Shown here: piece after piece, positions 1-64,000 of the stretch
Numbering within the stretch: position 1 is the first letter of the stretch
How the letters are laid out: the number at the start of each line of letters is the position of its first letter
Virus record (IMG/VR): IMGVR_UViG_3300049433_000291
Length of the DNA stretch: 64,000 nucleotides
Reading direction: 5' to 3' (one strand)
Source: an uncultured virus (IMG/VR IMGVR_UViG_3300049433_000291)
Taxonomy: Duplodnaviria; Heunggongvirae; Uroviricota; Caudoviricetes
The notes under the pieces: generated by a model
The model's database searches: none
The model's input: only the letters and a program-made list of their open reading frames with translations
What the model was told of the DNA's origin: nothing
Translations under genes and position numbers: made by a program

Positions 1-1218
1 CTATACAACAACTTGCTTTCTTTTCAAGCGTTTAGGGAAGTCGGCTACTTGACTCGGATGGCTCGCATTTCCCGCTCGTCCCGCAAAAGTCCGCAAGAAG
101 TCCGCAACGGTATTTGTGGACTGTTCACCAAGTATACAGCCCTTTTCGGTTGGGTGAAGGTAGATTTTGAAGGACTCTAATGACTTGTGGCCGCTCCAGG
201 ACATGACTAGTGCTACGTCGTTTCCTGTTGCTTCCATCATTCTGGTGACGAAGGTGTGCCGTAGGCTGTGACAAGTAAAGCCGTCTTCGCGACCGTAGTC
301 CAGTTTTACTGCTTTGGCGGCTTTGAGGCAAGCGCGGCCAATGGCGTTGTCAAATGTTTCTGTCTTAGCTCTCGGGAATAGATATTCGTCGTCGGTTAGT
401 CCTTCCGAGATTCTTTTTTGTACCAAGTCTCGTATGGGAGTCCAGAATGGTAGGTCTCTTTCGTTTTCTGTTTTACTGGCTTCTAGTCTGACAATATTTT
501 TCGACCACATAAACTGCCAGAGTTTGATGCGTAGTATTTCGTTGAGGCGGCCGCCAGTCATTCTGAGGAGTTGAATGGCATCTCCAGCTTCTCGCCATAG
601 TGCTTTTCGCTCTTCGCGTCTTGACGGTGCTAGCGGAGGATCCAGTAGCGTTTGAACGAGAGTGGCGTATTCCCAATCTTCTACAGCCCGATGTTCAAAC
701 TCGGGACTGCGATGCACTTTCAATGTAGGCCGCAGCCATGTGGCGAGATCTGCTTTTTTTCGTTGTGCGGCTTTCAGCATTCCTTGAATGCGTCCTATGA
801 AAACGCCGGCACTGTTTTTGTTTAGGCCCGGTTTGAAGCAGAGGATGTGGTAGAACTCGCGAAGATCGTCCTCGGTGCATTCGCGAATCAATCGTTTGGG
901 TCCAAAGTGGTCTACGAATTCCTGAAGGACTTTGCAGTTTGAATTTACGTTGTGGCTGTATTGCTTCGCTTTGCTTTGGGCACGAATATCCAAGGTGCGT
1001 CTATATATGGTTAGTGCTTCTTGCGCGGTTGTTGGATCGCAACGAACTTCGCCTCGCCCCCTGGCGTCCATATCATCCATGACTTGGCGCAGGTGTTTTT
1101 CAGCATCGCTTTTTCGGGCAAAGCCTTTTTTACGTAATTGGACTCCCTTATATTGGCGTTCATAGCGGTAAAGGGTTTGTCCGCCAGGACCGGTGTATTG
1201 GTGGAAATTCTTTGCCAT
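1..1218 (-). CDS. int: Tyrosine recombinase/integrase
   Basis: Catalytic residues TGGRLNE (R), SKT (K), HSLRH (HxxR), SGHKS (H), KIY (Y); N-terminal arm-binding-like segment (RKKGF..KSDAE). Start placed at ATG 1218 to avoid overlap with the upstream gene; stop TAG at 1-3. Confidence 0.93.
   Translation of the reverse strand: MAKNFHQYTGPGGQTLYRYERQYKGVQLRKKGFARKSDAEKHLRQVMDDMDARGRGEVRCDPTTAQEALTIYRRTLDIRAQSKAKQYSHNVNSNCKVLQEFVDHFGPKRLIRECTEDDLREFYHILCFKPGLNKNSAGVFIGRIQGMLKAAQRKKADLATWLRPTLKVHRSPEFEHRAVEDWEYATLVQTLLDPPLAPSRREERKALWREAGDAIQLLRMTGGRLNEILRIKLWQFMWSKNIVRLEASKTENERDLPFWTPIRDLVQKRISEGLTDDEYLFPRAKTETFDNAIGRACLKAAKAVKLDYGREDGFTCHSLRHTFVTRMMEATGNDVALVMSWSGHKSLESFKIYLHPTEKGCILGEQSTNTVADFLRTFAGRAGNASHPSQVADFPKRLKRKQVVV
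78..107. repeat. Tandem AAGTCCGCAA repeats (87-96, 98-107; degenerate third copy 78-86), possible integrase arm-type sites
   Basis: Exact 10-bp direct repeats with 11-bp period inside the 3' end of int. Confidence 0.5.
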
Positions 1219-1321
1219 TTGTCTGCGCGAGCTATTAACACGCGGTGTTTGAAGGATCGTAGTTCTTCGTTTGCGACTACCTGCTCGCAGCTTTTTTTCC
1301 TTGGATGTTGGAAGCGCAGAA

Positions 1322-1585
1322 TTATAGTGAGACTGCGTGTGGCTGTCCATAAGTTTTCTCACTTGGAGCTTTAATGGCAAGTTCGCGGTTGTCTTGTCCT
1401 TCTTGGCGCTGAGCGAGGGCTAACACCTCGTCGAGCAAGAACCGGACTTGTTTGGTGCCGTTGCGGATTCGTGTGAGGGGTTTGGTTCCGGCACCGCCGT
1501 TAAGAACTGTTTTATGTGAGCAGCCGAGTATTTCGCCGACTTGCTTGGCGGTGATTCTAGTTTTTGTTCGTCGAATGAGACTCAT
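1322..1585 (-). CDS. Excisionase-like helix-turn-helix protein
   Basis: Small basic protein, ITAKQVGEILGCSHKTV HTH plus 'VRF..DEV' wing, directly upstream of integrase. Confidence 0.75.
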   Translation of the reverse strand: MSLIRRTKTRITAKQVGEILGCSHKTVLNGGAGTKPLTRIRNGTKQVRFLLDEVLALAQRQEGQDNRELAIKAPSEKTYGQPHAVSL

Positions 1586-1643
1586 TGGATTGTCTCGATA
1601 TTGTTCCGGCGGTCTATGGGATGGTGAGTGGGAGCTAGTTGCG

Positions 1644-2375
1644 TTAATTTGGTTGGACGTCTGTCACGAGGGATAGGCGGCGTGTTTCCTGGGATAGCCA
1701 GCGCCAGTAAGATCCAATTGGCTGCCCAACAGTTTTGCTTACATCGTCCCAAATCGTAACCATACTGGCGTTCATTTCGGCGGCTAAGACAGCAGCCAGG
1801 AGAAGGTGGGGGAGCAAGTCGTCGTCTTCATAAGCTTCCAGCTTGCCTGAGACTTCAAAGTTTCTAGCGTTTCCGCCGGATTTAATATGTAGACCACGAT
1901 CGGTGGCGCACGTTTGAGCTAGATCGTGCCAAGTGCGATCAAATAATGGTAATTGTTGCTTATATGTCTCGATTGCGGCTGGGAGATCGATAGCATTGTC
2001 CGCTACCAGCCGGGCAATGAACAGATTTTTGGCGAGCTCATCAGTTTCCTGTACTTGTACTTGTCCTAAGCGTAATCGTTCGGCGATAACAGCCTGTGTG
2101 TAATCTTCGGTCTCATCTTCGTCTTCCATTTGCGCTTTCAAAATCAAGGGATAACATTTTTCCATAACGTCGGTGTCAAACGATTCGGCGAAGTTTTCGA
2201 ACTCTAATTGACCTAGATCAGTTAAGGTGAAATTGATAAACAAGTTGTTGGTTTCAAATAGTTCCGCTTCAGTAGCGTCACCTATTTCGTCAAGGATGAT
2301 TATTGCTTCATTTCGATCCGGAGCGCTTACAAGCGAGAGATCGCCATTGGGCCAACGACAAAGGAAATTAGACAT
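1644..2375 (-). CDS. Hypothetical acidic protein
   Basis: Long ORF; ATG at 2375 (MSNFLCRWPNGD); no family recognised. Confidence 0.7.
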   Translation of the reverse strand: MSNFLCRWPNGDLSLVSAPDRNEAIIILDEIGDATEAELFETNNLFINFTLTDLGQLEFENFAESFDTDVMEKCYPLILKAQMEDEDETEDYTQAVIAERLRLGQVQVQETDELAKNLFIARLVADNAIDLPAAIETYKQQLPLFDRTWHDLAQTCATDRGLHIKSGGNARNFEVSGKLEAYEDDDLLPHLLLAAVLAAEMNASMVTIWDDVSKTVGQPIGSYWRWLSQETRRLSLVTDVQPN

Positions 2376-2523
2376 GAGTTTCTCCTGGTCCAAGCTACTA
2401 AAGGTATCTGCATTGACATGGGAAGGAAGTTTCGTTGCGCCTTAGGATTTAATATCAAGTAAGGTGGAAGTCAATTGCTCGTGAGCTGGCCTAGGAAGCT
2501 TCAATCTACCCTTTTTGGTTTAC

Positions 2524-2539
2524 TGCACTTGGTGTGCCA
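2524..2539 (-). promoter_or_regulatory. Sigma54-like -24/-12 promoter
   Basis: TGGCAC-ACCAA-GTGCA versus consensus TGGCAC-N5-TTGCW, ~150 bp upstream of the 2375 gene. Confidence 0.45.
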
Positions 2540-2916
2540 TTTAGAGTGAATGTTTCTATGGCGAAGTAAATTGGTGGTTTGCGAGGGGTTAGGCTGAAAA
2601 GAAGCAGTGGGTAGGTGGGTCTGAAAACGCCTATTTTCTGGTATCCGTTCAGATCCTGTTTGGAGTTGTTGCTTGACCGTGTGTATGGAGCGGGAGAATG
2701 AGCGGGTTGGGTGTTAAAAACCCAAGTAGATTGAGAAGGGTGCGTTGCCCGGGTGTTCGCGTTTGCTGACAGCGTGCGTTCGGTATTGTCTGCTCTCGTG
2801 AAAGTTGTGGTAGGTCAAGCGGTCTTGGATTGGGGTTTTTCCCAGTGGGTGTGTGCCGTATATGGCACAGCGTCTGATTGGCGAAAATATCCGAAAATGC
2901 TAGACTCGCCGGCGTC

Positions 2917-3189
2917 ATGCCGGCTTGTATTGTTTCTTATGTAGACATGGAAGGCTTGCGCCATTCCGTCGAGCTAGAGGCAGAGAGTCTTTATGAGGCG
3001 GCTGTCTTGGCGGTGCGGACATTCAGGCAGCATGATTGTGAGCCAGGTGAGCTGAGCAAGCTCGAGGTTGAGGTACGCACGGCTATTACTCACACGGTCA
3101 CGTTAAAGAAAATCCATTCTTGGTTGCAGGGCGGAGCGAAGAGCCCTAAAGAAGCGATTACTAAAGATCGGTTGCGAGCACTTCTCTAA
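2917..3189 (+). CDS. Small hypothetical protein
   Basis: 90-aa ORF from ATG 2917 (MPACIVSYVD..RHSVELEAESLYEAAVLA), followed by a terminator hairpin. Confidence 0.7.
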   Translation: MPACIVSYVDMEGLRHSVELEAESLYEAAVLAVRTFRQHDCEPGELSKLEVEVRTAITHTVTLKKIHSWLQGGAKSPKEAITKDRLRALL

Positions 3190-3235
3190 ACTTACCTTCG
3201 ATTTTCGTCTGTAGTTGTGTTTGTAGGGGCTAAAG

Positions 3236-3335
3236 AACCGAAAGGCCGGATTGTGTCCGGCCTTTATATCGGTTGACGGAGGCTTTCGCCTCTTGTGGTC
3301 ACTGTCCTCACCCCAGCGACCTAAACGCCTAGTGC
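3236..3335 (-). ncRNA. Small structured RNA, copy 1 (possibly Acido-Lenti-1-like)
   Basis: GGTCGCTG-GGGTGAGGA-CAGTGACC hairpin, then GAGGC-GAAA-GCCTC hairpin, then terminator; 24 nt identical to the copy at 30108-30131; own promoter. Confidence 0.65.
3241..3265. terminator. Probable bidirectional intrinsic terminator
   Basis: AAAGGCCGGA-ttgtg-TCCGGCCTTT, perfect 10-bp inverted repeat between convergent transcripts. Confidence 0.75.
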
Positions 3336-3340
3336 GCAGG

Positions 3341-3368
3341 ATTTTATACGTTCAAAACTGGCTGTCAA
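3341..3368 (-). promoter_or_regulatory. Sigma70-like promoter for small RNA copy 1
   Basis: TTGACA-N16-TAAAAT on the minus strand, no ORF downstream. Confidence 0.6.
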
Positions 3369-3443
3369 TAAAAAAGTTCTTGCAATAAATATGGTAATCA
3401 ACTGGTGCTCTACAGGAGTTTGAAGTTAAAGCAGAGTCAAAAT

Positions 3444-6431
3444 TTATTGGATGAGTAGAAAGACTTGGTTGTCTTCGGCGCCCTCGATCGTTAATTGAGC
3501 CTGGCCGCATCCGGCGAGTTCGGTGGGAATGCGAATGATGACTTGTTGTAGTCCGGGCAGCGAGGGGAGTGTAGCGGCGAAGTCCTGGACCAATAGTGCT
3601 TGAGAGCCGGATTGGCAGGTTATGTGGAGAATGAGCGTGTTTTGCTCAACGAGCTTTTTTGCTCCGGAGGCGAACAGTAAAATACGTCTTGTGCCGTCTG
3701 CTGGAAAAGGAGCGTTAGGCGTGAAAGCGGTTAAGCGGTCGCCGTCCAGTGTGAGAAGCGGACCGTTTGCGGTTCCATCAAGTGCCCAGAACGCGGGAGC
3801 GGTTGCTCTAATTGTCGCGGTGGTGTTCCAGCCGCTTAGCGGTACTTCCTGGTTAACGGTAACCGGGACTTGGGTTCCGGTAGTTGCCGCATCAGGGATA
3901 AGAAAATCAACGGTGTAGGACGCAGGGTTAGAGTTAGGAATCCGTTTGACGGCGATCATGGCTGCGGAGAGCGAACCGATCTGTACTTGAAAGCCGGCGA
4001 GCGTGATGGGCCAAGTGCCGTTTTGATTTTGTTGTCCGTAACTGTCTAGCAGTGATGTGGCAGGCAAGGTGACCGTGACCCTGGCCAACGAGCCTTGAGC
4101 GAGTACGTTTTTGGTTGAAGCGGTTTCGAGCTTTGCCGGCAAACTTTGGAGCTGGATATTAGCGTTCGGTGTTGGAGTTGGCGTAGGCGTGGGAGTTGGA
4201 CTGGGCGTCGGTGTTGGCGTTGGAGTGGGAGCAGCGGTGAACAGGCCGGTGATTGAAGCTGAATTATTCGATTGAACCGGATCGGCGGTAGAGGCTGTTA
4301 GCGTTGCTGTTGTTGTAATGGTTCCTTGAGCATTTAGATTCGTTGTGGTGATGGAAAAGCTTACGGCTTCCTCGGTGGCAAGTTGGTTGACCACCAAGTG
4401 AAAGTTATTACCAGTTATTTGAGTGGTTCCTAGCGTGGTTGCTGCTGAGATTGCGCTGAGTCCTGGTGGGATGGTGACGTTGGCTTCAATGCCCTGGGCC
4501 AGACCTGGACCTGTGTTCGTGATTGTGAACCCATAGGTGGCGTTGCTTCCAGCGCGAGTCTCAGTAGGCAGCGTGGTGTCTGCGGCAATTGAGAGATCTG
4601 GAGTTTGTTCGAGCATTTCGCCGGTTGACCTGTCTATCCATAACGGTAAGGTTGCTTTGCTCACAGGCGTTCCGTTGCTCATGAGCTGAGCGCGCAGACT
4701 GAAGGGGCCGATGCCGCCGGGCATTGGGAGTGACAATGAAAGCTGTTGTTGGAATGGAGCGGTTTGGACAAAGCTGGAGGGACCTAACCAGAAACGGACA
4801 GCGTTGGGCGTGATGACGTAGGAGCGGCTGGTATCTATGGTGGCAGAAACTTGGATAGTTCCTGACGGCATTCCGGGAGTTACGTTTAAGCGCACGGGTG
4901 CGGTTTGCGTGCCCGCATCTTCGACAGTGAGCGTGTAGTCAGAAGTGGCAGAGGTAGAGTTTTGAATTGTAAGGGCCCAAAGGCCGGGACGTGGGAGCGT
5001 GAGTACTTGAGCGCCGCCGCCGGCAACTGAAAAGGATTGAGTACGGCCATTCAAGTCGACGGGCTGGAGCTGTATGAAACCAACAAAGGTGTTTGGGCTT
5101 TGCAGGTTGAGACGAAGCCGGCGAGGAAGAAAATCCGTGAAGTTGATAATAAGTGTGTCGATGTCTGAGGGAGTGACTTGTCCACGAATCTTAGCTGGCA
5201 TAGTGATAGTCGGCGCGGATTGTGCAGTTGAGGGAAAGTCGCTCTGCTCGGTCAACAGAAGATCGTCTACTATTCCGTCGCAGTCGTCATCGACGTTATT
5301 TATAGTCTCGATTGCGGTAGGTTTGATCTGAGCGTTGGTGTCGTCAGTGTCTCCAGCTAAAGGCGTAAAACCATCGCCGTCGGCGTCTATGCAAAAGGGA
5401 TTTGATCCGGGGAATTTTTGGCTGATTCTGTTGCGAGCTTCTGGAGTGGCAAACCAATGCCAGGTGTCTATCTCGCAAAGGATATTTCGTTGCGCGCCCT
5501 CGGCGAGAGCTTCGACGAGTAGGTCGTTTTTTTCTTCACGTGTTTGTGGGCTGGTTGGATCTGTGCCCGTCGCCGGGTGAGTTGCGGCGTAGTCGCGTAC
5601 GTATCTGAAAGCTCGTTTGACTGCTTCAATCCCGTGGAAGTTGGTAAAGCGTAAGAGGAGTCCCGCCCAGGCGCTGTTTGCCAGGACATTCGGGCACGTA
5701 TTGCCATTCCTCACGCACTGGGCCCACGTGGCTCCGGTGGAATCCCACGCAAGGGTGTATTCAGTAATTTTCTTTTCGAATAGTGCGTCAGCATCGGATT
5801 GGAGAATGCCAGCGCGCGAATAATATTGAAGAAAGGGAATCAGGAATGATGTCCAGGCGTGGCTTGAGTCAGGATACCCGAGGTTTAGGTACAAAATCCA
5901 AATTTCGAAGTTGTGTACGAGTTCATGAACGCATTCTGGGCTCAGTAGATCGGAGTTTATGTTTTGGATCACGGAGCCTAATTCGTTCTCGGACAACTCA
6001 ACGCCTTTGAAGTTTGAGCCTGCATGGCCGGCATTGGCGCCGGTGGGGATCACCGCGATGGTGAGAAGGCCCGTGCCTTGCGGTTCTCCAGCCGTGATTT
6101 CAGAGAGCATGGCATAAGTGAGATCAGTGAGGTCGATAAGCCGGCGGAGTTGAGATGGAGTGAGTGCGCCCGCTTGAGTCCAAGAATCTGGAAGGGCGTA
6201 GCGGATATATTTGCCGTCGTAGCCGGTAAGGTTGTAAGTCGTGCCTGCAAACGAGGTGTACTGGATTGGGTAACCGGAAAGTGGGGGCTGCTCCTGGACT
6301 ATGACCGGCGAGTTTACCCGCAGCGCAGTATGTGCAGGATAAATGGGCGCAGTGAGGGATACGAAGAGACCCAAGATGAGAAGGGTTGTGCACAGCAAGG
6401 CGTGAGTAGGCCTAGTTGATGTTTTGAACAT
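3444..6431 (-). CDS. Secreted multidomain protein: HExxH metallopeptidase-like, MopE-like acidic metal-binding motif, DUF11-like, Pro/Thr linker, TIGR03437-like C-terminal domain
   Basis: Signal peptide; HELVH; CIDADGDGF...NNVDDDCDGIVDD; YGFTITNTGP...DP..SNNSA; PT repeat; C-terminal APAFWA...LFASG...PGLQQV. Confidence 0.75.
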   Translation of the reverse strand: MFKTSTRPTHALLCTTLLILGLFVSLTAPIYPAHTALRVNSPVIVQEQPPLSGYPIQYTSFAGTTYNLTGYDGKYIRYALPDSWTQAGALTPSQLRRLIDLTDLTYAMLSEITAGEPQGTGLLTIAVIPTGANAGHAGSNFKGVELSENELGSVIQNINSDLLSPECVHELVHNFEIWILYLNLGYPDSSHAWTSFLIPFLQYYSRAGILQSDADALFEKKITEYTLAWDSTGATWAQCVRNGNTCPNVLANSAWAGLLLRFTNFHGIEAVKRAFRYVRDYAATHPATGTDPTSPQTREEKNDLLVEALAEGAQRNILCEIDTWHWFATPEARNRISQKFPGSNPFCIDADGDGFTPLAGDTDDTNAQIKPTAIETINNVDDDCDGIVDDLLLTEQSDFPSTAQSAPTITMPAKIRGQVTPSDIDTLIINFTDFLPRRLRLNLQSPNTFVGFIQLQPVDLNGRTQSFSVAGGGAQVLTLPRPGLWALTIQNSTSATSDYTLTVEDAGTQTAPVRLNVTPGMPSGTIQVSATIDTSRSYVITPNAVRFWLGPSSFVQTAPFQQQLSLSLPMPGGIGPFSLRAQLMSNGTPVSKATLPLWIDRSTGEMLEQTPDLSIAADTTLPTETRAGSNATYGFTITNTGPGLAQGIEANVTIPPGLSAISAATTLGTTQITGNNFHLVVNQLATEEAVSFSITTTNLNAQGTITTTATLTASTADPVQSNNSASITGLFTAAPTPTPTPTPSPTPTPTPTPTPNANIQLQSLPAKLETASTKNVLAQGSLARVTVTLPATSLLDSYGQQNQNGTWPITLAGFQVQIGSLSAAMIAVKRIPNSNPASYTVDFLIPDAATTGTQVPVTVNQEVPLSGWNTTATIRATAPAFWALDGTANGPLLTLDGDRLTAFTPNAPFPADGTRRILLFASGAKKLVEQNTLILHITCQSGSQALLVQDFAATLPSLPGLQQVIIRIPTELAGCGQAQLTIEGAEDNQVFLLIQ

Positions 6432-6585
6432 AGAGACTCCATGACGGTCCTTCCTGGGACCCGGCGCGCAGTTGTCGCGCTTTGCCCACAGCCTTTATAC
6501 CAGTTTTCAGGATTTGAATGGGAAAGTTGTGGTGAGCGCGATTTAGAGGCATCGGGTCGGAGCTGTGAAGTACGTGTATGCGAGG

Positions 6586-7806
6586 TTAAGGTTTGAAGCC
6601 GATCTCTGTCCAGAAACGTTGGACTTCTTCGAGTGGTTTATCAATGAGGGTTGCATACCATTCGAAGACGCTAAGAGAGGTTAATTGGATATTTTCCTGA
6701 ACGGCCTCGTCGATGCCTTTCGGTCCCTTCCAAAAAACTATCTTCGTTGTTGTGGAAAGACCGTGCTCGAGCGAATCTTTTGATCGTTGGGCTATCAGCC
6801 TGGCGAGCTGGCGGCAGACGGCCGGATTCGTTCTATGATCAGCGTCGAAGGCTATTAGAGCGTTGTATGGTCTTGAGGCTTCGATGATGTGAGAGTGCGA
6901 GCAGCTGACGCCGGTGGTTGCGATGACGCGAGCTTTTGGCCTGAACCTTACAAGCGTTTCTGCTTTGAGTGCTCCTTCGGTAATGACGACTGTTCCACCG
7001 GACGGATAGTCTCGTGGTAGGAAAGTGAAGTGTATGGGCGTACCAGAGCTGGTGCCGCGGCGTTCGAGGGGAGAGGCGAGCCATCGGTATTTCTTTTCGC
7101 CGGTGGGAATGTCGTTCGGGTGAAGTCTAATTTGACATGCCTGGATCAGCCCTTCTGAATCCTTGTAGGGTATGACAAGGATAGGCATTCGATAGTTTCG
7201 GGGTTTCCAGATATGGACCATACCAGAGGGATCTTGCCAAAAGCCGGGTATGCCGACGACGCCGGCGCGTGAATGGAGTTTGCCGTATACGGGGAAAGTA
7301 TCGAGTACGAACCTACGCAAAGCAGATGCAAGGGCTGCGCGTTCTTTCTGGGTTGGTGGGAGAGCACCGTAATTCTTAGCGTGGTGTTCGAGCAGGCCAC
7401 GCGAGTACAGGCCGCCGGGGCCGGTGACGAGCTGTGCGTGGTAGCTAGAGGCGGGTGAGAGTTTGATTAGTTCCTGAAAAATGGCGTCGCGGATCTCAAG
7501 TGAAGCGAGTGGTATTGATGGTGAGGCAGGGCGAGCGTGGTGGTGAACGGCTGGAGTAATAGCGATATCTGTGTGCACGTGAATGTTGCCGCCGTTTTTT
7601 GATTCTCCGCGGTAAGTTGAGCCGTCACTTATCCACATACAAATGGAAGTACGTTCGTCGGTTGAGTAGCCACAGTAATAAGGTCTGCCGCAAATGCGGC
7701 ACGGGCGCTTCTTGCTTACGCGCTTGAAGCCGCCGGAGACCAGTGGAGCACGAGTTCCGACGTCTCTTGAGGTAGAACGGTTTTTGTTGACTTGCGCGTT
7801 AGGCAT
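6586..7806 (-). CDS. TOPRIM-domain primase-like protein (DUF3854-like) with N-terminal Zn finger
   Basis: CRICGRPYYC...C; ITEGALKA; AFDAD; KGIDE. Confidence 0.8.
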   Translation of the reverse strand: MPNAQVNKNRSTSRDVGTRAPLVSGGFKRVSKKRPCRICGRPYYCGYSTDERTSICMWISDGSTYRGESKNGGNIHVHTDIAITPAVHHHARPASPSIPLASLEIRDAIFQELIKLSPASSYHAQLVTGPGGLYSRGLLEHHAKNYGALPPTQKERAALASALRRFVLDTFPVYGKLHSRAGVVGIPGFWQDPSGMVHIWKPRNYRMPILVIPYKDSEGLIQACQIRLHPNDIPTGEKKYRWLASPLERRGTSSGTPIHFTFLPRDYPSGGTVVITEGALKAETLVRFRPKARVIATTGVSCSHSHIIEASRPYNALIAFDADHRTNPAVCRQLARLIAQRSKDSLEHGLSTTTKIVFWKGPKGIDEAVQENIQLTSLSVFEWYATLIDKPLEEVQRFWTEIGFKP

Positions 7807-7954
7807 CGGAGATCGGGAGTGTTTGACAGGGCCGTTCGGATTTTGATGGCTTAGGTGTCGTCCGCCGAATCTTTATTTCTTGGGCTTTATTTCTTTCCAA
7901 TGAATAAAGGCTACACGCGCTCGTGTCTTTGGTTGCGTGGTCCATAGTGTGGCC

Positions 7955-10468
7955 TCAACAGCGACTACGTCCGCAATCGCGGCAAACGTAGCAGCCTCCA
8001 GAAAACTCTACCTGTCCTCCGCATTCGACGCATTTTCCGATCATGCTGTGCATGCCCTTTGCCTGTTTTGACTGGATATGTGGTGTAGTTTTATTAGCTC
8101 GCGCAGAGTCCATCTGCCCGGCTAAGCGGCGTTGCATGATGAGTAGGCATTCAGCGATGGCTTGCTCAGGAGAAGTAAGCAGCCGTTGGTTGAACCAGAC
8201 GGAATGAGTGCCGGTGGTAGTGTCGAGCATGTGTGCGACTTCCTTGACGTGAAAGCCCCCGCGCAGCATTTTCGAGGCTAGTTTCCCAACGCTTGATGAG
8301 ATTGGTCCAGTGACAAATATTTCCTGGATTTGCTTACCGTTGTGATTAACAGTCACGTAGAGTCTTTGACCGTCGAATTCAATCTGCCAGGTTGAGCCGG
8401 AAAGTTCCTTGGGGCGGTCCTCTCGGTCGGGAGCCCAATCGATCACTGTAACCGTTTCCGGGAATTCGGAAAGTGATGGGATGGGATCTGCGATCGTTTC
8501 CTCGGGCTGCGCGGCCTTTTTCATGCTGGTGAGGACCTGTTCGTCGCGAGAGCCGTCGCGATAGTAACTGACGGCTTTGCAGCCGAGTTGTCGAGCGAGC
8601 ATGTATAGCTTGCTTACCGATTCAAGCGTGTCGTCTTTTGCACCGTTGCAGGTCTTGGAAACAGAGTTGTCTACATTGCGCTGGGCGGCTGCGAGTACCT
8701 GTACATGTTGCTCGGAGCTGATGTCCATCGCCGAAATGAAGTGCGCGGGAAGCTTGTTTAAGTGTTCGACAACGTAGCCGGCGGCGCGCTCGATTGAGTC
8801 CTGGTCTGTCTGGTCTACATGGACTCCGAGGGCCTCGGCGGCGAGGGGATGTACGTAGGTGCGAGTACCAATAGTGTCTTTGCGGACATAGGCCCAGGAA
8901 AAGTTTGGCTCTACGCCACTCGATGTTTCGGCAACGAGCGAGATTGTGCCTGTAGGTGCGCAGGTGGTTGTCTCGTAGTTGCGAGGAGTTAAAGGTACTT
9001 CGGGCGAAATTCCAATAGTGTCGTAGATAAATTCCTGGTAGGCCGACCGGTTCTCTTCAAATTCGGGGAAAGCGCCTTTTTCCAAGCCGAGATGAAGACT
9101 CTTATTCCAGGCTTCATAGCGTACAAAGCCCATGACCTCGTGCATAAGTTCGCAGGATTCCGGAGAGCCATAAGTGATACCGAGTTTCAAACAAAGGTCG
9201 GCGAAGCCCATGATACCGAGCCCCACAGGTCGAGTGCGCTTGACGGTGTCTTCGATTTCAGGGAGTGGCCAGGTGCAAGTATCAATAACGTTATCCAGAA
9301 ACTGCGTGCTGGTGTGGACGACGTGGCGGAGGTGGTTCCAGTTGATATTGCGGCGACCGCGGCTGTCGGTGTCGTGAAACTTGCTGACGTCGATCGAGCC
9401 AAGATTGCAGGAGTTGTTGGCGTGCAGGAATTGTTCGCCGCAAGGGTTACACGAGTAGATCGGTCCCATTGAGGCCATCAAATGGTTGTGGCGATTTACT
9501 TCGTCGATGAAGGCGATCCCGGGTTCGGCATACTTGTGCGCGCTGGCAAGAATGCGATTCCAAATGTCGCGGGCATAGATCATTCCTGGGCCGGGAGGCG
9601 TGACTTTCTTGTATCGGGTCAGGTCCTGTTTAAGGAAAGCGTCACGGTCGCAAAAGACTAGTGGGTCCGGTGCGAAGCATGGGAAGTTATCTTCGCGAAC
9701 GTAAATGGCGTAGTCGTCATCGGCGACAGGATCATAGATCGCCTGGGTCCATGGTCTACTATCGAACTCGAGTTGAAACCATTCGTTGTTATCAACGGCG
9801 GCGAGAAAGTTGTCCGTGACGTTGACCGAGATATTGAAGTTAACTAGGGAGTGCTGATCGTTCTTGGCGTGGATAAAGCGGAGAATGTCGGGGTGGGTGA
9901 CTCGCATCATTCCCATATTCGCGCCGCGGCGAACTCCCCCTTGTTTCACGACATCGGTTACTTGATTGACGATGTTCATGAAAGAAACGGGCCCGGAGGC
10001 GGTGCCGTGTCTCAGGCTGACGGTGGCGCCTGCGGGGCGTAGCGACTCGTAAGTCATGCCGGTGCCGCCGCCGGTTTGATGAATCATCGCGGTAACCTTG
10101 GCATGGTCCATGATGCCGGCAATGGAGTCGGGAATTTCGAGAACAAAGCAAGCGGCAAGCTGGCCATTGTCGCGGCCGGCATTCACGAGGCAGGGAGTGT
10201 TGGGCAAAAACTCACGGTTGAGCATGATCTCTGTCATGGCTTGATGAAATTCGCGGTGCTTTGTCGTGTTCGTTTCAGCCTTTGAGACGTGATCGACAAC
10301 GCGCTTGACAATATCGGGCCATTCTTCGGTAGGTTTACCCTGCAGATCTTTTACCGAGTAACGCTTGCTTGCTACTTTCCTTGCGTTAAGGCCGAGGGTG
10401 CGCGATTTGACTTGTCTCTCAGTGGGAGTGAAAGAGGCCTCAGGGGTTTGCTCGATGACGGTACTCAT
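7955..10468 (-). CDS. nrdJ: Class II (adenosylcobalamin-dependent) ribonucleotide reductase with TSCPD-like domain and C-terminal Zn ribbon
   Basis: FLPNTPCL.NAG, QLAACFV, GGGTG, VKQGGVRRGANMG, NPCGE, APTGTIS, SVSKT, YYRDGSR; C-terminal CxxC...CxxC..SRC; no beta-subunit gene nearby. Confidence 0.93.
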   Translation of the reverse strand: MSTVIEQTPEASFTPTERQVKSRTLGLNARKVASKRYSVKDLQGKPTEEWPDIVKRVVDHVSKAETNTTKHREFHQAMTEIMLNREFLPNTPCLVNAGRDNGQLAACFVLEIPDSIAGIMDHAKVTAMIHQTGGGTGMTYESLRPAGATVSLRHGTASGPVSFMNIVNQVTDVVKQGGVRRGANMGMMRVTHPDILRFIHAKNDQHSLVNFNISVNVTDNFLAAVDNNEWFQLEFDSRPWTQAIYDPVADDDYAIYVREDNFPCFAPDPLVFCDRDAFLKQDLTRYKKVTPPGPGMIYARDIWNRILASAHKYAEPGIAFIDEVNRHNHLMASMGPIYSCNPCGEQFLHANNSCNLGSIDVSKFHDTDSRGRRNINWNHLRHVVHTSTQFLDNVIDTCTWPLPEIEDTVKRTRPVGLGIMGFADLCLKLGITYGSPESCELMHEVMGFVRYEAWNKSLHLGLEKGAFPEFEENRSAYQEFIYDTIGISPEVPLTPRNYETTTCAPTGTISLVAETSSGVEPNFSWAYVRKDTIGTRTYVHPLAAEALGVHVDQTDQDSIERAAGYVVEHLNKLPAHFISAMDISSEQHVQVLAAAQRNVDNSVSKTCNGAKDDTLESVSKLYMLARQLGCKAVSYYRDGSRDEQVLTSMKKAAQPEETIADPIPSLSEFPETVTVIDWAPDREDRPKELSGSTWQIEFDGQRLYVTVNHNGKQIQEIFVTGPISSSVGKLASKMLRGGFHVKEVAHMLDTTTGTHSVWFNQRLLTSPEQAIAECLLIMQRRLAGQMDSARANKTTPHIQSKQAKGMHSMIGKCVECGGQVEFSGGCYVCRDCGRSRC

Positions 10469-10489
10469 ACTTTTCTAGTTACTTTCCCT

Positions 10490-11080
10490 TTAGCTGGCTG
10501 CCGTTTGTGGTTGCGAGACGTATTGCTCAGCTTGTGGGTGGTAGCTGCCCGCCCTTTTTCTGTCCAGGTCGTGATCGATGATGGTTATTGATCCGTTACA
10601 CCTCGGATAATCCTCGCATCCGAAGAATTGTTGTTGATTGTCGCGGCGTTCGCGCAAGACAAGAGGCTTTTTGCAGTTTCGGCATCTCGGGCGCTGGTTG
10701 ACGAGAACGAGTGCTTCACCGGAAGCGCGCCTGAGTCGACGACGCCAGTTCCCGGTCATGCGGAGATCTCCAGACCACATTTTTATAACCTCGCTGCCGT
10801 TGGCGGTGAGGTCCGGGTTTTTGCTGTCATCAAAGACTGAAATGTTGATGGTGGCTCCGTCAACGTTCGGATAAATTCGCGCGCTGAGATTGGTTTTTGT
10901 GACTCGGTAGATCCAGTGATAGCCGTGCTCGGTATCCTGCAGCCGGCGGTAGTTCGGCGGTAGGTTGTATTCAATCGCACGGAAGACAGACGGCAATGGC
11001 GAGTATTGCCGCTGTGTTGTGGTGGGTGGTCCAGCGACTGTGGCTGCGTTGTCGGGTAGAGTTTGTTCAGAAGCTACCAT
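10490..11080 (-). CDS. Protein with topoisomerase-type C4 zinc finger
   Basis: RCRNCKKPLVLR...FFGCEDYPRC. Confidence 0.8.
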   Translation of the reverse strand: MVASEQTLPDNAATVAGPPTTTQRQYSPLPSVFRAIEYNLPPNYRRLQDTEHGYHWIYRVTKTNLSARIYPNVDGATINISVFDDSKNPDLTANGSEVIKMWSGDLRMTGNWRRRLRRASGEALVLVNQRPRCRNCKKPLVLRERRDNQQQFFGCEDYPRCNGSITIIDHDLDRKRAGSYHPQAEQYVSQPQTAAS

Positions 11081-11106
11081 AGTGATTTCTTACCTCTCGC
11101 CAGCCG

Positions 11107-13203
11107 TTAGTAACGTTGGCGCATTCCTTCTTCGATACGGCGGTCCATATCCCTGGCTACGCCGCTGACAATGGTTGAGATTTCGCGGAGATGGGCGGCC
11201 TCGAGATTCGCGTCTTTGATTTGGCCGGCGGCAGTTGTAGTACTGCCGAACTGAACCTGGTTGGCTTGCACTTCAAGGGAGTACGCCTGATCGATTCCGG
11301 CTTTGGATATAGCTGCGCCACGGTTAGCGCCGCCGGCGGCGGTTTCGGCTCCGGCATTGATGGCCGATACGTTGCCATCGAGCTGTGCCTTGGTGGCGGT
11401 TTCCATGTCGCTCTGATAGGTGAACTGACTTTTTTGTACGGTGTTCGCGGTGGCTGTTTCGTTCTGTATGGTGTTGGTGGAAAACTCGTTGTTAGCTCGG
11501 TTGAGGTTGCGGGTTCTGTTGCCCACGGCAACGTTCCCGAATAGGGGATTGATAACGCCAGTGCCGGCATAGGGGATCGCGGTGGATGCGCCGCCCCAGA
11601 TTTCCTGCTTGCGAGCCCTTGCTTCGCTGGCTATGCGGACCGACTCTGCGCCCTGAGAGATGCCAGTCTGCGTGTTGGCTTGGTTGGCGCGGGCCCACAT
11701 TTGACGATTAGTATCGGCAACCTGTGCGTGTGTGGCGGCGACGGTGAAGTTAGCACTTGATTGGGCCATGCCTCGCGCTGTCTGAGCGCCGCCGGAAATT
11801 GCCGCCAGAGTCGCTTGTCTGTTCCCTTCAATGTTTGCGTGTCCGGAAATCTGTCTTGCGTTGGCGCCGAGGTTAGAGGCATCGAGCGAACCTTTAGCTC
11901 TGGTCATTTCAGCTTGGTATCCGCCCTGGGTTTGTGTGTTCTCTGCCTGGCGCTGTAATGCCGCCCCTGTTTTCAGGCCGGTGAATTCGACAGCTGAGCC
12001 GATGATTGCGGCCATCCATCCGGAGGCGGTGCTCGAAACAGCCTCGAAGAGCTGGCCGGTGGCGATGCGATAGGCCAGGTATGGGGAGAGCCAAAGCATC
12101 ATGCCGTTGATGAGCATGATGCAGAGCGTGACGATAATTATCAGAGTGGGATCGTACGCATTGTTCTTGATGATCTGTGAGGTACGCTCGTCGATTGTGT
12201 AAGGAGCGGCGCCGTCATAGAGCGATAGTCCAAAACTGCCGACCGTATACGCGATGAAGGTGAGAGTGTCGCGCACAACCGGGAAGATCATTGTAAAGAC
12301 GACGGTTCCCCAGATGAATGGGTAGGAGATTCGTTCGGCGAGTTTTTTGTCGACGGCGACGGCGACCATGAAGGGCACTGCGAGCCGGAGCCCGATCATG
12401 ATGAAGCCGCTTAATACAAGAAGGAATATCTCTCCTGCCTGAAGGATGCCTCGCGCAAGGTTAAGGCCGAAGAAAAGCTTAGGCATGGACCATGAGGTCA
12501 TGTCGGTAGCGCCTTCCATAGCTTTCAAGCCGTTGAGCTTGCCGTCGCCGGATTCGTGATCAGTGAGGATACCGACCCAGCCGTATTCGCCGGGCTCGAT
12601 ATAGGCTGGTTGAATGAAAACGTTCTTTTCGTCTTTGATGATGAAGTGGCCCTGCACAAACGCGTAGTACTGATCGTTGAAGGCGGTGCGCTTTTCCTCG
12701 ATCATGGGCTCGATCGGGATAGTTAATGTGCGGCCGATCTTATAGAGAGTAGAAATTGCGGCAGGCGCAATCGCAAAGAGGGCCATGCAAAAAACGGCGC
12801 GGCCAAACCAGTAATAGAGCTCGCTCGAAGCGCCGTCGTTTTCCCGAATGGTTCTGATAAAGGAAAAGAGAAGGACGATGCTGGCAAGGATCATTGCCAG
12901 GAAGCTGAATTTTTCTAGGAGCGGTTTTTCTATCTGTCGCCGCATGTAAGGAACGAGTTCTCGCACGAGGTTCATCAGGGTGACCATCTGTGCGCTTGGT
13001 TGGCCGGCTTCCCAAGGAGGCGATGGAGGCGATGGAGTCGATGCAGGCGGCGGCGTAGCGGACTGGGATGGGTCGCCATTGCCTTGAGCAAAACAGGGTG
13101 GTGTGAGGATGAACAGAATGATTGTGAGTAACACAATGGTCGCAACGCGAATCGGGTGGCGCCAGGGATTAGGTTTAGCTGTAGTTGGCTGTAGGACTGT
13201 CAT
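11107..13203 (-). CDS. VirB6/TrbL-like polytopic membrane protein with Ala/Gly/Gln-rich tail
   Basis: Several hydrophobic helices, low-complexity C-terminus, downstream of VirB4 and the VirB5-like gene. Confidence 0.65.
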   Translation of the reverse strand: MTVLQPTTAKPNPWRHPIRVATIVLLTIILFILTPPCFAQGNGDPSQSATPPPASTPSPPSPPWEAGQPSAQMVTLMNLVRELVPYMRRQIEKPLLEKFSFLAMILASIVLLFSFIRTIRENDGASSELYYWFGRAVFCMALFAIAPAAISTLYKIGRTLTIPIEPMIEEKRTAFNDQYYAFVQGHFIIKDEKNVFIQPAYIEPGEYGWVGILTDHESGDGKLNGLKAMEGATDMTSWSMPKLFFGLNLARGILQAGEIFLLVLSGFIMIGLRLAVPFMVAVAVDKKLAERISYPFIWGTVVFTMIFPVVRDTLTFIAYTVGSFGLSLYDGAAPYTIDERTSQIIKNNAYDPTLIIIVTLCIMLINGMMLWLSPYLAYRIATGQLFEAVSSTASGWMAAIIGSAVEFTGLKTGAALQRQAENTQTQGGYQAEMTRAKGSLDASNLGANARQISGHANIEGNRQATLAAISGGAQTARGMAQSSANFTVAATHAQVADTNRQMWARANQANTQTGISQGAESVRIASEARARKQEIWGGASTAIPYAGTGVINPLFGNVAVGNRTRNLNRANNEFSTNTIQNETATANTVQKSQFTYQSDMETATKAQLDGNVSAINAGAETAAGGANRGAAISKAGIDQAYSLEVQANQVQFGSTTTAAGQIKDANLEAAHLREISTIVSGVARDMDRRIEEGMRQRY

Positions 13204-13265
13204 CCTTGTTCTTCTTGAATCTGCTTACGTTGTTCGCTGTCGGTGTATGTCCGCGAGGTGTCTGC

Positions 13266-14177
13266 CTAGTTATTACCGTCTGCGGGATCGTCGTCGATGC
13301 CTTCGTCCTTTTCGAATGTCTTGTCGATTTCGTCGAGGATGTCTTTACGTACCGGGACCGTAGCCTCCCAGGCTTTGTTTGTTTGGTGGACCTGTTGGCC
13401 GTAGTCGGCACGGGTCTCAAGCTGAATGCCGTACTGTTGAGTTTTAGCGGCGAGCTTTTCTGTTAGGTCGTTGATTTGAGTTTTGATCTGTTCGATCTGA
13501 ATCTTGGTGTTAGAGATTTGAGTTTGAATGATGCCGAGTGAATGGCGCTCGTCCTCAGGCTTGGCCATCTCGGTGGTTAGCATGTCTTCATACTGTTTGA
13601 GAACGGCTTGCGCTTCGGCGAGACGGCCGTAGGCGTTTTGGAGTTCGTAACGCAGACGCTCGAACTCGTTGTCCATATTTGCGAGACGTTCGATGTTGGC
13701 TATGGTGTCTTGTGAGGCGCGGCCAATGGAGTTGCGGAGGTACTCTTCGAGATCCTGCAGATCTTGTTGCGGGTTAAAGATTCCCGCTTTGAGTCTTGAT
13801 TCGAGGGAGCGCACGGCGCGGATACGGCATTGGACCATGTTTTCAATTTGCCGTTTAAGCATGTAGATCTGGCGCACGGTTTGCCCGATACTCGCGATGC
13901 TGGATACGAGGCTCTTGTTACGAGCTAGTTGCTTGTCGATGGTGGTGAGGATGCCTCCCAGACTGGTGACCTGCTTCACGGCTTTGTCATACATCTGGGA
14001 GTAGTGCTCTAGGGTCTGGAGCCAGAAATCGATCTCTTTGGCGAACTCCTGGATCTTGAGCGCGTACGCTATTGGGTCGTGAGTGATCCATTGGGCCTTG
14101 GCTGGCTGGGCCGGGGTGATGATGAGGCCGAGGAGTAGGCCGATGAGGAGTTGTTTGGTGAATGGTAGATGGCGCAT
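13266..14177 (-). CDS. VirB5/TrbJ-like secreted coiled-coil protein
   Basis: Signal peptide ending AKA-QWITHDP, resembling TrbJ/VirB5 N-termini; coiled coil. Confidence 0.65.
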   Translation of the reverse strand: MRHLPFTKQLLIGLLLGLIITPAQPAKAQWITHDPIAYALKIQEFAKEIDFWLQTLEHYSQMYDKAVKQVTSLGGILTTIDKQLARNKSLVSSIASIGQTVRQIYMLKRQIENMVQCRIRAVRSLESRLKAGIFNPQQDLQDLEEYLRNSIGRASQDTIANIERLANMDNEFERLRYELQNAYGRLAEAQAVLKQYEDMLTTEMAKPEDERHSLGIIQTQISNTKIQIEQIKTQINDLTEKLAAKTQQYGIQLETRADYGQQVHQTNKAWEATVPVRKDILDEIDKTFEKDEGIDDDPADGNN

Positions 14178-14211
14178 TTGCAGGTGTACCTCTTCCGGAA
14201 GTTCGGTCTGT

Positions 14212-17058
14212 TCAAGCTACTCGTAATTCGTTGGTTAGTTCGGACTCGTCGATGTTAGTGAGCCCTTGGGCGGTCAGGCCTCGCGGATAGCGTTCTGCGA
14301 GCCAGGCGATGACTACAGCCATGGGCCACATGGGTTTAATGCTCTGAACCCGAGCGCGTGCGTTGCGCTCGTCGGGATTGGTGGTGAAGGTCCAGAGTTC
14401 GCTTGGAGAGAGATCGATCTGGAGCATCTCGACAACTTTGTCCTGCCCGGAGCCAAAGACGCCGAGGAATTGGGCGTGTTCGCCGGGTACGTTCTTTATC
14501 CCTTCAATGCAGGCATGAGCTGCGGGCGACAGACCGGTTTCGGTAATTAGCCTGGTGTAGTCGCCAACCTGCTTGCCGATAAGCTTGACGCCGGCGGTTT
14601 TGGCGAGAGCGACGCCGATCGGGTTAGGAACATCCCTGCTTCCGGTAAAGTCCTCGTAAGCATGGGAAGCGAGCAAGGTGACAGCGTTTTCCTTACCGCC
14701 GGTGCGGGCGGCGCGTTCAATGACGTCGAGAATGAGAGGGTAGTGTTTTACCACTTCCCACATTTCATCAAAGGCGAGTAGGACCGGAGACCGAGTACCG
14801 TCCACGTTCAGGCGGCCAATGGAACGCATCACGTGCGCGGCGATGCGGAAAGCCATTGACTGCCGCACGCGATCGGGCAGGTTTTGCAGCGAGTCGATTT
14901 CATAAACATCGAGTTGGGATTCAGCGAGGAAGTCGGCGTGCGTGGGCGCGTCAATCCACGAGTCATCTCTAAATGATTCGAGCGAGATGCGCAGAAGTTC
15001 TGAGCGATCCCGTGCAACCTTCTCTTTGAAAGGAACAACCTTCAAGAGGTCGAGCAAGTGTGAGAGTCGAGGTTCATGTTTTTGACGGCCGGGACGATTG
15101 CGCGGCACTTGGTTTTTATAAACCTCGTCCACGAGCAGCATCAGGATATCTTCCGCTATCGTGTCGTTAGCCCGAGCCAGGTGCATGAGATCGGCAACCA
15201 CGAAAGTCTTTTGTAGGTCGTCTGGCATTTCCCCGCGCTCGAGGCCAGGGTAGTCCCAGGTATTGATAGTGCGGGTGCCTTGATCGAAGCGGAGGTAACG
15301 GCCGTGTAGTACTTCGACGAGCGGGGCGAGCGATTTTCCGTAGTCAACGGCGCGCACACGGACATTCGCTTTTGTGGCGAGCACGTCGTTAATGATCCGG
15401 CACATGAGCACGGATTTACCGGCGCGTGGTTGGGCGATTAGCAGAACCAGTGGGCTGGTAACGAGATTACGGTCGTAGAGGTTGAAGCCGGTTAGGTGCC
15501 CGGTGGGAGTCGAGCAGATCGTATGCGGGTCCGGGCTTCCGGACCACGCTGATTCAGTGGGAGTGAGTGGGGCTAGGGAATCGGTTGTTTCGAGTATCTC
15601 GCGACCGGTCTGCTGGTTATTGAGTTCGCCGACGAGAGCCCGATGATAAACGGCGCGCAGGGCCGCGGGTTCTTCGCGGTTGGCTTCAGCTCCGGGGATA
15701 CGGCGAATCGCGGTAACGAGTTGTTCGCAGTAGCGGTCAAGGTTGCGGAGCGAGATTCGGAGATCGTCTTTATTCGTGGCGGCCTCGCTGTAGATGACGG
15801 CATAGAAGCGGGCTTTGACGAGAGCCTCGGTGTCACCGGTGATCTCTTCACGCACATGGGAAAGCTGGCCCATTGCTTTCCGGCCCTCGAAGGTGCCGTG
15901 GCGGCTGGTTATATTGGCACGGCTCACCTGGCGAATGCGTTTGTCGAGGCGCTTACGTACTTTGTCCTGATCGAGGTAGACGTATTCGGTGATGACGTTA
16001 TGGCGAAAGTTCAGCTCAGGATTGGTGGTGAGGACACGCATGCAGTCGGCGAAGATGTGGGGCTGGGGTGGAACAAACATGGAGACGACGGCTGCCGGGT
16101 AATTACCGTGCATGACAAAGTGGCCGTCGCCGGCGATTGTCTCTCCTGATAGGTAGTCACGAATGTCGCGGCCCGGAACATCTGGAAGGATGGGGGCAGT
16201 GTTTGAGTTTTGACGGTGGCCCAGGTAGACGGCTTCCCACAGTTCTTTTCGCGTGAAAGGCTGGAGACGCAGCGGGCTTTGGTGCTCAATCAGGCGGAAG
16301 GTCTTTTCCGCCTCATCTATTGCCTGCTGTTCGTCAGCAATGGTGCGGCGTGTAATACGGTCATTACTGGTTTCGCGTAGTGTATGGAGTAGCGCGCCTA
16401 TGAAGCCTAGTAGTCCACGCATTGCGATTTCCCGTTTGAGCGTGGGAAAGAAGCATCCGAGTCCGATACGGCTTTCGTCGTTGTGGTGTTTTACGGGTAC
16501 GCGAACCCACGCTGACAAGGTGTGCTGCTTAAAGGCGCCGCCAATAGCGGCGTCCTCGTAGAAGCAGATGCCCATTGTGTGTAGTAACCCAGCGAGTGGA
16601 GCGATATCGTTTTCGTCGCGTGAGCGAAGGTGACGCTGGATGGCGCGTCCGGGATCGGGATTCGCGGATAAGCGAAATTGGATGATGGTGTCAGGCGGTT
16701 TTCTAGACGCGAGCAGGCGGGCGAGCTCGTTGATGCGGCGTTCTATCAGATGGGCTTCGCCAAAGATCGTGTTGTTGAGTGCGACGTGATAGGCCTTAGT
16801 GAAGCTGCCGTCGGTATGGCGGAGCAAGGCGCCGGAGAGGTCCATGATTGAGGAATCGCGGCGGCGGCCGGCAGGGCGCGGAAGCAGTTGAATGCGGGTT
16901 TGGTCCTGCCTAATCCGGGCCTCGGTTTGGCTTGTAGGCATTTTCGCTAGGTCGCGTTTTGCGCGGCTGGCGAGCGGTATGAGTCTGAGCCCTACGGTGA
17001 TGCCGATGGCTGTCAGAACGACGGCTGCGGCAATGATGGTGATGGTTGTGGCATCCAC
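14212..17058 (-). CDS. virB4: VirB4-like conjugative ATPase
   Basis: 948 aa; Walker A variant AQPRAGKS, VDYGKS, Walker B LAFDEMW; follows pilin- and VirB3-like genes. Confidence 0.85.
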   Translation of the reverse strand: MDATTITIIAAAVVLTAIGITVGLRLIPLASRAKRDLAKMPTSQTEARIRQDQTRIQLLPRPAGRRRDSSIMDLSGALLRHTDGSFTKAYHVALNNTIFGEAHLIERRINELARLLASRKPPDTIIQFRLSANPDPGRAIQRHLRSRDENDIAPLAGLLHTMGICFYEDAAIGGAFKQHTLSAWVRVPVKHHNDESRIGLGCFFPTLKREIAMRGLLGFIGALLHTLRETSNDRITRRTIADEQQAIDEAEKTFRLIEHQSPLRLQPFTRKELWEAVYLGHRQNSNTAPILPDVPGRDIRDYLSGETIAGDGHFVMHGNYPAAVVSMFVPPQPHIFADCMRVLTTNPELNFRHNVITEYVYLDQDKVRKRLDKRIRQVSRANITSRHGTFEGRKAMGQLSHVREEITGDTEALVKARFYAVIYSEAATNKDDLRISLRNLDRYCEQLVTAIRRIPGAEANREEPAALRAVYHRALVGELNNQQTGREILETTDSLAPLTPTESAWSGSPDPHTICSTPTGHLTGFNLYDRNLVTSPLVLLIAQPRAGKSVLMCRIINDVLATKANVRVRAVDYGKSLAPLVEVLHGRYLRFDQGTRTINTWDYPGLERGEMPDDLQKTFVVADLMHLARANDTIAEDILMLLVDEVYKNQVPRNRPGRQKHEPRLSHLLDLLKVVPFKEKVARDRSELLRISLESFRDDSWIDAPTHADFLAESQLDVYEIDSLQNLPDRVRQSMAFRIAAHVMRSIGRLNVDGTRSPVLLAFDEMWEVVKHYPLILDVIERAARTGGKENAVTLLASHAYEDFTGSRDVPNPIGVALAKTAGVKLIGKQVGDYTRLITETGLSPAAHACIEGIKNVPGEHAQFLGVFGSGQDKVVEMLQIDLSPSELWTFTTNPDERNARARVQSIKPMWPMAVVIAWLAERYPRGLTAQGLTNIDESELTNELRVA

Positions 17059-17126
17059 GGCAATTTTCTCTCTCCACCGATCAATCTACTCTTGGACAAT
17101 TTAGTTTTGCTCGCCGTTACTCCTCA

Positions 17127-17456
17127 CTACTGATTTGGGAGCAGCCACGGGCGCTCTTTCTGATCAGTCGGGAGAGCGTGCCGGTGGCGTGATGCTGTTG
17201 TTAGTGCCACAGCCTGGTGTTGTAACCAGAAGGGGCGGCGGCCTATGCGTACGAAATTAAAAAAAGCAACTGAACCGACGAGGCCGATGACGCAGGTCCA
17301 TATCTCAAGCGGGAAGCGCATCAGCTTCATGTTGAATAAGAAAGGAATGCTGTAGCAGAGCAGAGTAATGAAGATGACGAACTTCCAGTCAGCGTCCGTT
17401 ACTCCGAAGCGCACTACGGGAAGATAGATCTGTGAACGTATTGGTCTTGCTCGCAT
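17127..17456 (-). CDS. VirB3-like small membrane protein
   Basis: Two TM helices; lies between pilin-like gene and VirB4. Confidence 0.55.
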   Translation of the reverse strand: MRARPIRSQIYLPVVRFGVTDADWKFVIFITLLCYSIPFLFNMKLMRFPLEIWTCVIGLVGSVAFFNFVRIGRRPFWLQHQAVALTTASRHRHALPTDQKERPWLLPNQ

Positions 17457-17523
17457 TGGCTCTCCAACCTTCCTCTCACCCTTCTCTTAAAAAAAGTGTC
17501 CTCTTTAAATGTTGTGAGGTTTC

Positions 17524-17988
17524 TCAGTTGCCGAGATCGGTATCGAGATTCACGGCATTACCTTGCGAGAACGAGTAAGCGAGGCTGGCGATTGAGCCGA
17601 AGGCAAAGCAGAAGACTCCGCCCAGCGCTTGCTTGGTCCAGTTTTTCTCGGTCATGTAGTTGACTGCTGCCCACATAAGGCCGCCGATGCCGAGAAGGAA
17701 GAGCAGGTTTCTTCCCCACTTGATGATCTCCCTGACGCCATTGCCGAGCGTTTGGTCATTGCCGCCGAAGATGGTCCCGCCTCCGGGTCCCTGAGCCATC
17801 GCGCTGACGGCCGTCAGCGAAAAGATCGCGACCATAGCAAGCAGCGGCGCGAGTGCATTAAGAATGACGCTTGCTTGAATCAGCCGACGGCTGGTACGAG
17901 CTGCGGGTGAACAGGTCAGAAGGTGTTGATCGATTTCCACCGTGTTCGCTTGTGAGCGAAGCCAGTTGCGGAAGGTGTTAGGTCTCAT
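17524..17988 (-). CDS. VirB2/TrbC-like pilin
   Basis: Long leader ending SAMAQ, two hydrophobic helices, first gene of operon with GAGGAG RBS. Confidence 0.65.
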   Translation of the reverse strand: MRPNTFRNWLRSQANTVEIDQHLLTCSPAARTSRRLIQASVILNALAPLLAMVAIFSLTAVSAMAQGPGGGTIFGGNDQTLGNGVREIIKWGRNLLFLLGIGGLMWAAVNYMTEKNWTKQALGGVFCFAFGSIASLAYSFSQGNAVNLDTDLGN

Positions 17989-18099
17989 GATTTACTCCTC
18001 AAAAAGAAATTCAGGTTTTTGGAATCAGGTTTTCCAGGTTTCGCTTAGTCGCTTGAGGTTTCCTCTGTCGCCTCAGGCGGCTTGTCGGTTCGGGCTTAC

Positions 18100-18115
18100 T
18101 ACAAAGACTGTGCCA
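18100..18115 (-). promoter_or_regulatory. Sigma54-like promoter of the pilin/VirB4 operon
   Basis: TGGCAC-AGTCT-TTGTA. Confidence 0.5.
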
Positions 18116-18170
18116 AAAACTTTTAAGCGGCAGTAAGAGATCCTAGCTCCTTCTTACGCGTGAGGAATCG

Positions 18171-18186
18171 CGGCATTGCTCTTGCA
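18171..18186 (+). promoter_or_regulatory. Sigma54-like promoter of the transglycosylase/VirD4 operon
   Basis: CGGCAT-TGCTC-TTGCA with exact GG-N10-GC spacing, 41 bp upstream of ATG 18228. Confidence 0.55.
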
Positions 18187-18227
18187 CAAGAGTTGAAATT
18201 GAGCGGAGCTGGAGGCTCGATCCCTTT

Positions 18228-19307
18228 ATGCAAATCAAAAGACATCTTCCCCTTAATTTAACTGTACTGGCGCTGGCTGCGGTGTTATGGCAGGCGGAAG
18301 CTAATGCTCAAACAAGTCAAACTAAAGTAGCGCGGCCACGATCGAGAGGTGTCACCGATCGCAGTCCAAAGCGGCGGGCAGGTGTTAGCAAACGCCGACA
18401 CTTGCGGATAACGCAGTTTTCGCGAATGAGGGAAAGAGCGCGGATGTATGAACCCTTCATCGCCGCGGCGGCTCGTAAACATGGAGTCGATCCTCGGGTG
18501 TTATGGACGATCGCGTATTTAGAGACGCGTTTTCGGCCCGAGCTGGTATCGCCGGCGCGGGCGCGCGGTCTGATGCAGTTCATGCCGGGTACGGCGAGGC
18601 GGTTCAATTTAACGAATCCTCATGATGGGCCTGCGGCTATTGATGCGGCCGCACGATATGTGAAGGAGTTGGTTGGTGAGTTTGGCGGCGGGCGGCTGGA
18701 CCTGGTGCTCGCGAGTTACAACGCGGGAGAGGGCGCCGTTGATTGTTATCGCACGGGGCGAACAATAAGGACTTCGGCCGGCAAAGTCATCAACCCGCGC
18801 GGTATTAAGACGAGCGGTGTTCCTCCCTACGCGGAGACCGTCTCGTATGTGAAGCGGGGCCTGCTGGTTTTCTCACGGGTAACGTCTGCGGGTGTTTTTA
18901 ACCCTGAGCTAATTGCACGAACGAGGGCTTTGCAATCACCTCCAATGGCTATCGCGGTGAGTGATCAGCGCATTATTGATAGTGAGTTGCGAGAGCTTGG
19001 AGGGTTGCCGGTTACGATGCTTTTCTCGGGAGTAAAGCAGATTGGTATTGGTCAGGGTGGTGGTCAGACTGGTGGTAACGAGATAGCTATCGCCCGTCGC
19101 GCTAGTGCGAACGGAGGAGATAGCGCGGCATTTGAAACAGTCTTTTTTGATGTGCATTCCGGCGCGCGTTATCTGGTCAGCAAAGGTGAGATTGTAAAGC
19201 CTTTTGATGTCGTGGAAGCGAGCGGGGCTAGTGGGAATGCGGGCGAGGGAGAGGTAGTTCACCACGTTGTTGCGAAGTCTTTTTATCTTGGTGCGGGCGG
19301 GGAATAG
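18228..19307 (+). CDS. Lytic transglycosylase (SLT domain, VirB1-like)
   Basis: Signal peptide; LETRF catalytic Glu, GLMQFMP, ASYNAGEG, PPYAET..YV. Confidence 0.92.
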   Translation: MQIKRHLPLNLTVLALAAVLWQAEANAQTSQTKVARPRSRGVTDRSPKRRAGVSKRRHLRITQFSRMRERARMYEPFIAAAARKHGVDPRVLWTIAYLETRFRPELVSPARARGLMQFMPGTARRFNLTNPHDGPAAIDAAARYVKELVGEFGGGRLDLVLASYNAGEGAVDCYRTGRTIRTSAGKVINPRGIKTSGVPPYAETVSYVKRGLLVFSRVTSAGVFNPELIARTRALQSPPMAIAVSDQRIIDSELRELGGLPVTMLFSGVKQIGIGQGGGQTGGNEIAIARRASANGGDSAAFETVFFDVHSGARYLVSKGEIVKPFDVVEASGASGNAGEGEVVHHVVAKSFYLGAGGE

Positions 19308-19342
19308 TGGTTTGTGGCAACCGCGGAAAAGAGAAGCCAATT

Positions 19343-20323
19343 ATGAGTAGAGATAACGATGGGCGAGCAGCAGTCGTCACTGCGGATGAGATCCCTGGAG
19401 AGTTAAGCGACCTATTGGCCGAGTTGGAGTTGGACCGAGGCGTTCAACTGAGTCTTGATGCGCCGCAGATGCGGCAGCCTCGATATGCACAGCAATCAGA
19501 AACTCAGGCGGATGGGAGAGAGGGCGGAACGGGTTCGGTGATTCCGGAAGTAAGAGCGCGTGGGGGAAAAGGATTCTCTTCAGGTCCTGCGGTTATTTAT
19601 CGAGATTCGTCTGATGTGCAAGCGATTCTGAATTTAACATGGTCGATGATGATCATGGCGCTGCTTTTGGTGGCGAGTGGTGTCGGCAATATTTATCAGT
19701 ACCTGCGGCGGCCGGACAGGATTGTTGTGGACGGCGGAACCGGTCGGGTGCTTTCAATCAACAACCGCAATTATGGCCGAGAGGACGGGGTTGAGTTCGG
19801 GCCCGACAGACTGACACAGCAGGATAAGGTTTACATCACGAAAGAATTCGTGAAGGCGGTATATCAGGTCGATCCGGCAACCAGGCCTCGGGACATTGAG
19901 CGAGCTTTGACAATGATGGTTCCGGACTCTGCGGTGAAGTTCTCCAAGTGGATGCGAGAAAAGGGTGTGTTAGATCAGCAGAAAGCGGAGAGTTGGCAAA
20001 CGATCTGGAATCCGATGGACGTGTCCGTTGATAAGAATGACGGCTACACGGTGAACGTCATTGGCAAGCAGGATATTACCAAGATGGTCAATGGTGTCAC
20101 GGTGACAGAGGCGAGGCAGTTGCGGTTAACGATCAAGCTTGTGGCTGACAATAAGGGCCGGGCGGATCGTAACCTGCGGTCAGGGTTTTTGGTTTCTTCA
20201 CTGGACTATCAAGAGTTGAATGATCCTGTAAGCAAAGGTGTCGGGCAGGAGAATGGGGCGGTGAGCTCACCTGCGGCGAAATCGACGCAGGCTACACCAG
20301 TGACCGCTCTGCAGAATCAATAA
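19343..20323 (+). CDS. VirB8/TrbF-like bitopic protein
   Basis: Single TM followed by a probable NTF2-like domain (R..RNLRSGFLV..L); position in T4SS operon. Confidence 0.6.
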   Translation: MSRDNDGRAAVVTADEIPGELSDLLAELELDRGVQLSLDAPQMRQPRYAQQSETQADGREGGTGSVIPEVRARGGKGFSSGPAVIYRDSSDVQAILNLTWSMMIMALLLVASGVGNIYQYLRRPDRIVVDGGTGRVLSINNRNYGREDGVEFGPDRLTQQDKVYITKEFVKAVYQVDPATRPRDIERALTMMVPDSAVKFSKWMREKGVLDQQKAESWQTIWNPMDVSVDKNDGYTVNVIGKQDITKMVNGVTVTEARQLRLTIKLVADNKGRADRNLRSGFLVSSLDYQELNDPVSKGVGQENGAVSSPAAKSTQATPVTALQNQ

Positions 20324-20346
20324 AACTAATCTAGCTCGAGTCAGAA

Positions 20347-21600
20347 ATGGAGTCTTTCATGTTTAAGCACGGGAATCGTAGACGCTCTCAGGCGGTGGTG
20401 GTTTTGTTTTTAATGACGTTCTCTGCCTTAGTAGTGGCGCAGCAACGAGGGCAACGTAAGCAGCCTGAAACATCAGGGCAGGGGCGTAAGCCTGTTGCGG
20501 GTGTAGTGCCGCCGGCGGCGAAGCCGTCTCCCTCACCGGCGATGGCGCCTGTTGCTTTAGTGAATCCTTCGCAGCCTGAGTACATGTCGGGAGAGGCCAA
20601 TGTCACTGTACGGGGAAATCAGAATCCGATTATCCGTTTGGGTTTGGCGCAGAACGGAGTGAACGTCATTGAGTTTCCCGCGGCTGATTCCTTTTTCATG
20701 ATTCATCCTGGTAATTCGGAGCTGGTGTCGTTTGATGAAGAGACTGCGAAGTTAAGCAAGCGGTCTCTTGTGTTGCGGCCGGGCACGGCTTTTGTGGCGC
20801 CGCCTGCGGGATCGACGACAAGAGGTCCGTCGGCGTCGATCAGCGTGCAGATGCAGTCGGGGATTGTTGTCACCTTCTTGATCTATCCGGTGCGCGAACT
20901 TTCGCAAAATGCGCATCGGTGCGTAGTGATGTACAACCGCGACGAGGTGGTTGCTGCTCGCAAAGCCGCGGGTTTGGCGGTCAATCTTGATGGGAGAGAG
21001 CCTGCTCCGAAACACAGTAATGGATCGATGCGGTTTGGTGAAGATGGCGACGATGGGGACTTGATCGTTCCTAAGGTGTCGCGATTGATTGCCGACGTTG
21101 ATAGCAGTCGCGCGGATGAGCGCGTTCGCAACGGTAAGGTGTCGAAGAAACGGCCCAAGCTATCGGAAGTCGCAAACCGGGCGTTGAAGGATGCAATTAA
21201 GAATCCGAACAAGATTGGTGCGTTTGCGAAGTCGAACCACGGTCTTAGTTTGGCGGTGGCGCCAGTTGTTGATTTGGATGTTCAGGCTCGGATGGTGGTG
21301 ATTGCTGTAAGGAACGACGCTCAGGGCGTGCTGCGAATTGTTCAGGGAAATCCGGAAGTTTACGTGCAGACCTTCGATGATAACGGCAAGACGCTTCAGT
21401 TGGAGCAGGTGAAACGTCTCTATGTTGAGAGTACTTCTCTGGAAGGAAAGCTGAACAAGGGCGAGGTTGTTTACTATGCGATCGTTTATGAGGCGCCGGT
21501 GCTTGGTGCTTTGCAGCGACTGAGAGTTTCGGTTAGTCAGACGGAAGCCGCTGATGAGCCTGTGACGGCAGCTTTGGGGACCGCCACGGGTCGAAAGTAG
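20347..21600 (+). CDS. VirB9/TraK-like secreted core-complex protein
   Basis: Signal peptide, beta-rich 'VNVIEFP' domain, between VirB8- and VirB10-like genes. Confidence 0.5.
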   Translation: MESFMFKHGNRRRSQAVVVLFLMTFSALVVAQQRGQRKQPETSGQGRKPVAGVVPPAAKPSPSPAMAPVALVNPSQPEYMSGEANVTVRGNQNPIIRLGLAQNGVNVIEFPAADSFFMIHPGNSELVSFDEETAKLSKRSLVLRPGTAFVAPPAGSTTRGPSASISVQMQSGIVVTFLIYPVRELSQNAHRCVVMYNRDEVVAARKAAGLAVNLDGREPAPKHSNGSMRFGEDGDDGDLIVPKVSRLIADVDSSRADERVRNGKVSKKRPKLSEVANRALKDAIKNPNKIGAFAKSNHGLSLAVAPVVDLDVQARMVVIAVRNDAQGVLRIVQGNPEVYVQTFDDNGKTLQLEQVKRLYVESTSLEGKLNKGEVVYYAIVYEAPVLGALQRLRVSVSQTEAADEPVTAALGTATGRK

Positions 21601-21640
21601 TTTGTGGGTGAAACGTCATTTTCTGAGTAGAGGCTGAATC

Positions 21641-23149
21641 ATGAACAATCAAACTGCGGATCGCGAGTCGGGTAATGGTAACGGTTTTCACGGGGATCGG
21701 CGAGTGGTTCTCGAAGAGCTTGATGATGAGTTCGAGGGTGATGGAGAACGTGAGTTTGTTGGCGACGAGGAACGGCGTGCTGTGTTGATCGATGAAGGCG
21801 ACATGGTTGCCGGGGTTGAAGAGGAGCGCGGCGAAAAACAGGGAAAGGGCCGTGGCCGTAGAGCTGTTCTTGGTCTTGGTTTGTTGATTGTCATCGTTGC
21901 CTGTGCCGCGATCGCCGGCTGGTTTGTGATCGGTAAGGGAGCCACACGAAAGGCGAAGGTGCCGGTTAATGGAAGCAATGCGTCAACGAATTCAGGCGCT
22001 GAATCTGAAGAAGCAATGACGCGACAGGCTATTGAGCAAGCTCGTGTGAGTGGTCCAGGTATTACGTTGAGCGATGGGTCGGTGGTTAGGCCGGGCACGT
22101 TGCCGCCAACGACGGGAAGGGCGCCTGGTTCGAATGTGCCCGTGACGCAGGTGGCGCCAGTCATCAACGGAGATTTATCCAGCACGGTCAATTCGGCCCA
22201 GCCAAATACGAATACTGAAACTTCGAGAAATAGTGAGGCAAAGTCAACTGTTGCGCGGACGGTCGCGGCCGTTGTGGGGCGGAACAATGAGCGCTCGGTG
22301 AGGATTGCTGAGGATGTAAAGCTAGCGACTGATGTGCGTGGTCGTGCGGGCGCTCGTGAGGGGAGTGCGGACGAGGTACGCAAGGATCCGAGCGGCATCG
22401 CGTTGCCTTCGTTCGGGAGCATGTTGCCTGTGAAAAGTCTTGGGGTGCTTTATACCTTGCGGTCTGGTGGATTGGTGCGGCTTGAACTCACGCGGGATGT
22501 GAAGGGTAAGGGTTGGTCCATGGCTCGAGGGACTGTTTTAGTGGGCGCGTTGCGAGGGGCGGAGTACGACCGGGCTTTTGTTTCATTAGTCGGGTTTATT
22601 GATTCGGAGTCTGGGCGGTTTGTAAAAATCACTGGCGATCTGCTTGGCTCTGATGGGGGCGTAGGAATCCGTGGCAAGAAGAGGAAGATGTCGAGTGGTT
22701 GGGCGCGCGCGCTCTCCCGTCTAGGCGAGGCGGGTTTGAACATCGCGGGAACTTTAGCGGGCTCGGTGGGTCGAAGGCCGATCGTGATTAGTGATGCTTT
22801 CGGTAGTTATGGCGGACGGGTGACAAAAGAATTGGACGGGGCGCTGATCGGCCGAGATGGTAACAGCTTTGTGGAGGTAGCGGCTGGGAGTTCAGGCTAC
22901 ATCATGATCACGGAATTGCCGGAGGCGATTCAGGGTGTAGACGCCTTGGCGAAATTATCGGGGCGTGATGTTGAGGAACGCTCTGATGCGGACCAGCCAC
23001 GTCGGACGACGGGTATTTCTGAACGCGAGCTGGCGGATTTGATTCAGTCAGGTGATCCGGAACGGATCAAAGCGGCGTTCTCACGCATGACTCCTGAAAT
23101 GCGACGGGTGGCGGAGGCAGTGGTGAGCGGGGATTTGGCCGCGCGATAA
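21641..23149 (+). CDS. VirB10/TrbI-like protein
   Basis: Acidic N-terminus, single TM, Pro/Thr-rich linker, C-terminal VRLELT.DV...GTVLVG...GSDGGVGI.G domain. Confidence 0.7.
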   Translation: MNNQTADRESGNGNGFHGDRRVVLEELDDEFEGDGEREFVGDEERRAVLIDEGDMVAGVEEERGEKQGKGRGRRAVLGLGLLIVIVACAAIAGWFVIGKGATRKAKVPVNGSNASTNSGAESEEAMTRQAIEQARVSGPGITLSDGSVVRPGTLPPTTGRAPGSNVPVTQVAPVINGDLSSTVNSAQPNTNTETSRNSEAKSTVARTVAAVVGRNNERSVRIAEDVKLATDVRGRAGAREGSADEVRKDPSGIALPSFGSMLPVKSLGVLYTLRSGGLVRLELTRDVKGKGWSMARGTVLVGALRGAEYDRAFVSLVGFIDSESGRFVKITGDLLGSDGGVGIRGKKRKMSSGWARALSRLGEAGLNIAGTLAGSVGRRPIVISDAFGSYGGRVTKELDGALIGRDGNSFVEVAAGSSGYIMITELPEAIQGVDALAKLSGRDVEERSDADQPRRTTGISERELADLIQSGDPERIKAAFSRMTPEMRRVAEAVVSGDLAAR

Positions 23150-23158
23150 GGGCTACAC

Positions 23159-24187
23159 ATGAATCCAATGAATCCAGATAAGCCAAGCATTAACCCGCGT
23201 ACTGTTGTTACGGACGGCGGGTCTGTGGCTCTGGCGCGAATGTTGGCGGGAACCGGTTACATGGTTCAGGAGGGAGTCCTCGGCGATTTGACGCAGGCAA
23301 TTAAGAGCGGTGCTCCGCATTTGATCGAAGGGGAGCGGGGCTCAGGGAAAACGGCTTTAGCCGAAGCCCTGGCGATCGCTTGTAACCTTCCGGTTTTTTA
23401 TTTACAGGGAATGGAAGGTTTGGAACTCGAGGATGTGCTTTATAGCTGGGACAGAGAAGGTCAGTCTCAGTGGGTGCGCCAGGCGATTGCTTCGGGAATG
23501 GATTTGAAGGAAGCACGTGAGAAGCAATGGGGCGCGGACTATCTGATGTTTGGCGAAGCTTTGGGAGCTTTTGAGTTTGCCGCGCGTACAGGGGTTGTGC
23601 CGATCCTCATCGTGGATGAGATCGATAAGCTCCAGGATACGACTGAGGACATGTTGTTGCAGTTATTCGGTCGTGGTTATGCGCACGTGCCGCGTTACGG
23701 TCATGTCGGCGAGAGAGATCCATCGCGATGGCCGGTAGTCGTTTTATTGTCAAATGACATTAGACATGATCTGTCGGCGCCGATGCGCTCTCGTTGCGTT
23801 TATACGTGGATGGATATGCCGAGCGCACGTGAAGAGGTAGCCATATTGTGCGCTCGTGTGCCGGATGCGTCGCGCGAGGCGGTGGCTTGGGTGGCGAAGC
23901 TGCTTGACTGTATTCGTGCGATCCCTGGAGTTCAAGACAAACCTGCGTTGCGCGAAGGCATTTGTTTGTTGAGTGCTTTCATGCGTGATGCGGTGCGAGA
24001 AGTAGATGAGGCTACTTTGACATCGTACTTGTGTTTGATTACGAAGCGGCGGGGTGATCGTTCTTATCTACAGCAGTCGATGGCGCGAATCGAACTTGCA
24101 GTTAATGAGCGGCACGATGAAGTCGACGTGTGGGTAGAACAGGAGTTTGGTTTGCGCGAGCGTGGGCATCTGGCAGCCGTAGCTTGA
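23159..24187 (+). CDS. MoxR-type AAA+ ATPase
   Basis: LIEGERGSGKTALA, IVDEIDK, LLSND..DLS.PMRSRC (sensor I / Arg finger). Confidence 0.85.
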   Translation: MNPMNPDKPSINPRTVVTDGGSVALARMLAGTGYMVQEGVLGDLTQAIKSGAPHLIEGERGSGKTALAEALAIACNLPVFYLQGMEGLELEDVLYSWDREGQSQWVRQAIASGMDLKEAREKQWGADYLMFGEALGAFEFAARTGVVPILIVDEIDKLQDTTEDMLLQLFGRGYAHVPRYGHVGERDPSRWPVVVLLSNDIRHDLSAPMRSRCVYTWMDMPSAREEVAILCARVPDASREAVAWVAKLLDCIRAIPGVQDKPALREGICLLSAFMRDAVREVDEATLTSYLCLITKRRGDRSYLQQSMARIELAVNERHDEVDVWVEQEFGLRERGHLAAVA

Positions 24188-24201
24188 GGTGTTTTGGAAA
24201 T

Positions 24202-24942
24202 ATGGCTAGGAGTAAATCACAAAAATCACTTGGACGAGCATTCCTGTCTTCACCATTGGCAGTGGTGTTGTCGGTAGCGATGGTGGTGGTGTTTGGAATG
24301 TCATTTGCTGGATACGTTCGTCGCGGTGGGTTCTGGTCACCCGAAGTAGAAGCTCGGGTATTCAATGAGCGTGATCGCAGTCGTAATCGGCAAGATAACG
24401 GGACGAATGGCAAACAACGGATGTTTGCGTTTCAAGGTGAGGTCTATGACGAGGCGGAACAGGTCAGAGAGGTGGCGTCTCTCGTTATGGGTACGACGTT
24501 ATTGGCGGCCGAACGGTCTCTTGAACGGAAGCCTTTTGCAACTGTTGAAAACTTGCTTGCTGGTGTAGTTGAGGCAGGGTTGTTACCGCCTGGATTGAGC
24601 CAGGATAGTGCTAGTACTTCCGTGAGTTCTGAGCATGCGGTCTATTACATCCGGTACAGGGCGGAGCCTCTTGGGGTTGAAGTGCTGTCGATCGGTAAGG
24701 GAAAGGGTAATGGGGTTGCGATAGTGGTCCGTTTACCGGATGACGAGTTTTCGGAAAACGCATTGACCTATTACGTGGTTTCTAAAGCAGGAGCGCAGAT
24801 GCCTGCGGCGTTCACGCCGGCGGCGCAGTTGATTGGTGCTGGTTGGCGGCCTGAGAGTTTTAAGGCGTCGGAGGTTTCAGGTGCTGAGCGAGACAAGCAG
24901 CGTGAATGGCTAGCTGCGCGCGCGGCGGCGCCTGTTCGATAG
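24202..24942 (+). CDS. Membrane-anchored hypothetical protein of the transfer operon
   Basis: N-terminal hydrophobic helix; ATG 24202 after GAGG. Confidence 0.65.
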   Translation: MARSKSQKSLGRAFLSSPLAVVLSVAMVVVFGMSFAGYVRRGGFWSPEVEARVFNERDRSRNRQDNGTNGKQRMFAFQGEVYDEAEQVREVASLVMGTTLLAAERSLERKPFATVENLLAGVVEAGLLPPGLSQDSASTSVSSEHAVYYIRYRAEPLGVEVLSIGKGKGNGVAIVVRLPDDEFSENALTYYVVSKAGAQMPAAFTPAAQLIGAGWRPESFKASEVSGAERDKQREWLAARAAAPVR

Positions 24943-24981
24943 GGTGTTTGAGTAGCAAGAGAAGGCGGATGAGGAAACTTC

Positions 24982-27276
24982 ATGTCGTTCGTTAAAAGAA
25001 TAGAAGAGTTCGATGCTACCCGGGGTATTCCGCGGCCGGCAGACATGCAAAGCATGCCTGCTTACCAGGCGTTCCTGCGGGTAATGTCGGCTGGCGTCAT
25101 GATGTTGCTATTGACGGGGTGCGGTGGATTATCGGCGTACTTGCTTTGGCTCTCTGCCGGCTATCTGGAAGTTTCAACTCAAACAAAACTTTATTTTCTT
25201 ATTGCGATGCTTGCGTGTGTGCTTGTGGCTTGCATGGAGGCTTTGCAGGAGGTTCTGCCGTATTACAGGATTCAGCAGAGGTTGACTTTTGGGACCGGAC
25301 GTTGGGCGGACGAGGTGTATTTGAAGACCGCCGGGTTTGCTTTGAAACTCGGAGATATGGTTGGCGGTCTCCCTCGCGGGTCGCTGCGGATTGGCGAAAT
25401 GAAGAGAGGCTATAGCTTGGTTTTGAATGAAACTGAGTGGTTGCGGCATATTGCCATTTTTGGTCCTCCAGGATCGGGAAAATCGAAAACGTTCTTGATG
25501 AATATGCTTCGGGATATGGCTCGGGGGGGATCGGCGATTGTGCTTGATCCGAAGGGGGAGCTTTTTGAGCAGACGGCTGGAGCGTTTCGTCAGGTATATC
25601 GGCTTGATTTGGTTAATCCGTCGCGATCGGATCGGTGGAATTTTCTGCCCAAGTGTAAGGGCCGTGCGGAATTTGCCGGGCAGATGGCTGGTACGATGAT
25701 CGGTTTGGAGGGGACAAAGTACAACATGGCGGATCCCTTCTGGCAGGAATCAGAGCTGTTACTTTTGAAAGCTGTGCTGCTGCATTTGCCGGATATCGTT
25801 GAAGAGCCGACGCCACCGATGATTTTTGAGTATCTGGCTCTGCGAGCTTTGAAGGACATTGAAAGCGAAATGCTGAGTTCGGAAAACGAGAAAGTGAGAC
25901 TTGCGTGGGGGGCCTTTCAAAAGGCGCCGCCCCAAACTCAGGGAAGCGTTATTACCGGTTTGATGAATAAGCTGGGAACGTTCCAGGAGGAACACGCTCA
26001 AAAGGTTTGTGCTCCTATATCTGCCGCAGACCGTGCGGCGGGTGTTCGGCAAATCGAATTCAGCAGATTGCGCGAGTACGGGACGGTAATCTACATAGTT
26101 GTGGGAGAGGGTGATGCTACTCGCTATAAGAATGTCCTGGCTACGTTCATTGGGCAGGCCGTCAATGAGTTACGCTTTGATAATGACGCAGTTGATCTTG
26201 CGCCCGTGGGTTTCGTGTTGGACGAAGCGGCGAACGTTCCGTTGGTGGGCCTTAAAGAAATTGCAGGTGTGGGTCGTGGTCGCAGGATTGGTCTGATACT
26301 TGGTTATCAGAATTTACCTCAGGTGCATGACCAGTACGGACAGGAAGGTGGTAACGCGATCCTTGGTTCGATCGGGACTATGATTTTCTTGCCCGGGCTT
26401 GATGATGTTACGACTCAGTTTGCTTCGCGTCGTATTGGCCAGACGACGGTTTGGAGTCATACGACGGTGGATGGTAAGGGAAAGAAATTGGATAACGAGC
26501 GGCAGTCGGAGACTGGCCGGGCGTTGATGGATCCAACGGAAGTTCGGCAGATGGTTAAGCATCAGCAGTGCGTGGTGGTGATAGATACCTCTCCGCCGAT
26601 TAAGGCTGGTTATCCGCCGTATGCCGTCTTGAGGCAATGTGCTATTGCGGCTGAGTACGGGGAGCCGAAGCTGGTGTCATTGTTGCAAGCTGAAGAGGCG
26701 TTTTTGAAGGTCATTGCTCAGAGGATGGAGATGGAGCTCCGGAAGAAGGAACTGGAGGAAGCGGCGAAGGAGCTGGAGGCCGGAGAAGGCGGCGAGCCGG
26801 CGAATGGTACTGGACGTGTGACGGTGGGTGCGGACGGGATCCCGCCATTGTTGCCCGAAACAATTGATGGAGGATTGAACTACCAGCCTGATGGCAGCAG
26901 CGTGCCGTCGGTCGCCATAGTAGGGACTACGACTCAGGTTGGTGATGCTGGGGCTTCTATTGGCACGGCAGGTAGCAAGGAGGTTGGTGCGCGGGCGAGG
27001 ACTGGGACAGATCGTACTGATACTAAAGGGCGTCGCGCGAAGGTCGTGACTCTGGCAAATCCTAATCAAGCAATCCTATCTTTTTCGGATCAGGCTGTTG
27101 AGGAAGCATTGCTTGGTTCGGTTACAGCAGTTGTTGGCAGGCAGGGTCCCGGGGATTCAGTTCGAATATTTCCAGTAAGGAAAACTGACCCAGGGAATAC
27201 TCCTTTATCTGATGATGCAATCTTGAATAGTGGGCCTGTGGGTGAGGTCGGCGCGCATCACGATAGTTTGCGATAA
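24982..27276 (+). CDS. virD4: Type IV coupling protein (VirD4/TraD-like)
   Basis: Two N-terminal TMs; HIAIFGPPGSGKS, VLDPKGEL, LDEAAN, GRGRRI...YQN.PQ. Confidence 0.92.
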   Translation: MSFVKRIEEFDATRGIPRPADMQSMPAYQAFLRVMSAGVMMLLLTGCGGLSAYLLWLSAGYLEVSTQTKLYFLIAMLACVLVACMEALQEVLPYYRIQQRLTFGTGRWADEVYLKTAGFALKLGDMVGGLPRGSLRIGEMKRGYSLVLNETEWLRHIAIFGPPGSGKSKTFLMNMLRDMARGGSAIVLDPKGELFEQTAGAFRQVYRLDLVNPSRSDRWNFLPKCKGRAEFAGQMAGTMIGLEGTKYNMADPFWQESELLLLKAVLLHLPDIVEEPTPPMIFEYLALRALKDIESEMLSSENEKVRLAWGAFQKAPPQTQGSVITGLMNKLGTFQEEHAQKVCAPISAADRAAGVRQIEFSRLREYGTVIYIVVGEGDATRYKNVLATFIGQAVNELRFDNDAVDLAPVGFVLDEAANVPLVGLKEIAGVGRGRRIGLILGYQNLPQVHDQYGQEGGNAILGSIGTMIFLPGLDDVTTQFASRRIGQTTVWSHTTVDGKGKKLDNERQSETGRALMDPTEVRQMVKHQQCVVVIDTSPPIKAGYPPYAVLRQCAIAAEYGEPKLVSLLQAEEAFLKVIAQRMEMELRKKELEEAAKELEAGEGGEPANGTGRVTVGADGIPPLLPETIDGGLNYQPDGSSVPSVAIVGTTTQVGDAGASIGTAGSKEVGARARTGTDRTDTKGRRAKVVTLANPNQAILSFSDQAVEEALLGSVTAVVGRQGPGDSVRIFPVRKTDPGNTPLSDDAILNSGPVGEVGAHHDSLR

Positions 27277-27313
27277 CACTTTTGAAGAGAAGCAGGAGAG
27301 AGGTTATTAAGTC

Positions 27314-27895
27314 ATGTTTGAAGGCGCCAGAAAACAGAAGTTCAAGATAACGTTCGTTATTCTTGGAGTGTCGGTCATTGTTTTGGTTATTAGTTTCGCG
27401 TATGGCACATGGGCAAGGACACAGCGCGAAAAAGAGATGGTGCCGCGACTGGCCGCTGATAGCATGATGAAGGCGCTGAGACAGTATCAACGCCAGACTG
27501 GTCAGTTTCCGGATGACTTTGGCGCGCTCGAGGAGCGAATTTGGAAACACTCAAAAACTCCTGATTTTGGTCCCAGCAAGCGGACGCTTACAGTTGCGAA
27601 TTATTACTATGTTTATGCGAAGACTGATCCTTTGACTTGCACAATATGGGCAATCCCTTCGGGGCCGAAGCGGGAAGAGGGTTCCACGCATTTTCTTGTT
27701 ATCACACCTGAAGTTATTCGGCGGTGGAAGGGCCCGGCACTGTCAAAGGGAGACATTGATAAGATCGCTTCGGCGCCCACAGCCGATTTATTGAACATGC
27801 TGGGTATGACTGAGCAGCGGATTATCGATCAGCGAGCAGGTCGCACGACATCCTTGTTGTTACCCGTCCTATCATCGGATAAGAAGTCTCTGTAA
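27314..27895 (+). CDS. Membrane-anchored pseudopilin-like protein
   Basis: N-terminal TM then ALRQYQRQTGQFPDDFGAL, resembling GspG/type IV pilin globular heads; no prepilin cleavage motif seen. Confidence 0.45.
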   Translation: MFEGARKQKFKITFVILGVSVIVLVISFAYGTWARTQREKEMVPRLAADSMMKALRQYQRQTGQFPDDFGALEERIWKHSKTPDFGPSKRTLTVANYYYVYAKTDPLTCTIWAIPSGPKREEGSTHFLVITPEVIRRWKGPALSKGDIDKIASAPTADLLNMLGMTEQRIIDQRAGRTTSLLLPVLSSDKKSL

Positions 27896-27917
27896 TGCGG
27901 CTGCGGCCTTGAGACTT

Positions 27918-28061
27918 AAACTTCAGCTCGTGCAACCAGTCATCGCCTGATGGCGGTTCTTTCACGAGCGCGCGTGTCGTCGTTGCAAGTTGTGGTGGGA
28001 TGAAGCCCGGAAGTTTGGACTCGCGCGCACCCGGCAGCTTCTTGAGGTCTGATCGGATCAT
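27918..28061 (-). pseudogene. Remnant of an ATP-dependent (LigD-type) DNA ligase
   Basis: LPGFIPPQLAT...EPPSGDDWLHELKF matches the start of the LigD ligase domain but breaks off before DGYR. Confidence 0.7.
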
Positions 28062-28215
28062 CGTTTCTTCCGAGACGTGGGCTTGCGCTTGAGGCCCTGA
28101 TATCTCACATTCCCTGGCAGCTTATGCGGCAGGTCTAGTTCATCATCAACGAGGTCTTCCATGTGGACGCCAGCAACTCGCGCGTACTGAAGAACAGCGT
28201 ACTGAAGAACTATTG
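28058..28215 (-). pseudogene. C-terminal remnant of an XRE-type HTH regulator
   Basis: VLQYARVAGVHMEDLVDDELDLP resembles the last helices of XRE regulators; N-terminal HTH absent; 14-bp tandem duplication at the break. Confidence 0.5.
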
Positions 28216-28289
28216 TCCCGCCTCCCGAATGGTGATATAAGCCGCTCGTTCCTTGCGTTCTCTCAACCCTCAACCCCCGGAGGCTCACC

Positions 28290-29075
28290 ATGAAACGAAT
28301 CCTGATAGCCCTTTCTTTGATCAGTCTGCTTTTGATCGGGGCCGACGCCCAGTTCAAAAGGACGTGCGAGCAGAAGACTCCTTGCGCGGACACGATAGAT
28401 GATTGCCCTAAAGAGGGCTGTAGTGCCAACAATCATCACGACCCTGAACTAAACACTCTCAATAACCTTAAATCGAGTATTAAGCCTGTCGAGGATCGCA
28501 CTATCACTGAGATACTTCGACTCGAAAAGAAAGTAGAAGATTCAGGCTATGAACAAGGCGACTCGCGAAAGGTGCTAAGGGACTTGGGCGAAGGGTCACA
28601 GATTAGAGTTGTCGGTTATTTATTGGCAGTCAAACAAGAGTGCGGTGAATCATGCAACTGTGGACTCGCCGATGTTGACGTTACTACAGACAACCACCTC
28701 GTTATAGTTAACCCCAAGGTGGTTACAGATAACCCTCTTCCCGAAAACGCTAAGAAGAAGCAACTCACGGCAGTCTTTAAGGTACGGGAACCGCTATCAA
28801 TGACCGCCGAGTTTACTCCCCGCGTAAGGGCTAACGGACACCCGAACTATTCAAGTGAACTCCAGAACAGGATCAATAAAACGCCACAAGGCGCGTTGTG
28901 GGTTCGGGTTACAGGTCAGCTATTTTTTGACTCTGAGCACTTCCATCAAAAGCCTCTGAAGCGTAAGACGAGTTGGGAGGTTCATCCCATACTGAATTTT
29001 GAGTACTGCCTAAAGGGTAGAACGTGCAAGATAGATAGTGATGAGAACTGGCAAGATCTGGACAAGCAGCCATAA
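28290..29075 (+). CDS. Secreted Cys-rich hypothetical protein (possible OB-fold, WEVHP motif)
   Basis: GGAGG RBS, signal peptide, VRVTGQLFFD.EH...WEVHPI. Confidence 0.75.
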   Translation: MKRILIALSLISLLLIGADAQFKRTCEQKTPCADTIDDCPKEGCSANNHHDPELNTLNNLKSSIKPVEDRTITEILRLEKKVEDSGYEQGDSRKVLRDLGEGSQIRVVGYLLAVKQECGESCNCGLADVDVTTDNHLVIVNPKVVTDNPLPENAKKKQLTAVFKVREPLSMTAEFTPRVRANGHPNYSSELQNRINKTPQGALWVRVTGQLFFDSEHFHQKPLKRKTSWEVHPILNFEYCLKGRTCKIDSDENWQDLDKQP

Positions 29076-29151
29076 CAGAGGCCTTGCATCTTTTGGAAGT
29101 GAGGCATCACGGGTCGGCATTGCGATCTCTGATGCGAGCCGGAAATTAAGA

Positions 29152-29190
29152 CACTACCAGAATTCTGGTAGTGGGGTAAGTTTGTGCATA
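29152..29190. repeat. Perfect 22-bp palindrome (29152-29173) overlapping the left 32-bp inverted repeat (29159-29190)
   Basis: CACTACCAGAATTCTGGTAGTG is self-complementary; 29159-29190 is the reverse complement of 29998-30029 at 30/32 positions. Confidence 0.85.
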
Positions 29191-29273
29191 TCAATTTGGT
29201 GGCCCTCCGAACGGTCAGCCGTAACGTAGACTGCTTTCTCTGAGTTGCAGATCGGTGATATAAGCCGCTCCGT

Positions 29274-29639
29274 ATGGCCTTCCCACTAACTGACCGCGAA
29301 ATCTTCGCAAAGGTTTGGCGTGACTCGATTAAGAATGTCCTTTGGTATGGCGCTCAAGTAATAGTCATCGCCGTCATTGGGGCGTTTGTTTCGTGGTGGG
29401 TCGGAATCGCTCTCTGGGCGATTTGTGGGCTTGTCCTCATCGCTGGCGGCATCCAAACTCTGTTTGTAGCCCTACTGGGAATCATACTGATTCCGTGGAC
29501 TATTTACGAAAGTCTAAAGGGTCGCGAAGTGGACGGTAAAGGCCAGTTACATTTAGCAGCCGGTCAGGTCATTCAACTCATCGAAATGGGTGTTTACGCT
29601 TGCTACTTCTACTGGCTCTACACAATCTTTTTCAAGTAA
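29274..29639 (+). CDS. Small polytopic membrane protein
   Basis: Three to four hydrophobic segments. Confidence 0.7.
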   Translation: MAFPLTDREIFAKVWRDSIKNVLWYGAQVIVIAVIGAFVSWWVGIALWAICGLVLIAGGIQTLFVALLGIILIPWTIYESLKGREVDGKGQLHLAAGQVIQLIEMGVYACYFYWLYTIFFK

Positions 29640-29659
29640 CCGAAAGGCGGGCTTACTCG

Positions 29660-29995
29660 ATGACCTCGGACGAACTTCGCGCAACGCTGGACGAGTGGAA
29701 AGCGAACAACAAAATATTCAGATTACAGATAGAGTTAGTACAGGACGGAATCAATAGCCTTTTGGCAATAGTAACTGATGCTAAGGTGACTGAATCGGAA
29801 ATAAGGTTTTCGTTTGGTTATGGCAATCTTGGCGGCGACGTAGCGATTAAAATTTCGGATGACCTTTCGATTGAGTGGCTCGATCCGAAAGCTGGACTAC
29901 CCTCATCAGGGCGCTGCATAAAGTTCGCTTGGAAGACGTTTCAGATGAATGGCCTTAGCCAGCATTGCATTGTGTGCCTTCAGGAACCCTCTTAA
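29660..29995 (+). CDS. Hypothetical protein
   Basis: ATG 29660 after AAAGGCGG; ends just inside the right inverted repeat. Confidence 0.55.
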   Translation: MTSDELRATLDEWKANNKIFRLQIELVQDGINSLLAIVTDAKVTESEIRFSFGYGNLGGDVAIKISDDLSIEWLDPKAGLPSSGRCIKFAWKTFQMNGLSQHCIVCLQEPS

Positions 29996-29997
29996 CG

Positions 29998-30029
29998 TAT
30001 GCACACAATTACCCCACTACCAGAATTCT
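29998..30029. repeat. Right 32-bp inverted repeat
   Basis: TATGCACACAATTACCCCACTACCAGAATTCT pairs with 29159-29190. Confidence 0.85.
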
Positions 30030-30036
30030 TGTTGAA

Positions 30037-30065
30037 TTGACGTATTCCGGTCTGTTGTGTAGGAT
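30037..30065 (+). promoter_or_regulatory. Sigma70-like promoter for small RNA copy 2
   Basis: TTGACG-N17-TAGGAT. Confidence 0.55.
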
Positions 30066-30071
30066 TCGCCT

Positions 30072-30194
30072 ACTTGTGCGTTCGGTGAATCTGAAAGCAC
30101 AGTGGTTGCTGGGGTGAGGACAGTGACCACACAAGCACTTAAATGTGCAAGGCCGGTTGAGCCGCGGTCCCAAAGGTCGCGGCTCTCGGTTTTT
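30072..30194 (+). ncRNA. Small structured RNA, copy 2 (possibly Acido-Lenti-1-like)
   Basis: GTGGTTGCTG-GGGTGAGGA-CAGTGACCAC hairpin, GCAC-ttaaat-GTGC hairpin, GAGCCGCG...CGCGGCTC plus T-run terminator. Confidence 0.65.
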
Positions 30195-30293
30195 CAAGAC
30201 CGACTATGAGTCCGTCGTCGCTTCATTTGATAGGCACCGCGAATCACTTTTGCGCATTTGGCTCCCCGGTGTTTGTAGGAAAGATTGCTAGAA

Positions 30294-30671
30294 TTACGGA
30301 TCAGGTCCTTTGGTAATGGTAACGCCAACCAGGTAGCCGCAATTCACTTGTTCTCCAGGTTGTGGAGACTGATCGACTATGAGTCCGGGCTGAAGAGGAA
30401 GATCGGAGCGCGTTGCCAGGATGCGGATTTTCAAGTTAGAAGCGCGAAGTTTAGCCTCGGCATCTTCGTAATTTAATCCTTTGAGTGAGGGCACGCGTGT
30501 TTGAGCTGGCCGTGACAAGCGTTCGCGTTCTACAGACAAGGCGAGCTGTGAAAGCGCGATAGCCGGCAATACTATGAAGACAATGAGAGCCGCGATCCCG
30601 AGTACTGTTATCAGAAGTGTTTTCTTCCCTCGCATGGAGTAGCCAACGAGTACTCCGAGTAAAAATCTCAT
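30294..30671 (-). CDS. Membrane-anchored PASTA-domain protein
   Basis: RVPSLKGLNYEDAEAKLRASNL...PGLIVDQSPQPGEQV. Confidence 0.85.
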   Translation of the reverse strand: MRFLLGVLVGYSMRGKKTLLITVLGIAALIVFIVLPAIALSQLALSVERERLSRPAQTRVPSLKGLNYEDAEAKLRASNLKIRILATRSDLPLQPGLIVDQSPQPGEQVNCGYLVGVTITKGPDP

Positions 30672-30820
30672 TATTCTGCTCCTAATGCTTCTCTCTTATG
30701 AGCGCAAGTAGCGCTGTCCGCTTCTATTCTAATCTGCTTAGTGGTTGTTGCGAAATCTGAGCCAGGTTGTTTTCTATTAGTGTGGATAGAAATCAAAACG
30801 GCCGCCGGTTGGCTTTAAGA

Positions 30821-33800
30821 TTAGAGGGCGAGAACTGCGGCGGCGATATCTTCGATACTGCCGCCGAGTTCAGCCGCGTTTCCGCCAAGCTCTGTCATGC
30901 TGGCGCCGGAAGTTGGTGATGTGATGTCTTGGGCTTTAGCGACTTCTTGAGCGTTTGGTTCTCTGCCTGATTGATCCTGAACTTTAGTGGGTGAAGCGCC
31001 TTGTTTTTGTCTGTCGGTTTCTTCGCGTTGACGCTGTCGGTCGCGCTGATCAAAGGAAGCATGAGCAGCATGATCGCCGTTTGAGGCAATAGGGGGTGTA
31101 GTGGCTACCAGTTGGTTGAAGGTCTGCTCGGTTAGTTGTGCTGCAGCGTTATGTTGATGAGTCAATTGGTGCGTGATGGCATGTTCTGAATTTGCGCGTT
31201 CCATTCCGGAAGCGAGAGTGTTGAAAAGGTTGCCGGCTACCTGGTTAATTTCCTGCGCGCTTTCGCGTGTTGCGCCAAGGGTGATGCCGTTGTTTCTGGC
31301 TGTCTCAATAATGACGTTAGCGACTTGCTGAACGTGCTGGTCGAAGCGGTCCGGGTCGAGAAGCGCTGGCAGTCCTTCTTCGCGGGCAGTGTCTTTCAAG
31401 TAGGTGTTGATTTCTATCGCGGCCGGGCGGGAAATCTCTCTGAACTCCTGAAGCTTTATTTCTTTGGTGATGTCTGCGCGGGCAAGATCCAGTTCGGTAA
31501 TTTTCTCGTCGATGTAGTGTACGGAGGATTGGAATTTCTCTTGAACTGTCTCGACATTTGCGTGGAGCTCGGTGTAGCGATCGGCAGCGGGTCCTGTCAA
31601 TTCAGCAATCACTTGCTGTTGGATAGTTTCTCGCGCTTCAACGGAATTAAATATTGGTTGTTCGCGAACGCCCTGAGCATGGGTAATGGCGGCGGCATTC
31701 GCTTCGAGGGTGATATCGGCGGGCACTAAATCGAGCTCATGGGTAATAGCCTGGCTGACGAGAGTTGCCGGATCCAGTTCGGCGCGATCGAGGGTTTCGA
31801 GTATTTGGTTCGCGGCTTCGACACGCTCCGGACTCTGACGGTTATCGCTTGCGATGGCGGTAATGGTTTCGCGAAACTTCTCGTCGTAGGCAAGGGTGGC
31901 GCGTTCTTCCTGAATTGGTGCTTCTACCAGAGCTACTTGCTCGGCAATAAAATTGGAGAGTTCGGCGCGTTTCTCGTCCAGTTCAAGCTCAACAGTTTGA
32001 GCTATCGCAACGCGGTCCATTGCTTCGTCGGCTAAGGTGACGAGGGGCTCGGGCACTTCACGGCCGGCGGCAACGTCACGGAGTTCCTGGGGTTCAAGCG
32101 ACTGCCAGGCGGGCTCGCGCGCTTGTTCGACGGCGGCTTCGCGGACGTCGGCAGGGAGTAGATCCTTGACGGTAAGTGGCGCGATCTGTTCTGGCGGGAT
32201 CTCTGGAAGAGATTTCGCCTGGACCATCTCTTGTACCTTTTCGCCGAGCGTAGTGCGCGCAATCTCGTCTCTGGCGATTGTGTACCGGTCCATGGTTGTT
32301 TGAGTGGCACCGGCCGTGCGTGTTTCAGAAATCGCGCGCGTCTCCTGGGCTTTTAGGGCCTGTTGGTCGCGGTCAAGGTTTGAAAAAGGCCGCAGGTAGT
32401 CGGCGCGAGTATTGGCGGCATAGTCTTTGAGTTGTGCGGCGCGTTCTCTATCAGTTGGCGTTAGGGTCTGTTGTATGAGCGCGTACTCAGGGGCGTTGGC
32501 TTTAATCAGTCCTGCCTTGCTTTGCTGCAGTTCCGGATCGAGCGCGACTTTGACGAGTTCGCGCGTCGTTTGTTGTTGTTCGGTGGATCGGAAAGGCTCT
32601 GTAGTGGATTGTTCTTGGGCTACAACCTGCTCTGCTTTATTCACGCAGGCGGTAGTGTGAGCATTGAGAGTCTGGAATGCGGTGCGCGCGCGTTCTTGAA
32701 GGGCGGCGGTCTGGTTGATGCCGTGCCCTAACTCCTGCGCGTGGTAAAGCACTTCAGCGGGCGCGTCGAGTATGCTGGCCGGATCTTTTATTACCTCACG
32801 TTCCATGTCGCGCCAAGCCTGGGCTTGCGCTTCCTGTCTGAGGTCGGAGAGTTCCGGAGCTGGGAGCCGCGCGGCGTCCGTCGCGCGGCCGGACTCTTGT
32901 TGCGTGTAATTAACAATTGTGGTTACGGAATCCGGAGAGAGCGTGTAAGAAGCAGGCAACTCAAGCTCAATCTCTTTAACGTCGGGAGCGCCGCCGGCTA
33001 CTTTGATCTCGGATGCGATCGTAATCATGTCGCCGATCACTTGTTGGTGTTCGTCGGGAGAATTCTTCAGATGTTCGGCGACCTGTATCTGTCTGGTTTC
33101 GTCGAAGTTGTTTACGACGTAGTGGATGGCTTGGACTTCTACGTCTTTTAGTTCGGGGATGATAGTAGAGCGTTCGAGATTGGAGGAAGCGCCTTTTTCA
33201 TGATTGCTGGCGGCGGTAACAATCTTTTGAGCTTCAAGCCAGTCGGCGCGGCCGTAGTACTCACGGTAGAAGTCGGTCTTTGAGGGAATCGGGTCCGCTG
33301 GTCCAGTGGGTTCAAGTGTAGGGATTAGAGGCTTGATTGTTTGCTCAGGGGTGACTTGCCGGCCCTGTTGTTTGTTGTTAACGGCTTCGTATTTTTGAGC
33401 GAGCGCATGATTATGAAGAAAGTCCCTTTCATACTGAGGCAGGCGAGCATGGGCTTTGTGCAGATCGAAGCGGTTCTGCGTAAGGAGCTCCGGTGCTGGA
33501 GTTCTCAGGCTGCTGTAAAAGTGATTGACTGCGCGTACAGTTTGACGCGTATCAAGATTAGCGAGGAGCTTGGAAAGTGTAGGAGAAGGCGCAATTTTGC
33601 CTTGGGCCAACAATTGTACTCGTTCTGTCTTTTCCTTACCGAAGACAGCCATTGACTGGAGAATGTCTCTCATCTCATCTCGGTCCGCGCGCGTAGTGGC
33701 GGCCGTTGGAGTGGTAGAGAGAAATACTTCGCGCATTTCCATGACTGTGAGTGGCTGCCTGTCGGGCGCGGCAATATTCGTGGGGTCGGCGCAGTGCGCG

Positions 33801-36769
33801 ACGAGCTGTTGGTGAAGCTCGTAATTTTCGAGTTTGATTTGGGCGCTGGTTTGTAATAGCTCTTCCGGATTCCGCGCGACCGACAGTTTTTCTGAGTAGC
33901 CGCGAAAAGTCGGATTGTAGGAAAGCTCCTGGGTCGTGTGGTCCTTAAGCCGGAAATCAATATATGTAGAAACGAAGCGGACCAGGTCCGCGCGTTCCTG
34001 GTCTACACCGGCGATCGCGTGTGGATTGTACAAGCTGGACCACGTAGACGTGTCCAGTCGGCATTGTTCTGCGGTGGTGAGAACGACATCGTACTCGCGT
34101 TGGTTTTCTACGGGCACACGTACGTTGGGAGTGGATGTGAGTGATACGTAAGCGGGCGTGGGTGACAGGTCGACTAATACTTTTGCTTGTTCCTGGAGGC
34201 CGAAGCGCGTCCGCGTTGCGTCGACCATAGTGGAGGCTCGGTCGAGTCCCTGGAGCTTAGTGGTAATTGTTTCGCGTGCCTGGCTGGCGTTGGTGATGGT
34301 GATGCCGGTGAGGTGATTGCAAAGTTCGTTGTAGCTGGCGAGCTGCGCGTTGTTAAGGGCTTGGGCGGTTTCAATCTCCGGTCTGACCAGCATATCGGCG
34401 AGCGTCTGTAGTGCGTCACGTTGGGCGGCGTCGTTGCTCAGTGAGAGTTCGGCATAAGGGGATAGCGGCCGGGCATCGCCGGTTAGCTCAGGGTAGTTGG
34501 AGCCGCGGCGCTCGGAGGGGAGTTCTGTGGGGATATTGAAGCGCGGATTATTGGCCCGGATAAGGGCTTGTCGCTCATCAATAGAGTTTTCCCTGACTGC
34601 GGTTTCTATACTTCCTTTGAGTTCCTGAAACTCGGAACTGGCGCGCACCTTGTCTGCGTATTGGATGGCTTCGACGGCGAGTTGCTGAGAGGTTTGTTCA
34701 GCGGCTTCGTAGTTTTGCAGGAGTGTTTCGGCGGTGAGAGTAGCGGATGCAAGCCGTGATTGAATCAGATCGAGGGTTTGTGAGTGTTCCTGTGGTGTGG
34801 GGTTGATGCCGGCGATGGCAGCGCTTAGTTGATGGCCGCTCTGCTCAAGTCTGTTGATGGAGGCGATTTCTGCGCGGGTGGGCGCTTGCTGGCCAGGGTT
34901 ATTGTTTAGCCAGGCGGCGCGGGCATCGCTCTGAGCGGTTACGATTCTTTGATATTCACCTTGCTGTAGTTTGCCCTGGGAGCGGAGCCAGTCAGGATTG
35001 ACTCGATAATTTTCTTTGGCCCATTGTATAGCGGCGCGGCTAAAGGGTTTTGTCTGCTGGCGGTATTCGGCGCCAACAAGTATACGGAGTGAAGAAACGG
35101 CAATTAATTCTTCTGCTCGAGATACGATTCTTTCGCTTAGAGGATTGCTGTTGGCGCGGGCGAAAATTTCAGTAACACGGTTCTCGAAGTCACGCTGCTC
35201 GATCTCTCTATTGATTTCATAGATAGGCGAGAGTATCTCTTTCTTGCTGACGCCGTTTTCGAGCTGAGTGTCAACGGATGGAAGTACACGCTCGAATAAT
35301 TCTGTGTGCGTCTCAAGAGTCAGGCTGTTGGGGATCTGTGGCGGCAGGGCGGCGAGATTGATCCTGTCGAAGGTGGCATCGAGTGTAACGCTGGTGCCGA
35401 GTTCTCGTTCCGCGCCTAAGTGGTCGCCTTCGGGAGTGGCGAATCCCAGCGGATCAGAGATCGCCATCTCATACATGTCGGCATAGATTTGGTTTTCGTC
35501 AATCGAGAGGTCAGAGCCGGCGAGCGTGGAATCAAACTGTAGATCGCTAAAGCCTGACAACTCTCCCATAGTGGCCAAACCATAGGAGCTGGACTGGAGA
35601 TGTTCGAGGTAGAGAGAAGGTGGTTCGGGTTCAAGCCCGAGAGTTTGAAGCTCCGCGCCATGGTCGGGAATCTGGCCGCTCGTAAGGGCGCGGTTTTCTT
35701 CTGCGAGGGCGAGTGTGTATTCGTGGACTTCTTCGGCAGTAGGTTCGGGGATTGGCTCGGGTAGTTGCTGGGCCCAGAGCGCAATCTCTTCGAGTACCCT
35801 GTCTATGCATTCTGCTTTTTCTTCATTGGAGCGGTAAGCGCCGGATTCATCCTGACGAATCGCGGTATAGATGTGATTGAAGACGGTAAGTCTTCCATCA
35901 GAGTCTATCCATTGGCCGCATGCTTTGTTTCCGAGTTCAAAGAGCAACCGGCCTTTCTCGGTAGCAAAAGTCGGGTCGGCGATGAAGCCGCGGACAAAGT
36001 TGATGGCATGTGCCTCGGTGCCGATAGTTACTTTGCTGTCATCACGTGGGCGAGCGTCGGGGTCCCTGGGTATGGAAAGGACGCCTTCGTTAAGTGTGGC
36101 TCCACGTTCAAAAGCTTCGCGAGCGAATTGGTCGATAGAATTGAGATGACTGGCGTGCTCGGCTCTGGTCATCCCTTCTTGAACATTGTAGAGGGCGTGA
36201 AGATCGTCGCCGATGGCATCGGTGGCTATGACTTCGGCGTGTGCTTGCTCGGCGCGGCCGGACAAAGCTCGGGCCGGCATTCGTTCGGCACCGGCGGGAA
36301 CGGCTTGGGTGGATTTATCGAGAGCGGGTTGTGATGGCTGTATCTGTCGTGGCTCAAGCTGTAACGTTTGTGCCGGGTGACGGTCGTTGTGGATTAGGAG
36401 CTCGATCGTTCCTTTGATGACATCGCCGTGGCAGAGTTTCGGAACACAACTGCAGGCGAGTTTGATTTGTTCGCCGATGGCGACACGTTCTTTGATCTGC
36501 TGGATAGCTCTAAAGGCCGGACCTTCGCCTTTGTCGATTTGGGACGAAAGCCACTCGTGGAACTTACTAACTGCGTCATCGCGGGTTTCAACTTTGTGTG
36601 CAGCGGTAGTGCCAGGAGTGTGGGACCACTGGTTGCCGAGCGGTGTGCCGCGTCCGATATAGATATAGGAGTTGTCCCGTGGGCCGGAGTAAGTATGGCG
36701 GTTGACGACGGCGACGTTTTCAAGTTCTTCCGCCGCTGATAGTCTGAGTTTGGCCCGCGGGGCTTTCAT
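30821..36769 (-). CDS. Giant (1982 aa) protein with N-terminal DUF4326-like domain and long helical body
   Basis: VVN...YIYIGRGTPLGN.W...RDDAV.KF.EWL...LACSC.PK.CHGDVI; the remainder is Glu/Gln/Ala-rich helical; lies downstream of the relaxase. Confidence 0.8.
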   Translation of the reverse strand: MKAPRAKLRLSAAEELENVAVVNRHTYSGPRDNSYIYIGRGTPLGNQWSHTPGTTAAHKVETRDDAVSKFHEWLSSQIDKGEGPAFRAIQQIKERVAIGEQIKLACSCVPKLCHGDVIKGTIELLIHNDRHPAQTLQLEPRQIQPSQPALDKSTQAVPAGAERMPARALSGRAEQAHAEVIATDAIGDDLHALYNVQEGMTRAEHASHLNSIDQFAREAFERGATLNEGVLSIPRDPDARPRDDSKVTIGTEAHAINFVRGFIADPTFATEKGRLLFELGNKACGQWIDSDGRLTVFNHIYTAIRQDESGAYRSNEEKAECIDRVLEEIALWAQQLPEPIPEPTAEEVHEYTLALAEENRALTSGQIPDHGAELQTLGLEPEPPSLYLEHLQSSSYGLATMGELSGFSDLQFDSTLAGSDLSIDENQIYADMYEMAISDPLGFATPEGDHLGAERELGTSVTLDATFDRINLAALPPQIPNSLTLETHTELFERVLPSVDTQLENGVSKKEILSPIYEINREIEQRDFENRVTEIFARANSNPLSERIVSRAEELIAVSSLRILVGAEYRQQTKPFSRAAIQWAKENYRVNPDWLRSQGKLQQGEYQRIVTAQSDARAAWLNNNPGQQAPTRAEIASINRLEQSGHQLSAAIAGINPTPQEHSQTLDLIQSRLASATLTAETLLQNYEAAEQTSQQLAVEAIQYADKVRASSEFQELKGSIETAVRENSIDERQALIRANNPRFNIPTELPSERRGSNYPELTGDARPLSPYAELSLSNDAAQRDALQTLADMLVRPEIETAQALNNAQLASYNELCNHLTGITITNASQARETITTKLQGLDRASTMVDATRTRFGLQEQAKVLVDLSPTPAYVSLTSTPNVRVPVENQREYDVVLTTAEQCRLDTSTWSSLYNPHAIAGVDQERADLVRFVSTYIDFRLKDHTTQELSYNPTFRGYSEKLSVARNPEELLQTSAQIKLENYELHQQLVAHCADPTNIAAPDRQPLTVMEMREVFLSTTPTAATTRADRDEMRDILQSMAVFGKEKTERVQLLAQGKIAPSPTLSKLLANLDTRQTVRAVNHFYSSLRTPAPELLTQNRFDLHKAHARLPQYERDFLHNHALAQKYEAVNNKQQGRQVTPEQTIKPLIPTLEPTGPADPIPSKTDFYREYYGRADWLEAQKIVTAASNHEKGASSNLERSTIIPELKDVEVQAIHYVVNNFDETRQIQVAEHLKNSPDEHQQVIGDMITIASEIKVAGGAPDVKEIELELPASYTLSPDSVTTIVNYTQQESGRATDAARLPAPELSDLRQEAQAQAWRDMEREVIKDPASILDAPAEVLYHAQELGHGINQTAALQERARTAFQTLNAHTTACVNKAEQVVAQEQSTTEPFRSTEQQQTTRELVKVALDPELQQSKAGLIKANAPEYALIQQTLTPTDRERAAQLKDYAANTRADYLRPFSNLDRDQQALKAQETRAISETRTAGATQTTMDRYTIARDEIARTTLGEKVQEMVQAKSLPEIPPEQIAPLTVKDLLPADVREAAVEQAREPAWQSLEPQELRDVAAGREVPEPLVTLADEAMDRVAIAQTVELELDEKRAELSNFIAEQVALVEAPIQEERATLAYDEKFRETITAIASDNRQSPERVEAANQILETLDRAELDPATLVSQAITHELDLVPADITLEANAAAITHAQGVREQPIFNSVEARETIQQQVIAELTGPAADRYTELHANVETVQEKFQSSVHYIDEKITELDLARADITKEIKLQEFREISRPAAIEINTYLKDTAREEGLPALLDPDRFDQHVQQVANVIIETARNNGITLGATRESAQEINQVAGNLFNTLASGMERANSEHAITHQLTHQHNAAAQLTEQTFNQLVATTPPIASNGDHAAHASFDQRDRQRQREETDRQKQGASPTKVQDQSGREPNAQEVAKAQDITSPTSGASMTELGGNAAELGGSIEDIAAAVLAL

Positions 36770-37053
36770 ACCGTCTCACTCTCCGAAGACAAAGGTTCTG
36801 GCACTGGCGGGCTGGATACAGTAATGCCCTGGTCAGTCGGGCTGTAAGTAGCAAATGCTGTGCGCGAAGATTCCTTTGGGTTCGTTGCCGATAAAAGGGG
36901 CGATATCAAGATATTCAGACTATCTGCGAGCCTTGGGGAGAGTGTTTTTGTCTCGCAGGTAAACGGTGGGGTGAATCTCTGGCAAGGCTGGCGGGGCTAG
37001 TGTCTGCGTTTGCGAACAGTGAAATCGGCGCATAGAGACAGTGAAGAATGCGC

Positions 37054-39993
37054 CTAGTGAAGCAGGTCGAGGTCCGGGGCTTCTTTCACAGGGTCTGTCG
37101 GGTTGAGTTGCGTGGTGAGAGATGCTTGTTGCTGATCCCGCTGCGGTAGATGCGCCTGGGAGTGGTGTTCTCTCTCAGGGAGATGGAAAGCGTCGGTTTT
37201 GGCCGCGCCCGGGTTTTGGTGGGTGTGAAGGGAGTCGTTTCGTTGCTGGTCAGCGTGGCGCAGGTGATCGCCCGGCAATGTTTGAGGTTCCGCGCCTTTG
37301 TGTGTTTGCTTCGTCTGTGTATGTGCCGCGAGCTCGGCGCGATTAACGAGCGTTTCGACTCGATAGCGTTCTGTCGGGTCCTGGTGGCGGGTAGCGTAGA
37401 TTTCGAGCTGAACGATTTGTTTGGGAGTAAAGGTGGCGTCAGGGATAGGCTGCCCGGTGGTCAATAAGTGTTCGCGGTGGGAATCACTCAGGCCTTTGGT
37501 GAGCTCGTGGCAATGGGCCGCCTTGGTTACATCTTCTTTGAGGCGGGCTTGTTCAGTGTCGACGGCTTTGGTCGTTTCGCTTCGCAGGTGGCGATGTTCT
37601 TTTGATTCAGTGACGCGTTGAGCCAGCCACATTACGGGATGGCGAGGGTGACGAAAATCGAAGAGGCGGCCGGTTTGTTCGCGTCCTTCCAGGTCCTTGA
37701 TAGCTACCGGGGTAAACTGCTTGTGTTCTTTGAAGGACTCGAGTCTTTCGGTAGCTTGGCGAAGAGCGATTTCACTGAGAACTTCGCGACCGATAGCGCG
37801 AGCTGCTCGGTCAGTGAGCGAAGGTTTCTTATCGTCAGCAAGCTGACGTTCCTCGAAGCGAGCTTCGAGTATAAAAGCTTGTTTCAGCATGGCCGGGTCT
37901 GACAGGGTATTACCATGTTCTATAAGTTGGTTTATTTCTGTGCGGGTAAGGACTTTTTCCTGACGCTCGCCGCCACGGGCGAGCAAGCGGGCTTGCTCCT
38001 TAACGTGGATTTCAGAAAGCACGGACGTCATACGGCCGGCTTCCTTGACTGCTGCTGACAAGGCTTGGCGCCGTTCTTCAATCCTCTCAACCACAACTTC
38101 GCGGATTTCCTTGAGTTCCTTTACCTGAGTTGCACCCTCACGTCTGCTGGATGGTCTCAGGTGTAGCGTGCTTATCTTGAGTGGTGTGCCGAAGAGTCGC
38201 GAGCGGTTTTCTTGCTCGCTTATGCGTCGGTCGAGATCTGTTAGCGAGTACTTTTCGGCGTCGATTTCCCAGCGAGTTTGGTGACGGGTCCTCTCGAATT
38301 GGTGGGCGCGTTCTTGGCGGGCGGCCTGTTCGGAGCGAGCAGTAAGTAGTTGGCCGTCGAGACGCGCGATCTCTTGATCTGAGCGGGCGTGGTCACCACG
38401 TTCTGTAGCGAGACTCTCTCTTATATTTTCGATGGTATGAACGCGCGCAGGGTTCCGGGCGGCTATTGCCTGATCCTGTAGTTTGGTGATCTCACTGGGC
38501 CTGAGTAACGGGATAGGTAGAGGCGCCTGATTGGCTTTGTAATGCTGCTGGATTTGGTGAACGTGAGGCTTCAGTTCTGCGTGTTGGCTTCTGGCAACGG
38601 TTAACTGAGTTTCCAGTTTAGTAACGGTTTTAGCGACAATAATTTGGTGATCGCCGATTCCTTTTTCGTGGCGTTCGATCTCGGAATCGTAGCGAGACTG
38701 CCGGGCCTGGTGGCGTTTGTCGGGGTTGGCGATCTCGGCCTGGCGAACAGCGGAAGTGGCGCTGGCATCTGCGCGCCGGCGAATGTCGAATTCGGATATT
38801 TGTCTCGTGCGTCCATGGGTGGCGTCGTATACGCGGAACCTTCGTTTGTCTCCGTGCTCGCGGGTACTTTTCAGGTCTGATTCCAGGCGGTCTACTTCGC
38901 CGCGGGCAACCATTGAACGTCCCAGGATGTAGCGATCGCGCCAGAGATGTTCAGAGACGTTCGGTGGTTTTTCGAACTCTTCCACGGAGGAAGAGGGTTC
39001 GTGCATATGGACCTGGGTTTCCTGTGGCTCATTGGATAGATTGGAAAAAGAAATGTAAGTATCCGGCTGGTTATGATCGATGGAGAGAGGGGCTTCTTCG
39101 TGCGCGTCTGAAGGTTGGGTGAGGTCACTCGAATAATCCGGCGAGCGGTCTTGCTCTGGTGTCTCGATCGGATGACGGTCATTGGAGTCGGGAGCAATGT
39201 CGTTGGTGTCAGAGACTACGGGGGCCGGGTTGATTTGATTATTTCCCTGAGCCAGTTCTTCATGGTTCGTTTGGGAGTGATCGGCATCAGGACTTAGCTC
39301 GTGGGCGAGAGCTTCCTTGTCGGTGGTCTGATGAATTGCTTCATCGTGATTTGGAATTGGGGATAGGTTTTTGTCCTGCTCTTTTGAGCATCTTTCCGGA
39401 TTTCTTGCGCGCAGAAGTTCGCGCTGTTTTTCGATACCGTTACTAACGGCCTGGGCTATCTTTCCAAGGACAAAAGTTTTTTCACCTTGCTCGTCTTTAG
39501 TGTTGTGAGGAAGCAGAGTCCGGGGGAGGTGCGCGATGCGCTTTCCCTTTTCGGTGGTACGATCCCAGCCTTCGCGGCTGATAGCGATATGGGCGTGTGG
39601 GTGCTCTGTATTTAGGTGGATGCCGGCAACCCAATGTAGCTCTACGAAATTGACCTCGTTTTCGATTTCTTCAGCGGCCTCGCGGATGATCTCTTTGAAG
39701 GCTTCTATCTGCTCCTCGCGGGTTTCTCCGAGTTGTTCAAAATCTTCCTTTTCTAGTGAGACGACAATATGTACCAGGTCTTCTTTTTCAGCGAGGGAGC
39801 CGGAGGTTTGAGCTAGTAATTCGTTTGCTTCGAGGTAGGTGAGTCTGTCTTCATTCGCGGAAAAGAGTGGACGAGGTTCTTTATCCTGGAGTCCTTCCTT
39901 TTCGGGGTTGCGTTTAGACTCGGCGATATAACGAGTAACGCCGCTGGCGCCTCCTGAAGAGCTGGGTTTGATTGCGACTACTACGTTTCCCAT
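37054..39993 (-). CDS. HUH relaxase (MOBP-like) with long coiled-coil C-terminus
   Basis: Motif I TRYIA, motif II HIVVSL, motif III GIHLNTEHPHAHIAI. Confidence 0.9.
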   Translation of the reverse strand: MGNVVVAIKPSSSGGASGVTRYIAESKRNPEKEGLQDKEPRPLFSANEDRLTYLEANELLAQTSGSLAEKEDLVHIVVSLEKEDFEQLGETREEQIEAFKEIIREAAEEIENEVNFVELHWVAGIHLNTEHPHAHIAISREGWDRTTEKGKRIAHLPRTLLPHNTKDEQGEKTFVLGKIAQAVSNGIEKQRELLRARNPERCSKEQDKNLSPIPNHDEAIHQTTDKEALAHELSPDADHSQTNHEELAQGNNQINPAPVVSDTNDIAPDSNDRHPIETPEQDRSPDYSSDLTQPSDAHEEAPLSIDHNQPDTYISFSNLSNEPQETQVHMHEPSSSVEEFEKPPNVSEHLWRDRYILGRSMVARGEVDRLESDLKSTREHGDKRRFRVYDATHGRTRQISEFDIRRRADASATSAVRQAEIANPDKRHQARQSRYDSEIERHEKGIGDHQIIVAKTVTKLETQLTVARSQHAELKPHVHQIQQHYKANQAPLPIPLLRPSEITKLQDQAIAARNPARVHTIENIRESLATERGDHARSDQEIARLDGQLLTARSEQAARQERAHQFERTRHQTRWEIDAEKYSLTDLDRRISEQENRSRLFGTPLKISTLHLRPSSRREGATQVKELKEIREVVVERIEERRQALSAAVKEAGRMTSVLSEIHVKEQARLLARGGERQEKVLTRTEINQLIEHGNTLSDPAMLKQAFILEARFEERQLADDKKPSLTDRAARAIGREVLSEIALRQATERLESFKEHKQFTPVAIKDLEGREQTGRLFDFRHPRHPVMWLAQRVTESKEHRHLRSETTKAVDTEQARLKEDVTKAAHCHELTKGLSDSHREHLLTTGQPIPDATFTPKQIVQLEIYATRHQDPTERYRVETLVNRAELAAHTQTKQTHKGAEPQTLPGDHLRHADQQRNDSLHTHQNPGAAKTDAFHLPEREHHSQAHLPQRDQQQASLTTQLNPTDPVKEAPDLDLLH

Positions 39994-40053
39994 TTAGCAG
40001 TTTACGGAGTTCCGGGAGTGAGCGGAGGATTAGGCCGCGAAGGGCTGTTCAAT

Positions 40054-40069
40054 AACAAGAGGTGTGCCA
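40054..40069 (-). promoter_or_regulatory. Sigma54-like promoter of the relaxase
   Basis: TGGCAC-ACCTC-TTGTT, 60 bp upstream of the relaxase ATG. Confidence 0.45.
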
Positions 40070-40079
40070 GGAGGGTCGT

Positions 40080-40808
40080 TCAGGTTTGGTCTTCTGAGGG
40101 ATTAATTAAGATCAGTTGGTACTCATCCGGATAGCGAAATTCGAGGGACATTTGTTCGACCATCTGGAGTCCTTCTAGCCGAGCATCATCTCGATGGGTT
40201 AGGGATGCTTGAAACGAGTCTTTATTGTGTGCTGGATCGTTTCTAAGGATGGGCTCGGCGATGTAGCGTTGGATGAAATCGAGAGTGGCCCAGGTGGCGG
40301 CAAAGTTTTGGCCGGAGAGCATGTAATGAGCTGCGGCGAAGGCTCTTAATCGCGCCAGTTCTTCCTTCGTGTTTTTGAGTTCCTCGGCGAGTCGTTGGAG
40401 TAAGGTCATCAGTGCCGAATCCTGATCGTCAGATGGGACAAGGGCAGTGTCCGCGTTTGCGGACGGCAAGGGAATGGATGCAGTTTTCAAGCAGTCGAGA
40501 ATAGCAGCCAGAGCGGCGTTTACTGGTGTCAGTTGTTCAGCAATTATCTGTTGGTGAAGCTTCCTTACTGGACCAGCCAGTTCCATTGTGTCTTTGGCTT
40601 GTCCGGAAACCCGTATGGTGACTGCCCAGTCATGGACAATATCGCGTAAAAGTTCGGCGGGCGTAGTGTGTCTTCTGCCTACGAACTCATGAAAAAGACC
40701 GTGGTCGGCGGCCCAGAGTAAAGTCCCGGTGACTTCGCGTGCAAGTTCCTTTTTATGGCTTATGCTCTGGCTGCGGCGTCTGCGTTTGGTGGGTTCTTGC
40801 TTTGGCAT
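40080..40808 (-). CDS. MobC-like relaxosome accessory protein (possible ribbon-helix-helix)
   Basis: Directly upstream of relaxase; basic N-terminus and TTPAELLRDIV helix; start at ATG 40808 is uncertain. Confidence 0.5.
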   Translation of the reverse strand: MPKQEPTKRRRRSQSISHKKELAREVTGTLLWAADHGLFHEFVGRRHTTPAELLRDIVHDWAVTIRVSGQAKDTMELAGPVRKLHQQIIAEQLTPVNAALAAILDCLKTASIPLPSANADTALVPSDDQDSALMTLLQRLAEELKNTKEELARLRAFAAAHYMLSGQNFAATWATLDFIQRYIAEPILRNDPAHNKDSFQASLTHRDDARLEGLQMVEQMSLEFRYPDEYQLILINPSEDQT

Positions 40809-41509
40809 TTCTGACCTCGTCTGACCTCGATCTGACTTCGATTGAGAAGTGTTTAGAGCATTCCCTGAGAGGGAAGACGGGCGATTAAATGGCAAGTGGT
40901 GTACCTGAGGGAGATAGGTAGCATTTTTAATCGGACGAGTGCTGAGATTAAAGACTAACTACAAGTAACTAAAAGGCCTGATGATGGAAATTAAAGGAGA
41001 AAAAGGGAGGAGTGTCGGCAAGTGAAGGAAATACGGAGGATAGAAGGTGTGCTGGTGCAATTCTATTGAGGTTGAGCAATGAGAGGGGAAAAGGGTCTCA
41101 AGAACCAAGTGTTGTAAAGGTAAACACCTATTTTAATGGAGTTATGTGCGATATTAAAGAAAATCGCGTGACCTTAAAGAATTAAAAGTCCAAGTGCGGC
41201 AAATACATGGTTTAGAGCGACGAATTGGGGAGGAGGCTTACAATCCTGTCTACGGTAATAAAAAGGCTTTCTTTTCAGTATTCCTGAGACTGCTTTTGAA
41301 TGGGTCGAGGGTCTCTTTCAGGCGAGGTGTTTGGTTAATGACGGGATGAATCATAGGTGGGTGTTTATAGCGCCATTGGGCTGACCTCGGTATGGTGCAA
41401 CTGGTGGAAAAAAGCCCAGCGGTTTTGGCATGAAGAAAGGCGATGGCCTGACCCGGTGAGTGGAGTCAAGTCATCGCCTTTTCGGTGGCAGGAATCTATG
41501 GTTGGAAGC

Positions 41510-41926
41510 TTAGGCGGGTAATCGTGCGGGACTAACCAGGTGGAGTTCTTGAAGTCGGGCGCAGTTGCCGAATCTTCTTTGGTAATCAAGCGGTTCCATG
41601 AGCTCTCGCAGCCGCTGTTTCTGAGTTCGTTCAATCTGTTGTCGCTGTCCATTAACCCAGCCTGAGAATTGTGGGTAATCGGCGACATTTTGATCGGCTT
41701 TTCTGCGAACGAGAACGAGTTGGGCGCTGTTAACAATATCGTTCCAGAGAGCTTCCGGAGACTTGGGAGCCTGCAACTGTTGTTGGATTCTGCCTATTAC
41801 ATAGGCGACCATTACGGCTGCCCTGGTGGCTTCAATTGCGAGCATCCGCGATATCTCCTCACGAGCATGATTGCGGCTTGCTGTTTCCTGTTGACGAATG
41901 CTTCCGTTGCTATATGGACTACTCAT
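41510..41926 (-). CDS. Hypothetical protein
   Basis: AGGAGG RBS; preceded by conserved upstream motif B. Confidence 0.7.
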   Translation of the reverse strand: MSSPYSNGSIRQQETASRNHAREEISRMLAIEATRAAVMVAYVIGRIQQQLQAPKSPEALWNDIVNSAQLVLVRRKADQNVADYPQFSGWVNGQRQQIERTQKQRLRELMEPLDYQRRFGNCARLQELHLVSPARLPA

Positions 41927-42173
41927 TGTCTGCCTCCTAAAGTTCTAGGCCTGGACTTCCTAAAATCAATTCATTGCAGTCCGCCTAAAACCTTTCTTGG
42001 CTTCCAGAGGTTCAGGGTCAATGAATCAATGATTGAATGAGTCTTCGAGGAATGGTCGAAACGCTTGTCTGTGTTTTGGTGCGTGAGGTTGGAGGGATTC
42101 CGGCACGGCGTTTGATAGGAAAGGGCATGGGCCAAGTGCCGCAGAATTCCTCCAAGATAAGGACACAGAAGTT

Positions 42174-42500
42174 ATGAATGAAAATGACGGCGCGGTGGGG
42201 AAACCAGCTGCAGGAAAGTCTGCTCCCTTGCTGGTGCTCAGCCGTGTAACTTTCAAGAAGTTGAGACTTGAGATCCGGTCTGAAACGCATGACCAGCTCA
42301 TTAAGTACGTGACCTTTTACCAACAGTCCGCAGGTGTGAAGCCTGATGAATCAGAGTTGGTCGATGCCGCTTTGGTTCGTGCGTTTCAAGATGACAAAGG
42401 GTTTCAGAGTTTTCTTAGCAATGGCGGCGGCTCAAGAGTTGGTAAGTCGCAGCCGGCTGTGAGTGGTGTTGAAGGCGGGAAAGGAGGTGGTCAGACCTAG
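42174..42500 (+). CDS. DUF2274-like small protein
   Basis: KLRLEI..ETHDQL.KY..FY......DESELVDAAL.RAFQDDKGF resembles DUF2274 proteins of conjugative elements. Confidence 0.6.
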   Translation: MNENDGAVGKPAAGKSAPLLVLSRVTFKKLRLEIRSETHDQLIKYVTFYQQSAGVKPDESELVDAALVRAFQDDKGFQSFLSNGGGSRVGKSQPAVSGVEGGKGGGQT

Positions 42501-42997
42501 AGAGTCCGCCTTCGTTCGTGCCGGGACAGAGCCCTGTTAGGGGCGATTGGAACCGGCTGAAAGGAAAGTGCCGCCGTGGATTTCTTATCTCTTCGGCGGC
42601 GCTTTCTTTTCATTGTTGGTGGCAAAGCTGTGGGGTTCAAATCTGGCGGGGTCTTAAGTCAGAGAAAAGGAATAAATGCGGGCGTATTGATAACAGCTAT
42701 TATGACCGGGAGCGCCGAGTGAGGCGCTGCTTTGGGGAGGTCATAATAACCTGTTATCAGATGACCGGCCTTGTTGAGGCGGGTTGCTTTGAACTCGCCT
42801 CGGCCCCTTTGTTCGAGGGCAGTCGCAGATGGTTTTGCTGCGGCGTCCGAGAACTGATTGTTTGTTAATTAAGTTGAGATTGGATGATTTGGATCGAGGA
42901 TTTGGAGTGGTAGGAGTGCGGCGAACTCGCTGTGAGGATTTTGAGCGCAGTGCTAGATAGACAAGTGCGCGGGCCTGGTGGGTTTGAGATCGCGGTC

Positions 42998-43036
42998 AAA
43001 AAAAATGCCGCCGGGGCTCTGGGTCCAGCGGCGGTG
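42998..43036 (-). terminator. Intrinsic terminator ending the leading-region genes
   Basis: Imperfect GC-rich hairpin followed by T8 on the minus strand. Confidence 0.55.
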
Positions 43037-43041
43037 TCTTT

Positions 43042-43296
43042 TCAAAATTGTTGGAGTTGTCGATAAAAATTGTACATCGCTTCTTCGTTGAGTTCGTAGC
43101 TTGTAATTGCACGTTGTTTTCGGAGATTTCGTGTATCGCCGGTGCAGTCGAAGACGTGGACAACGTCGTTCTTTTGGTTCGGCTGACTTGGTTGGCGTAC
43201 GTATCCGAAGAGAAATCCAGGCAGGTTTTTAATGCCTTGGAGATTGTCTTCGGCGTCTTCTTTGGTGTGGAAGCTTTGGGTGGTTTCAATTAGCAC
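43042..43296 (-). CDS. Small hypothetical protein
   Basis: GTG 43296 with AAGGAG 8 nt upstream; C-terminal part of the 43042..43638 ORF. Confidence 0.55.
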   Translation of the reverse strand: MLIETTQSFHTKEDAEDNLQGIKNLPGFLFGYVRQPSQPNQKNDVVHVFDCTGDTRNLRKQRAITSYELNEEAMYNFYRQLQQF

Positions 43297-43375
43297 GAAT
43301 GGCACTCCTTCAATCGAAACGCCGCGCTGGTGTTTTAAGCCCAGAGCGGCATTTCGGAAAACTTTGCTCTTGTTT

Positions 43376-43711
43376 TCAGGCTGCGATCTCTTGCGAGTTT
43401 TTGGTTGCGAGCTCGCAGCCATTGAGACCGCAGGCGTTGGTGTGTGCGACGTAGCTGCGTTTGTTTTCGTCAACGAGCATGAGCGGTAACGAGCAGCTCT
43501 CAGGGATTCCGATGAAGAGTTTGCCGTCGACTTTAATGTGAGCGCCGGGCAGCGGAAGTTCGGCGTTTGTTCGGCAGAACATGGTGCCGGTAGCGTCTTC
43601 GATTGTGAAGAAAGCGAACGGCGTTTGGTAGCTCGCACGAACGACGCCGGCTACGGTCACGTTCTTGTCTTTGCGTCGAAGTGGGTCAGCGTTGAGTTGA
43701 GAGATAAGCAT
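43376..43711 (-). CDS. OB-fold nucleic-acid-binding protein
   Basis: VTVAGVV...FFTIEDATG......P.PGAHIKVDGK; GGAGG RBS. Confidence 0.7.
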   Translation of the reverse strand: MLISQLNADPLRRKDKNVTVAGVVRASYQTPFAFFTIEDATGTMFCRTNAELPLPGAHIKVDGKLFIGIPESCSLPLMLVDENKRSYVAHTNACGLNGCELATKNSQEIAA

Positions 43712-43778
43712 GTTTTCAGGCCTCCAAGGCTGCGAACGTAATGTCGGCGAACTCGCAGCAAAAGTAGTGCCGGGGCGG

Positions 43779-44192
43779 TTAGAAGATTAGGACGCCATCG
43801 GCGCTGATGCGGTCGCAAAGTGGCATGCGAACGTGCAGGCCGTAAACTCGCGCGAGTGTTGCCATGTCGTCGTCGGAGTCGAGGGCGCCATGGTAAGCAT
43901 CCCAGGCAGCCGTGTAGCGCAGCTCTTCGGTTTCGGGAACGTTCGAGGCGTCGTCGTGATGTCTTTTGAAGCGTTCTGCGGTGCCGCTAGGCAGTCCGTA
44001 ATCGCTTACGAGCTGTTGCAGCATTCCGAGAAAATCGTCGCTGGCAGCGAACTCGCTGGTGTCATCGGGGAACTCCGCGGGTAGCGGCTCGTTGCGGTGG
44101 TACGAGGAATATTCGGTGTCGAGATCGAGTAGGGCTATGTCGCGATCCGCATCGTTTGGATTGGCTGTTTCGAGTGAAGCTAAGGTAGTCAT
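43779..44192 (-). CDS. Highly acidic hypothetical protein
   Basis: About 28 D+E versus 9 K+R in 137 aa (hand count); GGAGG RBS. Confidence 0.7.
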   Translation of the reverse strand: MTTLASLETANPNDADRDIALLDLDTEYSSYHRNEPLPAEFPDDTSEFAASDDFLGMLQQLVSDYGLPSGTAERFKRHHDDASNVPETEELRYTAAWDAYHGALDSDDDMATLARVYGLHVRMPLCDRISADGVLIF

Positions 44193-44258
44193 GGTGTGCC
44201 TCCCAGAAGTAATAAAATCAATTCGTTGCAGTCAGCCAAAATCCTGTTTTTGAAAACG

Positions 44259-44300
44259 AAAAAAGCGCTTGCCCTTAACCCTTCATGGGTGGACAAGCGC
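44259..44300 (-). terminator. Intrinsic terminator after the SLOG gene
   Basis: GCGCTTGTCC...GGGCAAGCGC plus T6 on the minus strand. Confidence 0.65.
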
Positions 44301-44338
44301 CATCGCGTTTTGGTCGGCGAACTCGCCGGAATTCTGCG

Positions 44339-44902
44339 TTAGGCGGCGAGTGCGGCGCGCGAGGTGAAGTTAGACCAGGCGTTGACCGCATCAATCCGAG
44401 TGCGCGCGTAGTACAGGCAGTTCTTTGTCCCACCTGATGTGCCGTCCCACATTGCGAGTACAAGCGCGTTGGCGGGGCCGGGACCGTTCTTGAGCGCCAG
44501 GTCTACCATTCTCTCGTTTCGGATCTGCATCTTGTTTGGCGCATATTCGCCGGGTGAACAAACAATCACCTTGGCGGCGTGGCGAATGTAGTTGGCATAA
44601 GCGCGACGTGCGTGAAGTGGCCACTGAGATTCTTGGCCGCGGAAAGGAATGCAAGCAACGTATGGTAATCCGAGATTCAAGCAGGCCTCGACGATCGCGG
44701 TATCCCATCCCAGGGCCATTCCGGAAATCGCGCCACGTGGGCGAAGGGCGGCCAGCCAGTCGATTGCAATCTGTTTAAGAGCGGTCTGGGCGGCCTCGCT
44801 GAAGCCTCCGCATTTCTGGGAGCGGTGGCCAGTAGCGACGATGATGCGGCTGTGGAAGTCGGGAGTAATTTCAGACGGCCGTTGGAATGGTAGAAACAAC
44901 AT
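44339..44902 (-). CDS. SLOG-superfamily protein (YspA/DUF1273-like)
   Basis: ATGHR, ISGMALGWD, IPF.GQE..W, RNERMVD, WDGTSGGT. Confidence 0.85.
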   Translation of the reverse strand: MLFLPFQRPSEITPDFHSRIIVATGHRSQKCGGFSEAAQTALKQIAIDWLAALRPRGAISGMALGWDTAIVEACLNLGLPYVACIPFRGQESQWPLHARRAYANYIRHAAKVIVCSPGEYAPNKMQIRNERMVDLALKNGPGPANALVLAMWDGTSGGTKNCLYYARTRIDAVNAWSNFTSRAALAA

Positions 44903-44964
44903 TGGAGTCAGTCACCTCGCGAGTAGAAAAAGTTAAAATCAGTAATTGCAGTCGAGTCTGAATC

Positions 44965-45444
44965 CTATTTCAGGTCGTAAACGGTGACCTGGAGTCCATG
45001 ATTGGAGAGCTCGTCGTCGATGATTTTGGCGATTGTTTGCCAGTTTCCACCGGCAAGTCCAGCCGCCATGCGTGGCATGTGGATCGAGGCTGTGTGAGTG
45101 AGGGCGAGTTGGCGAACTCGCTGGAGGCCTTTGCGGATGGCTTCGTAGCGGACTGGAGGTGGATGATTGAGGCGCCCATTAGCAATGCCGGATTGGCCAA
45201 TGATGTTCGCGACGCAGAGCCCGGTGGCGACGCGGACGAATTGGACGTTACCGAGGGCGAAAGGGAGAGTTTCGAGACCTGTCGCCCATCGGCGATAGGC
45301 GCGCTCGGGTTCGGGCCAGCGGTGTGAGAGGGCTTTGACGAATCCGGCATTCCAGTAGCCCTGGTCGTTGCAGCAATGAGTGATGATGCGGTTTTCAGAC
45401 CCTATTGGCTGGGTGGCATCGCCTCTGACGTAGTTGACTGGCAT
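44965..45444 (-). CDS. Macrodomain ADP-ribose-processing protein (Poa1/TARG1/DarG-like class)
   Basis: YVRGDAT, IITHCCND.G.W.AGF, IHMPRMAAGLAGGNW. Confidence 0.88.
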   Translation of the reverse strand: MPVNYVRGDATQPIGSENRIITHCCNDQGYWNAGFVKALSHRWPEPERAYRRWATGLETLPFALGNVQFVRVATGLCVANIIGQSGIANGRLNHPPPVRYEAIRKGLQRVRQLALTHTASIHMPRMAAGLAGGNWQTIAKIIDDELSNHGLQVTVYDLK

Positions 45445-45604
45445 TCGAGTTAGGTCTCCTGAAAATCAGAAAATCAGTGAATGCAGTCAGCAGGATTTCT
45501 GTTCGGCGTTTCGTTTGGGTTTGTCTTTGGGAGGCTGGGTGAAGGGTCTTGAATGAAGGCTCAGCCTCCCTTCTTAAAATGTTTTATGGGCAGGCTGGGG
45601 AATT

Positions 45605-45877
45605 TCAAACCGTTTTGTATTTGAGATTTGGGCTTGCAGGGATGGCAAACTCACCAGCGAAAGTGAGTGATTCGTTACAGGTTTCTTCTGAGGCGATTTC
45701 GATAACGCGTTTTGCGGCGGTGTCGAAATCGCATTCGATTTCTTCGAGCGGGTGTGAGGTTTGGATCTTGTAGGTATTGGTATTCAGGCGTTCGACGTAG
45801 GCGTAGCCGTAGTCGGCGCCGTCGCCGGTGGCGAGACTCGCAATTGATTCACGGACCATGTTCTGCCAGTTGGTCAT
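45605..45877 (-). CDS. Small hypothetical protein
   Basis: Co-oriented 90-aa ORF followed by an inverted repeat at 45529-45570. Confidence 0.5.
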   Translation of the reverse strand: MTNWQNMVRESIASLATGDGADYGYAYVERLNTNTYKIQTSHPLEEIECDFDTAAKRVIEIASEETCNESLTFAGEFAIPASPNLKYKTV

Positions 45878-45964
45878 AAGGAGGATCTTCGCGTGGGCCG
45901 GCGAAGCCGGCTGGTCCTATCGCAAGTAGTGTTCCTGTCGGCGAACTCGCTGGTAATTTGAGGT

Positions 45965-46168
45965 TCAGGCTGTTATTGGAGTGATGGAACGTCGTAATGG
46001 AACAAGAGCTTGGCAGACGAGTGTTGATAGCGCATCGCGCTGATCGTCTGACAGTTCATCGGGAATTCCCGTGATTGTGAAAGGCAGGAGAAGATTTATC
46101 TCGGCAACGGTAAGATTGGGACGGCCCGTATCTATCTTTGTTTTCGTGGTTACGGTGATGCGGAGCAT
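45965..46168 (-). CDS. Small hypothetical protein
   Basis: Co-oriented 67-aa ORF with motif A just downstream. Confidence 0.45.
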   Translation of the reverse strand: MLRITVTTKTKIDTGRPNLTVAEINLLLPFTITGIPDELSDDQRDALSTLVCQALVPLRRSITPITA

Positions 46169-46490
46169 GGTTTCTGCCTGGTCCGATCTCTTTTTGTGTA
46201 GGTTACAGGGTGCGATTTTAAGCTGTCGTTATCTGTATTTTTGAATAGCAGGCAAATGCTATTGCTCACGATCTTCGGGTTGTTCTTTGAATTCGGCGAC
46301 CTCGCCGATTTTCAAAATGAGGTTCAATGACTTGCTTTATTTTGCTTTCTTTGGAACGGAGCGGGCGGGGCGTGCCCTGGCAACGAGGCAGCCCCGCCGG
46401 TGGCTTCCGGCCGGGAGGCAGTCGGACGGAAGATCTTAATTGCGAACTCGTAGCTTGATGGCCGCTTTCTATTTCAGTGAACTTCTCGGC

Positions 46491-46628
46491 TTACAGTTTG
46501 TTCAAAGGGAATAGCTTTTCACAGGTAGCACAAAGCAGCATTCGTAAGCCGGTGGTCCAAAAGGACCGGAGCCTGACAAGACAACCGCTGCCGCATGATC
46601 CACAAATTCCTTGTGTACGTCGTTTCAT
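46491..46628 (-). CDS. 45-aa zinc-ribbon microprotein
   Basis: ATG 46628 with AAGGA RBS; CGSC...CATC. Confidence 0.5.
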   Translation of the reverse strand: MKRRTQGICGSCGSGCLVRLRSFWTTGLRMLLCATCEKLFPLNKL

Positions 46629-47007
46629 TTTGAGTTTCCTTCTTGTTGATCGGCGAACTCGCTGATTTTGGTGAGTTCGTTGATGGAGATCGTAATTCGA
46701 AAGGGAGCAATCCTTCATTGAATTCGCCGAGGCTCGTTGAATCAACTCGTTTAGCGAAGCGGTGAATTTTGATGCTTGCAGTTTTAACGGTAGCCAAGGA
46801 AAAGCCGCCCGCGCAGAGTGGCGGTTAGGGTAGGGATAAGAGGCAGTGCGTAGGAGCAATTTTGTTAAGCGCCGCTGGTCTCCCGGTTCGGGGTGCGCAG
46901 GCCATGCGGCCTGAGCTTACAGGCCGGCAAAAAAGGCTTAAGCGGAAGGCCCCGGTATTGACCAGAACCTTCCGCCGACCAGATGTTTCCAGTCCTGCCT
47001 TTGGTTG

Positions 47008-47367
47008 TTAGCCTTGAAAATTTCCTTTTCGCTTAATTCGGGCTTTTCGGATGACGTTCCCAAATCCGGGGGATGTGGTGATCGCGTAGCGCAGAGGATC
47101 GGGCATGTTGAAGCGATTGGAGCGGAGCGCGTGTCCGTCTTCAGCAAAAGAGTAAATGTTCTGAGGCTTGAGCGCGCCGGTTTGGGCGTATGCGATTGCT
47201 GCGCCTTTGATGGTCTTGGCTGCAGAGAGGTGCGGCTGGGCGCTCGTGCTTTGTTGGTCTCCGTAGTTTGCTGTTGACTTGGAGTTGGCGAAGACACTTA
47301 CGGTGAGCAAAGTTAGAGTGATGACGAGGAGGGCGAAGATTTGGCTGAATCGAGCTGACAGTTTCAT
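47008..47367 (-). CDS. Small secreted or membrane hypothetical protein
   Basis: AGGAG RBS; signal-peptide-like N-terminus. Confidence 0.55.
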   Translation of the reverse strand: MKLSARFSQIFALLVITLTLLTVSVFANSKSTANYGDQQSTSAQPHLSAAKTIKGAAIAYAQTGALKPQNIYSFAEDGHALRSNRFNMPDPLRYAITTSPGFGNVIRKARIKRKGNFQG

Positions 47368-47439
47368 GGCATGCTCCTGGAGAAGTTGAAGTCGGTTTCA
47401 TGGATTCCGCCTTCTTTTCTGTGCGGCGGATAGACGTTT

Positions 47440-48135
47440 CTAAAGTATGGCGACGAGAGCCGGGTTATAGCTTGCCAATTGGCCCGCGTAGCGGCGGAGA
47501 AGCTTTCTGCCGGCGGCCAGCTCGCGCGGGTTGAGAACTGTTTTTGTTGCGAGGCGGTGACCGAAGTCTGCGTCGAATTTGCTGAATCCGACTCCGTCGC
47601 GCGTGCGAGCGCCGTCGCAATCGTTTGCAAGATATTGGAGACCTTCGGAAACGGCGTTTCGGAGAGCTGGTGTGATTACGTTTTCTAGTCGTTGCACGGC
47701 TTCAGTGAGTATGAGTTCAGTGACTTCGCCAATTTCGGCGATGGAGCGTGCGATCGTGTCCGCGGCTTCCTGCTCTGTGTTGCCGTTATGGCCTTTGATC
47801 CATTCGTAACTGACTTCGTGGATCTTCGCGGCGCTGTCGAGTCTGGCCCAGCAGTCGTGATTGGTTCTACGTTTGAATTCGCCTTTCATCGTTTCGACTA
47901 CGTAGCGCGAGTCGGAACGAACTATCACTGTGCATGGTTCTTTCAGGGATTCGAGCCCGCGCGTAACGGCGATTATTTCAGCGCGCTGGTTGGTGCTTTC
48001 GCCGATGTATTCAGCAACGGCGCGGCGGCGTCCCTGGTAGTTTAGGATAGCGGCAGCGGCGGCGCGTGTTTGGGCTTGGCCGTTTCCGAGGCAGGCGCCG
48101 TCGGCGGTGATTGTGACGAGTTTTCGTGCAGACAT
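47440..48135 (-). CDS. rnhA: Ribonuclease HI fused to an extra C-terminal domain
   Basis: ADGACLGN, STNQRAEI.A, SDSRYV, WIKGHNG..EQE.AD; extension CDGA..RDGVGFSKFD. Confidence 0.88.
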   Translation of the reverse strand: MSARKLVTITADGACLGNGQAQTRAAAAAILNYQGRRRAVAEYIGESTNQRAEIIAVTRGLESLKEPCTVIVRSDSRYVVETMKGEFKRRTNHDCWARLDSAAKIHEVSYEWIKGHNGNTEQEAADTIARSIAEIGEVTELILTEAVQRLENVITPALRNAVSEGLQYLANDCDGARTRDGVGFSKFDADFGHRLATKTVLNPRELAAGRKLLRRYAGQLASYNPALVAIL

Positions 48136-48280
48136 GATGTGCTCCGGTGGGCGACATGAAAAAAGGCGAGCCGCTTTGCGTAGTTTGCAAGCGACATGAT
48201 TGATTTGTGAGGATGACGATTTGGGCGACCCGTGGTTGGGCCGCCCAATCGTATTTGTCGGTCAGGCTTGATGACGATCC

Positions 48281-48700
48281 TCAGAAAGGAATATCGTCTT
48301 TTGGCTGACCATCGCCCTCTGCGGCTTCAGTCGAGGCTTCCGTCTCGCTGCCGGCTGCACCAGCGCGACTTCGTTTCATTCCCGCGAGGAACTGAACGTC
48401 GCTGGTGTTGATGTTCATGGTCAGGCGGGTTTCCCCATCGCGGCCTTTCCACAATTCCGGGTTGATGCGGCCCTCGAGGTAGACCGGGTCGCCCTTCTTG
48501 AGGTGCGTGGCTACCGCATCCGCGGAGTTGCCGAAGACGTTCGCCTTGAACCACAACTGCTTCTCGGTTCTGTCTTCGCCTGATCCTCGGCGCTCGTTAG
48601 CGCAAATCGAGAAAGAGGTGACGGGGTTGCCGTTGGGCATGTAGCGAAGTTCCGGGTCCGCGCCGAGATTTCCAACGACAGTTACTTTTGCAAATGACAT
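48281..48700 (-). CDS. ssb: Single-stranded DNA-binding protein
   Basis: KVTVVGNLGADPELRY...KKGD.VYLEGR; DDIPF tail. Confidence 0.95.
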   Translation of the reverse strand: MSFAKVTVVGNLGADPELRYMPNGNPVTSFSICANERRGSGEDRTEKQLWFKANVFGNSADAVATHLKKGDPVYLEGRINPELWKGRDGETRLTMNINTSDVQFLAGMKRSRAGAAGSETEASTEAAEGDGQPKDDIPF

Positions 48701-49554
48701 GATCTGAAGACTCCTTTGAGAGTGGGTGACTTTAGCTTGTTTAGTGAAATGAACGACCTGCGTTTTACGGACAAGTTGTTCGCTAATGTCAGATTCACCT
48801 GTCGGGTGAACTGACTGTGACGGTTCTTGCGGTCAGCCCCAATTTTCTTTTCGTTGTTGGAGCTAGGGACTTGTTTAGATGGAATAAGGACCACGCATTG
48901 ACCTTTCCTTTCGGAGTCGGTTTCTGAGTGGCCCTCTTTCCTTTGCGTGCGGGCTTTCGAATTGCTAGACCAGGTCAAAGTAAGTTTCTTACTCCTGGTG
49001 GTCTATCGATTGCCCTTCTTTGTTGTATTGCGCTCAACCCAGTGTGGTGCGAGCACTCTTCTTTTTTGGAATGTGCTTCAAGCTGTCTGCCTCGGTTTAG
49101 ATTCTTGTTTAGATCAGCGTTTGTGATCGGGCGGCGTGTTTGAGGGCCGCTATGATTGTTTCGGCGTTGATGAGGAGTAGAACAGAAAGGTAAAACGCAA
49201 GGCTCATTGCGAGCGTTTGGTGGCTATGCTGGATGAACAGGTAGTTGGTTGCGTTTTCAATCATCTCTAACTCCTTGGCTGCCAACGCCTATGTTGGTTG
49301 CAACACCTTACTTTCCGCTAACTTTGTCCGGTGCCTAAAACTGGAGTTTTGCGGGGCTGGATGTGAAGAATCACATCCGAGGGTCCGATTCTGGTGCTGC
49401 TGGTGTTTTCGGATCCGAAACACGACTATGGTTTGCACGCCTTGTGCGAGCGCGGGAGGCAGGGACGCGCTCTTGCCCGTTGGGACGTGCGAGGGAAAGC
49501 CGGGCGCTCCCCAGGAACTGTTTCAGAGTTTGCCGTCAGCTTAAATCCGCTCTT

Positions 49555-49815
49555 TTATCCGTGAAGTGATGGTCCGTCGTATGCGATGGTCCAGCCATTT
49601 TGGAGAGTGATTTCGAGTTGTTCTTTGAAAACCGTTTGGGCGGTTTTTGCTTCGCGGTAGATGCGTATCGCTGGTTCTTCTAGTCTCGTATCAATGGTGA
49701 CTAATCGGCTCTCATTGGGAAAGATTGCGAGGCTGAAGAGGCCGAGCATTTTTGTTTTGACGAGGAGTACGGTTCGCCTCGTTTTGGGTTTTGGGAGTGT
49801 TTGTTTTATGAACAT
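49555..49815 (-). CDS. Small hypothetical protein
   Basis: Co-oriented 86-aa ORF. Confidence 0.55.
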   Translation of the reverse strand: MFIKQTLPKPKTRRTVLLVKTKMLGLFSLAIFPNESRLVTIDTRLEEPAIRIYREAKTAQTVFKEQLEITLQNGWTIAYDGPSLHG

Positions 49816-49855
49816 ATCGTTTTTAGTTGGTGGTTGGTAAGAGCGGAAGATAGTG

Positions 49856-49898
49856 CCTACAGCACGGTTGTTCGCTGTCGCAATTACCGTGCTGTAGG
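49856..49898. terminator. 13-bp perfect inverted repeat (terminator or stabilising hairpin)
   Basis: CCTACAGCACGGT-N17-ACCGTGCTGTAGG just downstream of the 49911 stop; no T-run. Confidence 0.55.
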
Positions 49899-49910
49899 TG
49901 ATGAGAAGGT

Positions 49911-51845
49911 TTAGGCTGCGACTGGCTCAGCTACGCCGGACGAGGCTTTGAGGCTTTCCCAGACGGTTGCTGTGTCAGCGGCCGTGAGCAAGTGGATCAT
50001 GTTATGCGCTTCGTTCGGACGGCCGGTTTGGCGATCCTGGTAGAAAGCGAAGCGAAGGTACATGCGTTTACCCTGGCTGGCGCTTTGGATCATGGCGAGC
50101 AGTCCGTTAAAGATGCGTCCATACAGCTCGGGCCGTTCGTCGCGGAGAAGGCGGCAAATTCGTTCACGCTCTTGGTTGGGTAATGTGTGCATTGCAGTGG
50201 CCAGGGTGCGGAGTTCGCGAGTTGGAATCTTCCTTGCTATTGCGATGACGGGGATTGCGGGAATGAAGGTGCGTTCCCTGCCGTCGACGTTTTTGATCAC
50301 TTGCACTGCAGTTGATTCAAAGCGAGCACGTTTTACCTCATAGAGAGTGTTAAGGGCAGTGAACATTTTGATCGAGATGCTATTTTTCAGGCGTGCTTGA
50401 TACGCTTCCTGAATCGTGGTGATAAGGGGGCGCACTTCGGAAGCTTCAGCGATCGCGTTGTGGAAAGCACGGAATGCTGCAGAACGATTCATGCTGCGAA
50501 GAATGAAATCGCGCTGCATGGCTTCGAGTAAAATGTCCAGGACCTCACGGACGTACTGGCGCTCCTCACGGTTCGGGTAGACAGAGACGCGATAGGTGTA
50601 TTCGAACAATGCTGTTCGGGTGCCAACGGGTTTGCTCTGGGGGCACGTTCCATCGGCGCGGAGACGTGTTGGCTCAAGCCGAGTGCTGACAGCGCGCATG
50701 GTGCGTGTCACGCGGGCGTATTTATCGGAAGGGTCGCCGTAAATTCGGTTGAGGCTGAATTCGATGAAGCCGTCGATGGTTTCCATGTCCTCGCCTTCGA
50801 TAAAAAGCTGGCGAATGTCGCTGGCGATGATTCTGGGTTCCTGCGGCAAGTAGTCCTCGGTAACGTCGTCTTCGAGGGTGCCGTCAACGACGAAGCGTTC
50901 GCCGTCGCTCATGTGGAGGGAAACTACTCCGCCTTCGCTATATTGCTCGGTTACGCGCTCATGGCTCTCGAGGACGGCTTCAAGGCCTTCTTCCTGCATT
51001 CCGGAGTCGGCCATATCGCTCAGGTAAGATTGGAATTGAGCCTCTTCGTTGTAAACGATGCCAGAGGAATGGGCCGGGGAGATCTTGCTGCAGATTGCTT
51101 TGAGCTCGGCAGCAAACGGGCCTGTTGCTTCGTGATTGAACAGAACTTCTTCGCAACGTAGTTCGAAGAGATCCTGGCGTTCGCGGGCGGTGAGTTGTTC
51201 GTCGCGAACTGAGTAGATTTCGACTGCTTGGGGTTCTTCAAGTAAGCGATCTTCGTTTGTGGACGTGACGTCAGTCAGTGCCATTGCGAAGAAAGCGATT
51301 TCTTTTAGAACTTGGCGGTTGATTTCGGCGCGAGCGTCGGAGATCTCGTCCAGTGAAGCGCCACGGTTTGCAATCATGTATTGGCCATGACGGGTGCTGA
51401 TCTCGCGATAGCCCCATGAAGCCCAGATTTGCAGTGAGCGGGGATCGGCTTCGACGCCAGCGGAGACGGCCTGCTTGACGACGCGTACGAATTCAACGGC
51501 ATCGTCGTTATTGGCGAGCTGCTTTTCGGCGTAAGGGACCGCCAGGATTTTGTATTGCTGTTCGGCTTCGTCGACCGGTCCGAGGTCGATTTCGACACGG
51601 CCCAGTACACGCCCGCCGATGAGTTGCGTCGATTCGAGATCAATGCGCGTGATGTTTCCGCTGTAGAGAGTCTGTAGTCTTAGTCCCTGGCGGCTGCTGG
51701 GTAGCACGCTGTCGACGTCAACTCGGCGGTTGGCGAACTTTTCGAGATGAGCGTTGAAGTCATAGTTCGGGTTGCCAGTGTCGACGGGGTGAAACAAAAG
51801 GTGAAGCGAGTTAGGGGCGTAACGTTGAAGAAATTGTGTTTGCAC
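49911..51845 (-). CDS. Large hypothetical protein
   Basis: GTG 51845 with GGAGG RBS; no family recognised. Confidence 0.75.
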   Translation of the reverse strand: MQTQFLQRYAPNSLHLLFHPVDTGNPNYDFNAHLEKFANRRVDVDSVLPSSRQGLRLQTLYSGNITRIDLESTQLIGGRVLGRVEIDLGPVDEAEQQYKILAVPYAEKQLANNDDAVEFVRVVKQAVSAGVEADPRSLQIWASWGYREISTRHGQYMIANRGASLDEISDARAEINRQVLKEIAFFAMALTDVTSTNEDRLLEEPQAVEIYSVRDEQLTARERQDLFELRCEEVLFNHEATGPFAAELKAICSKISPAHSSGIVYNEEAQFQSYLSDMADSGMQEEGLEAVLESHERVTEQYSEGGVVSLHMSDGERFVVDGTLEDDVTEDYLPQEPRIIASDIRQLFIEGEDMETIDGFIEFSLNRIYGDPSDKYARVTRTMRAVSTRLEPTRLRADGTCPQSKPVGTRTALFEYTYRVSVYPNREERQYVREVLDILLEAMQRDFILRSMNRSAAFRAFHNAIAEASEVRPLITTIQEAYQARLKNSISIKMFTALNTLYEVKRARFESTAVQVIKNVDGRERTFIPAIPVIAIARKIPTRELRTLATAMHTLPNQERERICRLLRDERPELYGRIFNGLLAMIQSASQGKRMYLRFAFYQDRQTGRPNEAHNMIHLLTAADTATVWESLKASSGVAEPVAA

Positions 51846-52247
51846 GGGTTGCCTCCAGATGCAAAGGACGGAAATAGTTAGGTAAAGCACCCATTGCAGT
51901 CAGAACTAAAACCCTGCTTTGGTTTTTGAAGTTGGAGATGTCGGGGGGAACGTGTGAGGAACGCTCGTCCGAATTAGCAGATGGGGAACGGCTGAGAGAA
52001 GGCGCCCAACATGGAATCGTAGAGGCTCGCTGAAATCGCTGAGCTCCTTGTGTTACGTGCTGCTCGCATTCCGAATATTTTTTGGAGCATGGTTGGTTAG
52101 AGCACTCGGATACAACACGGGCTTTGGAGGAGGCTGATCTTCTGTTTGGGTTGCGAAGTTAGAGAGGTGCGGGTTGTGCGAAGTTGAGGCTACTTCGTTT
52201 CTTTGCCGTGCGCGGAAAAGCCGCCAGCCGTAGGCGCGGTAGTGTCG

Positions 52248-52326
52248 GGAACTACTTTAGGAGTTCCGGAGCAATTTTTTCGGCGAGAGATTTTGTCTCC
52301 CGGTTTGGGCCGCGCTTAGCGCGGCC
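52248..52326. other. Multi-hairpin non-coding element
   Basis: GGAACT..AGTTCC, GAGA..TCTC and GGCCGCGC-TTA-GCGCGGCC hairpins. Confidence 0.45.
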
Positions 52327-52474
52327 TGGTGTTTTTCGATCTTGTTAAGGAGAATCTTGGTGGTGGCAGTGGCGCGTGGGCGACACAATCTTGGCGCCGT
52401 GAGAATTTAGAACGACCCACGCTAGTGAATGAGGCACTTGCGTGGGTCGTTCGCTCTCTCAGGAATTGGAATTT

Positions 52475-52666
52475 ATGGTATATGTGTTCCAATATGGCTC
52501 GAATACGCTATCGAGCCGGCTGAATTCCGAAACCAGGTTAAGAGGTGATGCGCGCCCAATAGGCGCAGTCTATACGGAAGCGAATTTTGAGCTGGATTTT
52601 GACGTGTGGAGTGATACAAACAACTGTGCCGTAGCGGATATCATCCGCGCGGATCGTTGCGAATAG
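52475..52666 (+). pseudogene. Truncated gamma-glutamylcyclotransferase-like gene
   Basis: YVFQYGSN N-terminal signature and 'FELDF...S....AVADII'; stops after 63 aa. Confidence 0.6.
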
Positions 52667-52743
52667 TCCAAGCTTGAGCGATGGTGTCAGTTGCTTTAGA
52701 TAAATAGCGCATCAGACTAGATCTGCATGAGGGCGCAAGACAA

Positions 52744-54171
52744 GTGACAAACCGACATTGGCCAGTTGAATACGTAGATCAATTAATCGTCGGAGAGCCT
52801 AGCAGCAACATAGCGATTTGCTGTTTTTGGTCCAGTAAAGACCGTGTGCAAGCCGTGCTCTCTCCAGAGAGCTATTGTGTGATCGGAAATCTCTATTCGC
52901 GAGCGGGCCTTAGCCCAATGCTGCGTAACATACTCGCCAAGCCCTCGATCCGCTATTTAGTCCTCACGGGCACGTCTCTCACCGACAGTGAAGAAGCGAT
53001 GCTCGATTTCTTCAAGCACGGCGTGGACCAAGACTGGAAGATTATCACCAACGGCGCGCAAATCGACGTTGACTTACCGCTGCCAGCATTGAATGATGTC
53101 AGGAAAGGTGTCGAGCTAATTGACTTGCGGGGCTCCCAGCCTTTCGAGACAAGATTTCATGAACTAACGGGCAGCCTGGAGCCGCGTCCAGCATTTGCGA
53201 AACCGCGTACCTTTCCAAAGACGCCGCACACAGTCCAGACCTTTCCGAGCGAGTTTAGCGGCTTCATCGTTAGGCAGAGGACAATCTGTGAAGCCTGGCT
53301 CGAGATCATATGGACCGTAATGACCTTTGGGCATACGTCGCCAACGGATTATGGATTGGAGCAGAAAGAGGTCCTAGCGCTACTCTCAGTGATTGAAGAG
53401 CCACAGTCGCACCTTGACTATCTCCCGGATTGGTCCCCATTCACCAAGGAAGACATAACGAATTATGTGCACACCTTTTTGGATGCTGAGAGCCATGACA
53501 ACGTGGCATACAACTACGGCTATCGGCTGCAGTCTCATTGGACCGAGGATCAGTTGGAGAGTATGGCTACTGAGTTAAAGCGTTCAGGCCATTCTCGTCG
53601 TGCTGTCGCAAGCCTTTGGGACCCGCGTGAGGATAGTGGAACATCGGATCCTGTGTGTCTCACCACAATTCAAGCCGCAGTCCGCGATGGCAAGCTTCAT
53701 CTCATGACTTATATACGCAGCAATGACATGTTTCGCGCATATCCGCTCAATGCTGCTGCGCTGGCCGCTTTGCAACAGCGTCTTACCGAGCGAGTGGGAA
53801 AGATCGCTATCGGGTCATTAGAAATTCTTTCGTTTTCAGCACACATTTATTCCGATTGCTGGGACCTTTGTGAGCGCGCCAAGGCTGAGGCTTCCAGACT
53901 CAATCGAGGATTTCAGCAGGATGATCGCGGCAGCTTTGTTTTTCGCATGGACCATAAGCGCCTTGTCGCCGATCACTACAGTCCGCTAGGCGATCTTGTG
54001 CAAACGTTCACGTCGAAGAACGCAAGCGAGTTAACTGAGCTAATCGCACCTTTCGTCAGTCGAGTTGATCATGCGATGTATCTAGCAAGAGAGATTGGTC
54101 GTCTTGCCTCGGCCTTTGAAAATGGTCAAGCCTACGAGCAAGATGAGGTTAGAAAAGGTCGAAAAGGATAA
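52744..54171 (+). CDS. Thymidylate synthase-family protein with MtrA-like N-terminal and DUF4346-like C-terminal domains
   Basis: SRRAVASLWDP, PVCL (catalytic Cys), YIRSNDMF.AYPLN, SAHIY; N-terminal IGNLYS..GL...LRNILA.P.IRYL.L.G; C-terminal D.RGSF...SR.DHA.YL.REI...YEQD. Confidence 0.85.
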   Translation: MTNRHWPVEYVDQLIVGEPSSNIAICCFWSSKDRVQAVLSPESYCVIGNLYSRAGLSPMLRNILAKPSIRYLVLTGTSLTDSEEAMLDFFKHGVDQDWKIITNGAQIDVDLPLPALNDVRKGVELIDLRGSQPFETRFHELTGSLEPRPAFAKPRTFPKTPHTVQTFPSEFSGFIVRQRTICEAWLEIIWTVMTFGHTSPTDYGLEQKEVLALLSVIEEPQSHLDYLPDWSPFTKEDITNYVHTFLDAESHDNVAYNYGYRLQSHWTEDQLESMATELKRSGHSRRAVASLWDPREDSGTSDPVCLTTIQAAVRDGKLHLMTYIRSNDMFRAYPLNAAALAALQQRLTERVGKIAIGSLEILSFSAHIYSDCWDLCERAKAEASRLNRGFQQDDRGSFVFRMDHKRLVADHYSPLGDLVQTFTSKNASELTELIAPFVSRVDHAMYLAREIGRLASAFENGQAYEQDEVRKGRKG

Positions 54172-54176
54172 GAGCT

Positions 54177-55217
54177 ATGAACGGTGCGCCCTCACTGGAA
54201 GCAGAACTAAGACGTCGAGCGGATCTTAACGAGGATGATGCCGTAGAGCTTTGGGGGCGCTACAGCAGTATGAAGTCATACCTATCGCGAGAATACTATC
54301 CCTGGATTCAGGCCAATAGTTCCTTTTTGACTGATCACGGAGATCAGCACATAAAATCAGTGATTCAGGCAGCCAGCGCACTTATGAAAAGGCATCTGGA
54401 TCCTGAGACCGACATCAGGAGGAGAACGCTGTCTTCTTTGGATCTATTCTTAATCCTCTCTGGCATTCTGTGGCACGACGTGGGGAATGTTTATGAAAGG
54501 TCTGGCCATGCTGCACGCGTTGCACAGATGACAGAGGGAATCAAGAAACTTGGATTTCCCGACTTAGCAATTCACCGTCTCGTTGTAGAAATTGCGGCGG
54601 CTCACTCAGGCAAGACTGGATTGACGAAAGCTCGTCCTGAGGAGGATGCCTCGATGCTCCATGGAACGTACACTGTCTATACGAGAGGTTTAGCTGCTAT
54701 CGTGCGATTAGCCGACGAGGTGTCTGAGAATCGCTTCCGTATCAGCACGGAGCTATTACCAGACGTTCCTGATGAGAACCGTATATTTTGGCAGTACGCG
54801 AACAGCGTGACCGCTTCAAGACCTGAGCCTGAAAGAAGGCGAATCGTTATAACCATAGAGTTACAAGAGGAAGTGGCTATTGAAAGATTCCTATGTCCCG
54901 AGTTTCCCAGTCGAGTAGACGACGAAAGCAAGATGCACTTAATGGATTACATTGTATGTCGGCTGGAAAAGATGAACAACGAAAGGGCCTATTGCTCAGC
55001 CGCATTTGGGAGATACGACACGATCGACGAAATCGAGGCTAGGTTTGCCCTCCTGAATGGCATCAATCGGATAAAGGAAACTACTGTTTTCTTTGGAGAT
55101 GCCGGTCTCAAAAGCGGTGATCAGAACGCTTACCCAAACATAAACGTCTTCGAGGAGTTTTATACTGACCATCCAGATTGGAGACCAGAGCGGATTAAGG
55201 AGGCGCTGTCGCAATGA
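54177..55217 (+). CDS. HD-domain metal-dependent hydrolase (HD-CE-like)
   Basis: FLTDHG..HI..V, WHDVGN, H, AAAHS, LAAIVRLADE. Confidence 0.85.
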   Translation: MNGAPSLEAELRRRADLNEDDAVELWGRYSSMKSYLSREYYPWIQANSSFLTDHGDQHIKSVIQAASALMKRHLDPETDIRRRTLSSLDLFLILSGILWHDVGNVYERSGHAARVAQMTEGIKKLGFPDLAIHRLVVEIAAAHSGKTGLTKARPEEDASMLHGTYTVYTRGLAAIVRLADEVSENRFRISTELLPDVPDENRIFWQYANSVTASRPEPERRRIVITIELQEEVAIERFLCPEFPSRVDDESKMHLMDYIVCRLEKMNNERAYCSAAFGRYDTIDEIEARFALLNGINRIKETTVFFGDAGLKSGDQNAYPNINVFEEFYTDHPDWRPERIKEALSQ

Positions 55218-57055
55218 GCCAGAACAATACATCAGTTGACGGCTCAACCACCTTCACAAATCCCTTTGTTGTTGAGAGCCCTGAAAAACTTACCACCGCA
55301 CAGATAGTGGATCTATTCGTCACAAAGTTTACGGATATCGAGACCGTAAAGCAGCGCAAACATACGTTCATCTGGGGTTCACGCGGTGCCGGCAAGAGCA
55401 TGATGCTTAGATACCTAGAGCCCCAATGTCAAAGTCTTGTTTCGGGTGGCATCAGCGAGTTTTTTGGACAAGGTAATCCGTTTTTTGCCGTGTATTGTCC
55501 CTGCAAAGAAGGACAACCGAACAAGACAGAGCTTCTCCTGCTTGATAAGTACTCCACACTCATTATTAGTGAACACATGATGAACCTGTCGATTGCCGAC
55601 AGGTTAGTTGACTCATTGCGGATACAGTTCCCGAAAGATTTCTTTGGAAAAGAGGAGTGTACTAGCTTCGTCAACAAAACAGTGAGACTCTTTGATAGGG
55701 CGTCAATCGCGTCTTCGATTGAGCAGGTTAACTCCGTGGTGGACCTCGAAACAAACCCGCTTGATTGGCTTCAAGAACTTTTCATAGCCGAGAATAGAAA
55801 AGTTAGCAATTATTTGACGCGAAACGCCTTGAGCGGCGGTGGCGCGGTCTACGAAGGCGCCACCAGCGGTTACCACGACTTCATGCTACCTTTGATGAAG
55901 TTGGCGCAAGGATTCGCCAGTCTAAATTCCGCCTCAATATATGTGCTACTTGATGATGCGGGCAAGTTGACTAAAGAGCAGCAGAGCATCGTCAACACCT
56001 GGATTGCAAATAGAGATCAGTCAGCGATCTGTTTGAAAGTATCAGCGCTCCGCGAAGAATACAAGACCTTCCTAACCCGTGACGGTGGGCTAATTGAGAA
56101 GCCACACGATTACTCCAAGGTTGATGTCGAAGAACTCTACACGCAATCCAAAGAAGATTACGCTCAAAAAGTAAAACTCATTGCAAATCGGCGTCTAGAA
56201 TTATCAGAGGTCCCAACAAAGGACATTGAGCAGTTTCTACCGTCGGATCCGACCGAAGAAGCTCTGTTAGACGACTTCAGGAAGGAGACCGCAGCACAGT
56301 GGGAAATCGAGGGTCAGCCTGGGCGCCAGCGAGACTACGTGACCAGATATGCGACCGCAAGACTATTTCAGCATTTAAGAGCCAGTAGACAGCGCAAGAG
56401 TTATGCGGGCTTCCAGAATATTGTGCATTTGTCCTCCGGCGTTGTGAGAGATTTTTTGGAGCCGTGTTATCTGATGTTCGATGAGTATGTCAGCGGAGAT
56501 CGGGACCCGAGCACAGTTTCAGTCATCCCTCCCGCGTTTCAGAATGAGGTACTGTTCAGATATTCGGAAGAACTGATCTTAGGAAAGTTCGAGGATATTC
56601 GAAAGAACCTACCCCCGGAGAAATGGCCCCAGGTTGATGCGCTAAAAACGCTGTTGGAATCGCTCGGACGACTCTTTTACGAGAGGCTCCATGATCCGGA
56701 AGCGCGAGAGGCGCGGTTGTTCTCTTTTACTGTAAGAGGCCAGGTTACTGCTGACGTGGCAGATGTGCTCGACTTAGGTGTTCGTCATCGCTACTTTCAG
56801 CTTCGCACGTATAGCACGAAGGAAGGCGGCGGTCGGGAGAGCTGGTACATCCTCAACCGGTGGCTGTGCCCAGCTTACAAGCTCGACCCGACCGGCTTTG
56901 AGGGAAGGATCTCTCTTACACCAAGATTCATTCAGTTAGCCACCGAAGATCCCGATAGATTTGTCCGACTAAGACTGAAGCAAATGGACGATGACTCGCC
57001 GGACAAGGATAGACAGCCCACTTTGTTTTCGCTTGAAGAGGAGGCGGTGGGATGA
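55214..57055 (+). CDS. P-loop ATPase (ORC/CDC6-like, STAND-related), copy 1
   Basis: NPF, GSRGAGKS, LLDD, SSGVVRDFL; ATGA overlap with the HD gene. Confidence 0.85.
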   Translation: MSQNNTSVDGSTTFTNPFVVESPEKLTTAQIVDLFVTKFTDIETVKQRKHTFIWGSRGAGKSMMLRYLEPQCQSLVSGGISEFFGQGNPFFAVYCPCKEGQPNKTELLLLDKYSTLIISEHMMNLSIADRLVDSLRIQFPKDFFGKEECTSFVNKTVRLFDRASIASSIEQVNSVVDLETNPLDWLQELFIAENRKVSNYLTRNALSGGGAVYEGATSGYHDFMLPLMKLAQGFASLNSASIYVLLDDAGKLTKEQQSIVNTWIANRDQSAICLKVSALREEYKTFLTRDGGLIEKPHDYSKVDVEELYTQSKEDYAQKVKLIANRRLELSEVPTKDIEQFLPSDPTEEALLDDFRKETAAQWEIEGQPGRQRDYVTRYATARLFQHLRASRQRKSYAGFQNIVHLSSGVVRDFLEPCYLMFDEYVSGDRDPSTVSVIPPAFQNEVLFRYSEELILGKFEDIRKNLPPEKWPQVDALKTLLESLGRLFYERLHDPEAREARLFSFTVRGQVTADVADVLDLGVRHRYFQLRTYSTKEGGGRESWYILNRWLCPAYKLDPTGFEGRISLTPRFIQLATEDPDRFVRLRLKQMDDDSPDKDRQPTLFSLEEEAVG

Positions 57056-58074
57056 GACATTGGTCCGTAGACGAACTGACGAACCACGGCGGTCTTCAGA
57101 CGATACGAGAAGGAAGCGTCCCAGACGACATGTTTCTCGTTTCTGCCAGTTATGAAGCTAGAACCCTTACCGTGGCGCAGTCTCTCGCCGGTGACTATAG
57201 GGCCACACGAGGAGTTATATATGTAAACCAAGAGCTGTTGAGAGATCCTCAGAGCGATAGAGTTAGGCCACACCTTGATGAGCTAGTACATCTTTTGCTC
57301 TCTCACTGTGAGTCAATTGATCAAGCGGAGGGCAGTTGGCTTGATCCGAAGCGCCAACTCTTAGCCCTGCGAAGGGCATTAGTTACGTCCGCATACGAGC
57401 CGATGCAGGATGTTGCTGTGACCGTTGACACCACAACCTTCAATCGAGAATCGCTCTTGACTGCTATGGCCCTACTCCGAAATCATTTTCCCGCTTCGAA
57501 AATAAGGGTAGCCTATACGTCACCTCAAAAGCACGGGGAATGGCTGAGCCAAGGTTACCGAAGTGTGCGAAATGTAATGAGCTTCGCTGGAATTCAGCAA
57601 TCCAGCCGTCCCACACTTCTGGTTGTTTTATCTGGTTTTGAACCTGAGCGGACTTTGAAACTCATAGAGGAGCATGAGCCATCGAAAGTCTTACTCGGAA
57701 TTGGGGATCCTCCGACAAATCAGCAATTCTTGCAAAGGAATCTCGATGAACAAAAGCTAATACTGGCTAGACAGGAGGTTGAGAAGTTCAGTTTTCCAGC
57801 AAGTGACATGCTGCTCTGTCGCGACTCGTTGGAAACTCTTTTGCAAGCGTACTTGAAGAGTCACAACATCGCTTTAGCTCCAATGAGCACCAAACTTTCT
57901 ACGCTTGCTGTCTTCCTGGTCGCCGAGGAGCATCCGGAGATTCAGGTTACTTACTGTGTTCCTGGAGAATACAACACCGATAGCTATTCTTCGGGCGCGG
58001 ACAGCGTATTCGTTGGTGAACTGCCACAACGCTCGGTAGAAGCGAAAGCTTTGGGCGTTCCGGATACTAGTTGA
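57052..58074 (+). CDS. ATPase partner protein, copy 1 (tandem Rossmann/CARF-like fold suspected)
   Basis: ASYEAR, VDTTTF, GFEPER, APMSTKL; ATGA overlap; paralogue of 60826..61803. Confidence 0.7.
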   Translation: MRHWSVDELTNHGGLQTIREGSVPDDMFLVSASYEARTLTVAQSLAGDYRATRGVIYVNQELLRDPQSDRVRPHLDELVHLLLSHCESIDQAEGSWLDPKRQLLALRRALVTSAYEPMQDVAVTVDTTTFNRESLLTAMALLRNHFPASKIRVAYTSPQKHGEWLSQGYRSVRNVMSFAGIQQSSRPTLLVVLSGFEPERTLKLIEEHEPSKVLLGIGDPPTNQQFLQRNLDEQKLILARQEVEKFSFPASDMLLCRDSLETLLQAYLKSHNIALAPMSTKLSTLAVFLVAEEHPEIQVTYCVPGEYNTDSYSSGADSVFVGELPQRSVEAKALGVPDTS

Positions 58075-58151
58075 ATTCAGCGTCTTAACAAGGATTGTAC
58101 GTAGCGTTGTACTTCGACTCGATGAGCGCGAGCTGATAGGAGATCATTTAC

Positions 58152-58186
58152 TAGTCCCTTGGTCTTGGTTCAAACCTGAGGGCCAA
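58152..58186 (+). pseudogene. Degenerate tRNA 3'-half-like remnant
   Basis: TAGTCCCTTGGTCTTGGTTCAAACCTGAGGGCCAA resembles variable loop plus T-arm plus acceptor 3' strand; no D-arm, no CCA. Confidence 0.35.
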
Positions 58187-58351
58187 CGGCGGCGACACAT
58201 CCAAGAGAATTGTTAGCTCCTTCATCAGTAAGTGTCGGTCACGCACTCCATTTCGAGGCCCAATTCAACCTCTCGCAGCATTCAAGACAGTCGGGGGGGG
58301 CAATACACGACTGGGAACGGACCTACTTGCCCGATGAGGAGAAAACCTGGT

Positions 58352-60829
58352 ATGGCAATCCCATTCCTCACCGTTGCGATCGGTTATATGGCGGGTCTCG
58401 GCAAAGGCCTAGCCGTTAACTTGGCAGCAGCAGAGATCTACGCAAGATTCAAGAAAGAGGACTTATTCTCATTGTTGGAGCGCTGCCTTGAGGATGCTAT
58501 GAAAAACCGATCTCATATCCTCGATAGCGCAGCAGTCTTACCAGGAGGATCTGTTCAAGGTGCGTACTTGGATAAAGAAAGGCTCCGGGATTACTTGGCA
58601 AAGAACCAGTCTATCGTCCCATCGCCCTCTGAATCAGGGGCGGAGAACCCGTGGCGAGAATATCTGAAACCCTTTGAGGAAATCATTGTTATTCCCACTT
58701 TCAAAGCCGAAAGCGAACGCCTAAATTCCATACAGGATGTGCTCGATGAAGCTTCGCGACTCTTTACCGCACGAGTTCCTTATCAGCAGCCTGCATTCCA
58801 AGAACTGTTGCTGAAATTCCAGGAGAAACACAGCGACGAACACAAGGAAATCATCAAGAAGATCGATGCATTAAAACCAAGTGGTCCTTCTCTATTAATC
58901 GAAGTCGGGCATGATGAAAACCCAATCGCGGAGATTACAGTGAGCGCATGGGTCAATCCTTTTTCGATCGTCGCGGCTGACGATTTGGAGCTCACCAATC
59001 CAGAACACGTCAGACAGATTAGGAACCTTTTCATTGCCAGATACACTGACCTGCCAACAATCCAAAAACACTACAATACTATCCTCGAAGGCCAGCGCGG
59101 TACTGGGAAGACAATGATCATGAAGTATTTAGCCTTCGAAACTCAAATCCTAGAATGGGTTGAGAAGAAGAAACGGCAAGGTGCCGAATTCTTATCGTCC
59201 CCGGAGAATTTCATAGGTGTCTACTCAAAGCTCGGTCAGGGTGTTTTTGACAAGACTGACTTTGAGGCTATTAGCGACAAGACCAGGCGTGATCGCATCT
59301 TTGAACATCGACTCACGCTACAATTACTGTCTGACGTTCTCGATACGATGAAAGCCGTATACCAGCACTTCCCTCCTAGCACCGAAGACGTAAGAAGAAT
59401 TAAGCAAGCACTGAACTCCCTTTTGAAAACCAACGGGACCATAGATGTATGTCTGACGGCGAGTGATTTGATTAGAGCGGCTCAAGATCATATTTCCTTC
59501 ATTTCAGTCCAAGAGGTAGACGAACACTTGGGTTCGGTGTCACCAGGTGGTGGAACCAGCTCGACAGACTTTAATCCAAGCCTGACACTGTCCGGACAAC
59601 TGATACCCTTTCTTAAGTTGCTTCGACAATCGTGCAGTACAAGCGTGCCATTCTTCCTCATGCTAGATGATTTTGATGTACTCGAGCCATTTCAGCAGGA
59701 GAGAGTTTTCAAAACGGCTTCGTCTAGGCAATTGGGCACAGTCTGTTTCAAGTTCGGTGTCATGATTCATGGCAAAAAGGTTTTGCTATCGGGTGAGGGT
59801 AGAACGTTTCGCAATAGCGATGACTTTAACCGGATTGACCTTGACTGGACCGAGGGAGGGCTCCATGAGAATTACCAGAAATCGCTTATTGATATTGCCC
59901 ATGCTCGTTTGGAAGCTGCCGGTTCAGGTTGGAACGCCCAACTGTCATCGTTGCTCCCAGAATGGCAGCGCGGTAATGAGATATTTCTCGAGGTCAGAAC
60001 AGTAATGGAGTCTGAATGGGAAACGGACGAAAAGCCAACCGACTCCAAGAGTGATTACGTTTCAAAATATGGAAGCGCCAGATTCTTCCAGACGCTTAGA
60101 AAAAGAAAAATCAGGATGCGATATGCAGGCCTCGAATACATTACGATGGTCTCTTCGGGTATCTATCGTCAGTTTTTGGAAATCTGCAAGCTGATTTTTG
60201 ATCGTGCTCACGATGAAGGCTGGATACCAGAAAACGGCGGAGTTCGCGCTGAGATTCAGGATATAGCAGTGCGCGAGTATTCTGAGGAAATGATCCAACA
60301 GTTTTCACGCACATCCGGGGACGCTCAATCTCTGCTTCACGGCAATATTGAGGTCACTTCCTCACATATGACTACACTTATTGATAGCCTTTGTGACGTT
60401 TTCTATTCGCGGCTTCATACTCCGGTTGGTGTACTGGGGAGTGGCGAGCCTGAAATCATTTGCGTGGCAGTGCGTGATGATCTTGGTCGGTGCCCGGAGG
60501 CTGACATCCTATTAAAGATTGCTGTCAGAGAATCAATCCTTCATCGGTTTCAATACGCGCCAAAAACTTCGGGCGGTCCGCCTCTTCCGGCTTTCATGTT
60601 GAATAGAAGATTAGGTCCACGCCGGGACTTAAGCATCAGGCGTATGCAAGGGCGAATTGAGGTTGAAGCTGCTGACATCATTTTAGCGGCGAAAGACCGT
60701 AGAGAGTTTTTTCAGAAGATGCAGGGAAAAAAGGTGAATGCTGACCGAACGAGCATAGACGATACATCGCAGCAGGTTGGCCTTCCGTTAGGAAAAGTAA
60801 TGGGAGAGTCTGAACAGACTGAGCAATGA
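58352..60829 (+). CDS. P-loop ATPase (ORC/CDC6-like), copy 2, with extra ~190-aa N-terminal domain
   Basis: ATG 58352 after GAGGAG; NPF, GQRGTGKT, MLDD, SSGIYRQFL; paralogue of 55214..57055. Confidence 0.85.
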   Translation: MAIPFLTVAIGYMAGLGKGLAVNLAAAEIYARFKKEDLFSLLERCLEDAMKNRSHILDSAAVLPGGSVQGAYLDKERLRDYLAKNQSIVPSPSESGAENPWREYLKPFEEIIVIPTFKAESERLNSIQDVLDEASRLFTARVPYQQPAFQELLLKFQEKHSDEHKEIIKKIDALKPSGPSLLIEVGHDENPIAEITVSAWVNPFSIVAADDLELTNPEHVRQIRNLFIARYTDLPTIQKHYNTILEGQRGTGKTMIMKYLAFETQILEWVEKKKRQGAEFLSSPENFIGVYSKLGQGVFDKTDFEAISDKTRRDRIFEHRLTLQLLSDVLDTMKAVYQHFPPSTEDVRRIKQALNSLLKTNGTIDVCLTASDLIRAAQDHISFISVQEVDEHLGSVSPGGGTSSTDFNPSLTLSGQLIPFLKLLRQSCSTSVPFFLMLDDFDVLEPFQQERVFKTASSRQLGTVCFKFGVMIHGKKVLLSGEGRTFRNSDDFNRIDLDWTEGGLHENYQKSLIDIAHARLEAAGSGWNAQLSSLLPEWQRGNEIFLEVRTVMESEWETDEKPTDSKSDYVSKYGSARFFQTLRKRKIRMRYAGLEYITMVSSGIYRQFLEICKLIFDRAHDEGWIPENGGVRAEIQDIAVREYSEEMIQQFSRTSGDAQSLLHGNIEVTSSHMTTLIDSLCDVFYSRLHTPVGVLGSGEPEIICVAVRDDLGRCPEADILLKIAVRESILHRFQYAPKTSGGPPLPAFMLNRRLGPRRDLSIRRMQGRIEVEAADIILAAKDRREFFQKMQGKKVNADRTSIDDTSQQVGLPLGKVMGESEQTEQ

Positions 60830-61803
60830 TGGAGTCAATAAGCGAAGTGCTTGGTCAAATTGAGCCGACCGCTGGTGATAAGGATTCAGTCCTCATAACG
60901 TGCGCTAGCTTTGAGGAGCGTTCAACTGCGGTGGCGCAACGACTCGCTCAGAATTATGCCGCGGAACATACCTTCATTTTTCGGTCAACCGAATATGGGG
61001 ACTTGGGGGACTCACCTGAATACTTTCAATTTATCGAAAGCAAAATGACTAGCATTAGTAAGAACAAGCCTAGTGTGATCAAATTCTCCATTGATCACTC
61101 GATCCCTTCCATGGCCCAGTTTGAAGGCTCCTACCGGGAACTCAAAGCGACCTCGTTGGTTAGCAACGTCTCAGTGGACGTTACAACATTTCCACGGCAG
61201 GAATTGTTAATGCTGCTGCGCGTTTTGGACAGCCAATCCGATCTTGCCTCCACGCGGCTCTTCTACGGAGAGCCGCTTAGGTATTGCACCGAGGACGCGG
61301 GCGGATGGCTCACTAGAGGAGTCAAATCTGTGCGCCCCGTTCCTGGCTTCGGTGGAGTTCAGCCCCCGAACAAGAAGAAGAATCTGCTGATAATGTTTCT
61401 GGGCCATGAGGATGAGCGAGCTGCAATTACATGGAAGCGACATCAGCCGAGAAAAACTATTGCTATTGTCCCGGATCCGAACTATCGGAAGGAGATGAAC
61501 GGCATAGTTGAAAGAACGCATCAGCCGCTGTTTACGAAACTGAGCACAACGGAATTCTATCCGGCAGTTCCCGCCCGAGGGATAGTGGAGTCCGAGAATG
61601 CGGTGTTGAGGATATGGGAGGAGCATCATGAATCCTACTACATAGTTGTGGCTCCTCTCGGGACTAAGTTACAGACGTTGGGTATCTATAGAGCGGTGCG
61701 GCGAAGACCGGATATTCAGATCACGTATGCGATACCTTCAATCTATAACTACCGGAATTATTCTGTTGGGGTAAACCGCATTTGGGAGATCCATTGGAAC
61801 TAA
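60826..61803 (+). CDS. ATPase partner protein, copy 2 (tandem Rossmann/CARF-like fold suspected)
   Basis: ASFEER, VDVTTF, GHEDER, APLGTKL; ATGA overlap. Confidence 0.7.
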   Translation: MMESISEVLGQIEPTAGDKDSVLITCASFEERSTAVAQRLAQNYAAEHTFIFRSTEYGDLGDSPEYFQFIESKMTSISKNKPSVIKFSIDHSIPSMAQFEGSYRELKATSLVSNVSVDVTTFPRQELLMLLRVLDSQSDLASTRLFYGEPLRYCTEDAGGWLTRGVKSVRPVPGFGGVQPPNKKKNLLIMFLGHEDERAAITWKRHQPRKTIAIVPDPNYRKEMNGIVERTHQPLFTKLSTTEFYPAVPARGIVESENAVLRIWEEHHESYYIVVAPLGTKLQTLGIYRAVRRRPDIQITYAIPSIYNYRNYSVGVNRIWEIHWN

Positions 61804-61879
61804 GAACGACTCTTTTCAACGACTGTTTAGAGTCAACCGTTCTAATCGGATTACGAAAGCTAAACTGTTCGGGACAAGT

Positions 61880-63670
61880 ATGTCGAACGTAACTTATGTC
61901 ACATCCTTACTGTCGCGGCAATATAAGGATCCGTCCCTTAATAACCATCGTGATCCACTAGATGAAATAGTATTTATTCTCCTTTCCGAAAAGACCGACG
62001 AAGCTAAGTACACAACCGCCTTCAGAAATTTGAAGGCTCGCTTTCCTCGCTGGACAGGAGTTCTCAGCGCGCCCGTGCGCGAGATCAAGACGGCGATCGA
62101 GACCGCCGGAATGGGTAACCGACGCGCAAATCTCCTTCGTCGACTATTTAAAGCCATTGTTGAAAGGTTTGGCGCTCTGGATCTTTCAATGCTTGCAGGA
62201 ATGTCTTTGGAAGAAGCTGAGGCCGAACTGATTCAACTGCCAGGGATCGGACGCAAGGCCGCGCGATGTGTATTGCTGTATTGCTTCGATTTTCCTGCCT
62301 TACCTGTTGACGTGCACACTTATAGATTAGCTATTAGGTTAGGCATCCTTTCACGTCGGGTTTCTTATGAACAATCCCACGAAGCGTTGCCGCGCCTCGT
62401 TCCATCTCATTTGCGTCGGCGTTTCCACGTAAATGCAGTAGCTCATGGACGCGCCCGGTGCTTTGCCCGCAAGCCCGACTGTAATGGCTGTCCGCTGGCA
62501 GAACACTGCTCTTATCCGGAGGCGGTTAGACCTTTGCGGATCGTCGCGAGGCCTGAGCCACTTGCCATAGATCTTTTCGCTGGTGGTGGCGGATTAAGCC
62601 TAGGGTTTGAAAAGGCGGGTTTCCGCATCGTGCAATCGGTCGAGAGTAATTCAAGAGCCGCAGCTACATATGCACACAATAATCCTGACGTGGATCTTAT
62701 TGAAAGAGATATAAGGCAGATCAATCCGCGCACCTGTTTAGCACGCCTCGGACTTAGGCCTGGCGACCTGACTGCCTTAATCGGGGGGATTCCTTGTCAG
62801 GGATTTTCAGAATCAAACCGCCGCACGCGGAATTCAGCCAACCCTAATAACCATCTTTATAAGCGATTTATTCGGTTCTTGGATGTGCTTCGGCCAGCAT
62901 GGTTCGTGATAGAGAATGTCGCCGGCCTGCGAACGATGGAGCGCGGCTTGATTCTGCAGCGAATTATTCGCGAATGCAAAGCACTTGGCTATGAGGTTAA
63001 TTGGCGGGAACTCAATGCCGCCGATTTTGGAGTCCCTCAGGTTCGTCGCCGCATATTTATCATTGGAAATCGGTTTGGCTTGCCGATTCCGTTTCCGGAG
63101 GCGACGCATGGTCCAGGATGTCAACTGCGAGTAACGGTGCGTAAGGCGCTTGGCGATTTGCCCGTTCTTAAAAATGGTGCTTCCAAAGATTATCGGCCGT
63201 ACGGAAAAACTGGCCGAGGACTGACTAAGTACCAGCGCATGATGCGGGCTTCGAGGAACGGGACCGGCGAAGTTCAGGGGAATCTGGTTACACGAAGCAC
63301 AGACGTAATTATCAAGCGTTATCGGCACATACGGGCTGGGGGGAATTGGGAGGACATACCAACTGAACTGATGATCAATTATGAGGATCCTTCGAGATGT
63401 CACACTGGTATTTATCATCGATTAGAGTGGGACAAACCAGCCAAAGTTATTGGAAATTTTCGAAAGAACATGCTTATACACCCTCAACAGCATCGAGGCT
63501 TGTCGGTAAGAGAGGCCGCACGTCTTCAATCGTTTCCGGACGACTATGAGTTCCTGGACTCGATCGGATTCCAGCAACAACAGGTGGCCGATGCCGTACC
63601 GCCGCTCTTGGCGGAAGCGGTTGCCAAGCACATCATACGAGCTGATCGAACAATGGGCCCCAAACGATGA
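61880..63670 (+). CDS. Fusion of an HhH-GPD endonuclease III-like DNA glycosylase ([4Fe-4S]) and a DNA cytosine-C5 methyltransferase
   Basis: LPGIGRKAA, PVDVH, CFARKPDCNGCPLAEHC; then DLFAGGGG, PCQGFS, ENV, Q.RRR, RLQSFP, DAVPP in one frame. Confidence 0.9.
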   Translation: MSNVTYVTSLLSRQYKDPSLNNHRDPLDEIVFILLSEKTDEAKYTTAFRNLKARFPRWTGVLSAPVREIKTAIETAGMGNRRANLLRRLFKAIVERFGALDLSMLAGMSLEEAEAELIQLPGIGRKAARCVLLYCFDFPALPVDVHTYRLAIRLGILSRRVSYEQSHEALPRLVPSHLRRRFHVNAVAHGRARCFARKPDCNGCPLAEHCSYPEAVRPLRIVARPEPLAIDLFAGGGGLSLGFEKAGFRIVQSVESNSRAAATYAHNNPDVDLIERDIRQINPRTCLARLGLRPGDLTALIGGIPCQGFSESNRRTRNSANPNNHLYKRFIRFLDVLRPAWFVIENVAGLRTMERGLILQRIIRECKALGYEVNWRELNAADFGVPQVRRRIFIIGNRFGLPIPFPEATHGPGCQLRVTVRKALGDLPVLKNGASKDYRPYGKTGRGLTKYQRMMRASRNGTGEVQGNLVTRSTDVIIKRYRHIRAGGNWEDIPTELMINYEDPSRCHTGIYHRLEWDKPAKVIGNFRKNMLIHPQQHRGLSVREAARLQSFPDDYEFLDSIGFQQQQVADAVPPLLAEAVAKHIIRADRTMGPKR

Positions 63671-63778
63671 ATGATTAGCCAAGCTTCAAGAACTTTTCGG
63701 CTTCTGCTTGATTGCGCTCTTCTCTGCGTTTATCTGTTTCGAGTGTTTTGATTCTTCGGTAACGGTGGCTGTGTACAT

Positions 63779-64000
63779 TTATTGAAAATCCGTTTCAAGG
63801 CCCGGGGGAATTGGGAATTCGTTAAGGCATGAGCGACATTCGACACGTTCATTGGTTTCTTCATCTTCGTCGTACACTTGGTAGAGGCCATTTATCGAAA
63901 GTACGCCGTCTTTGAGGCCTTCTATCTCGCGCCAGGTGGTGTGATTAGCGAGATATCGAAAGCCTTCTCCGTGTTCGGTCGGATCGTTGCCTTTATAACC
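63779..64000 (-). CDS. Hypothetical protein, C-terminal part (runs off window)
   Basis: Own translation: open frame GYKGNDPTEH...VECRSCLNEFPIPPGLETDFQ* ending at TAA 63779. Confidence 0.55.
   Translation of the reverse strand, partial: GYKGNDPTEHGEGFRYLANHTTWREIEGLKDGVLSINGLYQVYDEDEETNERVECRSCLNEFPIPPGLETDFQ

Follow-up and report, generated by a model that had tools for sequence, protein, structure and literature searches.

The island of seven genes described here is best read, with a probability of roughly 0.55, as two tandem members of one proposed family of anti-mobile-element systems, which would be linked to DNA methylation and would carry a swappable effector. At the core of this family, an ORC-CDC6-like AAA+ ATPase would be partnered with a stand-alone tandem-CARF protein, and a DNA methylase and the swappable effector would complete the set. 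The island was analyzed within a window of 64,000 nucleotides, which is the whole stretch of DNA from an uncultured virus that was studied. The sequence-only reading of this DNA had proposed one undescribed seven-gene system, and its interpretation was partly supported: the association of the genes was upheld, but the single system was not, because the second ATPase and CARF pair is separate, paralogous, and absent from the closest relatives (loci L001/L016).

Layout of the island and its carrier element

All seven open reading frames were confirmed on the plus strand, opposite to the flanking backbone genes, at the coordinates first read from the sequence (Table 1). The junctions were confirmed as well: the thyA-like and HD genes are five nucleotides apart (TAA, 5 nt, ATG), and ATGA overlaps occur at 55214, 57052, and 60826. 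Positions 44001 to 52393 of the window were 96% identical to a related element in G001, where the match stops, and the left border of the island is at about 52393, just past a terminator-like hairpin. No match to PF24389 was found in G001. A conjugative element carries the island as cargo at a variable spot, and the 96%-identical relative of that element in G001 lacks it. The conjugative element under the island also encodes a ribonucleotide reductase.

Table 1. Features of the island and its borders, in window positions
Feature	Position	Strand	Remarks
Flanking ORF, left	49911-51890	-	opposite to the seven genes
Terminator-like hairpin	52305-52329	+	end of shared backbone; 11-pair stem then T run (terminator scan)
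Gene 1, ThyA-like	52744-54171	+	475 aa, GTG start; accessory of system 1 (predicted)
Gene 2, HD-CE phosphohydrolase	54177-55217	+	346 aa; predicted effector, system 1
Gene 3, ORC-CDC6-like AAA+ ATPase 1	55214-57055	+	613 aa; predicted sensor/switch, system 1
Gene 4, tandem-CARF (CARF6-family) partner 1	57052-58074	+	340 aa
Gene 5, ORC-CDC6-like ATPase 2	58352-60829	+	825 aa, ATG start; system 2
Gene 5, alternative GTG start	58232-60829	+	865 aa
Gene 6, CARF6-family partner 2	60826-61803	+	325 aa; system 2
Gene 7, EndoIII-like glycosylase-DNMT1-like C5 methyltransferase fusion	61880-63670	+	596 aa
Flanking ORF, right	63779-64000	-	partial; opposite to the seven genes

The window contains two predicted systems, not one. 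The best explanation of the gene content is that system 1 comprises positions 52744 to 58074 (thymidylate synthase, HD-CE, ATPase 1, and CARF 1) plus the methylase, and that system 2 comprises positions 58352 to 61803 (ATPase 2, with a fused N-terminal domain, and CARF 2). System 2 is predicted to be a paralogous two-gene module that was inserted into the spacer separating CARF 1 from the methylase. ATPase 2 was homologous to ATPase 1 across its full length (hhalign E 3.5e-74), and partner 2 was 27% identical to partner 1 (E 1e-33). The ATG start of gene 5 is more likely than the GTG start because of its GAGGAG ribosome-binding site and because the close homologs are all approximately 800-825 aa long.

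The PF24389 match in ATPase 2 covers residues 253-809, and the fused N-terminal domain, of approximately 210 aa, stands in the effector position. This domain had no Pfam match, and Atlas gave a weak lead; homologs of ATPase 2 have TIR or Metallophos N-termini in the same place. Relatives of partner 2 are found after TIR-ORC or ORC genes in three loci (L153, L150, and L149), and in L153 the methylase lineage of gene 7 also follows the TIR-ORC and CARF pair. One methylase is probably common to systems 1 and 2, since system 2 was placed within the CARF 1-methylase spacer.

Recurrence of the cassette and of its thymidylate synthase

Gene neighborhoods indicate that HD-CE, the ORC-CDC6-like ATPase, the tandem-CARF protein, and the DNMT1-like C5 methylase form one predicted cassette rather than a chance accretion. 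Neighborhood conservation had been named as a check in the sequence-only reading, and the same gene order recurred in 45 non-redundant groups (59 loci), which is far beyond chance. The order HD-CE, ORC-like, CARF was fixed in every locus. The ORC-like gene was called in 41 of the 45 groups, HD-CE in 29, and the C5 methylase, always of the same lineage, in 37, with no counter-examples for any of them; groups lacking one of these calls were cut by contig ends. The cassette was found in at least six bacterial phyla, one haloarchaeon, and three viral contigs (Acidobacteriota, Dehalococcoidia, Syntrophales, Armatimonadota, Planctomycetota, a 'delta proteobacterium', Haloarcula, and three IMG/VR contigs). 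Pairwise identities co-varied, with Spearman coefficients of 0.71-0.75 among HD-CE, ORC-like, and CARF proteins and 0.48-0.53 with the methylase, the pairs not being independent.

These data contradict chance accretion of the core in a variable region. The island is indeed cargo in such a spot, and the second ATPase and CARF pair is truly a separate insertion; however, the gene set and its order are shared by 45 groups across phyla, and the genes are translationally coupled, which makes accretion of unrelated genes scarcely credible.

An unbiased sample of 14 loci with ORC-CDC6-like PF24389 ATPases showed which parts are general to the family. In 12 of the 14 a CARF6 gene directly followed the ATPase, and 12 of the 14 had an adjacent DNA methylase, of the C5 (three), D12 (three), or N6_N4 (six) class. 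The effectors were HD-CE, PRTase-CE, a fused TIR, a fused kinase, or unknown.

The product of gene 1 combines an MtrA-like N-terminus with a ThyA core (61 bits) and a C-terminal pterin-binding PterinBD-DUF4346 domain (Pfam, NCBIfam). The Pfam alignment of the core covers profile positions 84-219 only, and the N-terminal half of the thymidylate synthase fold was not aligned. Comparison with Lactobacillus casei and other thymidylate synthase structures identified PVC(305)L, SRR, R325-S326-x-D328, N336, H367, and Y369; Cys305, the RR pair, R325/S326/D328, Asn336 (the uracil-specifying position), H367, and Y369 were invariant in 26 sequences. Other cassettes are accompanied by a ThyX with an RHR motif (220 bits to Thermus ThyX), and both forms look like ordinary dUMP-to-dTMP enzymes.

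Orthologs of gene 1 are found at the corresponding place in L001/L016, L024, and L039. Of the 45 groups, 23 have a thymidylate synthase of either type next to the cassette and five evaluable, well-covered groups (L006, L007, L013, L031, and L046) lack one, a count that favors positives because synthase-bearing loci were scored even with short flanks. The earlier proposal that ThyA, HD hydrolase, ATPase with its partner, and methylase belong together was thus borne out. The synthase is not essential, because it was missing from those five groups and from 12 of the 14 unbiased loci. The cassette-linked synthases came from at least four ThyX and at least two ThyA-like lineages, unrelated to the cassette tree, and were an extra copy in four of the five genomes checked; the presence of at least six unrelated lineages, together with this extra-copy status, points to repeated recruitment to the cassette. 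The extra synthase is best explained as a real, selected accessory of system 1.

Another reading is that the genes have nothing to do with immunity, and that the synthase, a dNTP-directed HD hydrolase, and the methylase would form a nucleotide-pool or DNA-modification module serving the conjugative element, much as phages rebuild pyrimidine pools. The ribonucleotide reductase of the carrier is in keeping with this, as are 76 viral loci in IMG/VR with the ThyA-like architecture (approximately 30% identity). However, none of those 76 loci carried HD-CE, an ORC-like ATPase, or CARF, and the ordinary appearance of both synthase types argues against this reading. Many cassettes are chromosomal and adjoin integrases, toxin-antitoxin genes, or restriction genes, and an ATPase and CARF pair with swapping of TIR, PRTase-CE, and kinase has the hallmarks of conflict systems, so this reading is very improbable. 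The recurrent cassette is most likely an anti-virus system.

Components and predicted mechanism

Gene 2 matched HD-CE (PF24391) at 59.7 bits against a gathering cut-off of 27 (Pfam). Its metal ligands (H58, H100-D101, and D180) were invariant in 24 sequences, as were three additional histidines (H54, H111, and H143). The best fold matches were GppA/PPX, cyclic-nucleotide phosphodiesterases, YpgQ, and alarmone hydrolases, and included no nucleases.

Genes 3 and 5 are ORC-CDC6-like ATPases of PF24389 (302.5 and 203.3 bits, Pfam). The Walker A (G55..G58xG60-K61-S62) and Walker B (D247-D248) residues of ATPase 1 were invariant in 25 sequences, and its gene always lies between those for HD-CE and CARF. 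Sequence searches turned up solved structures for neither the ATPase nor the CARF family, and PADLOC gave no system-level hit for genes 1-3.

Genes 4 and 6 had no Pfam match. Both matched the PADLOC model 'CARF6--CARF_CARF_CARF' (PDLC01917; E 1e-73 and 1.3e-43), and the predicted fold is a Can1/SAVED-like tandem of two Rossmann-like CARF folds, in agreement with the 'CARF-like' label first given to these proteins. Cyclic oligoadenylates are the usual ligands of CARF domains. No ligand-making cyclase was recognized in the island (Pfam), and neither Cas10 nor CD-NTase was found in the island (Pfam) or in the annotated flanks of related loci.

Gene 7 joins an HhH-GPD/EndoIII glycosylase with an FeS motif to a C5 DNA methylase (214.4 bits, Pfam); its best solved relatives were DNMT1 (162 bits) and Deinococcus EndoIII (101 bits). 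The glycosylase keeps its Lys (GIGRK), Asp (PVDVH), and four FeS Cys residues. The methylase matched the type II, DruM, and DrmMII C5 models of PADLOC, and the companion of the C5 methylase varies with the locus: an HhH-GPD glycosylase, fused or separate, or Vsr. Even the variable target-recognition stretch of the methylase (residues 405-504 of the window's protein) is alignable among HD-CE cassettes, with a majority-residue frequency of 0.38-0.61 in 25 cassettes. No restriction endonuclease or helicase-nuclease domain was found in the seven genes (Pfam, PADLOC, NCBIfam), as the first inspection had suggested for endonucleases.

The best reading of these components is a predicted abortive-infection system that is linked to methylation and senses ATP and nucleotides. 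The C5 methylase would mark the host's own DNA, and the fused EndoIII-like glycosylase (Vsr elsewhere) would mend damage at methylated cytosines. The ATPase would detect the state of infection, with the CARF protein as its nucleotide-binding input; it may respond to unmethylated DNA, to a diffusible nucleotide signal, or to the two together. The ATPase would then switch on HD-CE, whose hydrolysis of nucleotides would stop replication, leading to abortive infection or dormancy. The likeliest role of the extra thymidylate synthase, which is a guess, would be to buffer or tune the thymidylate or pyrimidine pool that the system perturbs or reads.

It is possible, though rather doubtful, that the trigger derives from the methylome instead: a phage that degrades the chromosome would release 5-methyl-dCMP, which would bind the tandem CARF protein and lead to ATPase assembly and activation of the effector. 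The system's own methylase would then exist to load host DNA with the methylated base, with no reading of self and non-self at the DNA level. A precedent is PUA-Cal-HAD, which fires on Dam-derived m6-dAMP (10.64898/2026.01.15.699771). The sensor partner has a nucleotide-binding fold, the island has no signal-making cyclase, and the family's effectors are of nucleotide or NAD type or are kinases, not nucleases. The methylase class is interchangeable, yet a methylase is present in 12 of the 14 unbiased loci, and the target-recognition stretch stays alignable, unlike a diversifying restriction-modification barcode; co-evolution with a DNA-reading domain could explain this conserved specificity just as well. 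No CARF domain is known to bind a methylated mononucleotide, and this reading does not account for the role of the ORC/Cdc6-type ATPase. The group that named the family assigns DNA sensing in another system to an ORC/Cdc6-type component (10.64898/2026.10.19.760177).

True restriction, similar to BREX or restriction-modification, would require that HD-CE be a Cas3-like HD nuclease loaded by the ATPase on unmethylated DNA, so that foreign DNA is cut and the cell is not shut down. The invariant H54, H111, and H143 of HD-CE are compatible with a two-metal centre, by comparison with Cas3, and the methylase is never missing wherever this can be judged. The combination of methylase, ORC/Cdc6-clade ATPase, and phosphoesterase also parallels BREX (PMC12839542). 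However, the best fold matches of HD-CE were not nucleases, the effector slot of sister systems holds domains that do not cut DNA (TIR, PRTase-CE, metallophosphatase, or kinase), and PADLOC found only CARF6 models in genes 1-6, with no BREX or other component. Restriction is improbable on this evidence, and nucleotide hydrolysis by HD-CE is the preferred reading.

Comparison with known systems

Systems with ORC-CDC6-like ATPases were reportedly predicted by Nicastro, Burroughs, Iyer, and Aravind (NAR 2023) under the name 'conflict effector'. 'CE' stands for 'conflict effector' (10.64898/2026.01.15.699771). Among the predicted CE families (HD-CE PF24391, PRTase-CE PF24390, and Calcineurin-CE, with the ATPase PF24389), genes 2, 3, and 5 matched above the cut-offs, and sister loci place PRTase-CE, TIR, metallophosphatase, or kinase in the effector slot. 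The overlap with predicted 'HD-CE' loci suspected in the sequence-only reading is therefore real, as models exist for PF24391, PF24389, and the CARF6 proteins. Pfam and PADLOC already contain the component families, which to that extent are not undescribed; the term holds for experiments and perhaps for the link to thymidylate synthase. No experimental work on the component families or the cassette was found in a literature search, nor were the four-gene unit, the thymidylate synthase link, or the tandem doubling, the text of Nicastro et al. lying outside that search.

The CARF6 clade is said to originate from Makarova et al. (NAR 2020), and its models in PADLOC-DB are 'CARF6--CARF_CARF_CARF' and 'CARF6--CARF_STK_AAA'. 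The island's members stand alone, without an effector domain and without a CRISPR or cyclase neighbor. Like Can1, Can2, Card1, and the SAVED receptors of type III CRISPR and CBASS, they have two CARF-like domains per chain, but they lack a fused nuclease or effector and are paired with an AAA+ ATPase instead. No linked Cas10 or CD-NTase was found that would make them an ancillary module of type III CRISPR or CBASS.

In contrast to classical restriction-modification of types I-III, no restriction endonuclease or helicase-nuclease domain was recognized beside the methylase. In Dcm-Vsr and methylase-Mig pairs, a C5 methylase is coupled to an enzyme that repairs T:G mismatches, and the cassettes are similar in that the C5 methylase is accompanied by an HhH-GPD glycosylase or Vsr. 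However, the glycosylase of gene 7 scores higher against endonuclease III (101 bits) than against Mig (45 bits), and its catalytic Lys is retained.

BREX shares with the island a methylase, an ORC/Cdc6-clade ATPase (BrxC), a phosphoesterase, and the lack of a classical restriction nuclease (PMC12839542). However, PADLOC gave no BREX model hit in genes 1-6 and found no PglZ, BrxA, BrxB, BrxL, or PglX-type N6 methylase here; BrxC is twice the size of the island's ATPase, and BREX lacks a CARF partner.

PUA-Calcineurin-CE-HAD is a nucleotide-depleting conflict effector system triggered by a methylated nucleotide of the host methylome (10.64898/2026.01.15.699771). It differs in having a PUA-like sensor, other effectors, no ATPase, and the host Dam rather than its own methylase. 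By analogy, it may offer a working model for a methylase-linked, nucleotide-sensing system of this kind.

The island on its conjugative element

The window is a conjugative element, with genes for an integrase, ribonucleotide reductase, SLT transglycosylase, type IV coupling protein, relaxase, SSB and RNase H. The nearest genome compared (G001) was 96% identical to its backbone up to a divergence point just past a terminator-like hairpin (see table). Beyond this point G001 contained small ORFs without family match, and it had no ORC-CDC6-like gene, which indicates that the island is cargo. The right border of the island lies outside the window, and a plasmid DNA search with the whole island as query gave no match. 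Elsewhere on the element, the reductase is a second nucleotide-metabolism gene besides the thymidylate synthase (TS), and the 659-aa ORF belongs to the backbone common to G001.

ORF calls recovered the seven + strand genes and their - strand neighbours as the sequence-only reading had described them, together with their tight coupling: TAA plus 5 nt separate the thyA-like and HD genes, and ATGA overlaps occur at the HD/ATPase-1, ATPase-1/CARF-1 and ATPase-2/CARF-2 junctions. Pfam, PADLOC and NCBIfam searches gave the domain assignments in the table. Against solved structures, the best match of the HD-CE profile was the HD region of an exopolyphosphatase, at only E 0.064, and the ATPase and CARF profiles had no meaningful match; a Foldseek search with HD-CE gave no match at E ≤ 0.001. 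For the CARF model, the tandem USP-like domain of cation-chloride transporters ranked first in Foldseek at a TM of only 0.25-0.30 and was rejected; a full VIA search placed Can1/CARF clearly at the top, over this earlier ranking. No RNA family was found by Rfam at E ≤ 1 over 51500-64000, and promoter and terminator scans gave no signal above shuffled background except the hairpin.

Coordinates and domain assignments of features in the window and in related loci (L numbers)
Sequence	Position	Strand	Feature
Window	7955-10468	-	Ribonucleotide reductase large subunit with TSCPD domain
Window	30821-36769	-	Giant 1982-aa ORF beside relaxase; sole Pfam match N-terminal DUF4326
Window	49911-51890	-	659-aa ORF; no Pfam family, faint NCBIfam match
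Window	52305-52329		Terminator-like hairpin
Window	52393		Divergence from G001
Window	52744-63670	+	Seven genes of the island
Window		+	Gene 1: MtrA-like N-terminus, ThyA core, pterin-binding DUF4346
Window		+	Gene 2: HD-CE
Window		+	Gene 3: ORC-CDC6-like ATPase (ATPase 1)
Window		+	Gene 4: PADLOC 'CARF6' protein (CARF 1)
Window	58352 (probable ATG start)	+	Gene 5: ORC-CDC6-like ATPase (ATPase 2)
Window		+	Gene 6: PADLOC 'CARF6' protein (CARF 2)
Window		+	Gene 7: EndoIII-like glycosylase fused to C5 methylase
L001	3914-4933 and 12899-13600		FolE2 GTP cyclohydrolase and FTCD-type cyclodeaminase (pterin/folate enzymes)
L004	703-3446		Separate C5 methylase, DUF4928 and Vsr
L005	12321-13107		ThyX split into two ORFs (159 and 101 aa)
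L015	10001-11816		Glycosylase-C5 methylase very near the window's
L160	9000-11722		ISL3 transposase where the ORC-like match breaks off
L161	11072-12286	-	404-aa gene, faint pyrimidine-nucleoside phosphorylase similarity

Conservation of the cassette and the second ATPase-CARF pair

CARF 1 had 162 relatives at E ≤ 0.001 in a 90%-clustered collection, every named one being 'hypothetical', and a profile search of 1.84 billion representatives placed 2,469 members in its family, 483 of them at E ≤ 1e-30. Pattern scans with the CARF alignment yielded 15 loci in genomes and 48 in metagenomes. ORFs were called in all 63; the queries run against them were the seven proteins of the window plus small ThyX and Vsr profiles derived from these same loci. 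Four loci (L015, L061, L062 and L063) had no CARF-1 ORF of at least 70 aa and were dropped, and the other 59 formed 45 groups at ≥ 90% CARF identity, some of which merge short contig fragments.

An ORC-like ATPase was encoded immediately upstream of the CARF gene in 41 groups (4 cut by a contig end), HD-CE upstream of the ATPase in 29 (16 cut), and a C5 methylase next to the set, ahead of HD-CE or behind CARF, in 37 (8 cut); none was absent where this could be evaluated. The core gene set first proposed as a candidate system from this single island therefore recurs in 45 groups with no evaluable counter-example, in a fixed order and with conserved catalytic residues. It is strongly conserved across bacterial phyla and a haloarchaeon, and it is carried on mobile elements. 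The hosts on record are Acidobacteriota, Dehalococcoidia, Syntrophales, Armatimonadota, Planctomycetota, a 'delta proteobacterium' and Haloarcula argentinensis, and three IMG/VR contigs also contain the cassette. On a Yoonia plasmid a methylase, HD-CE, ORC-like and CARF-2-like gene stand together, all but the methylase annotated as hypothetical. Mean pairwise identities among 25 cassettes were 0.54 (ATPase), 0.44 (HD-CE), 0.46 (CARF) and 0.49 (methylase domain), and they co-varied. The variable stretch of the methylase was still alignable across these 25, and the nearest solved relatives of this enzyme are DNMT1 enzymes. The repair partner differed by locus: a glycosylase, either fused or separate (~220-250 aa), or Vsr. 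At L004 the additional genes lie directly upstream of the cassette, which gives that locus two C5 methylases. The dropped locus L015 looks like a decayed cassette, with a 29-residue CARF remnant before its methylase and a DUF499-like ATPase nearby.

Of 401 genomes sampled from the phylum of genome G004, 11 encoded a member of the ATPase family (PF24389); of 401 from that of G006, 7 did, a tally that includes genome G055. Fourteen new loci were fetched, leaving out a pseudogene (G575), G055 and loci already in the set. A CARF6-family gene lay directly 3' of the ATPase in 12 of these (none was recognised in L157 and L161), and a DNA methylase was adjacent in 12, some matches being weak. The methylases were of the C5 (L151-L153), D12 (L148, L155, L159) and N6_N4 (L149, L150, L154, L156, L158, L160) types, and the effector was HD-CE, PRTase-CE, a fused TIR, a fused kinase, or none that could be assigned. 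In other words, the wider architecture is a methylase, a swappable effector, an ORC-like ATPase and a tandem CARF protein. The transposase in L160 is a sign of decay.

ATPase 2 aligned to ATPase 1 over the whole ATPase body (hhalign E 3.5e-74), and CARF 2 was 27% identical to CARF 1. ATPase 2 had 63 relatives: its N-terminal domain recurs in the 23 closest, TIR is found in that place in 29 and a metallophosphatase in 10; because of these exchanges, the N-terminus appears to be an effector slot. Its domain had no Pfam match, and the sub-threshold Atlas leads were to a NACHT N-terminal helical domain (score 0.84, structural TM ≤ 0.30). L153, which encodes a TIR-ORC protein, a CARF-2-like protein and a glycosylase-C5 methylase very near the window's (E 5e-255), is a complete unit of this second type. 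In L001 and L016, the nearest relatives of the first system, the methylase follows straight after CARF, and the additional 3.7 kb of the window falls in that spacer. The island had been read as one seven-gene system; its genes do recur as a cassette, but ATPase 2 and CARF 2 are a separate module inserted in the spacer. The window is thus a natural example of two sensor modules with one methylase probably common to both. Homologues of CARF 1 (88%), ATPase 2 (88%) and the synthase (79%) share one longest-contig size, 203,252, which gives a hint of the doubled form outside the window. ATPase 2 found no relatives in a viral scan with its alignment, and just two distant ORC-like genes in the 401 genomes of the G006 phylum.

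Thymidylate synthase genes beside the cassette

Pfam searches of the flanks placed a ThyX gene directly beside the cassette in 6 of the first 15 loci, and among these and the window a ThyA-like gene was present only in L001 and the window. Across the 45 groups, 23 had an adjacent TS (18 ThyX, 5 ThyA-like), 5 had none although each flank extended for at least 1 kb (L006, L007, L013, L031, L046) and 17 could not be judged; the ratio of 23 to 5 overstates TS frequency, since positives were counted even on short contigs. The flanks of the TS-free loci had no recurring substitute gene family and no Pfam matches. Two of the 14 wider loci also had an adjacent TS (L151 and L158). In L158 a ThyX gene follows an N6_N4 methylase, PRTase-CE, ORC-like and CARF cassette, so the link is not limited to C5 methylases or HD-CE. 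Longest-contig sizes shared by ThyA-like homologues with ATPase-2-like proteins (22064, 12182) and TIR-ORC proteins (8735, 7378) can only hint at linkage among these genes.

Judged by sequence, both TS types look like ordinary dUMP-to-dTMP enzymes, and in four of the five genomes checked the cassette-linked genes are predicted to be extra copies. A canonical ThyA is encoded elsewhere in the genomes of L010, L011 and L001 (423, 353 and 344 bits) and a separate tandem ThyX in that of L003; in the fifth, G003, the only find was a ThyA-like match that was weak and contained a TGA stop. The cassette-associated ThyX proteins fall into at least four lineages no more than 30% identical to one another, and the ThyA-like proteins into two with 26-28% mutual identity. 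TS position and strand differed between loci, and ThyX identity did not track ATPase identity (Spearman 0.03). These comparisons make the cassette-linked synthases polyphyletic. Independent, repeated capture of two unrelated kinds of TS is rare comparative evidence that immunity and thymidylate metabolism may be connected. The DefensePredictor study (PMC13092281) names a thymidylate synthase domain among newly validated defence domains, in a different system.

Several neighbouring features were also recorded. The two pterin/folate enzymes in L001 flank the closest relative of the island, and a TIR-domain gene lies further downstream. The split ThyX of L005 is a sign of decay. The 404-aa gene of L161 adjoins a kinase-fused ORC-like ATPase and may be another thymidine-metabolism neighbour (E 1.5e-4 and 7e-4, below the cut-offs). 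The MtrA-like, ThyA and pterin-binding architecture of gene 1 occurs in 76 IMG/VR viral contigs (L067-L142) at about 27-33% identity, and in cyanobacteria and Patescibacteria, where it carries a thymidylate synthase annotation; HD, ATPase and CARF genes were absent from all 76 viral loci.

Possible function and relation to known systems

From the kinds of effector present, the mobile-element setting and the names of the families, we infer that the cassette serves immunity. A methylation-linked sensor is favoured, in which the ATPase would read DNA, the CARF protein would read a nucleotide, and the two together would release a nucleotide-targeting effector, in this presumed order of events. In another system, an ORC-CDC6-like component is given a DNA-sensing role by the authors who named the family (10.64898/2026.10.19.760177). 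The chief competing model is a trigger that acts purely at the nucleotide level and comes from the system's own methylome, which would be analogous to PUA-Cal-HAD (10.64898/2026.01.15.699771). The cassette raises the questions of what ligand a CARF protein binds where there is no cyclase, and why an abortive-type effector needs a methylase.

A more tentative proposal, to which we give a probability of about one in four, is that TS is integral to this methylase-linked ATPase-CARF family and that the signal which the system reads or sets is a 5-methylpyrimidine/thymidylate nucleotide. 5-Methyl-dCMP from the system's own methylome might be the danger signal, with the linked TS tuning the competing dUMP/dTMP/dTTP pool; or TS might guard against thymineless death in a cell whose nucleotides are being drained by the effector. 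If TS is integral, a one-carbon/pyrimidine metabolic arm would be built into the immune system itself, and its recruitment would have taken place on at least six separate occasions, from both ThyA and ThyX sources.

In the literature searched, no experiment, solved structure or named system was found for the cassette, and a prior description may exist in key papers outside that search. Three features were likewise not found in this literature: a methylase that is nearly always present but varies in class, the repeated TS capture and the apparent tandem sharing of one methylase. The component families themselves have already been predicted computationally, and the pairing of effector and ATPase probably has been as well.

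Follow-up and report, generated by a model that had tools for sequence, protein, structure and literature searches.

Two anciently diverged ATPase–CARF6 cores, very probably served by one DNA methylase and one thymidylate synthase, at a probable composite defence locus

In the window, that is, the 64,000-nucleotide stretch of DNA analysed here, a conjugative element very probably carries a composite defence locus (Table 1). A cassette with the order thymidylate synthase (TS), HD-CE, ATPase 1, CARF6 and Nth/Dcm has, with the same confidence, acquired a second core, which consists of an N-domain fused to ATPase 2 and of a further CARF6 gene. This second core is of the same family, is held with high confidence to be anciently diverged, and is positioned between the first CARF6 gene and the methylase. 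An earlier note, made from the sequence alone, had described two ATPase-plus-partner modules, a separate HD gene before the first of these and an extra N-terminal domain on the second ATPase. All four reading frames are intact and both additional features are present. What had been missed is that the upstream TS fusion and the downstream glycosylase–5mC methylase fusion belong to the same system, being common to both modules and present in one copy each. The window lies as one unbroken piece of uniform depth in X1, from which it may come, and short, near-identical pieces of both modules that do not bridge the junction are present in X2 and X5.

Table 1. Features of the composite locus, with positions in the window
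Feature	Position	Strand	Role or basis
TS fusion, MtrA-like / archaeal-type ThyA / DUF4346	52744..54171	+	cassette accessory gene; Pfam PF04208, PF00303, PF14251
HD-CE metal phosphohydrolase	54177..55217	+	predicted module 1 effector; PF24391
ORC-CDC6-like AAA+ ATPase 1 (switch), 613 aa	55214..57055	+	PF24389 E 9e-90
CARF6 tandem double-CARF sensor 1 (partner 1), 340 aa	57052..58074	+	PDLC01917 E 1e-73; modelled fold
Module 2 left junction, non-coding, 277 bp	58075..58351	.	L001 DNA alignment
ORC-CDC6-like ATPase 2 with ~200-aa all-helical N-terminal domain	58352..60829	+	PF24389 E 1e-59
CARF6 tandem double-CARF sensor 2 (partner 2), 325 aa	60826..61803	+	PDLC01917 E 1e-43
HhH-GPD/4Fe-4S glycosylase :: C5-cytosine DNA methyltransferase fusion (Nth/Dcm)	61880..63670	+	PF00730, PF10576, PF00145

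Both ATPases match PF24389 well above its cut-off of 27 bits (302 and 203 bits) and have intact Walker A and Walker B motifs; sequence searches returned no solved structural relative. In ATPase 1, the Walker A sequence GSRGAGKS and D247–D248 are invariant across 23 sequences. The motifs originally listed as shared are all found in both copies, with one correction: the Walker A element reads GxRGxGK[ST]MxxxYL and is one residue longer than had been written. The ATPase 1 gene overlaps that of HD-CE by 4 nt. HD-CE scores 59.7 bits against its family model (cut-off 27), and residues H54, H58, H100–D101, H111, H143 and D180 are invariant in 15 sequences, so that the metal-binding H..HD..D set is intact. 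A profile search for solved structures yielded only a weak match to an exopolyphosphatase HD domain.

ATPase 2 is 825 aa long when read from the ATG at 58352. A database protein is also 825 aa and homologues begin at the same Met, which makes the longer GTG start at 58232 unlikely. Where ATPase 2 has its helical N-domain, sister proteins carry TIR or metallophosphoesterase. The N-domain model is helical with a low pLDDT (47), and its first helix is hydrophobic. A weak lead to an NNH2-like domain came from an ESM Atlas NNH2 cluster (0.90; 156 of 256 features, low recognition) and from a weak match to Pfam NNH2 (PF22734; E 0.52, one of four members). The domain is possibly a membrane effector, and the suggestion of two sensors with different effectors fits this combination of HD-CE and a helical, NNH2-like domain. 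The tRNA-like look of the junction to the left of module 2 was not borne out, with zero matches from ARAGORN and in Rfam, and a promoter and terminator scan gave a signal no higher than in shuffles.

The partner proteins had been likened to CARF-type Rossmann folds, and this was borne out. Both match the PADLOC CARF6 profile over nearly their full length (residues 24–324 of partner 1 and 19–320 of partner 2). The AF2 model of partner 1 (pLDDT 93.6) aligns to Can1 with a Z of 13.8 and an rmsd of 3.5 over 229 residues spanning both lobes. CARF and SAVED proteins occupy the top ranks of this comparison (SAVED Z 8–10), and single CARF domains align to residues 185–306 with Z 11–13.6. In a Foldseek search, most matches were to transporters and USP at low TM, and those to CARF began at rank 21. 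The chain is filled by the two CARF lobes and carries no fused effector, unlike the type III CRISPR ancillary CARF effectors.

All 47 CARF6 proteins compared have R37, D126, Y155 and K281, none of which is part of the ATPase interface in the model. These are presumably CARF ligand-loop positions, and their invariance is suggestive only of nucleotide-ligand binding. Common to both sensors (partner 1 numbering) are E35, R37, D126, R132, Y155, W164, E197, R200, K281, Q298, Y307, N308 and Y312. Convergence on 5mC-specific pocket residues was considered and is unsupported: pocket residues common to the two 5mC clades are missing in the independent 5mC-linked locus L076, so that they may mark ancestry and not 5mC reading.

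Modelling supports the binding of sensor 1 to ATPase 1. This cognate pair scored 0.85 against 0.00 for the best control, with contact agreement of at least 85% and a partner pLDDT of at least 82. Of solved pairs, 116 of 157 attained the mark applied to such scores, as did 2 of 215 mismatched ones; the mark is only roughly valid here. Between modules, interface residues are 21% (ATPase) and 27% (CARF6) identical, and the residues that are conserved concentrate in CARF6.

In the glycosylase–methylase fusion, every catalytic motif checked is present and the methylase falls in a cassette-specific clade; relatives carry Vsr in the glycosylase role. The TS fusion has both the catalytic PxC and the RSxD...N motif, the Asn of which we take to confer dUMP specificity, and matches TIGR03283 with an E of 1e-40, under the model cut-off. 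No gene for a nuclease or a nucleotide cyclase turned up in the cassette. As the seven cassette proteins include no nuclease family, and hence no restriction endonuclease, the locus is set apart from type II restriction-modification.

Both modules represent the core of a cassette that is widespread and comprises a DNA methylase, an effector, the ORC-CDC6-like ATPase and CARF6, often with a TS. The effector slot is interchangeable and is taken by HD-CE, TIR, metallophosphoesterase, PRTase-CE, Calcineurin-CE, kinase or caspase. At E ≤ 0.001 the CARF6 profile has 2,318 representatives (50% clustering) from bacteria and one archaeon. The cassette is carried on small plasmids; no relatives were found in viral contigs or phage records, and PF24389 and CARF6 matches are absent from G001 (85% completeness). 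The loci were gathered by similarity to the window proteins and are not independent samples. Among 35 other loci that are fully flanked, the methylase is present in 33 (absent from L016 and L081) and the TS in 18 (absent from 17), and 34 have a single module, the remaining one having a stacked pair in a different order. In 60 non-redundant other loci, a methylase lies within 7 kb in 50 and a TS in 26; L078 and L081 are cores that lack the methylase. The 60 include L023, which is a CARF6 remnant only, and the 50 exclude L062, where the methylase spans the plasmid origin. Short duplicates (L045–L061), L068 (equal to L002), L030–L032 (the same cassette as L033) and the flank pieces L082–L083 were left out of the counts. 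When neighbours were clustered across loci, no unassigned gene recurred. The literature search found no paper describing or testing the cassette, and an earlier description may exist in print.

The two modules had been explained by tandem duplication. The ATPases are 26% identical over 628 aa (E 1e-46) and the partners 27% over 318 aa (E 1e-33). The ATPase tree agrees with the CARF6 tree, and the modules fall into two different starred clades, one of 26 rows and one of 8; AU tests reject sisterhood of the modules (p 9.6e-48 for the ATPases and 4.4e-53 for CARF6). Further evidence came from L001, a collinear close relative (73% and 71% DNA identity) that lacks module 2. Here, the DNA match ends at ~58034 and restarts at ~61907, and the corresponding gap in L001 is 112 bp. 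Identity to L001 is 85% for ATPase 1, 76% for the glycosylase–methylase fusion and 67.5% for the TS fusion, which is 59.8% identical to its counterpart in L066. Relatives of module 2 are found alone, between TS and Dcm. The AU tests and the absence of module 2 from L001 speak strongly against duplication in situ, and the side-by-side arrangement is ordinary defence-island stacking.

Several known systems resemble parts of the locus. The CARF6 clade is represented in PADLOC-DB ('CARF6--CARF_CARF_CARF', 'CARF_STK_AAA'), where an ATPase–CARF fusion also exists as model PDLC01925. We take this clade to be that of Makarova et al. (2020, NAR). PADLOC-DB differs in offering domain models only, and no ligand or activity of CARF6 was found in the literature searched. 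Compared via their Pfam models (PF24389–PF24391, PF24408), the predicted HD-CE, PRTase-CE or Calcineurin-CE plus ORC-CDC6-like conflict systems, presumably those of Nicastro et al. (2023, NAR), share the ATPase family and the interchangeable nucleotide-targeting effectors, whereas these models include neither the helical N-domain effector nor the stacked form. Can1 and the SAVED receptors likewise have two CARF lobes per chain; CARF6 differs in having neither a fused nuclease or effector nor a nearby cognate cyclase, and in its predicted docking on an ATPase. Only the methylase, among 16 proteins, matches the DruM2/DrmMII models of Druantia type II and DISARM class II, and the DruE and DrmA/B core is absent.

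Two further systems offer a precedent for mechanism. Metis, or PUA-Cal-HAD (10.1101/2025.11.05.686725; 10.64898/2026.01.15.699771), has a similar proposed logic, in which a breakdown product of methylated host DNA triggers a nucleotide-depleting abortive effector. It senses m6dAMP, and methylase-carrying ('type III') and 5mC versions have been predicted (10.1101/2025.11.05.686725). The window system differs in having a double CARF in place of PUA as sensor, an AAA+ switch between sensor and effector, 5mC as the proposed mark and no HAD phosphatase; its proteins have no PUA, HAD (MisB) or DS9 matches, and the words CARF, ATPase and thymidylate occur zero times in the Metis text. ApeA is activated by short deoxy-oligonucleotides, namely deoxydinucleotides, from genome degradation (10.64898/2026.01.26.701840), but is an unrelated single HEPN protein in which methylation is not involved.

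The two cores are, in all likelihood, parallel sensor-switch-effector units that have one methylase and one TS in common. Two diverged cores with outputs of their own and a single DNA methylase suggest that broken-down methylated self DNA is the alarm signal. Of the cassette C5 methylases, 33 of 37 group in a single clade whose target-recognition region is conserved, yet their distribution across the ATPase clades is shuffled, which points to a ligand with sequence context; the tree omits L009, L017 and L029, which are partial or split, and L023, which was not entered. Free swapping of methylase specificities, as expected for a plain m5dCMP signal, is contradicted by this tree, and the proposed ligand was therefore moved from m5dCMP to an oligonucleotide. 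Methylase class requires three changes on the CARF6 tree, whereas 300 shuffles required seven or more, but this is a comparison in which kin share labels.

By analogy with Metis and ApeA, CARF6 may sense short 5mC-bearing DNA fragments from a phage-degraded host genome, a reading given somewhat less than an even chance. The methylase would place 5mC at the sites of a conserved sequence in host DNA, and degradation of the chromosome by a phage would cause short 5mC-bearing deoxy-oligonucleotides to build up. These would bind between the two CARF lobes of a sensor docked on its cognate ORC-type ATPase, tripping the ATP switch and releasing the effector. The output of module 1 would be nucleotide depletion by HD-CE and that of module 2, probably, membrane damage by the helical domain, with abortive infection as the end result; two effectors could provide backup against phage inhibitors. 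The glycosylase, or Vsr in relatives, would repair T:G mismatches left by 5mC deamination. More speculatively, the extra TS would keep uracil out of DNA and prevent thymineless DNA breakdown, which would otherwise raise a false alarm. The locus is a natural experiment, in that two cores ~26% identical depend on one methylase, and places in one construct the questions of what an effector-less, cyclase-less CARF binds and why it keeps company with a methylase and a TS. If the methyl-fragment model is true, damage-signal immunity extends from m6dAMP to 5mC and CARF domains gain a new ligand class. A fuller version is doubtful as a whole: that CARF6 would be the first CARF family with a ligand not supplied by a dedicated synthase and would read sequence-defined 5mC fragments of the methylated DNA of the cell itself, with one methylase writing the signal, stackable units firing different killers, extra TS suppressing false alarms, and some islands enforcing the arrangement by disrupting the thyA of the host and bringing a replacement.

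A restriction-like system that reads unmethylated sites would be just as compatible with the conserved specificity of the methylase. Here, methylation would shield host sites, the ORC-type ATPase and CARF6 would detect unmethylated incoming DNA, and the effector would kill the cell with no DNA cutting. The near-universal methylase agrees with this, and part of one source (10.64898/2026.10.19.760177) describes ORC/CDC6-clade ATPases as binding DNA. It is nevertheless unlikely, if the strongest of the alternatives, because in both the window and L066 one methylase serves two 26%-identical ATPases with different C-terminal wings, conservation between modules lies chiefly in CARF6, methylase-less cores exist, and the two-lobed nucleotide pocket and the TS are left without a role.

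A guard of the pyrimidine pool is less probable again. In such a guard, CARF6 would respond when phages disable thymidylate synthesis or SAM supply, by sensing dUTP, fragments containing dU or a collapse of dTTP; the TS would clear the basal signal, as MisB does in Metis, and the methylase would be bait. It would account for the repeated recruitment of three TS types alongside six effector types, with 16 changes of TS state on the CARF6 tree when incomplete loci are scored as absent. However, the methylase is more constant than the TS, its conserved specificity is left unexplained, and a TS was seen in none of four Dam/Calcineurin loci, which are one clade with one locus incomplete. It is improbable that CARF6 is an ancillary receptor, that its cyclic oligonucleotides are produced by type III CRISPR or CBASS at another place in the genome, and that the methylase is a passenger: the nearest folds are indeed cA4 and cyclic-trinucleotide receptors (Can1, Can2, Card1, Csm6, SAVED), but a scan of 30 window ORFs, out of the 38 that reach 150 aa, detected neither Cas10 nor a cyclase, both were likewise absent among 119 cassette and neighbouring proteins of related loci, the cassette moves on small plasmids, and tight methylase linkage is left unexplained. 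Least credible of all is an obligate hetero-complex of two copies produced by local tandem duplication; the earlier note had raised the duplication and, as one of two options, a hetero-complex. The modules are adjacent, co-oriented and identical in domain order, and both clades co-occur in L066 and in part in L037, but sisterhood is rejected, both halves have single-module relatives, gene order differs in L066, whose clade-1 core is only 31–32% identical to module 1, interface identity is low, and the rarity of stacking makes an obligate complex unlikely.

The cassette TS is of three types, ThyX, canonical ThyA and the fused archaeal-type ThyA. Seven methylases that are neither C5 nor Dam carry SPP[YF], presumably an N4-C methylase signature, and all seven have a TS within 7 kb. 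A rule that TS occurs only with cytosine methylases would rest on these seven against the single Dam clade and is too weak to be adopted. In three of three genomes checked, an intact thyA is present at another place besides the cassette ThyX. In G145, G264 and G282 the island is flanked by a split native thyA, so that some TS genes may simply replace a disrupted insertion target.

The claim of a diverged tandem duplication falls: what the window holds is real and intact, but it is a stacked version of a defence family already in the catalogues. All four ORFs of the two modules are intact and in the same orientation, with a 4-nt overlap between the ATPase and partner genes of each module. The two ATPases are 26% identical (E 1e-46) and the two partners 27% (E 1e-33), and the motifs named in the earlier note are found in both copies. 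ATPase2 most likely starts at the ATG at 58352, giving 825 aa. Its N-domain of ~200 aa consists of helices, the first of them hydrophobic, and a weak match to NNH2 is the sole lead. The window lies within a single contig of even depth in sequencing run X1, its possible source. The remaining sequence is that of a conjugative element (relaxase, coupling protein, lytic transglycosylase, SSB, RNase H and ribonucleotide reductase), and cassette genes have a GC content of 0.475-0.51 versus 0.53-0.55 in four backbone genes. The backbone also carries a SLOG/YpsA-like gene; a neighbour of it has no Pfam match and looks macro domain-like. An inverted repeat marks the left border of the cassette, and short contigs of high depth in X1 suggest a multicopy element. 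A short ORF directly upstream of the TS gene presumably resembles a truncated gamma-glutamylcyclotransferase.

Coordinates of the cassette genes, their surroundings and features at related loci (L) and genomes (G)
Feature	Sequence	Coordinates	Remark
ATPase1	window	55214-57055	Pfam ORC-CDC6-like PF24389
ATPase2	window	58352-60829	Pfam ORC-CDC6-like PF24389
HD-CE gene	window	54177-55217	Pfam PF24391; upstream of ATPase1
Thymidylate synthase (TS) fusion	window	52744-54171	MtrA-ThyA-DUF4346; upstream of HD-CE gene
Nth-Dcm	window	61880-63670	HhH-GPD/4Fe-4S glycosylase fused to C5-cytosine methylase; downstream of module 2
SLOG/YpsA-like gene	window	44339-45444 (-)	conjugative backbone
MadB-like AAA ATPase	window	23159-24187 (+)	conjugative backbone; below cut-off
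Ribonucleotide reductase	window	7955-10468 (-)	conjugative backbone
Short ORF	window	52442-52666 (+)	YGSN motif; directly upstream of TS gene
Inverted repeat	window	52410-52452	perfect, 13 bp
FolE2 GTP cyclohydrolase	L001	3914-4933	upstream of sister cassette
Formiminotransferase-cyclodeaminase domain	L001	12899-13600	downstream of sister cassette
HD-ATPase-CARF6-Dcm cassette	L014	7063-12118	Haloarcula argentinensis
HD protein, ~620 aa	L024	5562-7424	after Nth-Dcm
HD protein, ~620 aa	L026	10178-12058	after Nth-Dcm
CARF6 gene 3' end	L023	10001-10087	before intact Nth-Dcm
Core, Calcineurin-CE type	L078	617-4702	
Core, caspase type	L081	9242-13917	
Core	L016	7950-10718	within type I R-M region
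Split-thyA island	G145:C1	3064269-3095696	
Split-thyA island	G264:C5	587971-619852	
Split-thyA island	G282:C29	45502-70047	

Related loci were gathered (genomes, 23; metagenomes, 21; plasmids, 4) and extended with 401 genomes from the order of the nearest genome, 15 of which had a match. In trees of 47 ATPase-CARF6 pairs, the two topologies are congruent. Module 1 belongs to a clade of 26 rows in which HD-CE is a gene of its own, except in L016, where it is absent. Module 2 belongs to a clade of 8 rows in which an effector (helical domain, TIR or metallophosphoesterase) is fused to the N-terminus of the ATPase. Forcing the window copies together was rejected (AU p 9.6e-48 and 4.4e-53). In L001, a locus of a Pyrinomonadaceae MAG, collinearity with the window runs from TS through CARF6-1 (5.3 kb at 73% DNA identity) and resumes across the methylase (71%), while module 2 is absent. 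The closest module 2 relatives (L024, L026, L036 and L038) have TS and methylase and lack module 1. Most simply, CARF6-1 and the methylase would have been separated by the arrival of a clade-2 core; L001 may instead have lost module 2. Folate-related genes adjoin the TS-bearing unit of L001, and an archaeal cassette (L014) is nested among the bacterial module 1 relatives.

Stacking is rare (1/35 other fully flanked loci). An independent case, with a more distant clade-1 core, was found in G145 (L066), in the order TS - ATPase2 - CARF6 - Dcm - HD - ATPase - CARF6 - Vsr, and the short contig L037 is partially stacked. P0001, P0121 and P0312, all with a longest contig of 203,252, hint at a further stacked copy.

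The earlier reading of the partners as CARF-type holds, as both match PADLOC CARF6 profiles and the partner1 fold agrees. The AF2 model of partner1 (pLDDT 93.6) has two Rossmann lobes and is nearest to Can1 (Z 13.8, rmsd 3.5, 229 aligned), followed by Can2, Cam1, Csm6, Card1, Csa3 and SAVED domains. The two-CARF architecture is common to Can1 and partner1, but no fused effector is present in the partner1 model. R37, D126, Y155 and K281 are invariant in 47/47 CARF6 sequences and, going by CARF anatomy, are presumed to lie in the ligand cleft.

The point of interest is the methylase common to both cores, together with repeated TS recruitment. Of 60 non-redundant loci, 50 have a DNA methylase no more than 7 kb away (33/35 when fully flanked) and 26 have TS in that range (18/35); Vsr or HhH-GPD genes are present at 24/60. 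Both window clades have a methylase of the C5 class; in clades further away it is Dam-type or SPP[YF]-type. The C5 methylase tree is discordant with that of the ATPase, although 33 of 37 cassette C5 methylases, including the window's, group in a single clade whose target-recognition region is conserved. The effector slot can be filled by HD-CE, PRTase-CE, Calcineurin-CE, TIR, kinase or caspase, and no nuclease or cyclase was found in the cassette. No methylase gene was found beside the L016 and L081 cores, or beside that of L078, where the contig ends 616 bp downstream. In L023, only the end of the CARF6 gene is left, with a DUF499/helicase system upstream, which suggests that the core was replaced at the same junction. 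The HD proteins of the clade-2 loci L024 and L026 have weak dGTPase similarity.

TS occurs as ThyX, canonical ThyA or the fused form, and thus a function, rather than one gene, was recruited. Cassette ThyX is extra to an intact thyA in G242, G002 and G099, and G109 has the cassette ThyA copy only. In three genomes (G145, G264 and G282), native thyA is in two pieces 24-32 kb apart that flank the cassette island, which itself carries an intact ThyA, different in type. The island thus seems to have entered an essential gene and brought a replacement along; at G145, a clear target duplication could not be seen.

The family has been seen before, as Pfam and PADLOC list its domains; Makarova 2020, Nicastro 2023 and Burroughs 2020 are said to define them. 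The literature searched yielded neither an account of the cassette nor an experiment on it, and the domain-defining papers or their supplements may already cover the methylase and TS linkage. Text passages from papers on BREX, ParA, Domainator, DefensePredictor and CARF proteins (a review) do not cover it; that of DefensePredictor lists thymidylate synthase among domains of validated systems, with 0 occurrences of CARF. No NCBIfam anti-phage model scored above cut-off for proteins of the window or its relatives. The family is thus catalogued but apparently without experimental test.

By analogy with other sensor-NTPase-effector systems, the cassette would provide anti-phage abortive infection. 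Because it holds no synthase, the methylase would be the only enzyme able to supply a distinctive ligand. Our tentative proposal is that CARF6 senses a short 5mC oligonucleotide and TS prevents false alarms. Here, phage-driven breakdown of the host genome would free short 5mC DNA pieces as the CARF6 ligand; an oligonucleotide is preferred over a mononucleotide given the two-lobed pocket with several basic residues and the conserved methylase specificity. Thymidylate synthase limits uracil misincorporation and thymineless DNA breakdown, and by curbing both would prevent false alarms. In published work, m6dAMP from phage-driven genome degradation switches on the suicide effector of Metis, for which 5mC and methylase-carrying versions are foreseen (10.1101/2025.11.05.686725), PUA-Cal-HAD has the same trigger (10.64898/2026.01.15.699771), and ApeA binds deoxydinucleotides (10.64898/2026.01.26.701840). 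A restriction-like reader of unmethylated sites is a somewhat unlikely alternative. Guarding of the pyrimidine pool, with TS as a component, is improbable, and a receptor for cyclic oligonucleotides produced elsewhere is very much so.

The modelled complex of ATPase1 (12-595) and CARF6-1 (1-328) scored 0.85 (runs 0.84-0.87; best control 0.00), with contact agreement of at least 85% and partner pLDDT of at least 82; the score mark, reached by 116/157 solved and 2/215 mismatched pairs, is only rough for the alignments used here. The model supports binding of ATPase1 to CARF6-1 through the inter-lobe linker (167-188) and Q298; none of R37, D126, R132, Y155, W164, R200 and K281 is among the listed contacts. 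Since interface identity between modules is just 21% (ATPase) and 27% (CARF6), about that of the whole proteins, each sensor probably keeps to its own ATPase, and an obligate form of the hetero-complex that the earlier note gave as one option is scarcely credible. Interface identity of L001 to the window is 92% (ATPase) and 98% (CARF6).

Follow-up and report, generated by a model that had tools for sequence, protein, structure and literature searches.

The window, as we call the whole 64,000-nucleotide stretch of DNA analysed here, encodes a DNA glycosylase and a cytosine-5 DNA methyltransferase (C5-MTase) joined in one polypeptide. By gene order and content, the fusion stands last in a strain-variable cassette, and its glycosylase half comes from a clade that partners C5-MTases; both points are new relative to the preliminary description of this DNA. 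On balance, the glycosylase is probably a Vsr-, Mig- or MBD4-like repair enzyme for T:G or U:G mismatches that arise by deamination of 5-methylcytosine (5mC) or cytosine, tethered to the methylase. Of three roles proposed in the preliminary description, comparative evidence favours this repairer of 5mC deamination; the premise of a glycosylase replacing a missing nuclease is weakened, and a 5mC writer-eraser found no support.

Two enzyme domains in one reading frame

The fusion is a single uninterrupted open reading frame with an ATG start (Table 1). Pfam recognises an HhH-GPD domain at residues 34–175 (PF00730, E 1.9e-9), an EndIII_4Fe-2S loop at residues 194–210 (PF10576, 21.2 bits against a cut-off of 20.5) and a DNA_methylase domain at residues 230–586 (PF00145, E 3.6e-63, 214 bits). 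The NCBIfam dcm model TIGR00675 scores 191.8 bits, above its cut-off of 100.65. The initial view that one polypeptide joins a glycosylase to a cytosine methyltransferase is thus borne out.

Table 1. Features of the fusion gene and of its cassette, in window positions.
Feature	Position	Strand	Basis
Left edge of variable region	52393..52743	.	synteny with nearest genome
First cassette gene: MtrA-like + thymidylate-synthase (ThyA)-like + pterin-binding DUF4346, 475 aa	52744..54171	+	Pfam
HD-CE (PF24391, 59.7 bits), HD-superfamily, presumed effector	54177..55217	+	Pfam
ORC/Cdc6-like AAA+ ATPase no. 1 (PF24389, 302.5 bits)	55214..57055	+	Pfam
CARF-like protein no. 1 (PADLOC CARF6 model PDLC01917, E 1e-73)	57052..58074	+	PADLOC model
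ORC/Cdc6-like ATPase no. 2 (PF24389, 203.3 bits)	58232..60829	+	Pfam, NCBIfam
CARF-like protein no. 2 (PDLC01917, E 1.3e-43), directly upstream of fusion	60826..61803	+	PADLOC model
Whole fusion ORF (glycosylase + C5-MTase), 596 aa, stop codon included	61880..63670	+	ORF list, Pfam, NCBIfam, motif mapping
EndoIII-type HhH-GPD/[4Fe-4S] glycosylase domain, residues 1–215	61880..62524	+	Pfam, NCBIfam, AF2 model, Foldseek
Helix-hairpin-helix LIQLPGIGRKAARCVLLY with K126 (62255–62257) at the Nth lyase lysine position	62228..62281	+	alignments
Catalytic Asp D144 (LPVDVH), invariant	62309..62311	+	37-sequence alignment
Iron-sulfur cluster loop C194-X6-C201-X2-C204-X5-C210, all Cys invariant	62459..62509	+	Pfam, alignment
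Linker SYPEAVRPLRIVARPEPL, 18 residues	62510..62563	+	37-sequence alignment, full-length model
C5 DNA methyltransferase domain, residues 229–588	62564..63643	+	Pfam, NCBIfam, structure-relative search
Motif IV GGIPCQGFS, catalytic Cys306	62783..62809	+	alignment, motif mapping
Target-recognition region, conserved core (RCHTGIYHRL...GNFRKNMLIHP)	63395..63484	+	alignments
Motif X QQQVADAVPP (canonical GNAVPP)	63575..63604	+	alignment

A homologue search with the fusion returned 81 matches, 79 of which are relatives of the glycosylase part (46–100% identity). These 79 fused homologues are 532–639 aa long in 75 cases and 367–391 aa in four; a precomputed domain list assigns both PF00730 and PF00145 to 70 of them and PF00145 only to nine. 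Homologues are therefore not always split, and neither a stop codon nor a frameshift separates the domains, two outcomes that the preliminary description had named as fatal to its claim. All conservation figures for the fusion family come from an alignment of 37 sequences, in which D144, H146, the four cysteines, P305-C306-Q307, the ENV motif, Q387/R389/R391 and A570-D571 are invariant. Because catalytic residues are invariant or nearly so in both domains, both halves are under purifying selection; the fusion is genuine and is neither an assembly nor a frameshift artefact. Within the linker, R224 is invariant and P225 nearly invariant. The best of five full-length models (pTM 0.87) predicts a packed two-domain unit with a linker pLDDT of about 90. 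The sole named family member is publicly annotated just as 'DNA (cytosine-5-)-methyltransferase', and our literature search found no study of an HhH-GPD glycosylase/cytosine methyltransferase fusion.

The closest solved relative of the MTase half is the catalytic domain of DNMT1. Its main motifs follow one another in frame, as described earlier: motif I DLFAGGGGLSLGF, IV (GGIPCQGFS), VI (ENV), VIII (QVRRRIF), IX RGLSVREAARLQSFPDDY and X. The unusual ADAVPP of motif X was also read correctly, but it is not peculiar to this gene. It is invariant across the fusion family, which marks it as a family signature and not a lesion, and it recurs in an independent fusion of the same domain order. The core of the target-recognition region is common to stand-alone MTases from related cassettes, so that the target is probably the same.

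In the glycosylase half, the previously noted HhH with its lysine (GIGRK), the aspartate (PVD) and the four-Cys cluster could all be mapped (K126, D144 and C194/C201/C204/C210). K126 lies in an LPGIGRK motif, is at least 90% conserved among the 37 homologues and aligns with the lysine of the EndoIII-1 HhH motif, the position of Nth K120. The residue is thus of the glycosylase/AP-lyase type, and lyase activity is predicted. An HhH with Gly/Pro-rich loop and Asp, a lysine at the lyase position and a C-terminal four-Cys loop place the domain on the Nth branch of the HhH-GPD family. It does not have a Mig/MutY-type sequence: the HhH position holds Lys, and the Mig and MutY matches are weaker than that to Nth. 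By sequence the ranking is EndoIII-1 of Deinococcus radiodurans (E 9e-29), Nth (1.7e-20), ROS1 (4.6e-15), Mig (PDB 1kea; 9.5e-12) and MutY (about 5e-6).

The AF2 model of the domain (pLDDT 89) shows a compact EndoIII fold, contiguous over about 215 aa. Foldseek gave TM scores of 0.82 to D. radiodurans EndoIII-1/-3, 0.78 to ROS1 and 0.77 to Mig (1kea), and the matches include structures of ROS1 in complex with 5mC and with T:G DNA. Together with an Atlas look-up, this comparison confirms the EndoIII fold, which by itself does not discriminate the substrate.

The closest solved and characterised relative is EndoIII-1 (DR2438; PDB 4unf, 8a5c; NF053634). Read from the sequence alignment and the names of mutants, its R61 corresponds to K38 here, a basic residue at the Gln-41-equivalent position, and its Y100 to M78, a non-Leu wedge. 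EndoIII-1 reportedly acts mostly as a monofunctional enzyme and shows little activity towards classic substrates (PMC9268735). Unlike the window's domain it stands alone, and the two are not equivalogs: the domain scores 111.5 bits on NF053634 (equivalog-domain cut-off 400) and 94.3 bits on the nth model TIGR01083 (equivalog cut-off 211.7). Stand-alone, MTase-adjacent relatives of the domain reach 94–152 bits on NF053634.

A glycosylase clade tied to C5-MTases

We collected 64 more distant relatives of the glycosylase (34–45% identity; a few loci are near-duplicates), of which 52 were evaluable, the other 12 having a flank under 600 nt. A C5-MTase lies within 300 nt in 45 of the 52, on the same strand in 43 of these, and at 308–5601 nt in five more; none was found beside the remaining two. 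The neighbouring MTases are 25–39% identical to the MTase of the window. The clade comprises 269 representatives at E<=1e-30. Among the best 150 representatives listed, 147 were examined and 19 measure at least 330 aa; in 14 of these 19 the chain also contains PF00145, nine with the glycosylase first and five with the MTase first.

In a tree of 169 glycosylase domains, the family of the window forms one clade (SH-aLRT 96), nested within a clade that contains MTase-adjacent stand-alone forms (SH-aLRT 100, 112 rows). This tree requires at least 15 changes of the fused state; on well-supported branches alone, there are at least six N-terminal and at least three C-terminal fusion changes. Judged by this tree, fusion arose repeatedly and in both domain orders. 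The housekeeping Nth of the nearest genome (G001) is a separate gene, 29% identical to the glycosylase domain, and falls outside the clade. Phylogenetically, the window's glycosylase is a member of a distinct clade and not an orthologous Nth; members of this large Nth-like clade habitually lie next to, or are fused with, C5-MTases drawn from many clades.

The company kept by these genes is diverse. Among 104 ORFs from 21 loci of related glycosylases, one type of companion system combines a GHKL-ATPase with PF20553 and a second includes a giant DEAD helicase. Companion nucleases are of the HNH (L119), Mrr_cat (L100, L152) and PD-(D/E)XK type, the last together with BREX (L134), and at L150 the companion is a phage-type double MTase. 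Some systems have no recognisable nuclease, for example those with MTase, glycosylase, a 700–870 aa protein of unknown type and a giant helicase. NCBIfam returned no matches at all for the two L100 proteins and hence no support for assigning the GHKL-ATPase + PF20553 pair to the R.HgiDII/R.BbrUII family.

This distribution bears on whether the domain is simply a generic or auxiliary Nth, acting on oxidised pyrimidines or AP sites, or assisting the methylase in DNA binding or base flipping, with no tie to deamination. We consider this unlikely. Nth-type models are indeed the best family matches, the Nth catalytic dyad and iron-sulfur cluster are intact, and EndoIII-1 is reported to have weak activity towards thymine glycol and to act on ssDNA (PMC9268735). 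However, the domain scores far under both equivalog cut-offs, the nearest genome already has its housekeeping Nth, and the association with a C5-MTase in 50 of 52 evaluable relatives, as well as the many recurrent fusions, would be left unexplained. A generic Nth fused by chance was rejected as the main reading on the clade-wide MTase linkage.

The cassette around the fusion

Upstream of the fusion, the cassette runs from a ThyA-like gene through HD-CE to two pairs of an ORC/Cdc6-like ATPase and a CARF-like protein. The genes are co-oriented and tightly packed, and they include an effector, a PF24389 ATPase, a CARF6-type protein and a DNA methylase, the 'CARF6' label following PADLOC model names only. 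The same models describe the catalogued CARF6/ORC-Cdc6-like/'CE'-effector/methylase cassettes (PF24389–PF24391), and both gene order and content match 20 genome and 18 metagenome loci. The branch in the window differs in that the methylase carries a glycosylase, stands last and not first, and is accompanied by two ATPase + CARF pairs. A CARF-like gene lies directly upstream of the fusion in 18 of 18 evaluable fused relatives (metagenome loci). ATPase no. 2 has an N-terminal extension of about 240 aa without a family match, a type shared with L087 and L092, two loci without HD-CE. The ThyA-like gene scores 139 bits on TIGR03283, under the cut-off of 174.55, and has orthologues in L083 and L084; this recurrent thymidylate synthase is not accounted for by the repair reading.

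Synteny with G001, which is 96% identical in the flank, stops at about 52393 and the cassette is absent there, so that it is mobile or variable. A single strong hairpin (52305–52329) lies just before the break. A tRNA scan of the window found none and hence gave no clue to an integration site; a promoter and terminator scan found fewer sites than in shuffled sequences, with no operon-boundary signal apart from this hairpin. Viral contigs yielded three loci, two of them identical in sequence to a metagenome locus (L098); with so few, there is no sign of a mainly phage-borne family. By gene content, the fusion is the gene for modification within a cassette that is conserved, mobile and defence-like, and whose part in anti-phage defence or another conflict is putative. 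Our literature search found no experimental study of an ORC/Cdc6-like/HD-CE/PRTase-CE/CARF6 cassette.

A stand-alone, orthologous MTase (42–57% identical to that of the fusion) and an ORC-like ATPase occur together in the 20 genome loci, 18 of which have a CARF-like gene. HD-CE is conserved next to the MTase in 17 of them and in nine fused loci; in L011 its slot is occupied by a non-nuclease PRTase-CE. No glycosylase was found in the 20 non-fused cassettes within the available flanks (up to 10 kb per side), which makes it dispensable for the cassette. Vsr directly adjoins the cassette in L012 and L019 and lies nearby in L007. None was found beside the eight fused loci examined or, with three such proteins of related loci as tblastn queries, in the window, and the fusion has no PF03852 match. 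Displacement of Vsr by the glycosylase is a thin argument, as only two or three of the 20 non-fused cassettes have Vsr nearby. In L011, L021 and L055, divergent glycosylases are separate genes abutting the orthologous MTase; they joined the same MTase clade independently.

Candidate functions of the glycosylase half

Methylating cytosine at C5 is mutagenic, a cost that bacteria are thought to meet mainly through Vsr. In the repair reading, one chain holds two predicted enzymes, an N-terminal glycosylase with lyase Lys and catalytic Asp and a C-terminal DNMT1-like MTase. Deamination of 5mC or of the target cytosine at methylase sites would produce a T:G or U:G mismatch; the glycosylase domain would excise the T and/or U opposite G, and base-excision repair would restore C:G. 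The MTase half would direct its partner domain to methylated sites in the way the methyl-CpG-binding domain of MBD4 does, and the role of the glycosylase would be that of Vsr for Dcm and of Mig.Mth for its own methylase. It is gene linkage that points to T:G or U:G as the most likely substrate, and targeting is likewise the most likely role of the MTase half. We favour repair because the MTase linkage is clade-wide, the glycosylase is dispensable for the cassette and Vsr lies beside some non-fused cassettes.

The three known systems resemble the fusion in different ways. Vsr (PF03852) travels with C5-MTases and, alongside Dcm-type methylases, fills the role proposed here at the sites that its methylase modifies. 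The likeness is limited to function, as Vsr has an unrelated fold and chemistry and is an endonuclease nicking 5' of the T, not a glycosylase. The Mig.Mth gene adjoins the C5-MTase of a restriction-modification (R-M) system. MBD4, to our knowledge, has neither an iron-sulfur cluster nor a lyase lysine. It does couple a module for recognising methylated sites with an HhH glycosylase excising T or U paired with G, the methyl-binding domain directing T/U:G repair to methylated CpG (PMC9266487); MBD4 is eukaryotic, whereas in the window's protein the targeting module would be the methyltransferase itself. Mig.Mth (Methanothermobacter; thermostable) belongs to the HhH-GPD/[4Fe-4S] glycosylases, is comparable to Nth in size and removes U or T mispaired with G (PMC3260424). 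This archaeal, thermophilic enzyme is encoded by a separate gene and matches only weakly in sequence.

Several observations count against repair. K126 is kept as lysine, whereas the dedicated T:G glycosylase MIG has Tyr126 at this HhH position and is a lyase only as the Y126K mutant (PMC9945173). The domain is closer in sequence to EndoIII-1 and Nth than to Mig. The activity reported for EndoIII-1, though weak, is on thymine glycol (PMC9268735). Finally, linkage to a methylase is equally expected of a methylation-sensitive restriction glycosylase.

Restriction glycosylases of the R.PabI type, which have a 'half-pipe' fold, set a precedent for a base-excising R arm of an R-M system, although we know of none that is fused to its methylase. 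In such a scheme, the window's enzyme would excise a normal base at unmethylated targets in invading DNA and nick the strand through K126, with the fused MTase protecting the host: a Type IIC-like R-M enzyme in which the glycosylase replaces the nuclease, possibly gated by the ATPase and CARF proteins. This is quite unlikely in our view. Conservation of K126 and D144 makes strand cleavage plausible, the linkage to a methylase is strict, and the predicted two-domain packing would fit. Companion systems without a recognisable nuclease exist, as do L087 and L092 without HD-CE and L011 with its PRTase-CE. Yet 20 non-fused cassettes manage without a glycosylase, and the same clade occurs in systems with their own HNH, Mrr or PD-(D/E)XK nuclease and beside MTases of phages and mobile elements. 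The fold is not that of R.PabI, and nothing in the window's protein speaks for normal-base excision. Its glycosylase domain is a minimal EndoIII fold of roughly 215 aa, with no extra module to read a target sequence. As the MTase partners span many clades, specificity would have to be re-evolved each time. The premise of a 'missing nuclease' is also weakened in the window, since the MTase is not alone but preceded by HD-CE (phosphohydrolase/nuclease-type), two ATPases and two CARF-like proteins. If restriction were nevertheless the function, the DR2438-like, methylase-linked clade as a whole would amount to a large group of HhH-GPD restriction glycosylases that has so far gone unrecognised, and the absence of a nuclease from several of its systems would be explained.

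A 5mC or modified-cytosine glycosylase of the plant DEMETER/ROS1 kind, either a writer-eraser editing methylation or a weapon against phage DNA with modified cytosines, is very improbable: the HhH-GPD fold, Lys, Asp and [4Fe-4S] cluster are shared, the ROS1 match is significant and the MTase half is DNMT1-like, but ROS1 ranks under Nth and EndoIII-1, the split glycosylase domain (DML-type and discontinuous; PMC3045615) and the C-terminal domain (with zinc finger and RRM; PMC9266487) are both absent, a contiguous domain and a methyltransferase taking their places, and removing the modified base made by the methylase fused to it would be both futile and genotoxic.

Repair of deaminated sites, if correct, would suggest a second, widespread answer to 5mC mutagenesis, a dedicated EndoIII-like clade riding with or fused to C5-MTases in many phyla and in defence systems of many kinds. 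It would offer a concrete, testable hypothesis on the substrate of enzymes like D. radiodurans EndoIII-1, which have been puzzling, and a prokaryotic counterpart of the eukaryotic MBD4 and DNMT-TDG logic; the MTase half is DNMT1-like. The fusion itself would be a natural single-chain 'methylate and proofread' enzyme and a possible tool. The locus also adds an informative member, with a recurrent thymidylate synthase, to the family of ORC/Cdc6-like ATPase + CARF cassettes.

The fused protein and its homologues

Comparative analysis established the glycosylase–methyltransferase (MTase) fusion as a conserved, predicted bifunctional protein seated in a conserved, putatively mobile cassette. The gene is a single ORF that starts with ATG, contains no internal stops and encodes 596 amino acids. 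Pfam assigned HhH-GPD to residues 34–175, the EndoIII iron-sulfur motif to 194–210 and a full C5 DNA_methylase domain to 230–586. Among NCBIfam models, dcm (TIGR00675) was matched above its cut-off (191.8 bits), and the N-terminal half gave sub-threshold matches to the DR2438-type monofunctional glycosylase (111.5 bits, cut-off 400) and to nth (94.3 bits, cut-off 211.7). All motifs named in the preliminary description were located: LPGIGRK (K126, the Nth lyase-lysine position), PVD (catalytic D144), the four-Cys loop and MTase motifs I, IV (PCQ, with the catalytic C306), VI, VIII and IX, with motif X reading ADAVPP as quoted there. Its claim of a single polypeptide is borne out by the uninterrupted ORF and by 79 relatives of the glycosylase part, 70 of which have both domains in their precomputed Pfam annotation; for nine more only PF00145 is given, yet the glycosylase query matches them at E ≤ 4e-50. 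This search admitted only proteins of 327–1043 aa and gave 81 matches, the remaining two being MutY. The relatives are 46–100% identical to the query and measure 532–639 aa (75 proteins) or 367–391 aa (four). Just one of them has a named source, the planctomycete Calycomorphotria hydatis, and its annotation reads simply DNA (cytosine-5-)-methyltransferase.

An alignment of 37 relatives, 54–79% identical to the window protein, had a mean column identity of 62%. D144, H146, the four cysteines, PCQ, ENV, QxRxR and A570-D571 of motif X were invariant, and K126 was conserved in at least 90%. This residue conservation indicates that selection maintains both enzymes, and ADAVPP is a family trait of the fused proteins.

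The model of the glycosylase domain (pLDDT 89) has a complete EndoIII fold. TM-scores were 0.82 with D. radiodurans EndoIII-1 and -3, 0.79 with Geobacillus EndoIII–DNA complexes, 0.78 with ROS1, 0.77 with Mig and 0.76 with E. coli Nth. By sequence, the ranking was EndoIII-1 (E 9e-29), E. coli Nth (1.7e-20), ROS1 (4.6e-15), Mig (9.5e-12) and MutY (~5e-6). EndoIII-1 is reported to have low activity on classic EndoIII substrates, to be mostly a monofunctional glycosylase and to process ssDNA, with R61 and Y100 as atypical DNA-contacting residues (PMC9268735). These align in sequence with K38 and M78 of the window's domain. The best of five full-length models had a pLDDT of 87.9 and a pTM of 0.87 (the other four had mean pLDDT 75–82); its linker scored ~90, and within the MTase the catalytic loop and the recognition region were modelled less confidently. 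The model hints that the two domains may form a packed unit. The solved structure nearest the MTase domain is the catalytic domain of eukaryotic DNMT1 (162 bits); the bacterial enzymes M.HaeIII (116) and M.HhaI (60) score lower.

The cassette and its relatives

The fusion is the seventh and final gene in a tightly packed, co-oriented run.

Features of the cassette and its left boundary in the window
Feature	Position	Strand	Evidence
Strong terminator-like hairpin	52305–52329		11 pairs, 8 G–C
MtrA-like + ThyA-like + pterin-binding protein	52744–54171		Pfam; methanogen-type thymidylate synthase model, 139 bits vs 174.55 cut-off
HD-CE	54177–55217	co-oriented with fusion	PF24391
ORC-CDC6-like ATPase no. 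1	55214–57055		PF24389, 302 bits
CARF-like no. 1	57052–58074		PADLOC CARF6 model, E 1e-73
ORC-CDC6-like ATPase no. 2 (865 aa)	58232–60829		203 bits
CARF-like no. 2	60826–61803		E 1.3e-43
Glycosylase–MTase fusion	61880–63670	+	ORF, Pfam, NCBIfam
MTase domain	62564–63643
Motif X (ADAVPP)	63575–63604

The nearest genome is 96% identical to the window until ~52393, where the match ends mid-contig in that genome; elsewhere it holds only an Nth 29% identical and an MTase 36% identical. This synteny break, with only weak homologues elsewhere, marks the cassette as an insertion that varies between strains; it spans at least 11.6 kb, and its right end lies outside the window. The hairpin lies just left of the break. 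No tRNA gene and no Vsr-like sequence were found in the window, and the N-terminal region of the second ATPase (~240 aa) had no family match.

Species-representative genomes, scanned with the full alignment as query, yielded 594 matches related to the MTase half. Of the top 80, nearly all were stand-alone MTases matching residues ~228–588 at 30–57% identity, and they share the target-recognition signature GNFRKNML with the fusion. Using the window's neighbours as tblastn queries, we found the ORC-like ATPase at 20 of the 80 loci, the CARF-like gene at 18 and HD-CE at 17, directly adjoining the MTase and most commonly in the order MT–HD-CE–ATPase–CARF. The ThyA-like protein was found by tblastn at none of the 80, and a glycosylase relative at none of the 20 ATPase-bearing loci within flanks of up to 10 kb a side.

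Nine glycosylase domains were aligned and used to scan metagenomes, which gave 19 close loci at 55–72% identity (two are viral contigs repeating metagenome locus L098). The glycosylase reads in frame into an MTase in 15/15 loci whose sequence continues, and a CARF-like gene lies immediately upstream in 18/18 having upstream sequence; ATPase (14), HD-CE (9) and ThyA-like (2) genes also occur. At metagenome loci L087 and L092, the fusion is preceded only by the second-type ATPase plus CARF, without HD-CE. Seen against this arrangement, the window seems to combine two sensor modules with a single methylase. A conserved ~620-aa protein without Pfam or NCBIfam match lies 3' of the fusion in L087, L092 and L088. 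L098 and the IMG/VR contigs L163 and L164, classed as viral, carry the same fused cassette at identical coordinates, in the order HD-CE, ATPase, CARF, glycosylase–MTase, then ThyX and a Ser/Thr kinase.

Linkage of the glycosylase clade to C5-methyltransferases

The window's domain belongs to a large Nth-like clade whose members accompany C5-MTases irrespective of the other genes in the system; fusion to these MTases has occurred repeatedly, with the two domains in either order. The remaining 64 scan loci (63 from metagenomes and viral contig L165; some are near-duplicates, such as L100/L101 and L140–L142) encode stand-alone glycosylases of ~220–265 aa, 34–45% identical to the window's domain. 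A C5-MTase lies within 300 nt in 45 of the 64, on the same strand in 43 of those 45, and 308–5601 nt away in five; 12 cannot be judged, having a flank below 600 nt, and two with adequate flanks lack one. The adjacent MTases are merely 25–39% identical to the window's.

Companion genes, surveyed with Pfam at 21 longer loci (L142, a copy of L141, was dropped) over 104 flanking ORFs, each 140 aa or longer, differ between loci. A GHKL-type ATPase (HATPase_c_3) and a PF20553 'putative O-methyltransferase' accompany the C5-MTase and glycosylase in L100, L104, L107, L109 and L117; both of these companions from L100 had no NCBIfam matches. Other loci carry HNH with two MTases (L119), Mrr_cat (L100, L152), PD-(D/E)XK beside BREX genes (L134), a phage-type HTH-double-MTase (L150) or a LexA-like/recombinase element (L099). 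At this length cut-off, Vsr was found in none of the 104 ORFs. A 700–870 aa protein without a family occurs with a DEAD helicase of ~1900 aa in L132 and L141, and also lies 3' of the MTase/glycosylase pair in L138, L153, L155 and L121; giant ORFs come next in L138 and L153 and were left out of the Pfam batch. The module of C5-MTase, glycosylase, 700–870 aa protein and DEAD-box helicase (~1860–1980 aa, with a faint DpdJ-like match) was noted in L132, L138, L141, L142, L153, L155 and L121, sometimes with a ~320-aa protein. No recognisable nuclease was seen in this module, which appears to be a further, uncharacterised system linked to methylation.

An exhaustive search of representative proteins with the glycosylase gave 8731 matches at E ≤ 1e-3 and 269 at E ≤ 1e-30. 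Among the 147 examined of the best 150 listed, 19 were at least 330 aa long: 14 contain PF00145, nine with the glycosylase N-terminal (Gly–MT) and five in reverse order (MT–Gly), one has a GlnD-type domain and four have HhH-GPD alone. In an IQ-TREE phylogeny of 169 glycosylase domains (quick search, LG+G4, SH-aLRT support only, MutY root), the window's family is a single clade (support 96; 13 fused rows and three short fragments), nested with MTase-adjacent stand-alone forms in a 112-row clade (support 100). The nearest genome's housekeeping Nth and the glycosylase of archaeal locus L011 fall outside the latter. The fused/alone label requires at least 15 changes, and well-supported branches alone force at least six for N-terminal and three for C-terminal fusions, where rows labelled 'alone' include fragments and gains are indistinguishable from losses.

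Divergent glycosylases also partner the same MTase clade. In genome loci L021 and L055, an HhH-GPD gene (22–26% identical) begins directly after the MTase stop; in L011, the glycosylase gene overlaps the MTase start, and PRTase-CE, ORC-CDC6-like ATPase and CARF-like genes come next.

Motif X varies with this arrangement. ADAVPP was read in 14 of the 15 fused loci whose motif X region was found; the 20 non-fused cassette loci have GNAVPP (14), SNAVPP (2) or ADAVPP (1: L003, the closest non-fused relative), with three unmatched, and at the other 60 genome loci GNAVPP was read in 58 of the 66 motif regions located. The ADAVPP form is seen again in L120 and the representative protein P0120, Gly–MT fusions elsewhere on the tree with an MTase only 28% identical; three further Gly–MT fusions have ANAVPP, and L011 has VDAVPP. 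Gly-Asn is retained in the five MT–Gly fusions (GNAVPP, GNSVPP, GNAVPI or GNAVPV) and in stand-alone relatives (mostly GNAVPP). Gly/Asn replacement thus goes with a glycosylase that is fused to, or directly adjoins, the N-terminus of the MTase, across unrelated MTase lineages, and may reflect domain contact near the cofactor pocket. Departures from Gly-Asn were noted in L120, L011, P0120, P0160, P0161 and P0173.

Possible roles and the thymidylate synthase association

The common denominator of the clade's partners would be 5-methylcytosine itself, whose specific liability is deamination to T. When S-adenosylmethionine is scarce, the methylase can also promote deamination of the target C to U. 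The glycosylase would excise T or U opposite G, and we infer that such removal is the simplest function common to every context. Precedents are Mig.Mth (PMC3260424) and MBD4 (PMC9266487); Vsr is a further one. Counting against the repair reading are the retention of K126, a likeness to Nth greater than that to Mig, and the thinness of the evidence for Vsr displacement. Among 137 flanking ORFs at 29 cassette loci, Vsr occurred in 3/20 non-fused versus 0/8 fused loci: immediately after the CARF gene in L012, immediately before the MTase in L019, and within a neighbouring MTase/DUF4928 module in L007.

A restriction glycosylase, linked to the methylase as its restriction arm, would also account for the MTase linkage and suits systems without a visible nuclease; it is less likely, as it does not fit cassettes lacking a glycosylase, nuclease-bearing companion systems or the lack of a sequence-reading module in the window's domain. 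An eraser of 5-methylcytosine is likewise less likely, since it would undo the product of its own methylase. A generic Nth leaves the C5-MTase linkage unexplained.

The repair-companion idea is established, and the cassette proteins are already catalogued, as Pfam PF24389–PF24391 and the PADLOC CARF6 models show. As far as we found, the clade, the fusion and the position of the fusion within the cassette are apparently undescribed: full-text searches gave no description of fusion or cassette, although the CARF classification paper and its supplements may list such neighbourhoods, and no mention of a methyltransferase fusion was found in a 2022 review on non-catalytic domains of DNA glycosylases (PMC9266487).

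A thymidylate synthase is present in 6 of 8 fused loci examined versus 3 of 20 non-fused loci, and its recurrence suggests a tie to the thymidine/uracil nucleotide pool. The enzyme belongs to either of two non-homologous families. The ThyA-like form, joined in one chain to MtrA-like and pterin-binding domains, occurs in the window, L083 (4648–6054) and L084 (950–2389); ThyX occurs in L005, L019, L062, L087, L088, L090, L098 and L011, and some copies are extended at the N-terminus (L087, 560 aa; L088, 419 aa). Ribonucleotide reductase genes adjoin L006 and L014, and the folate genes FolE2 and FTCD_C lie on the L083 flanks.
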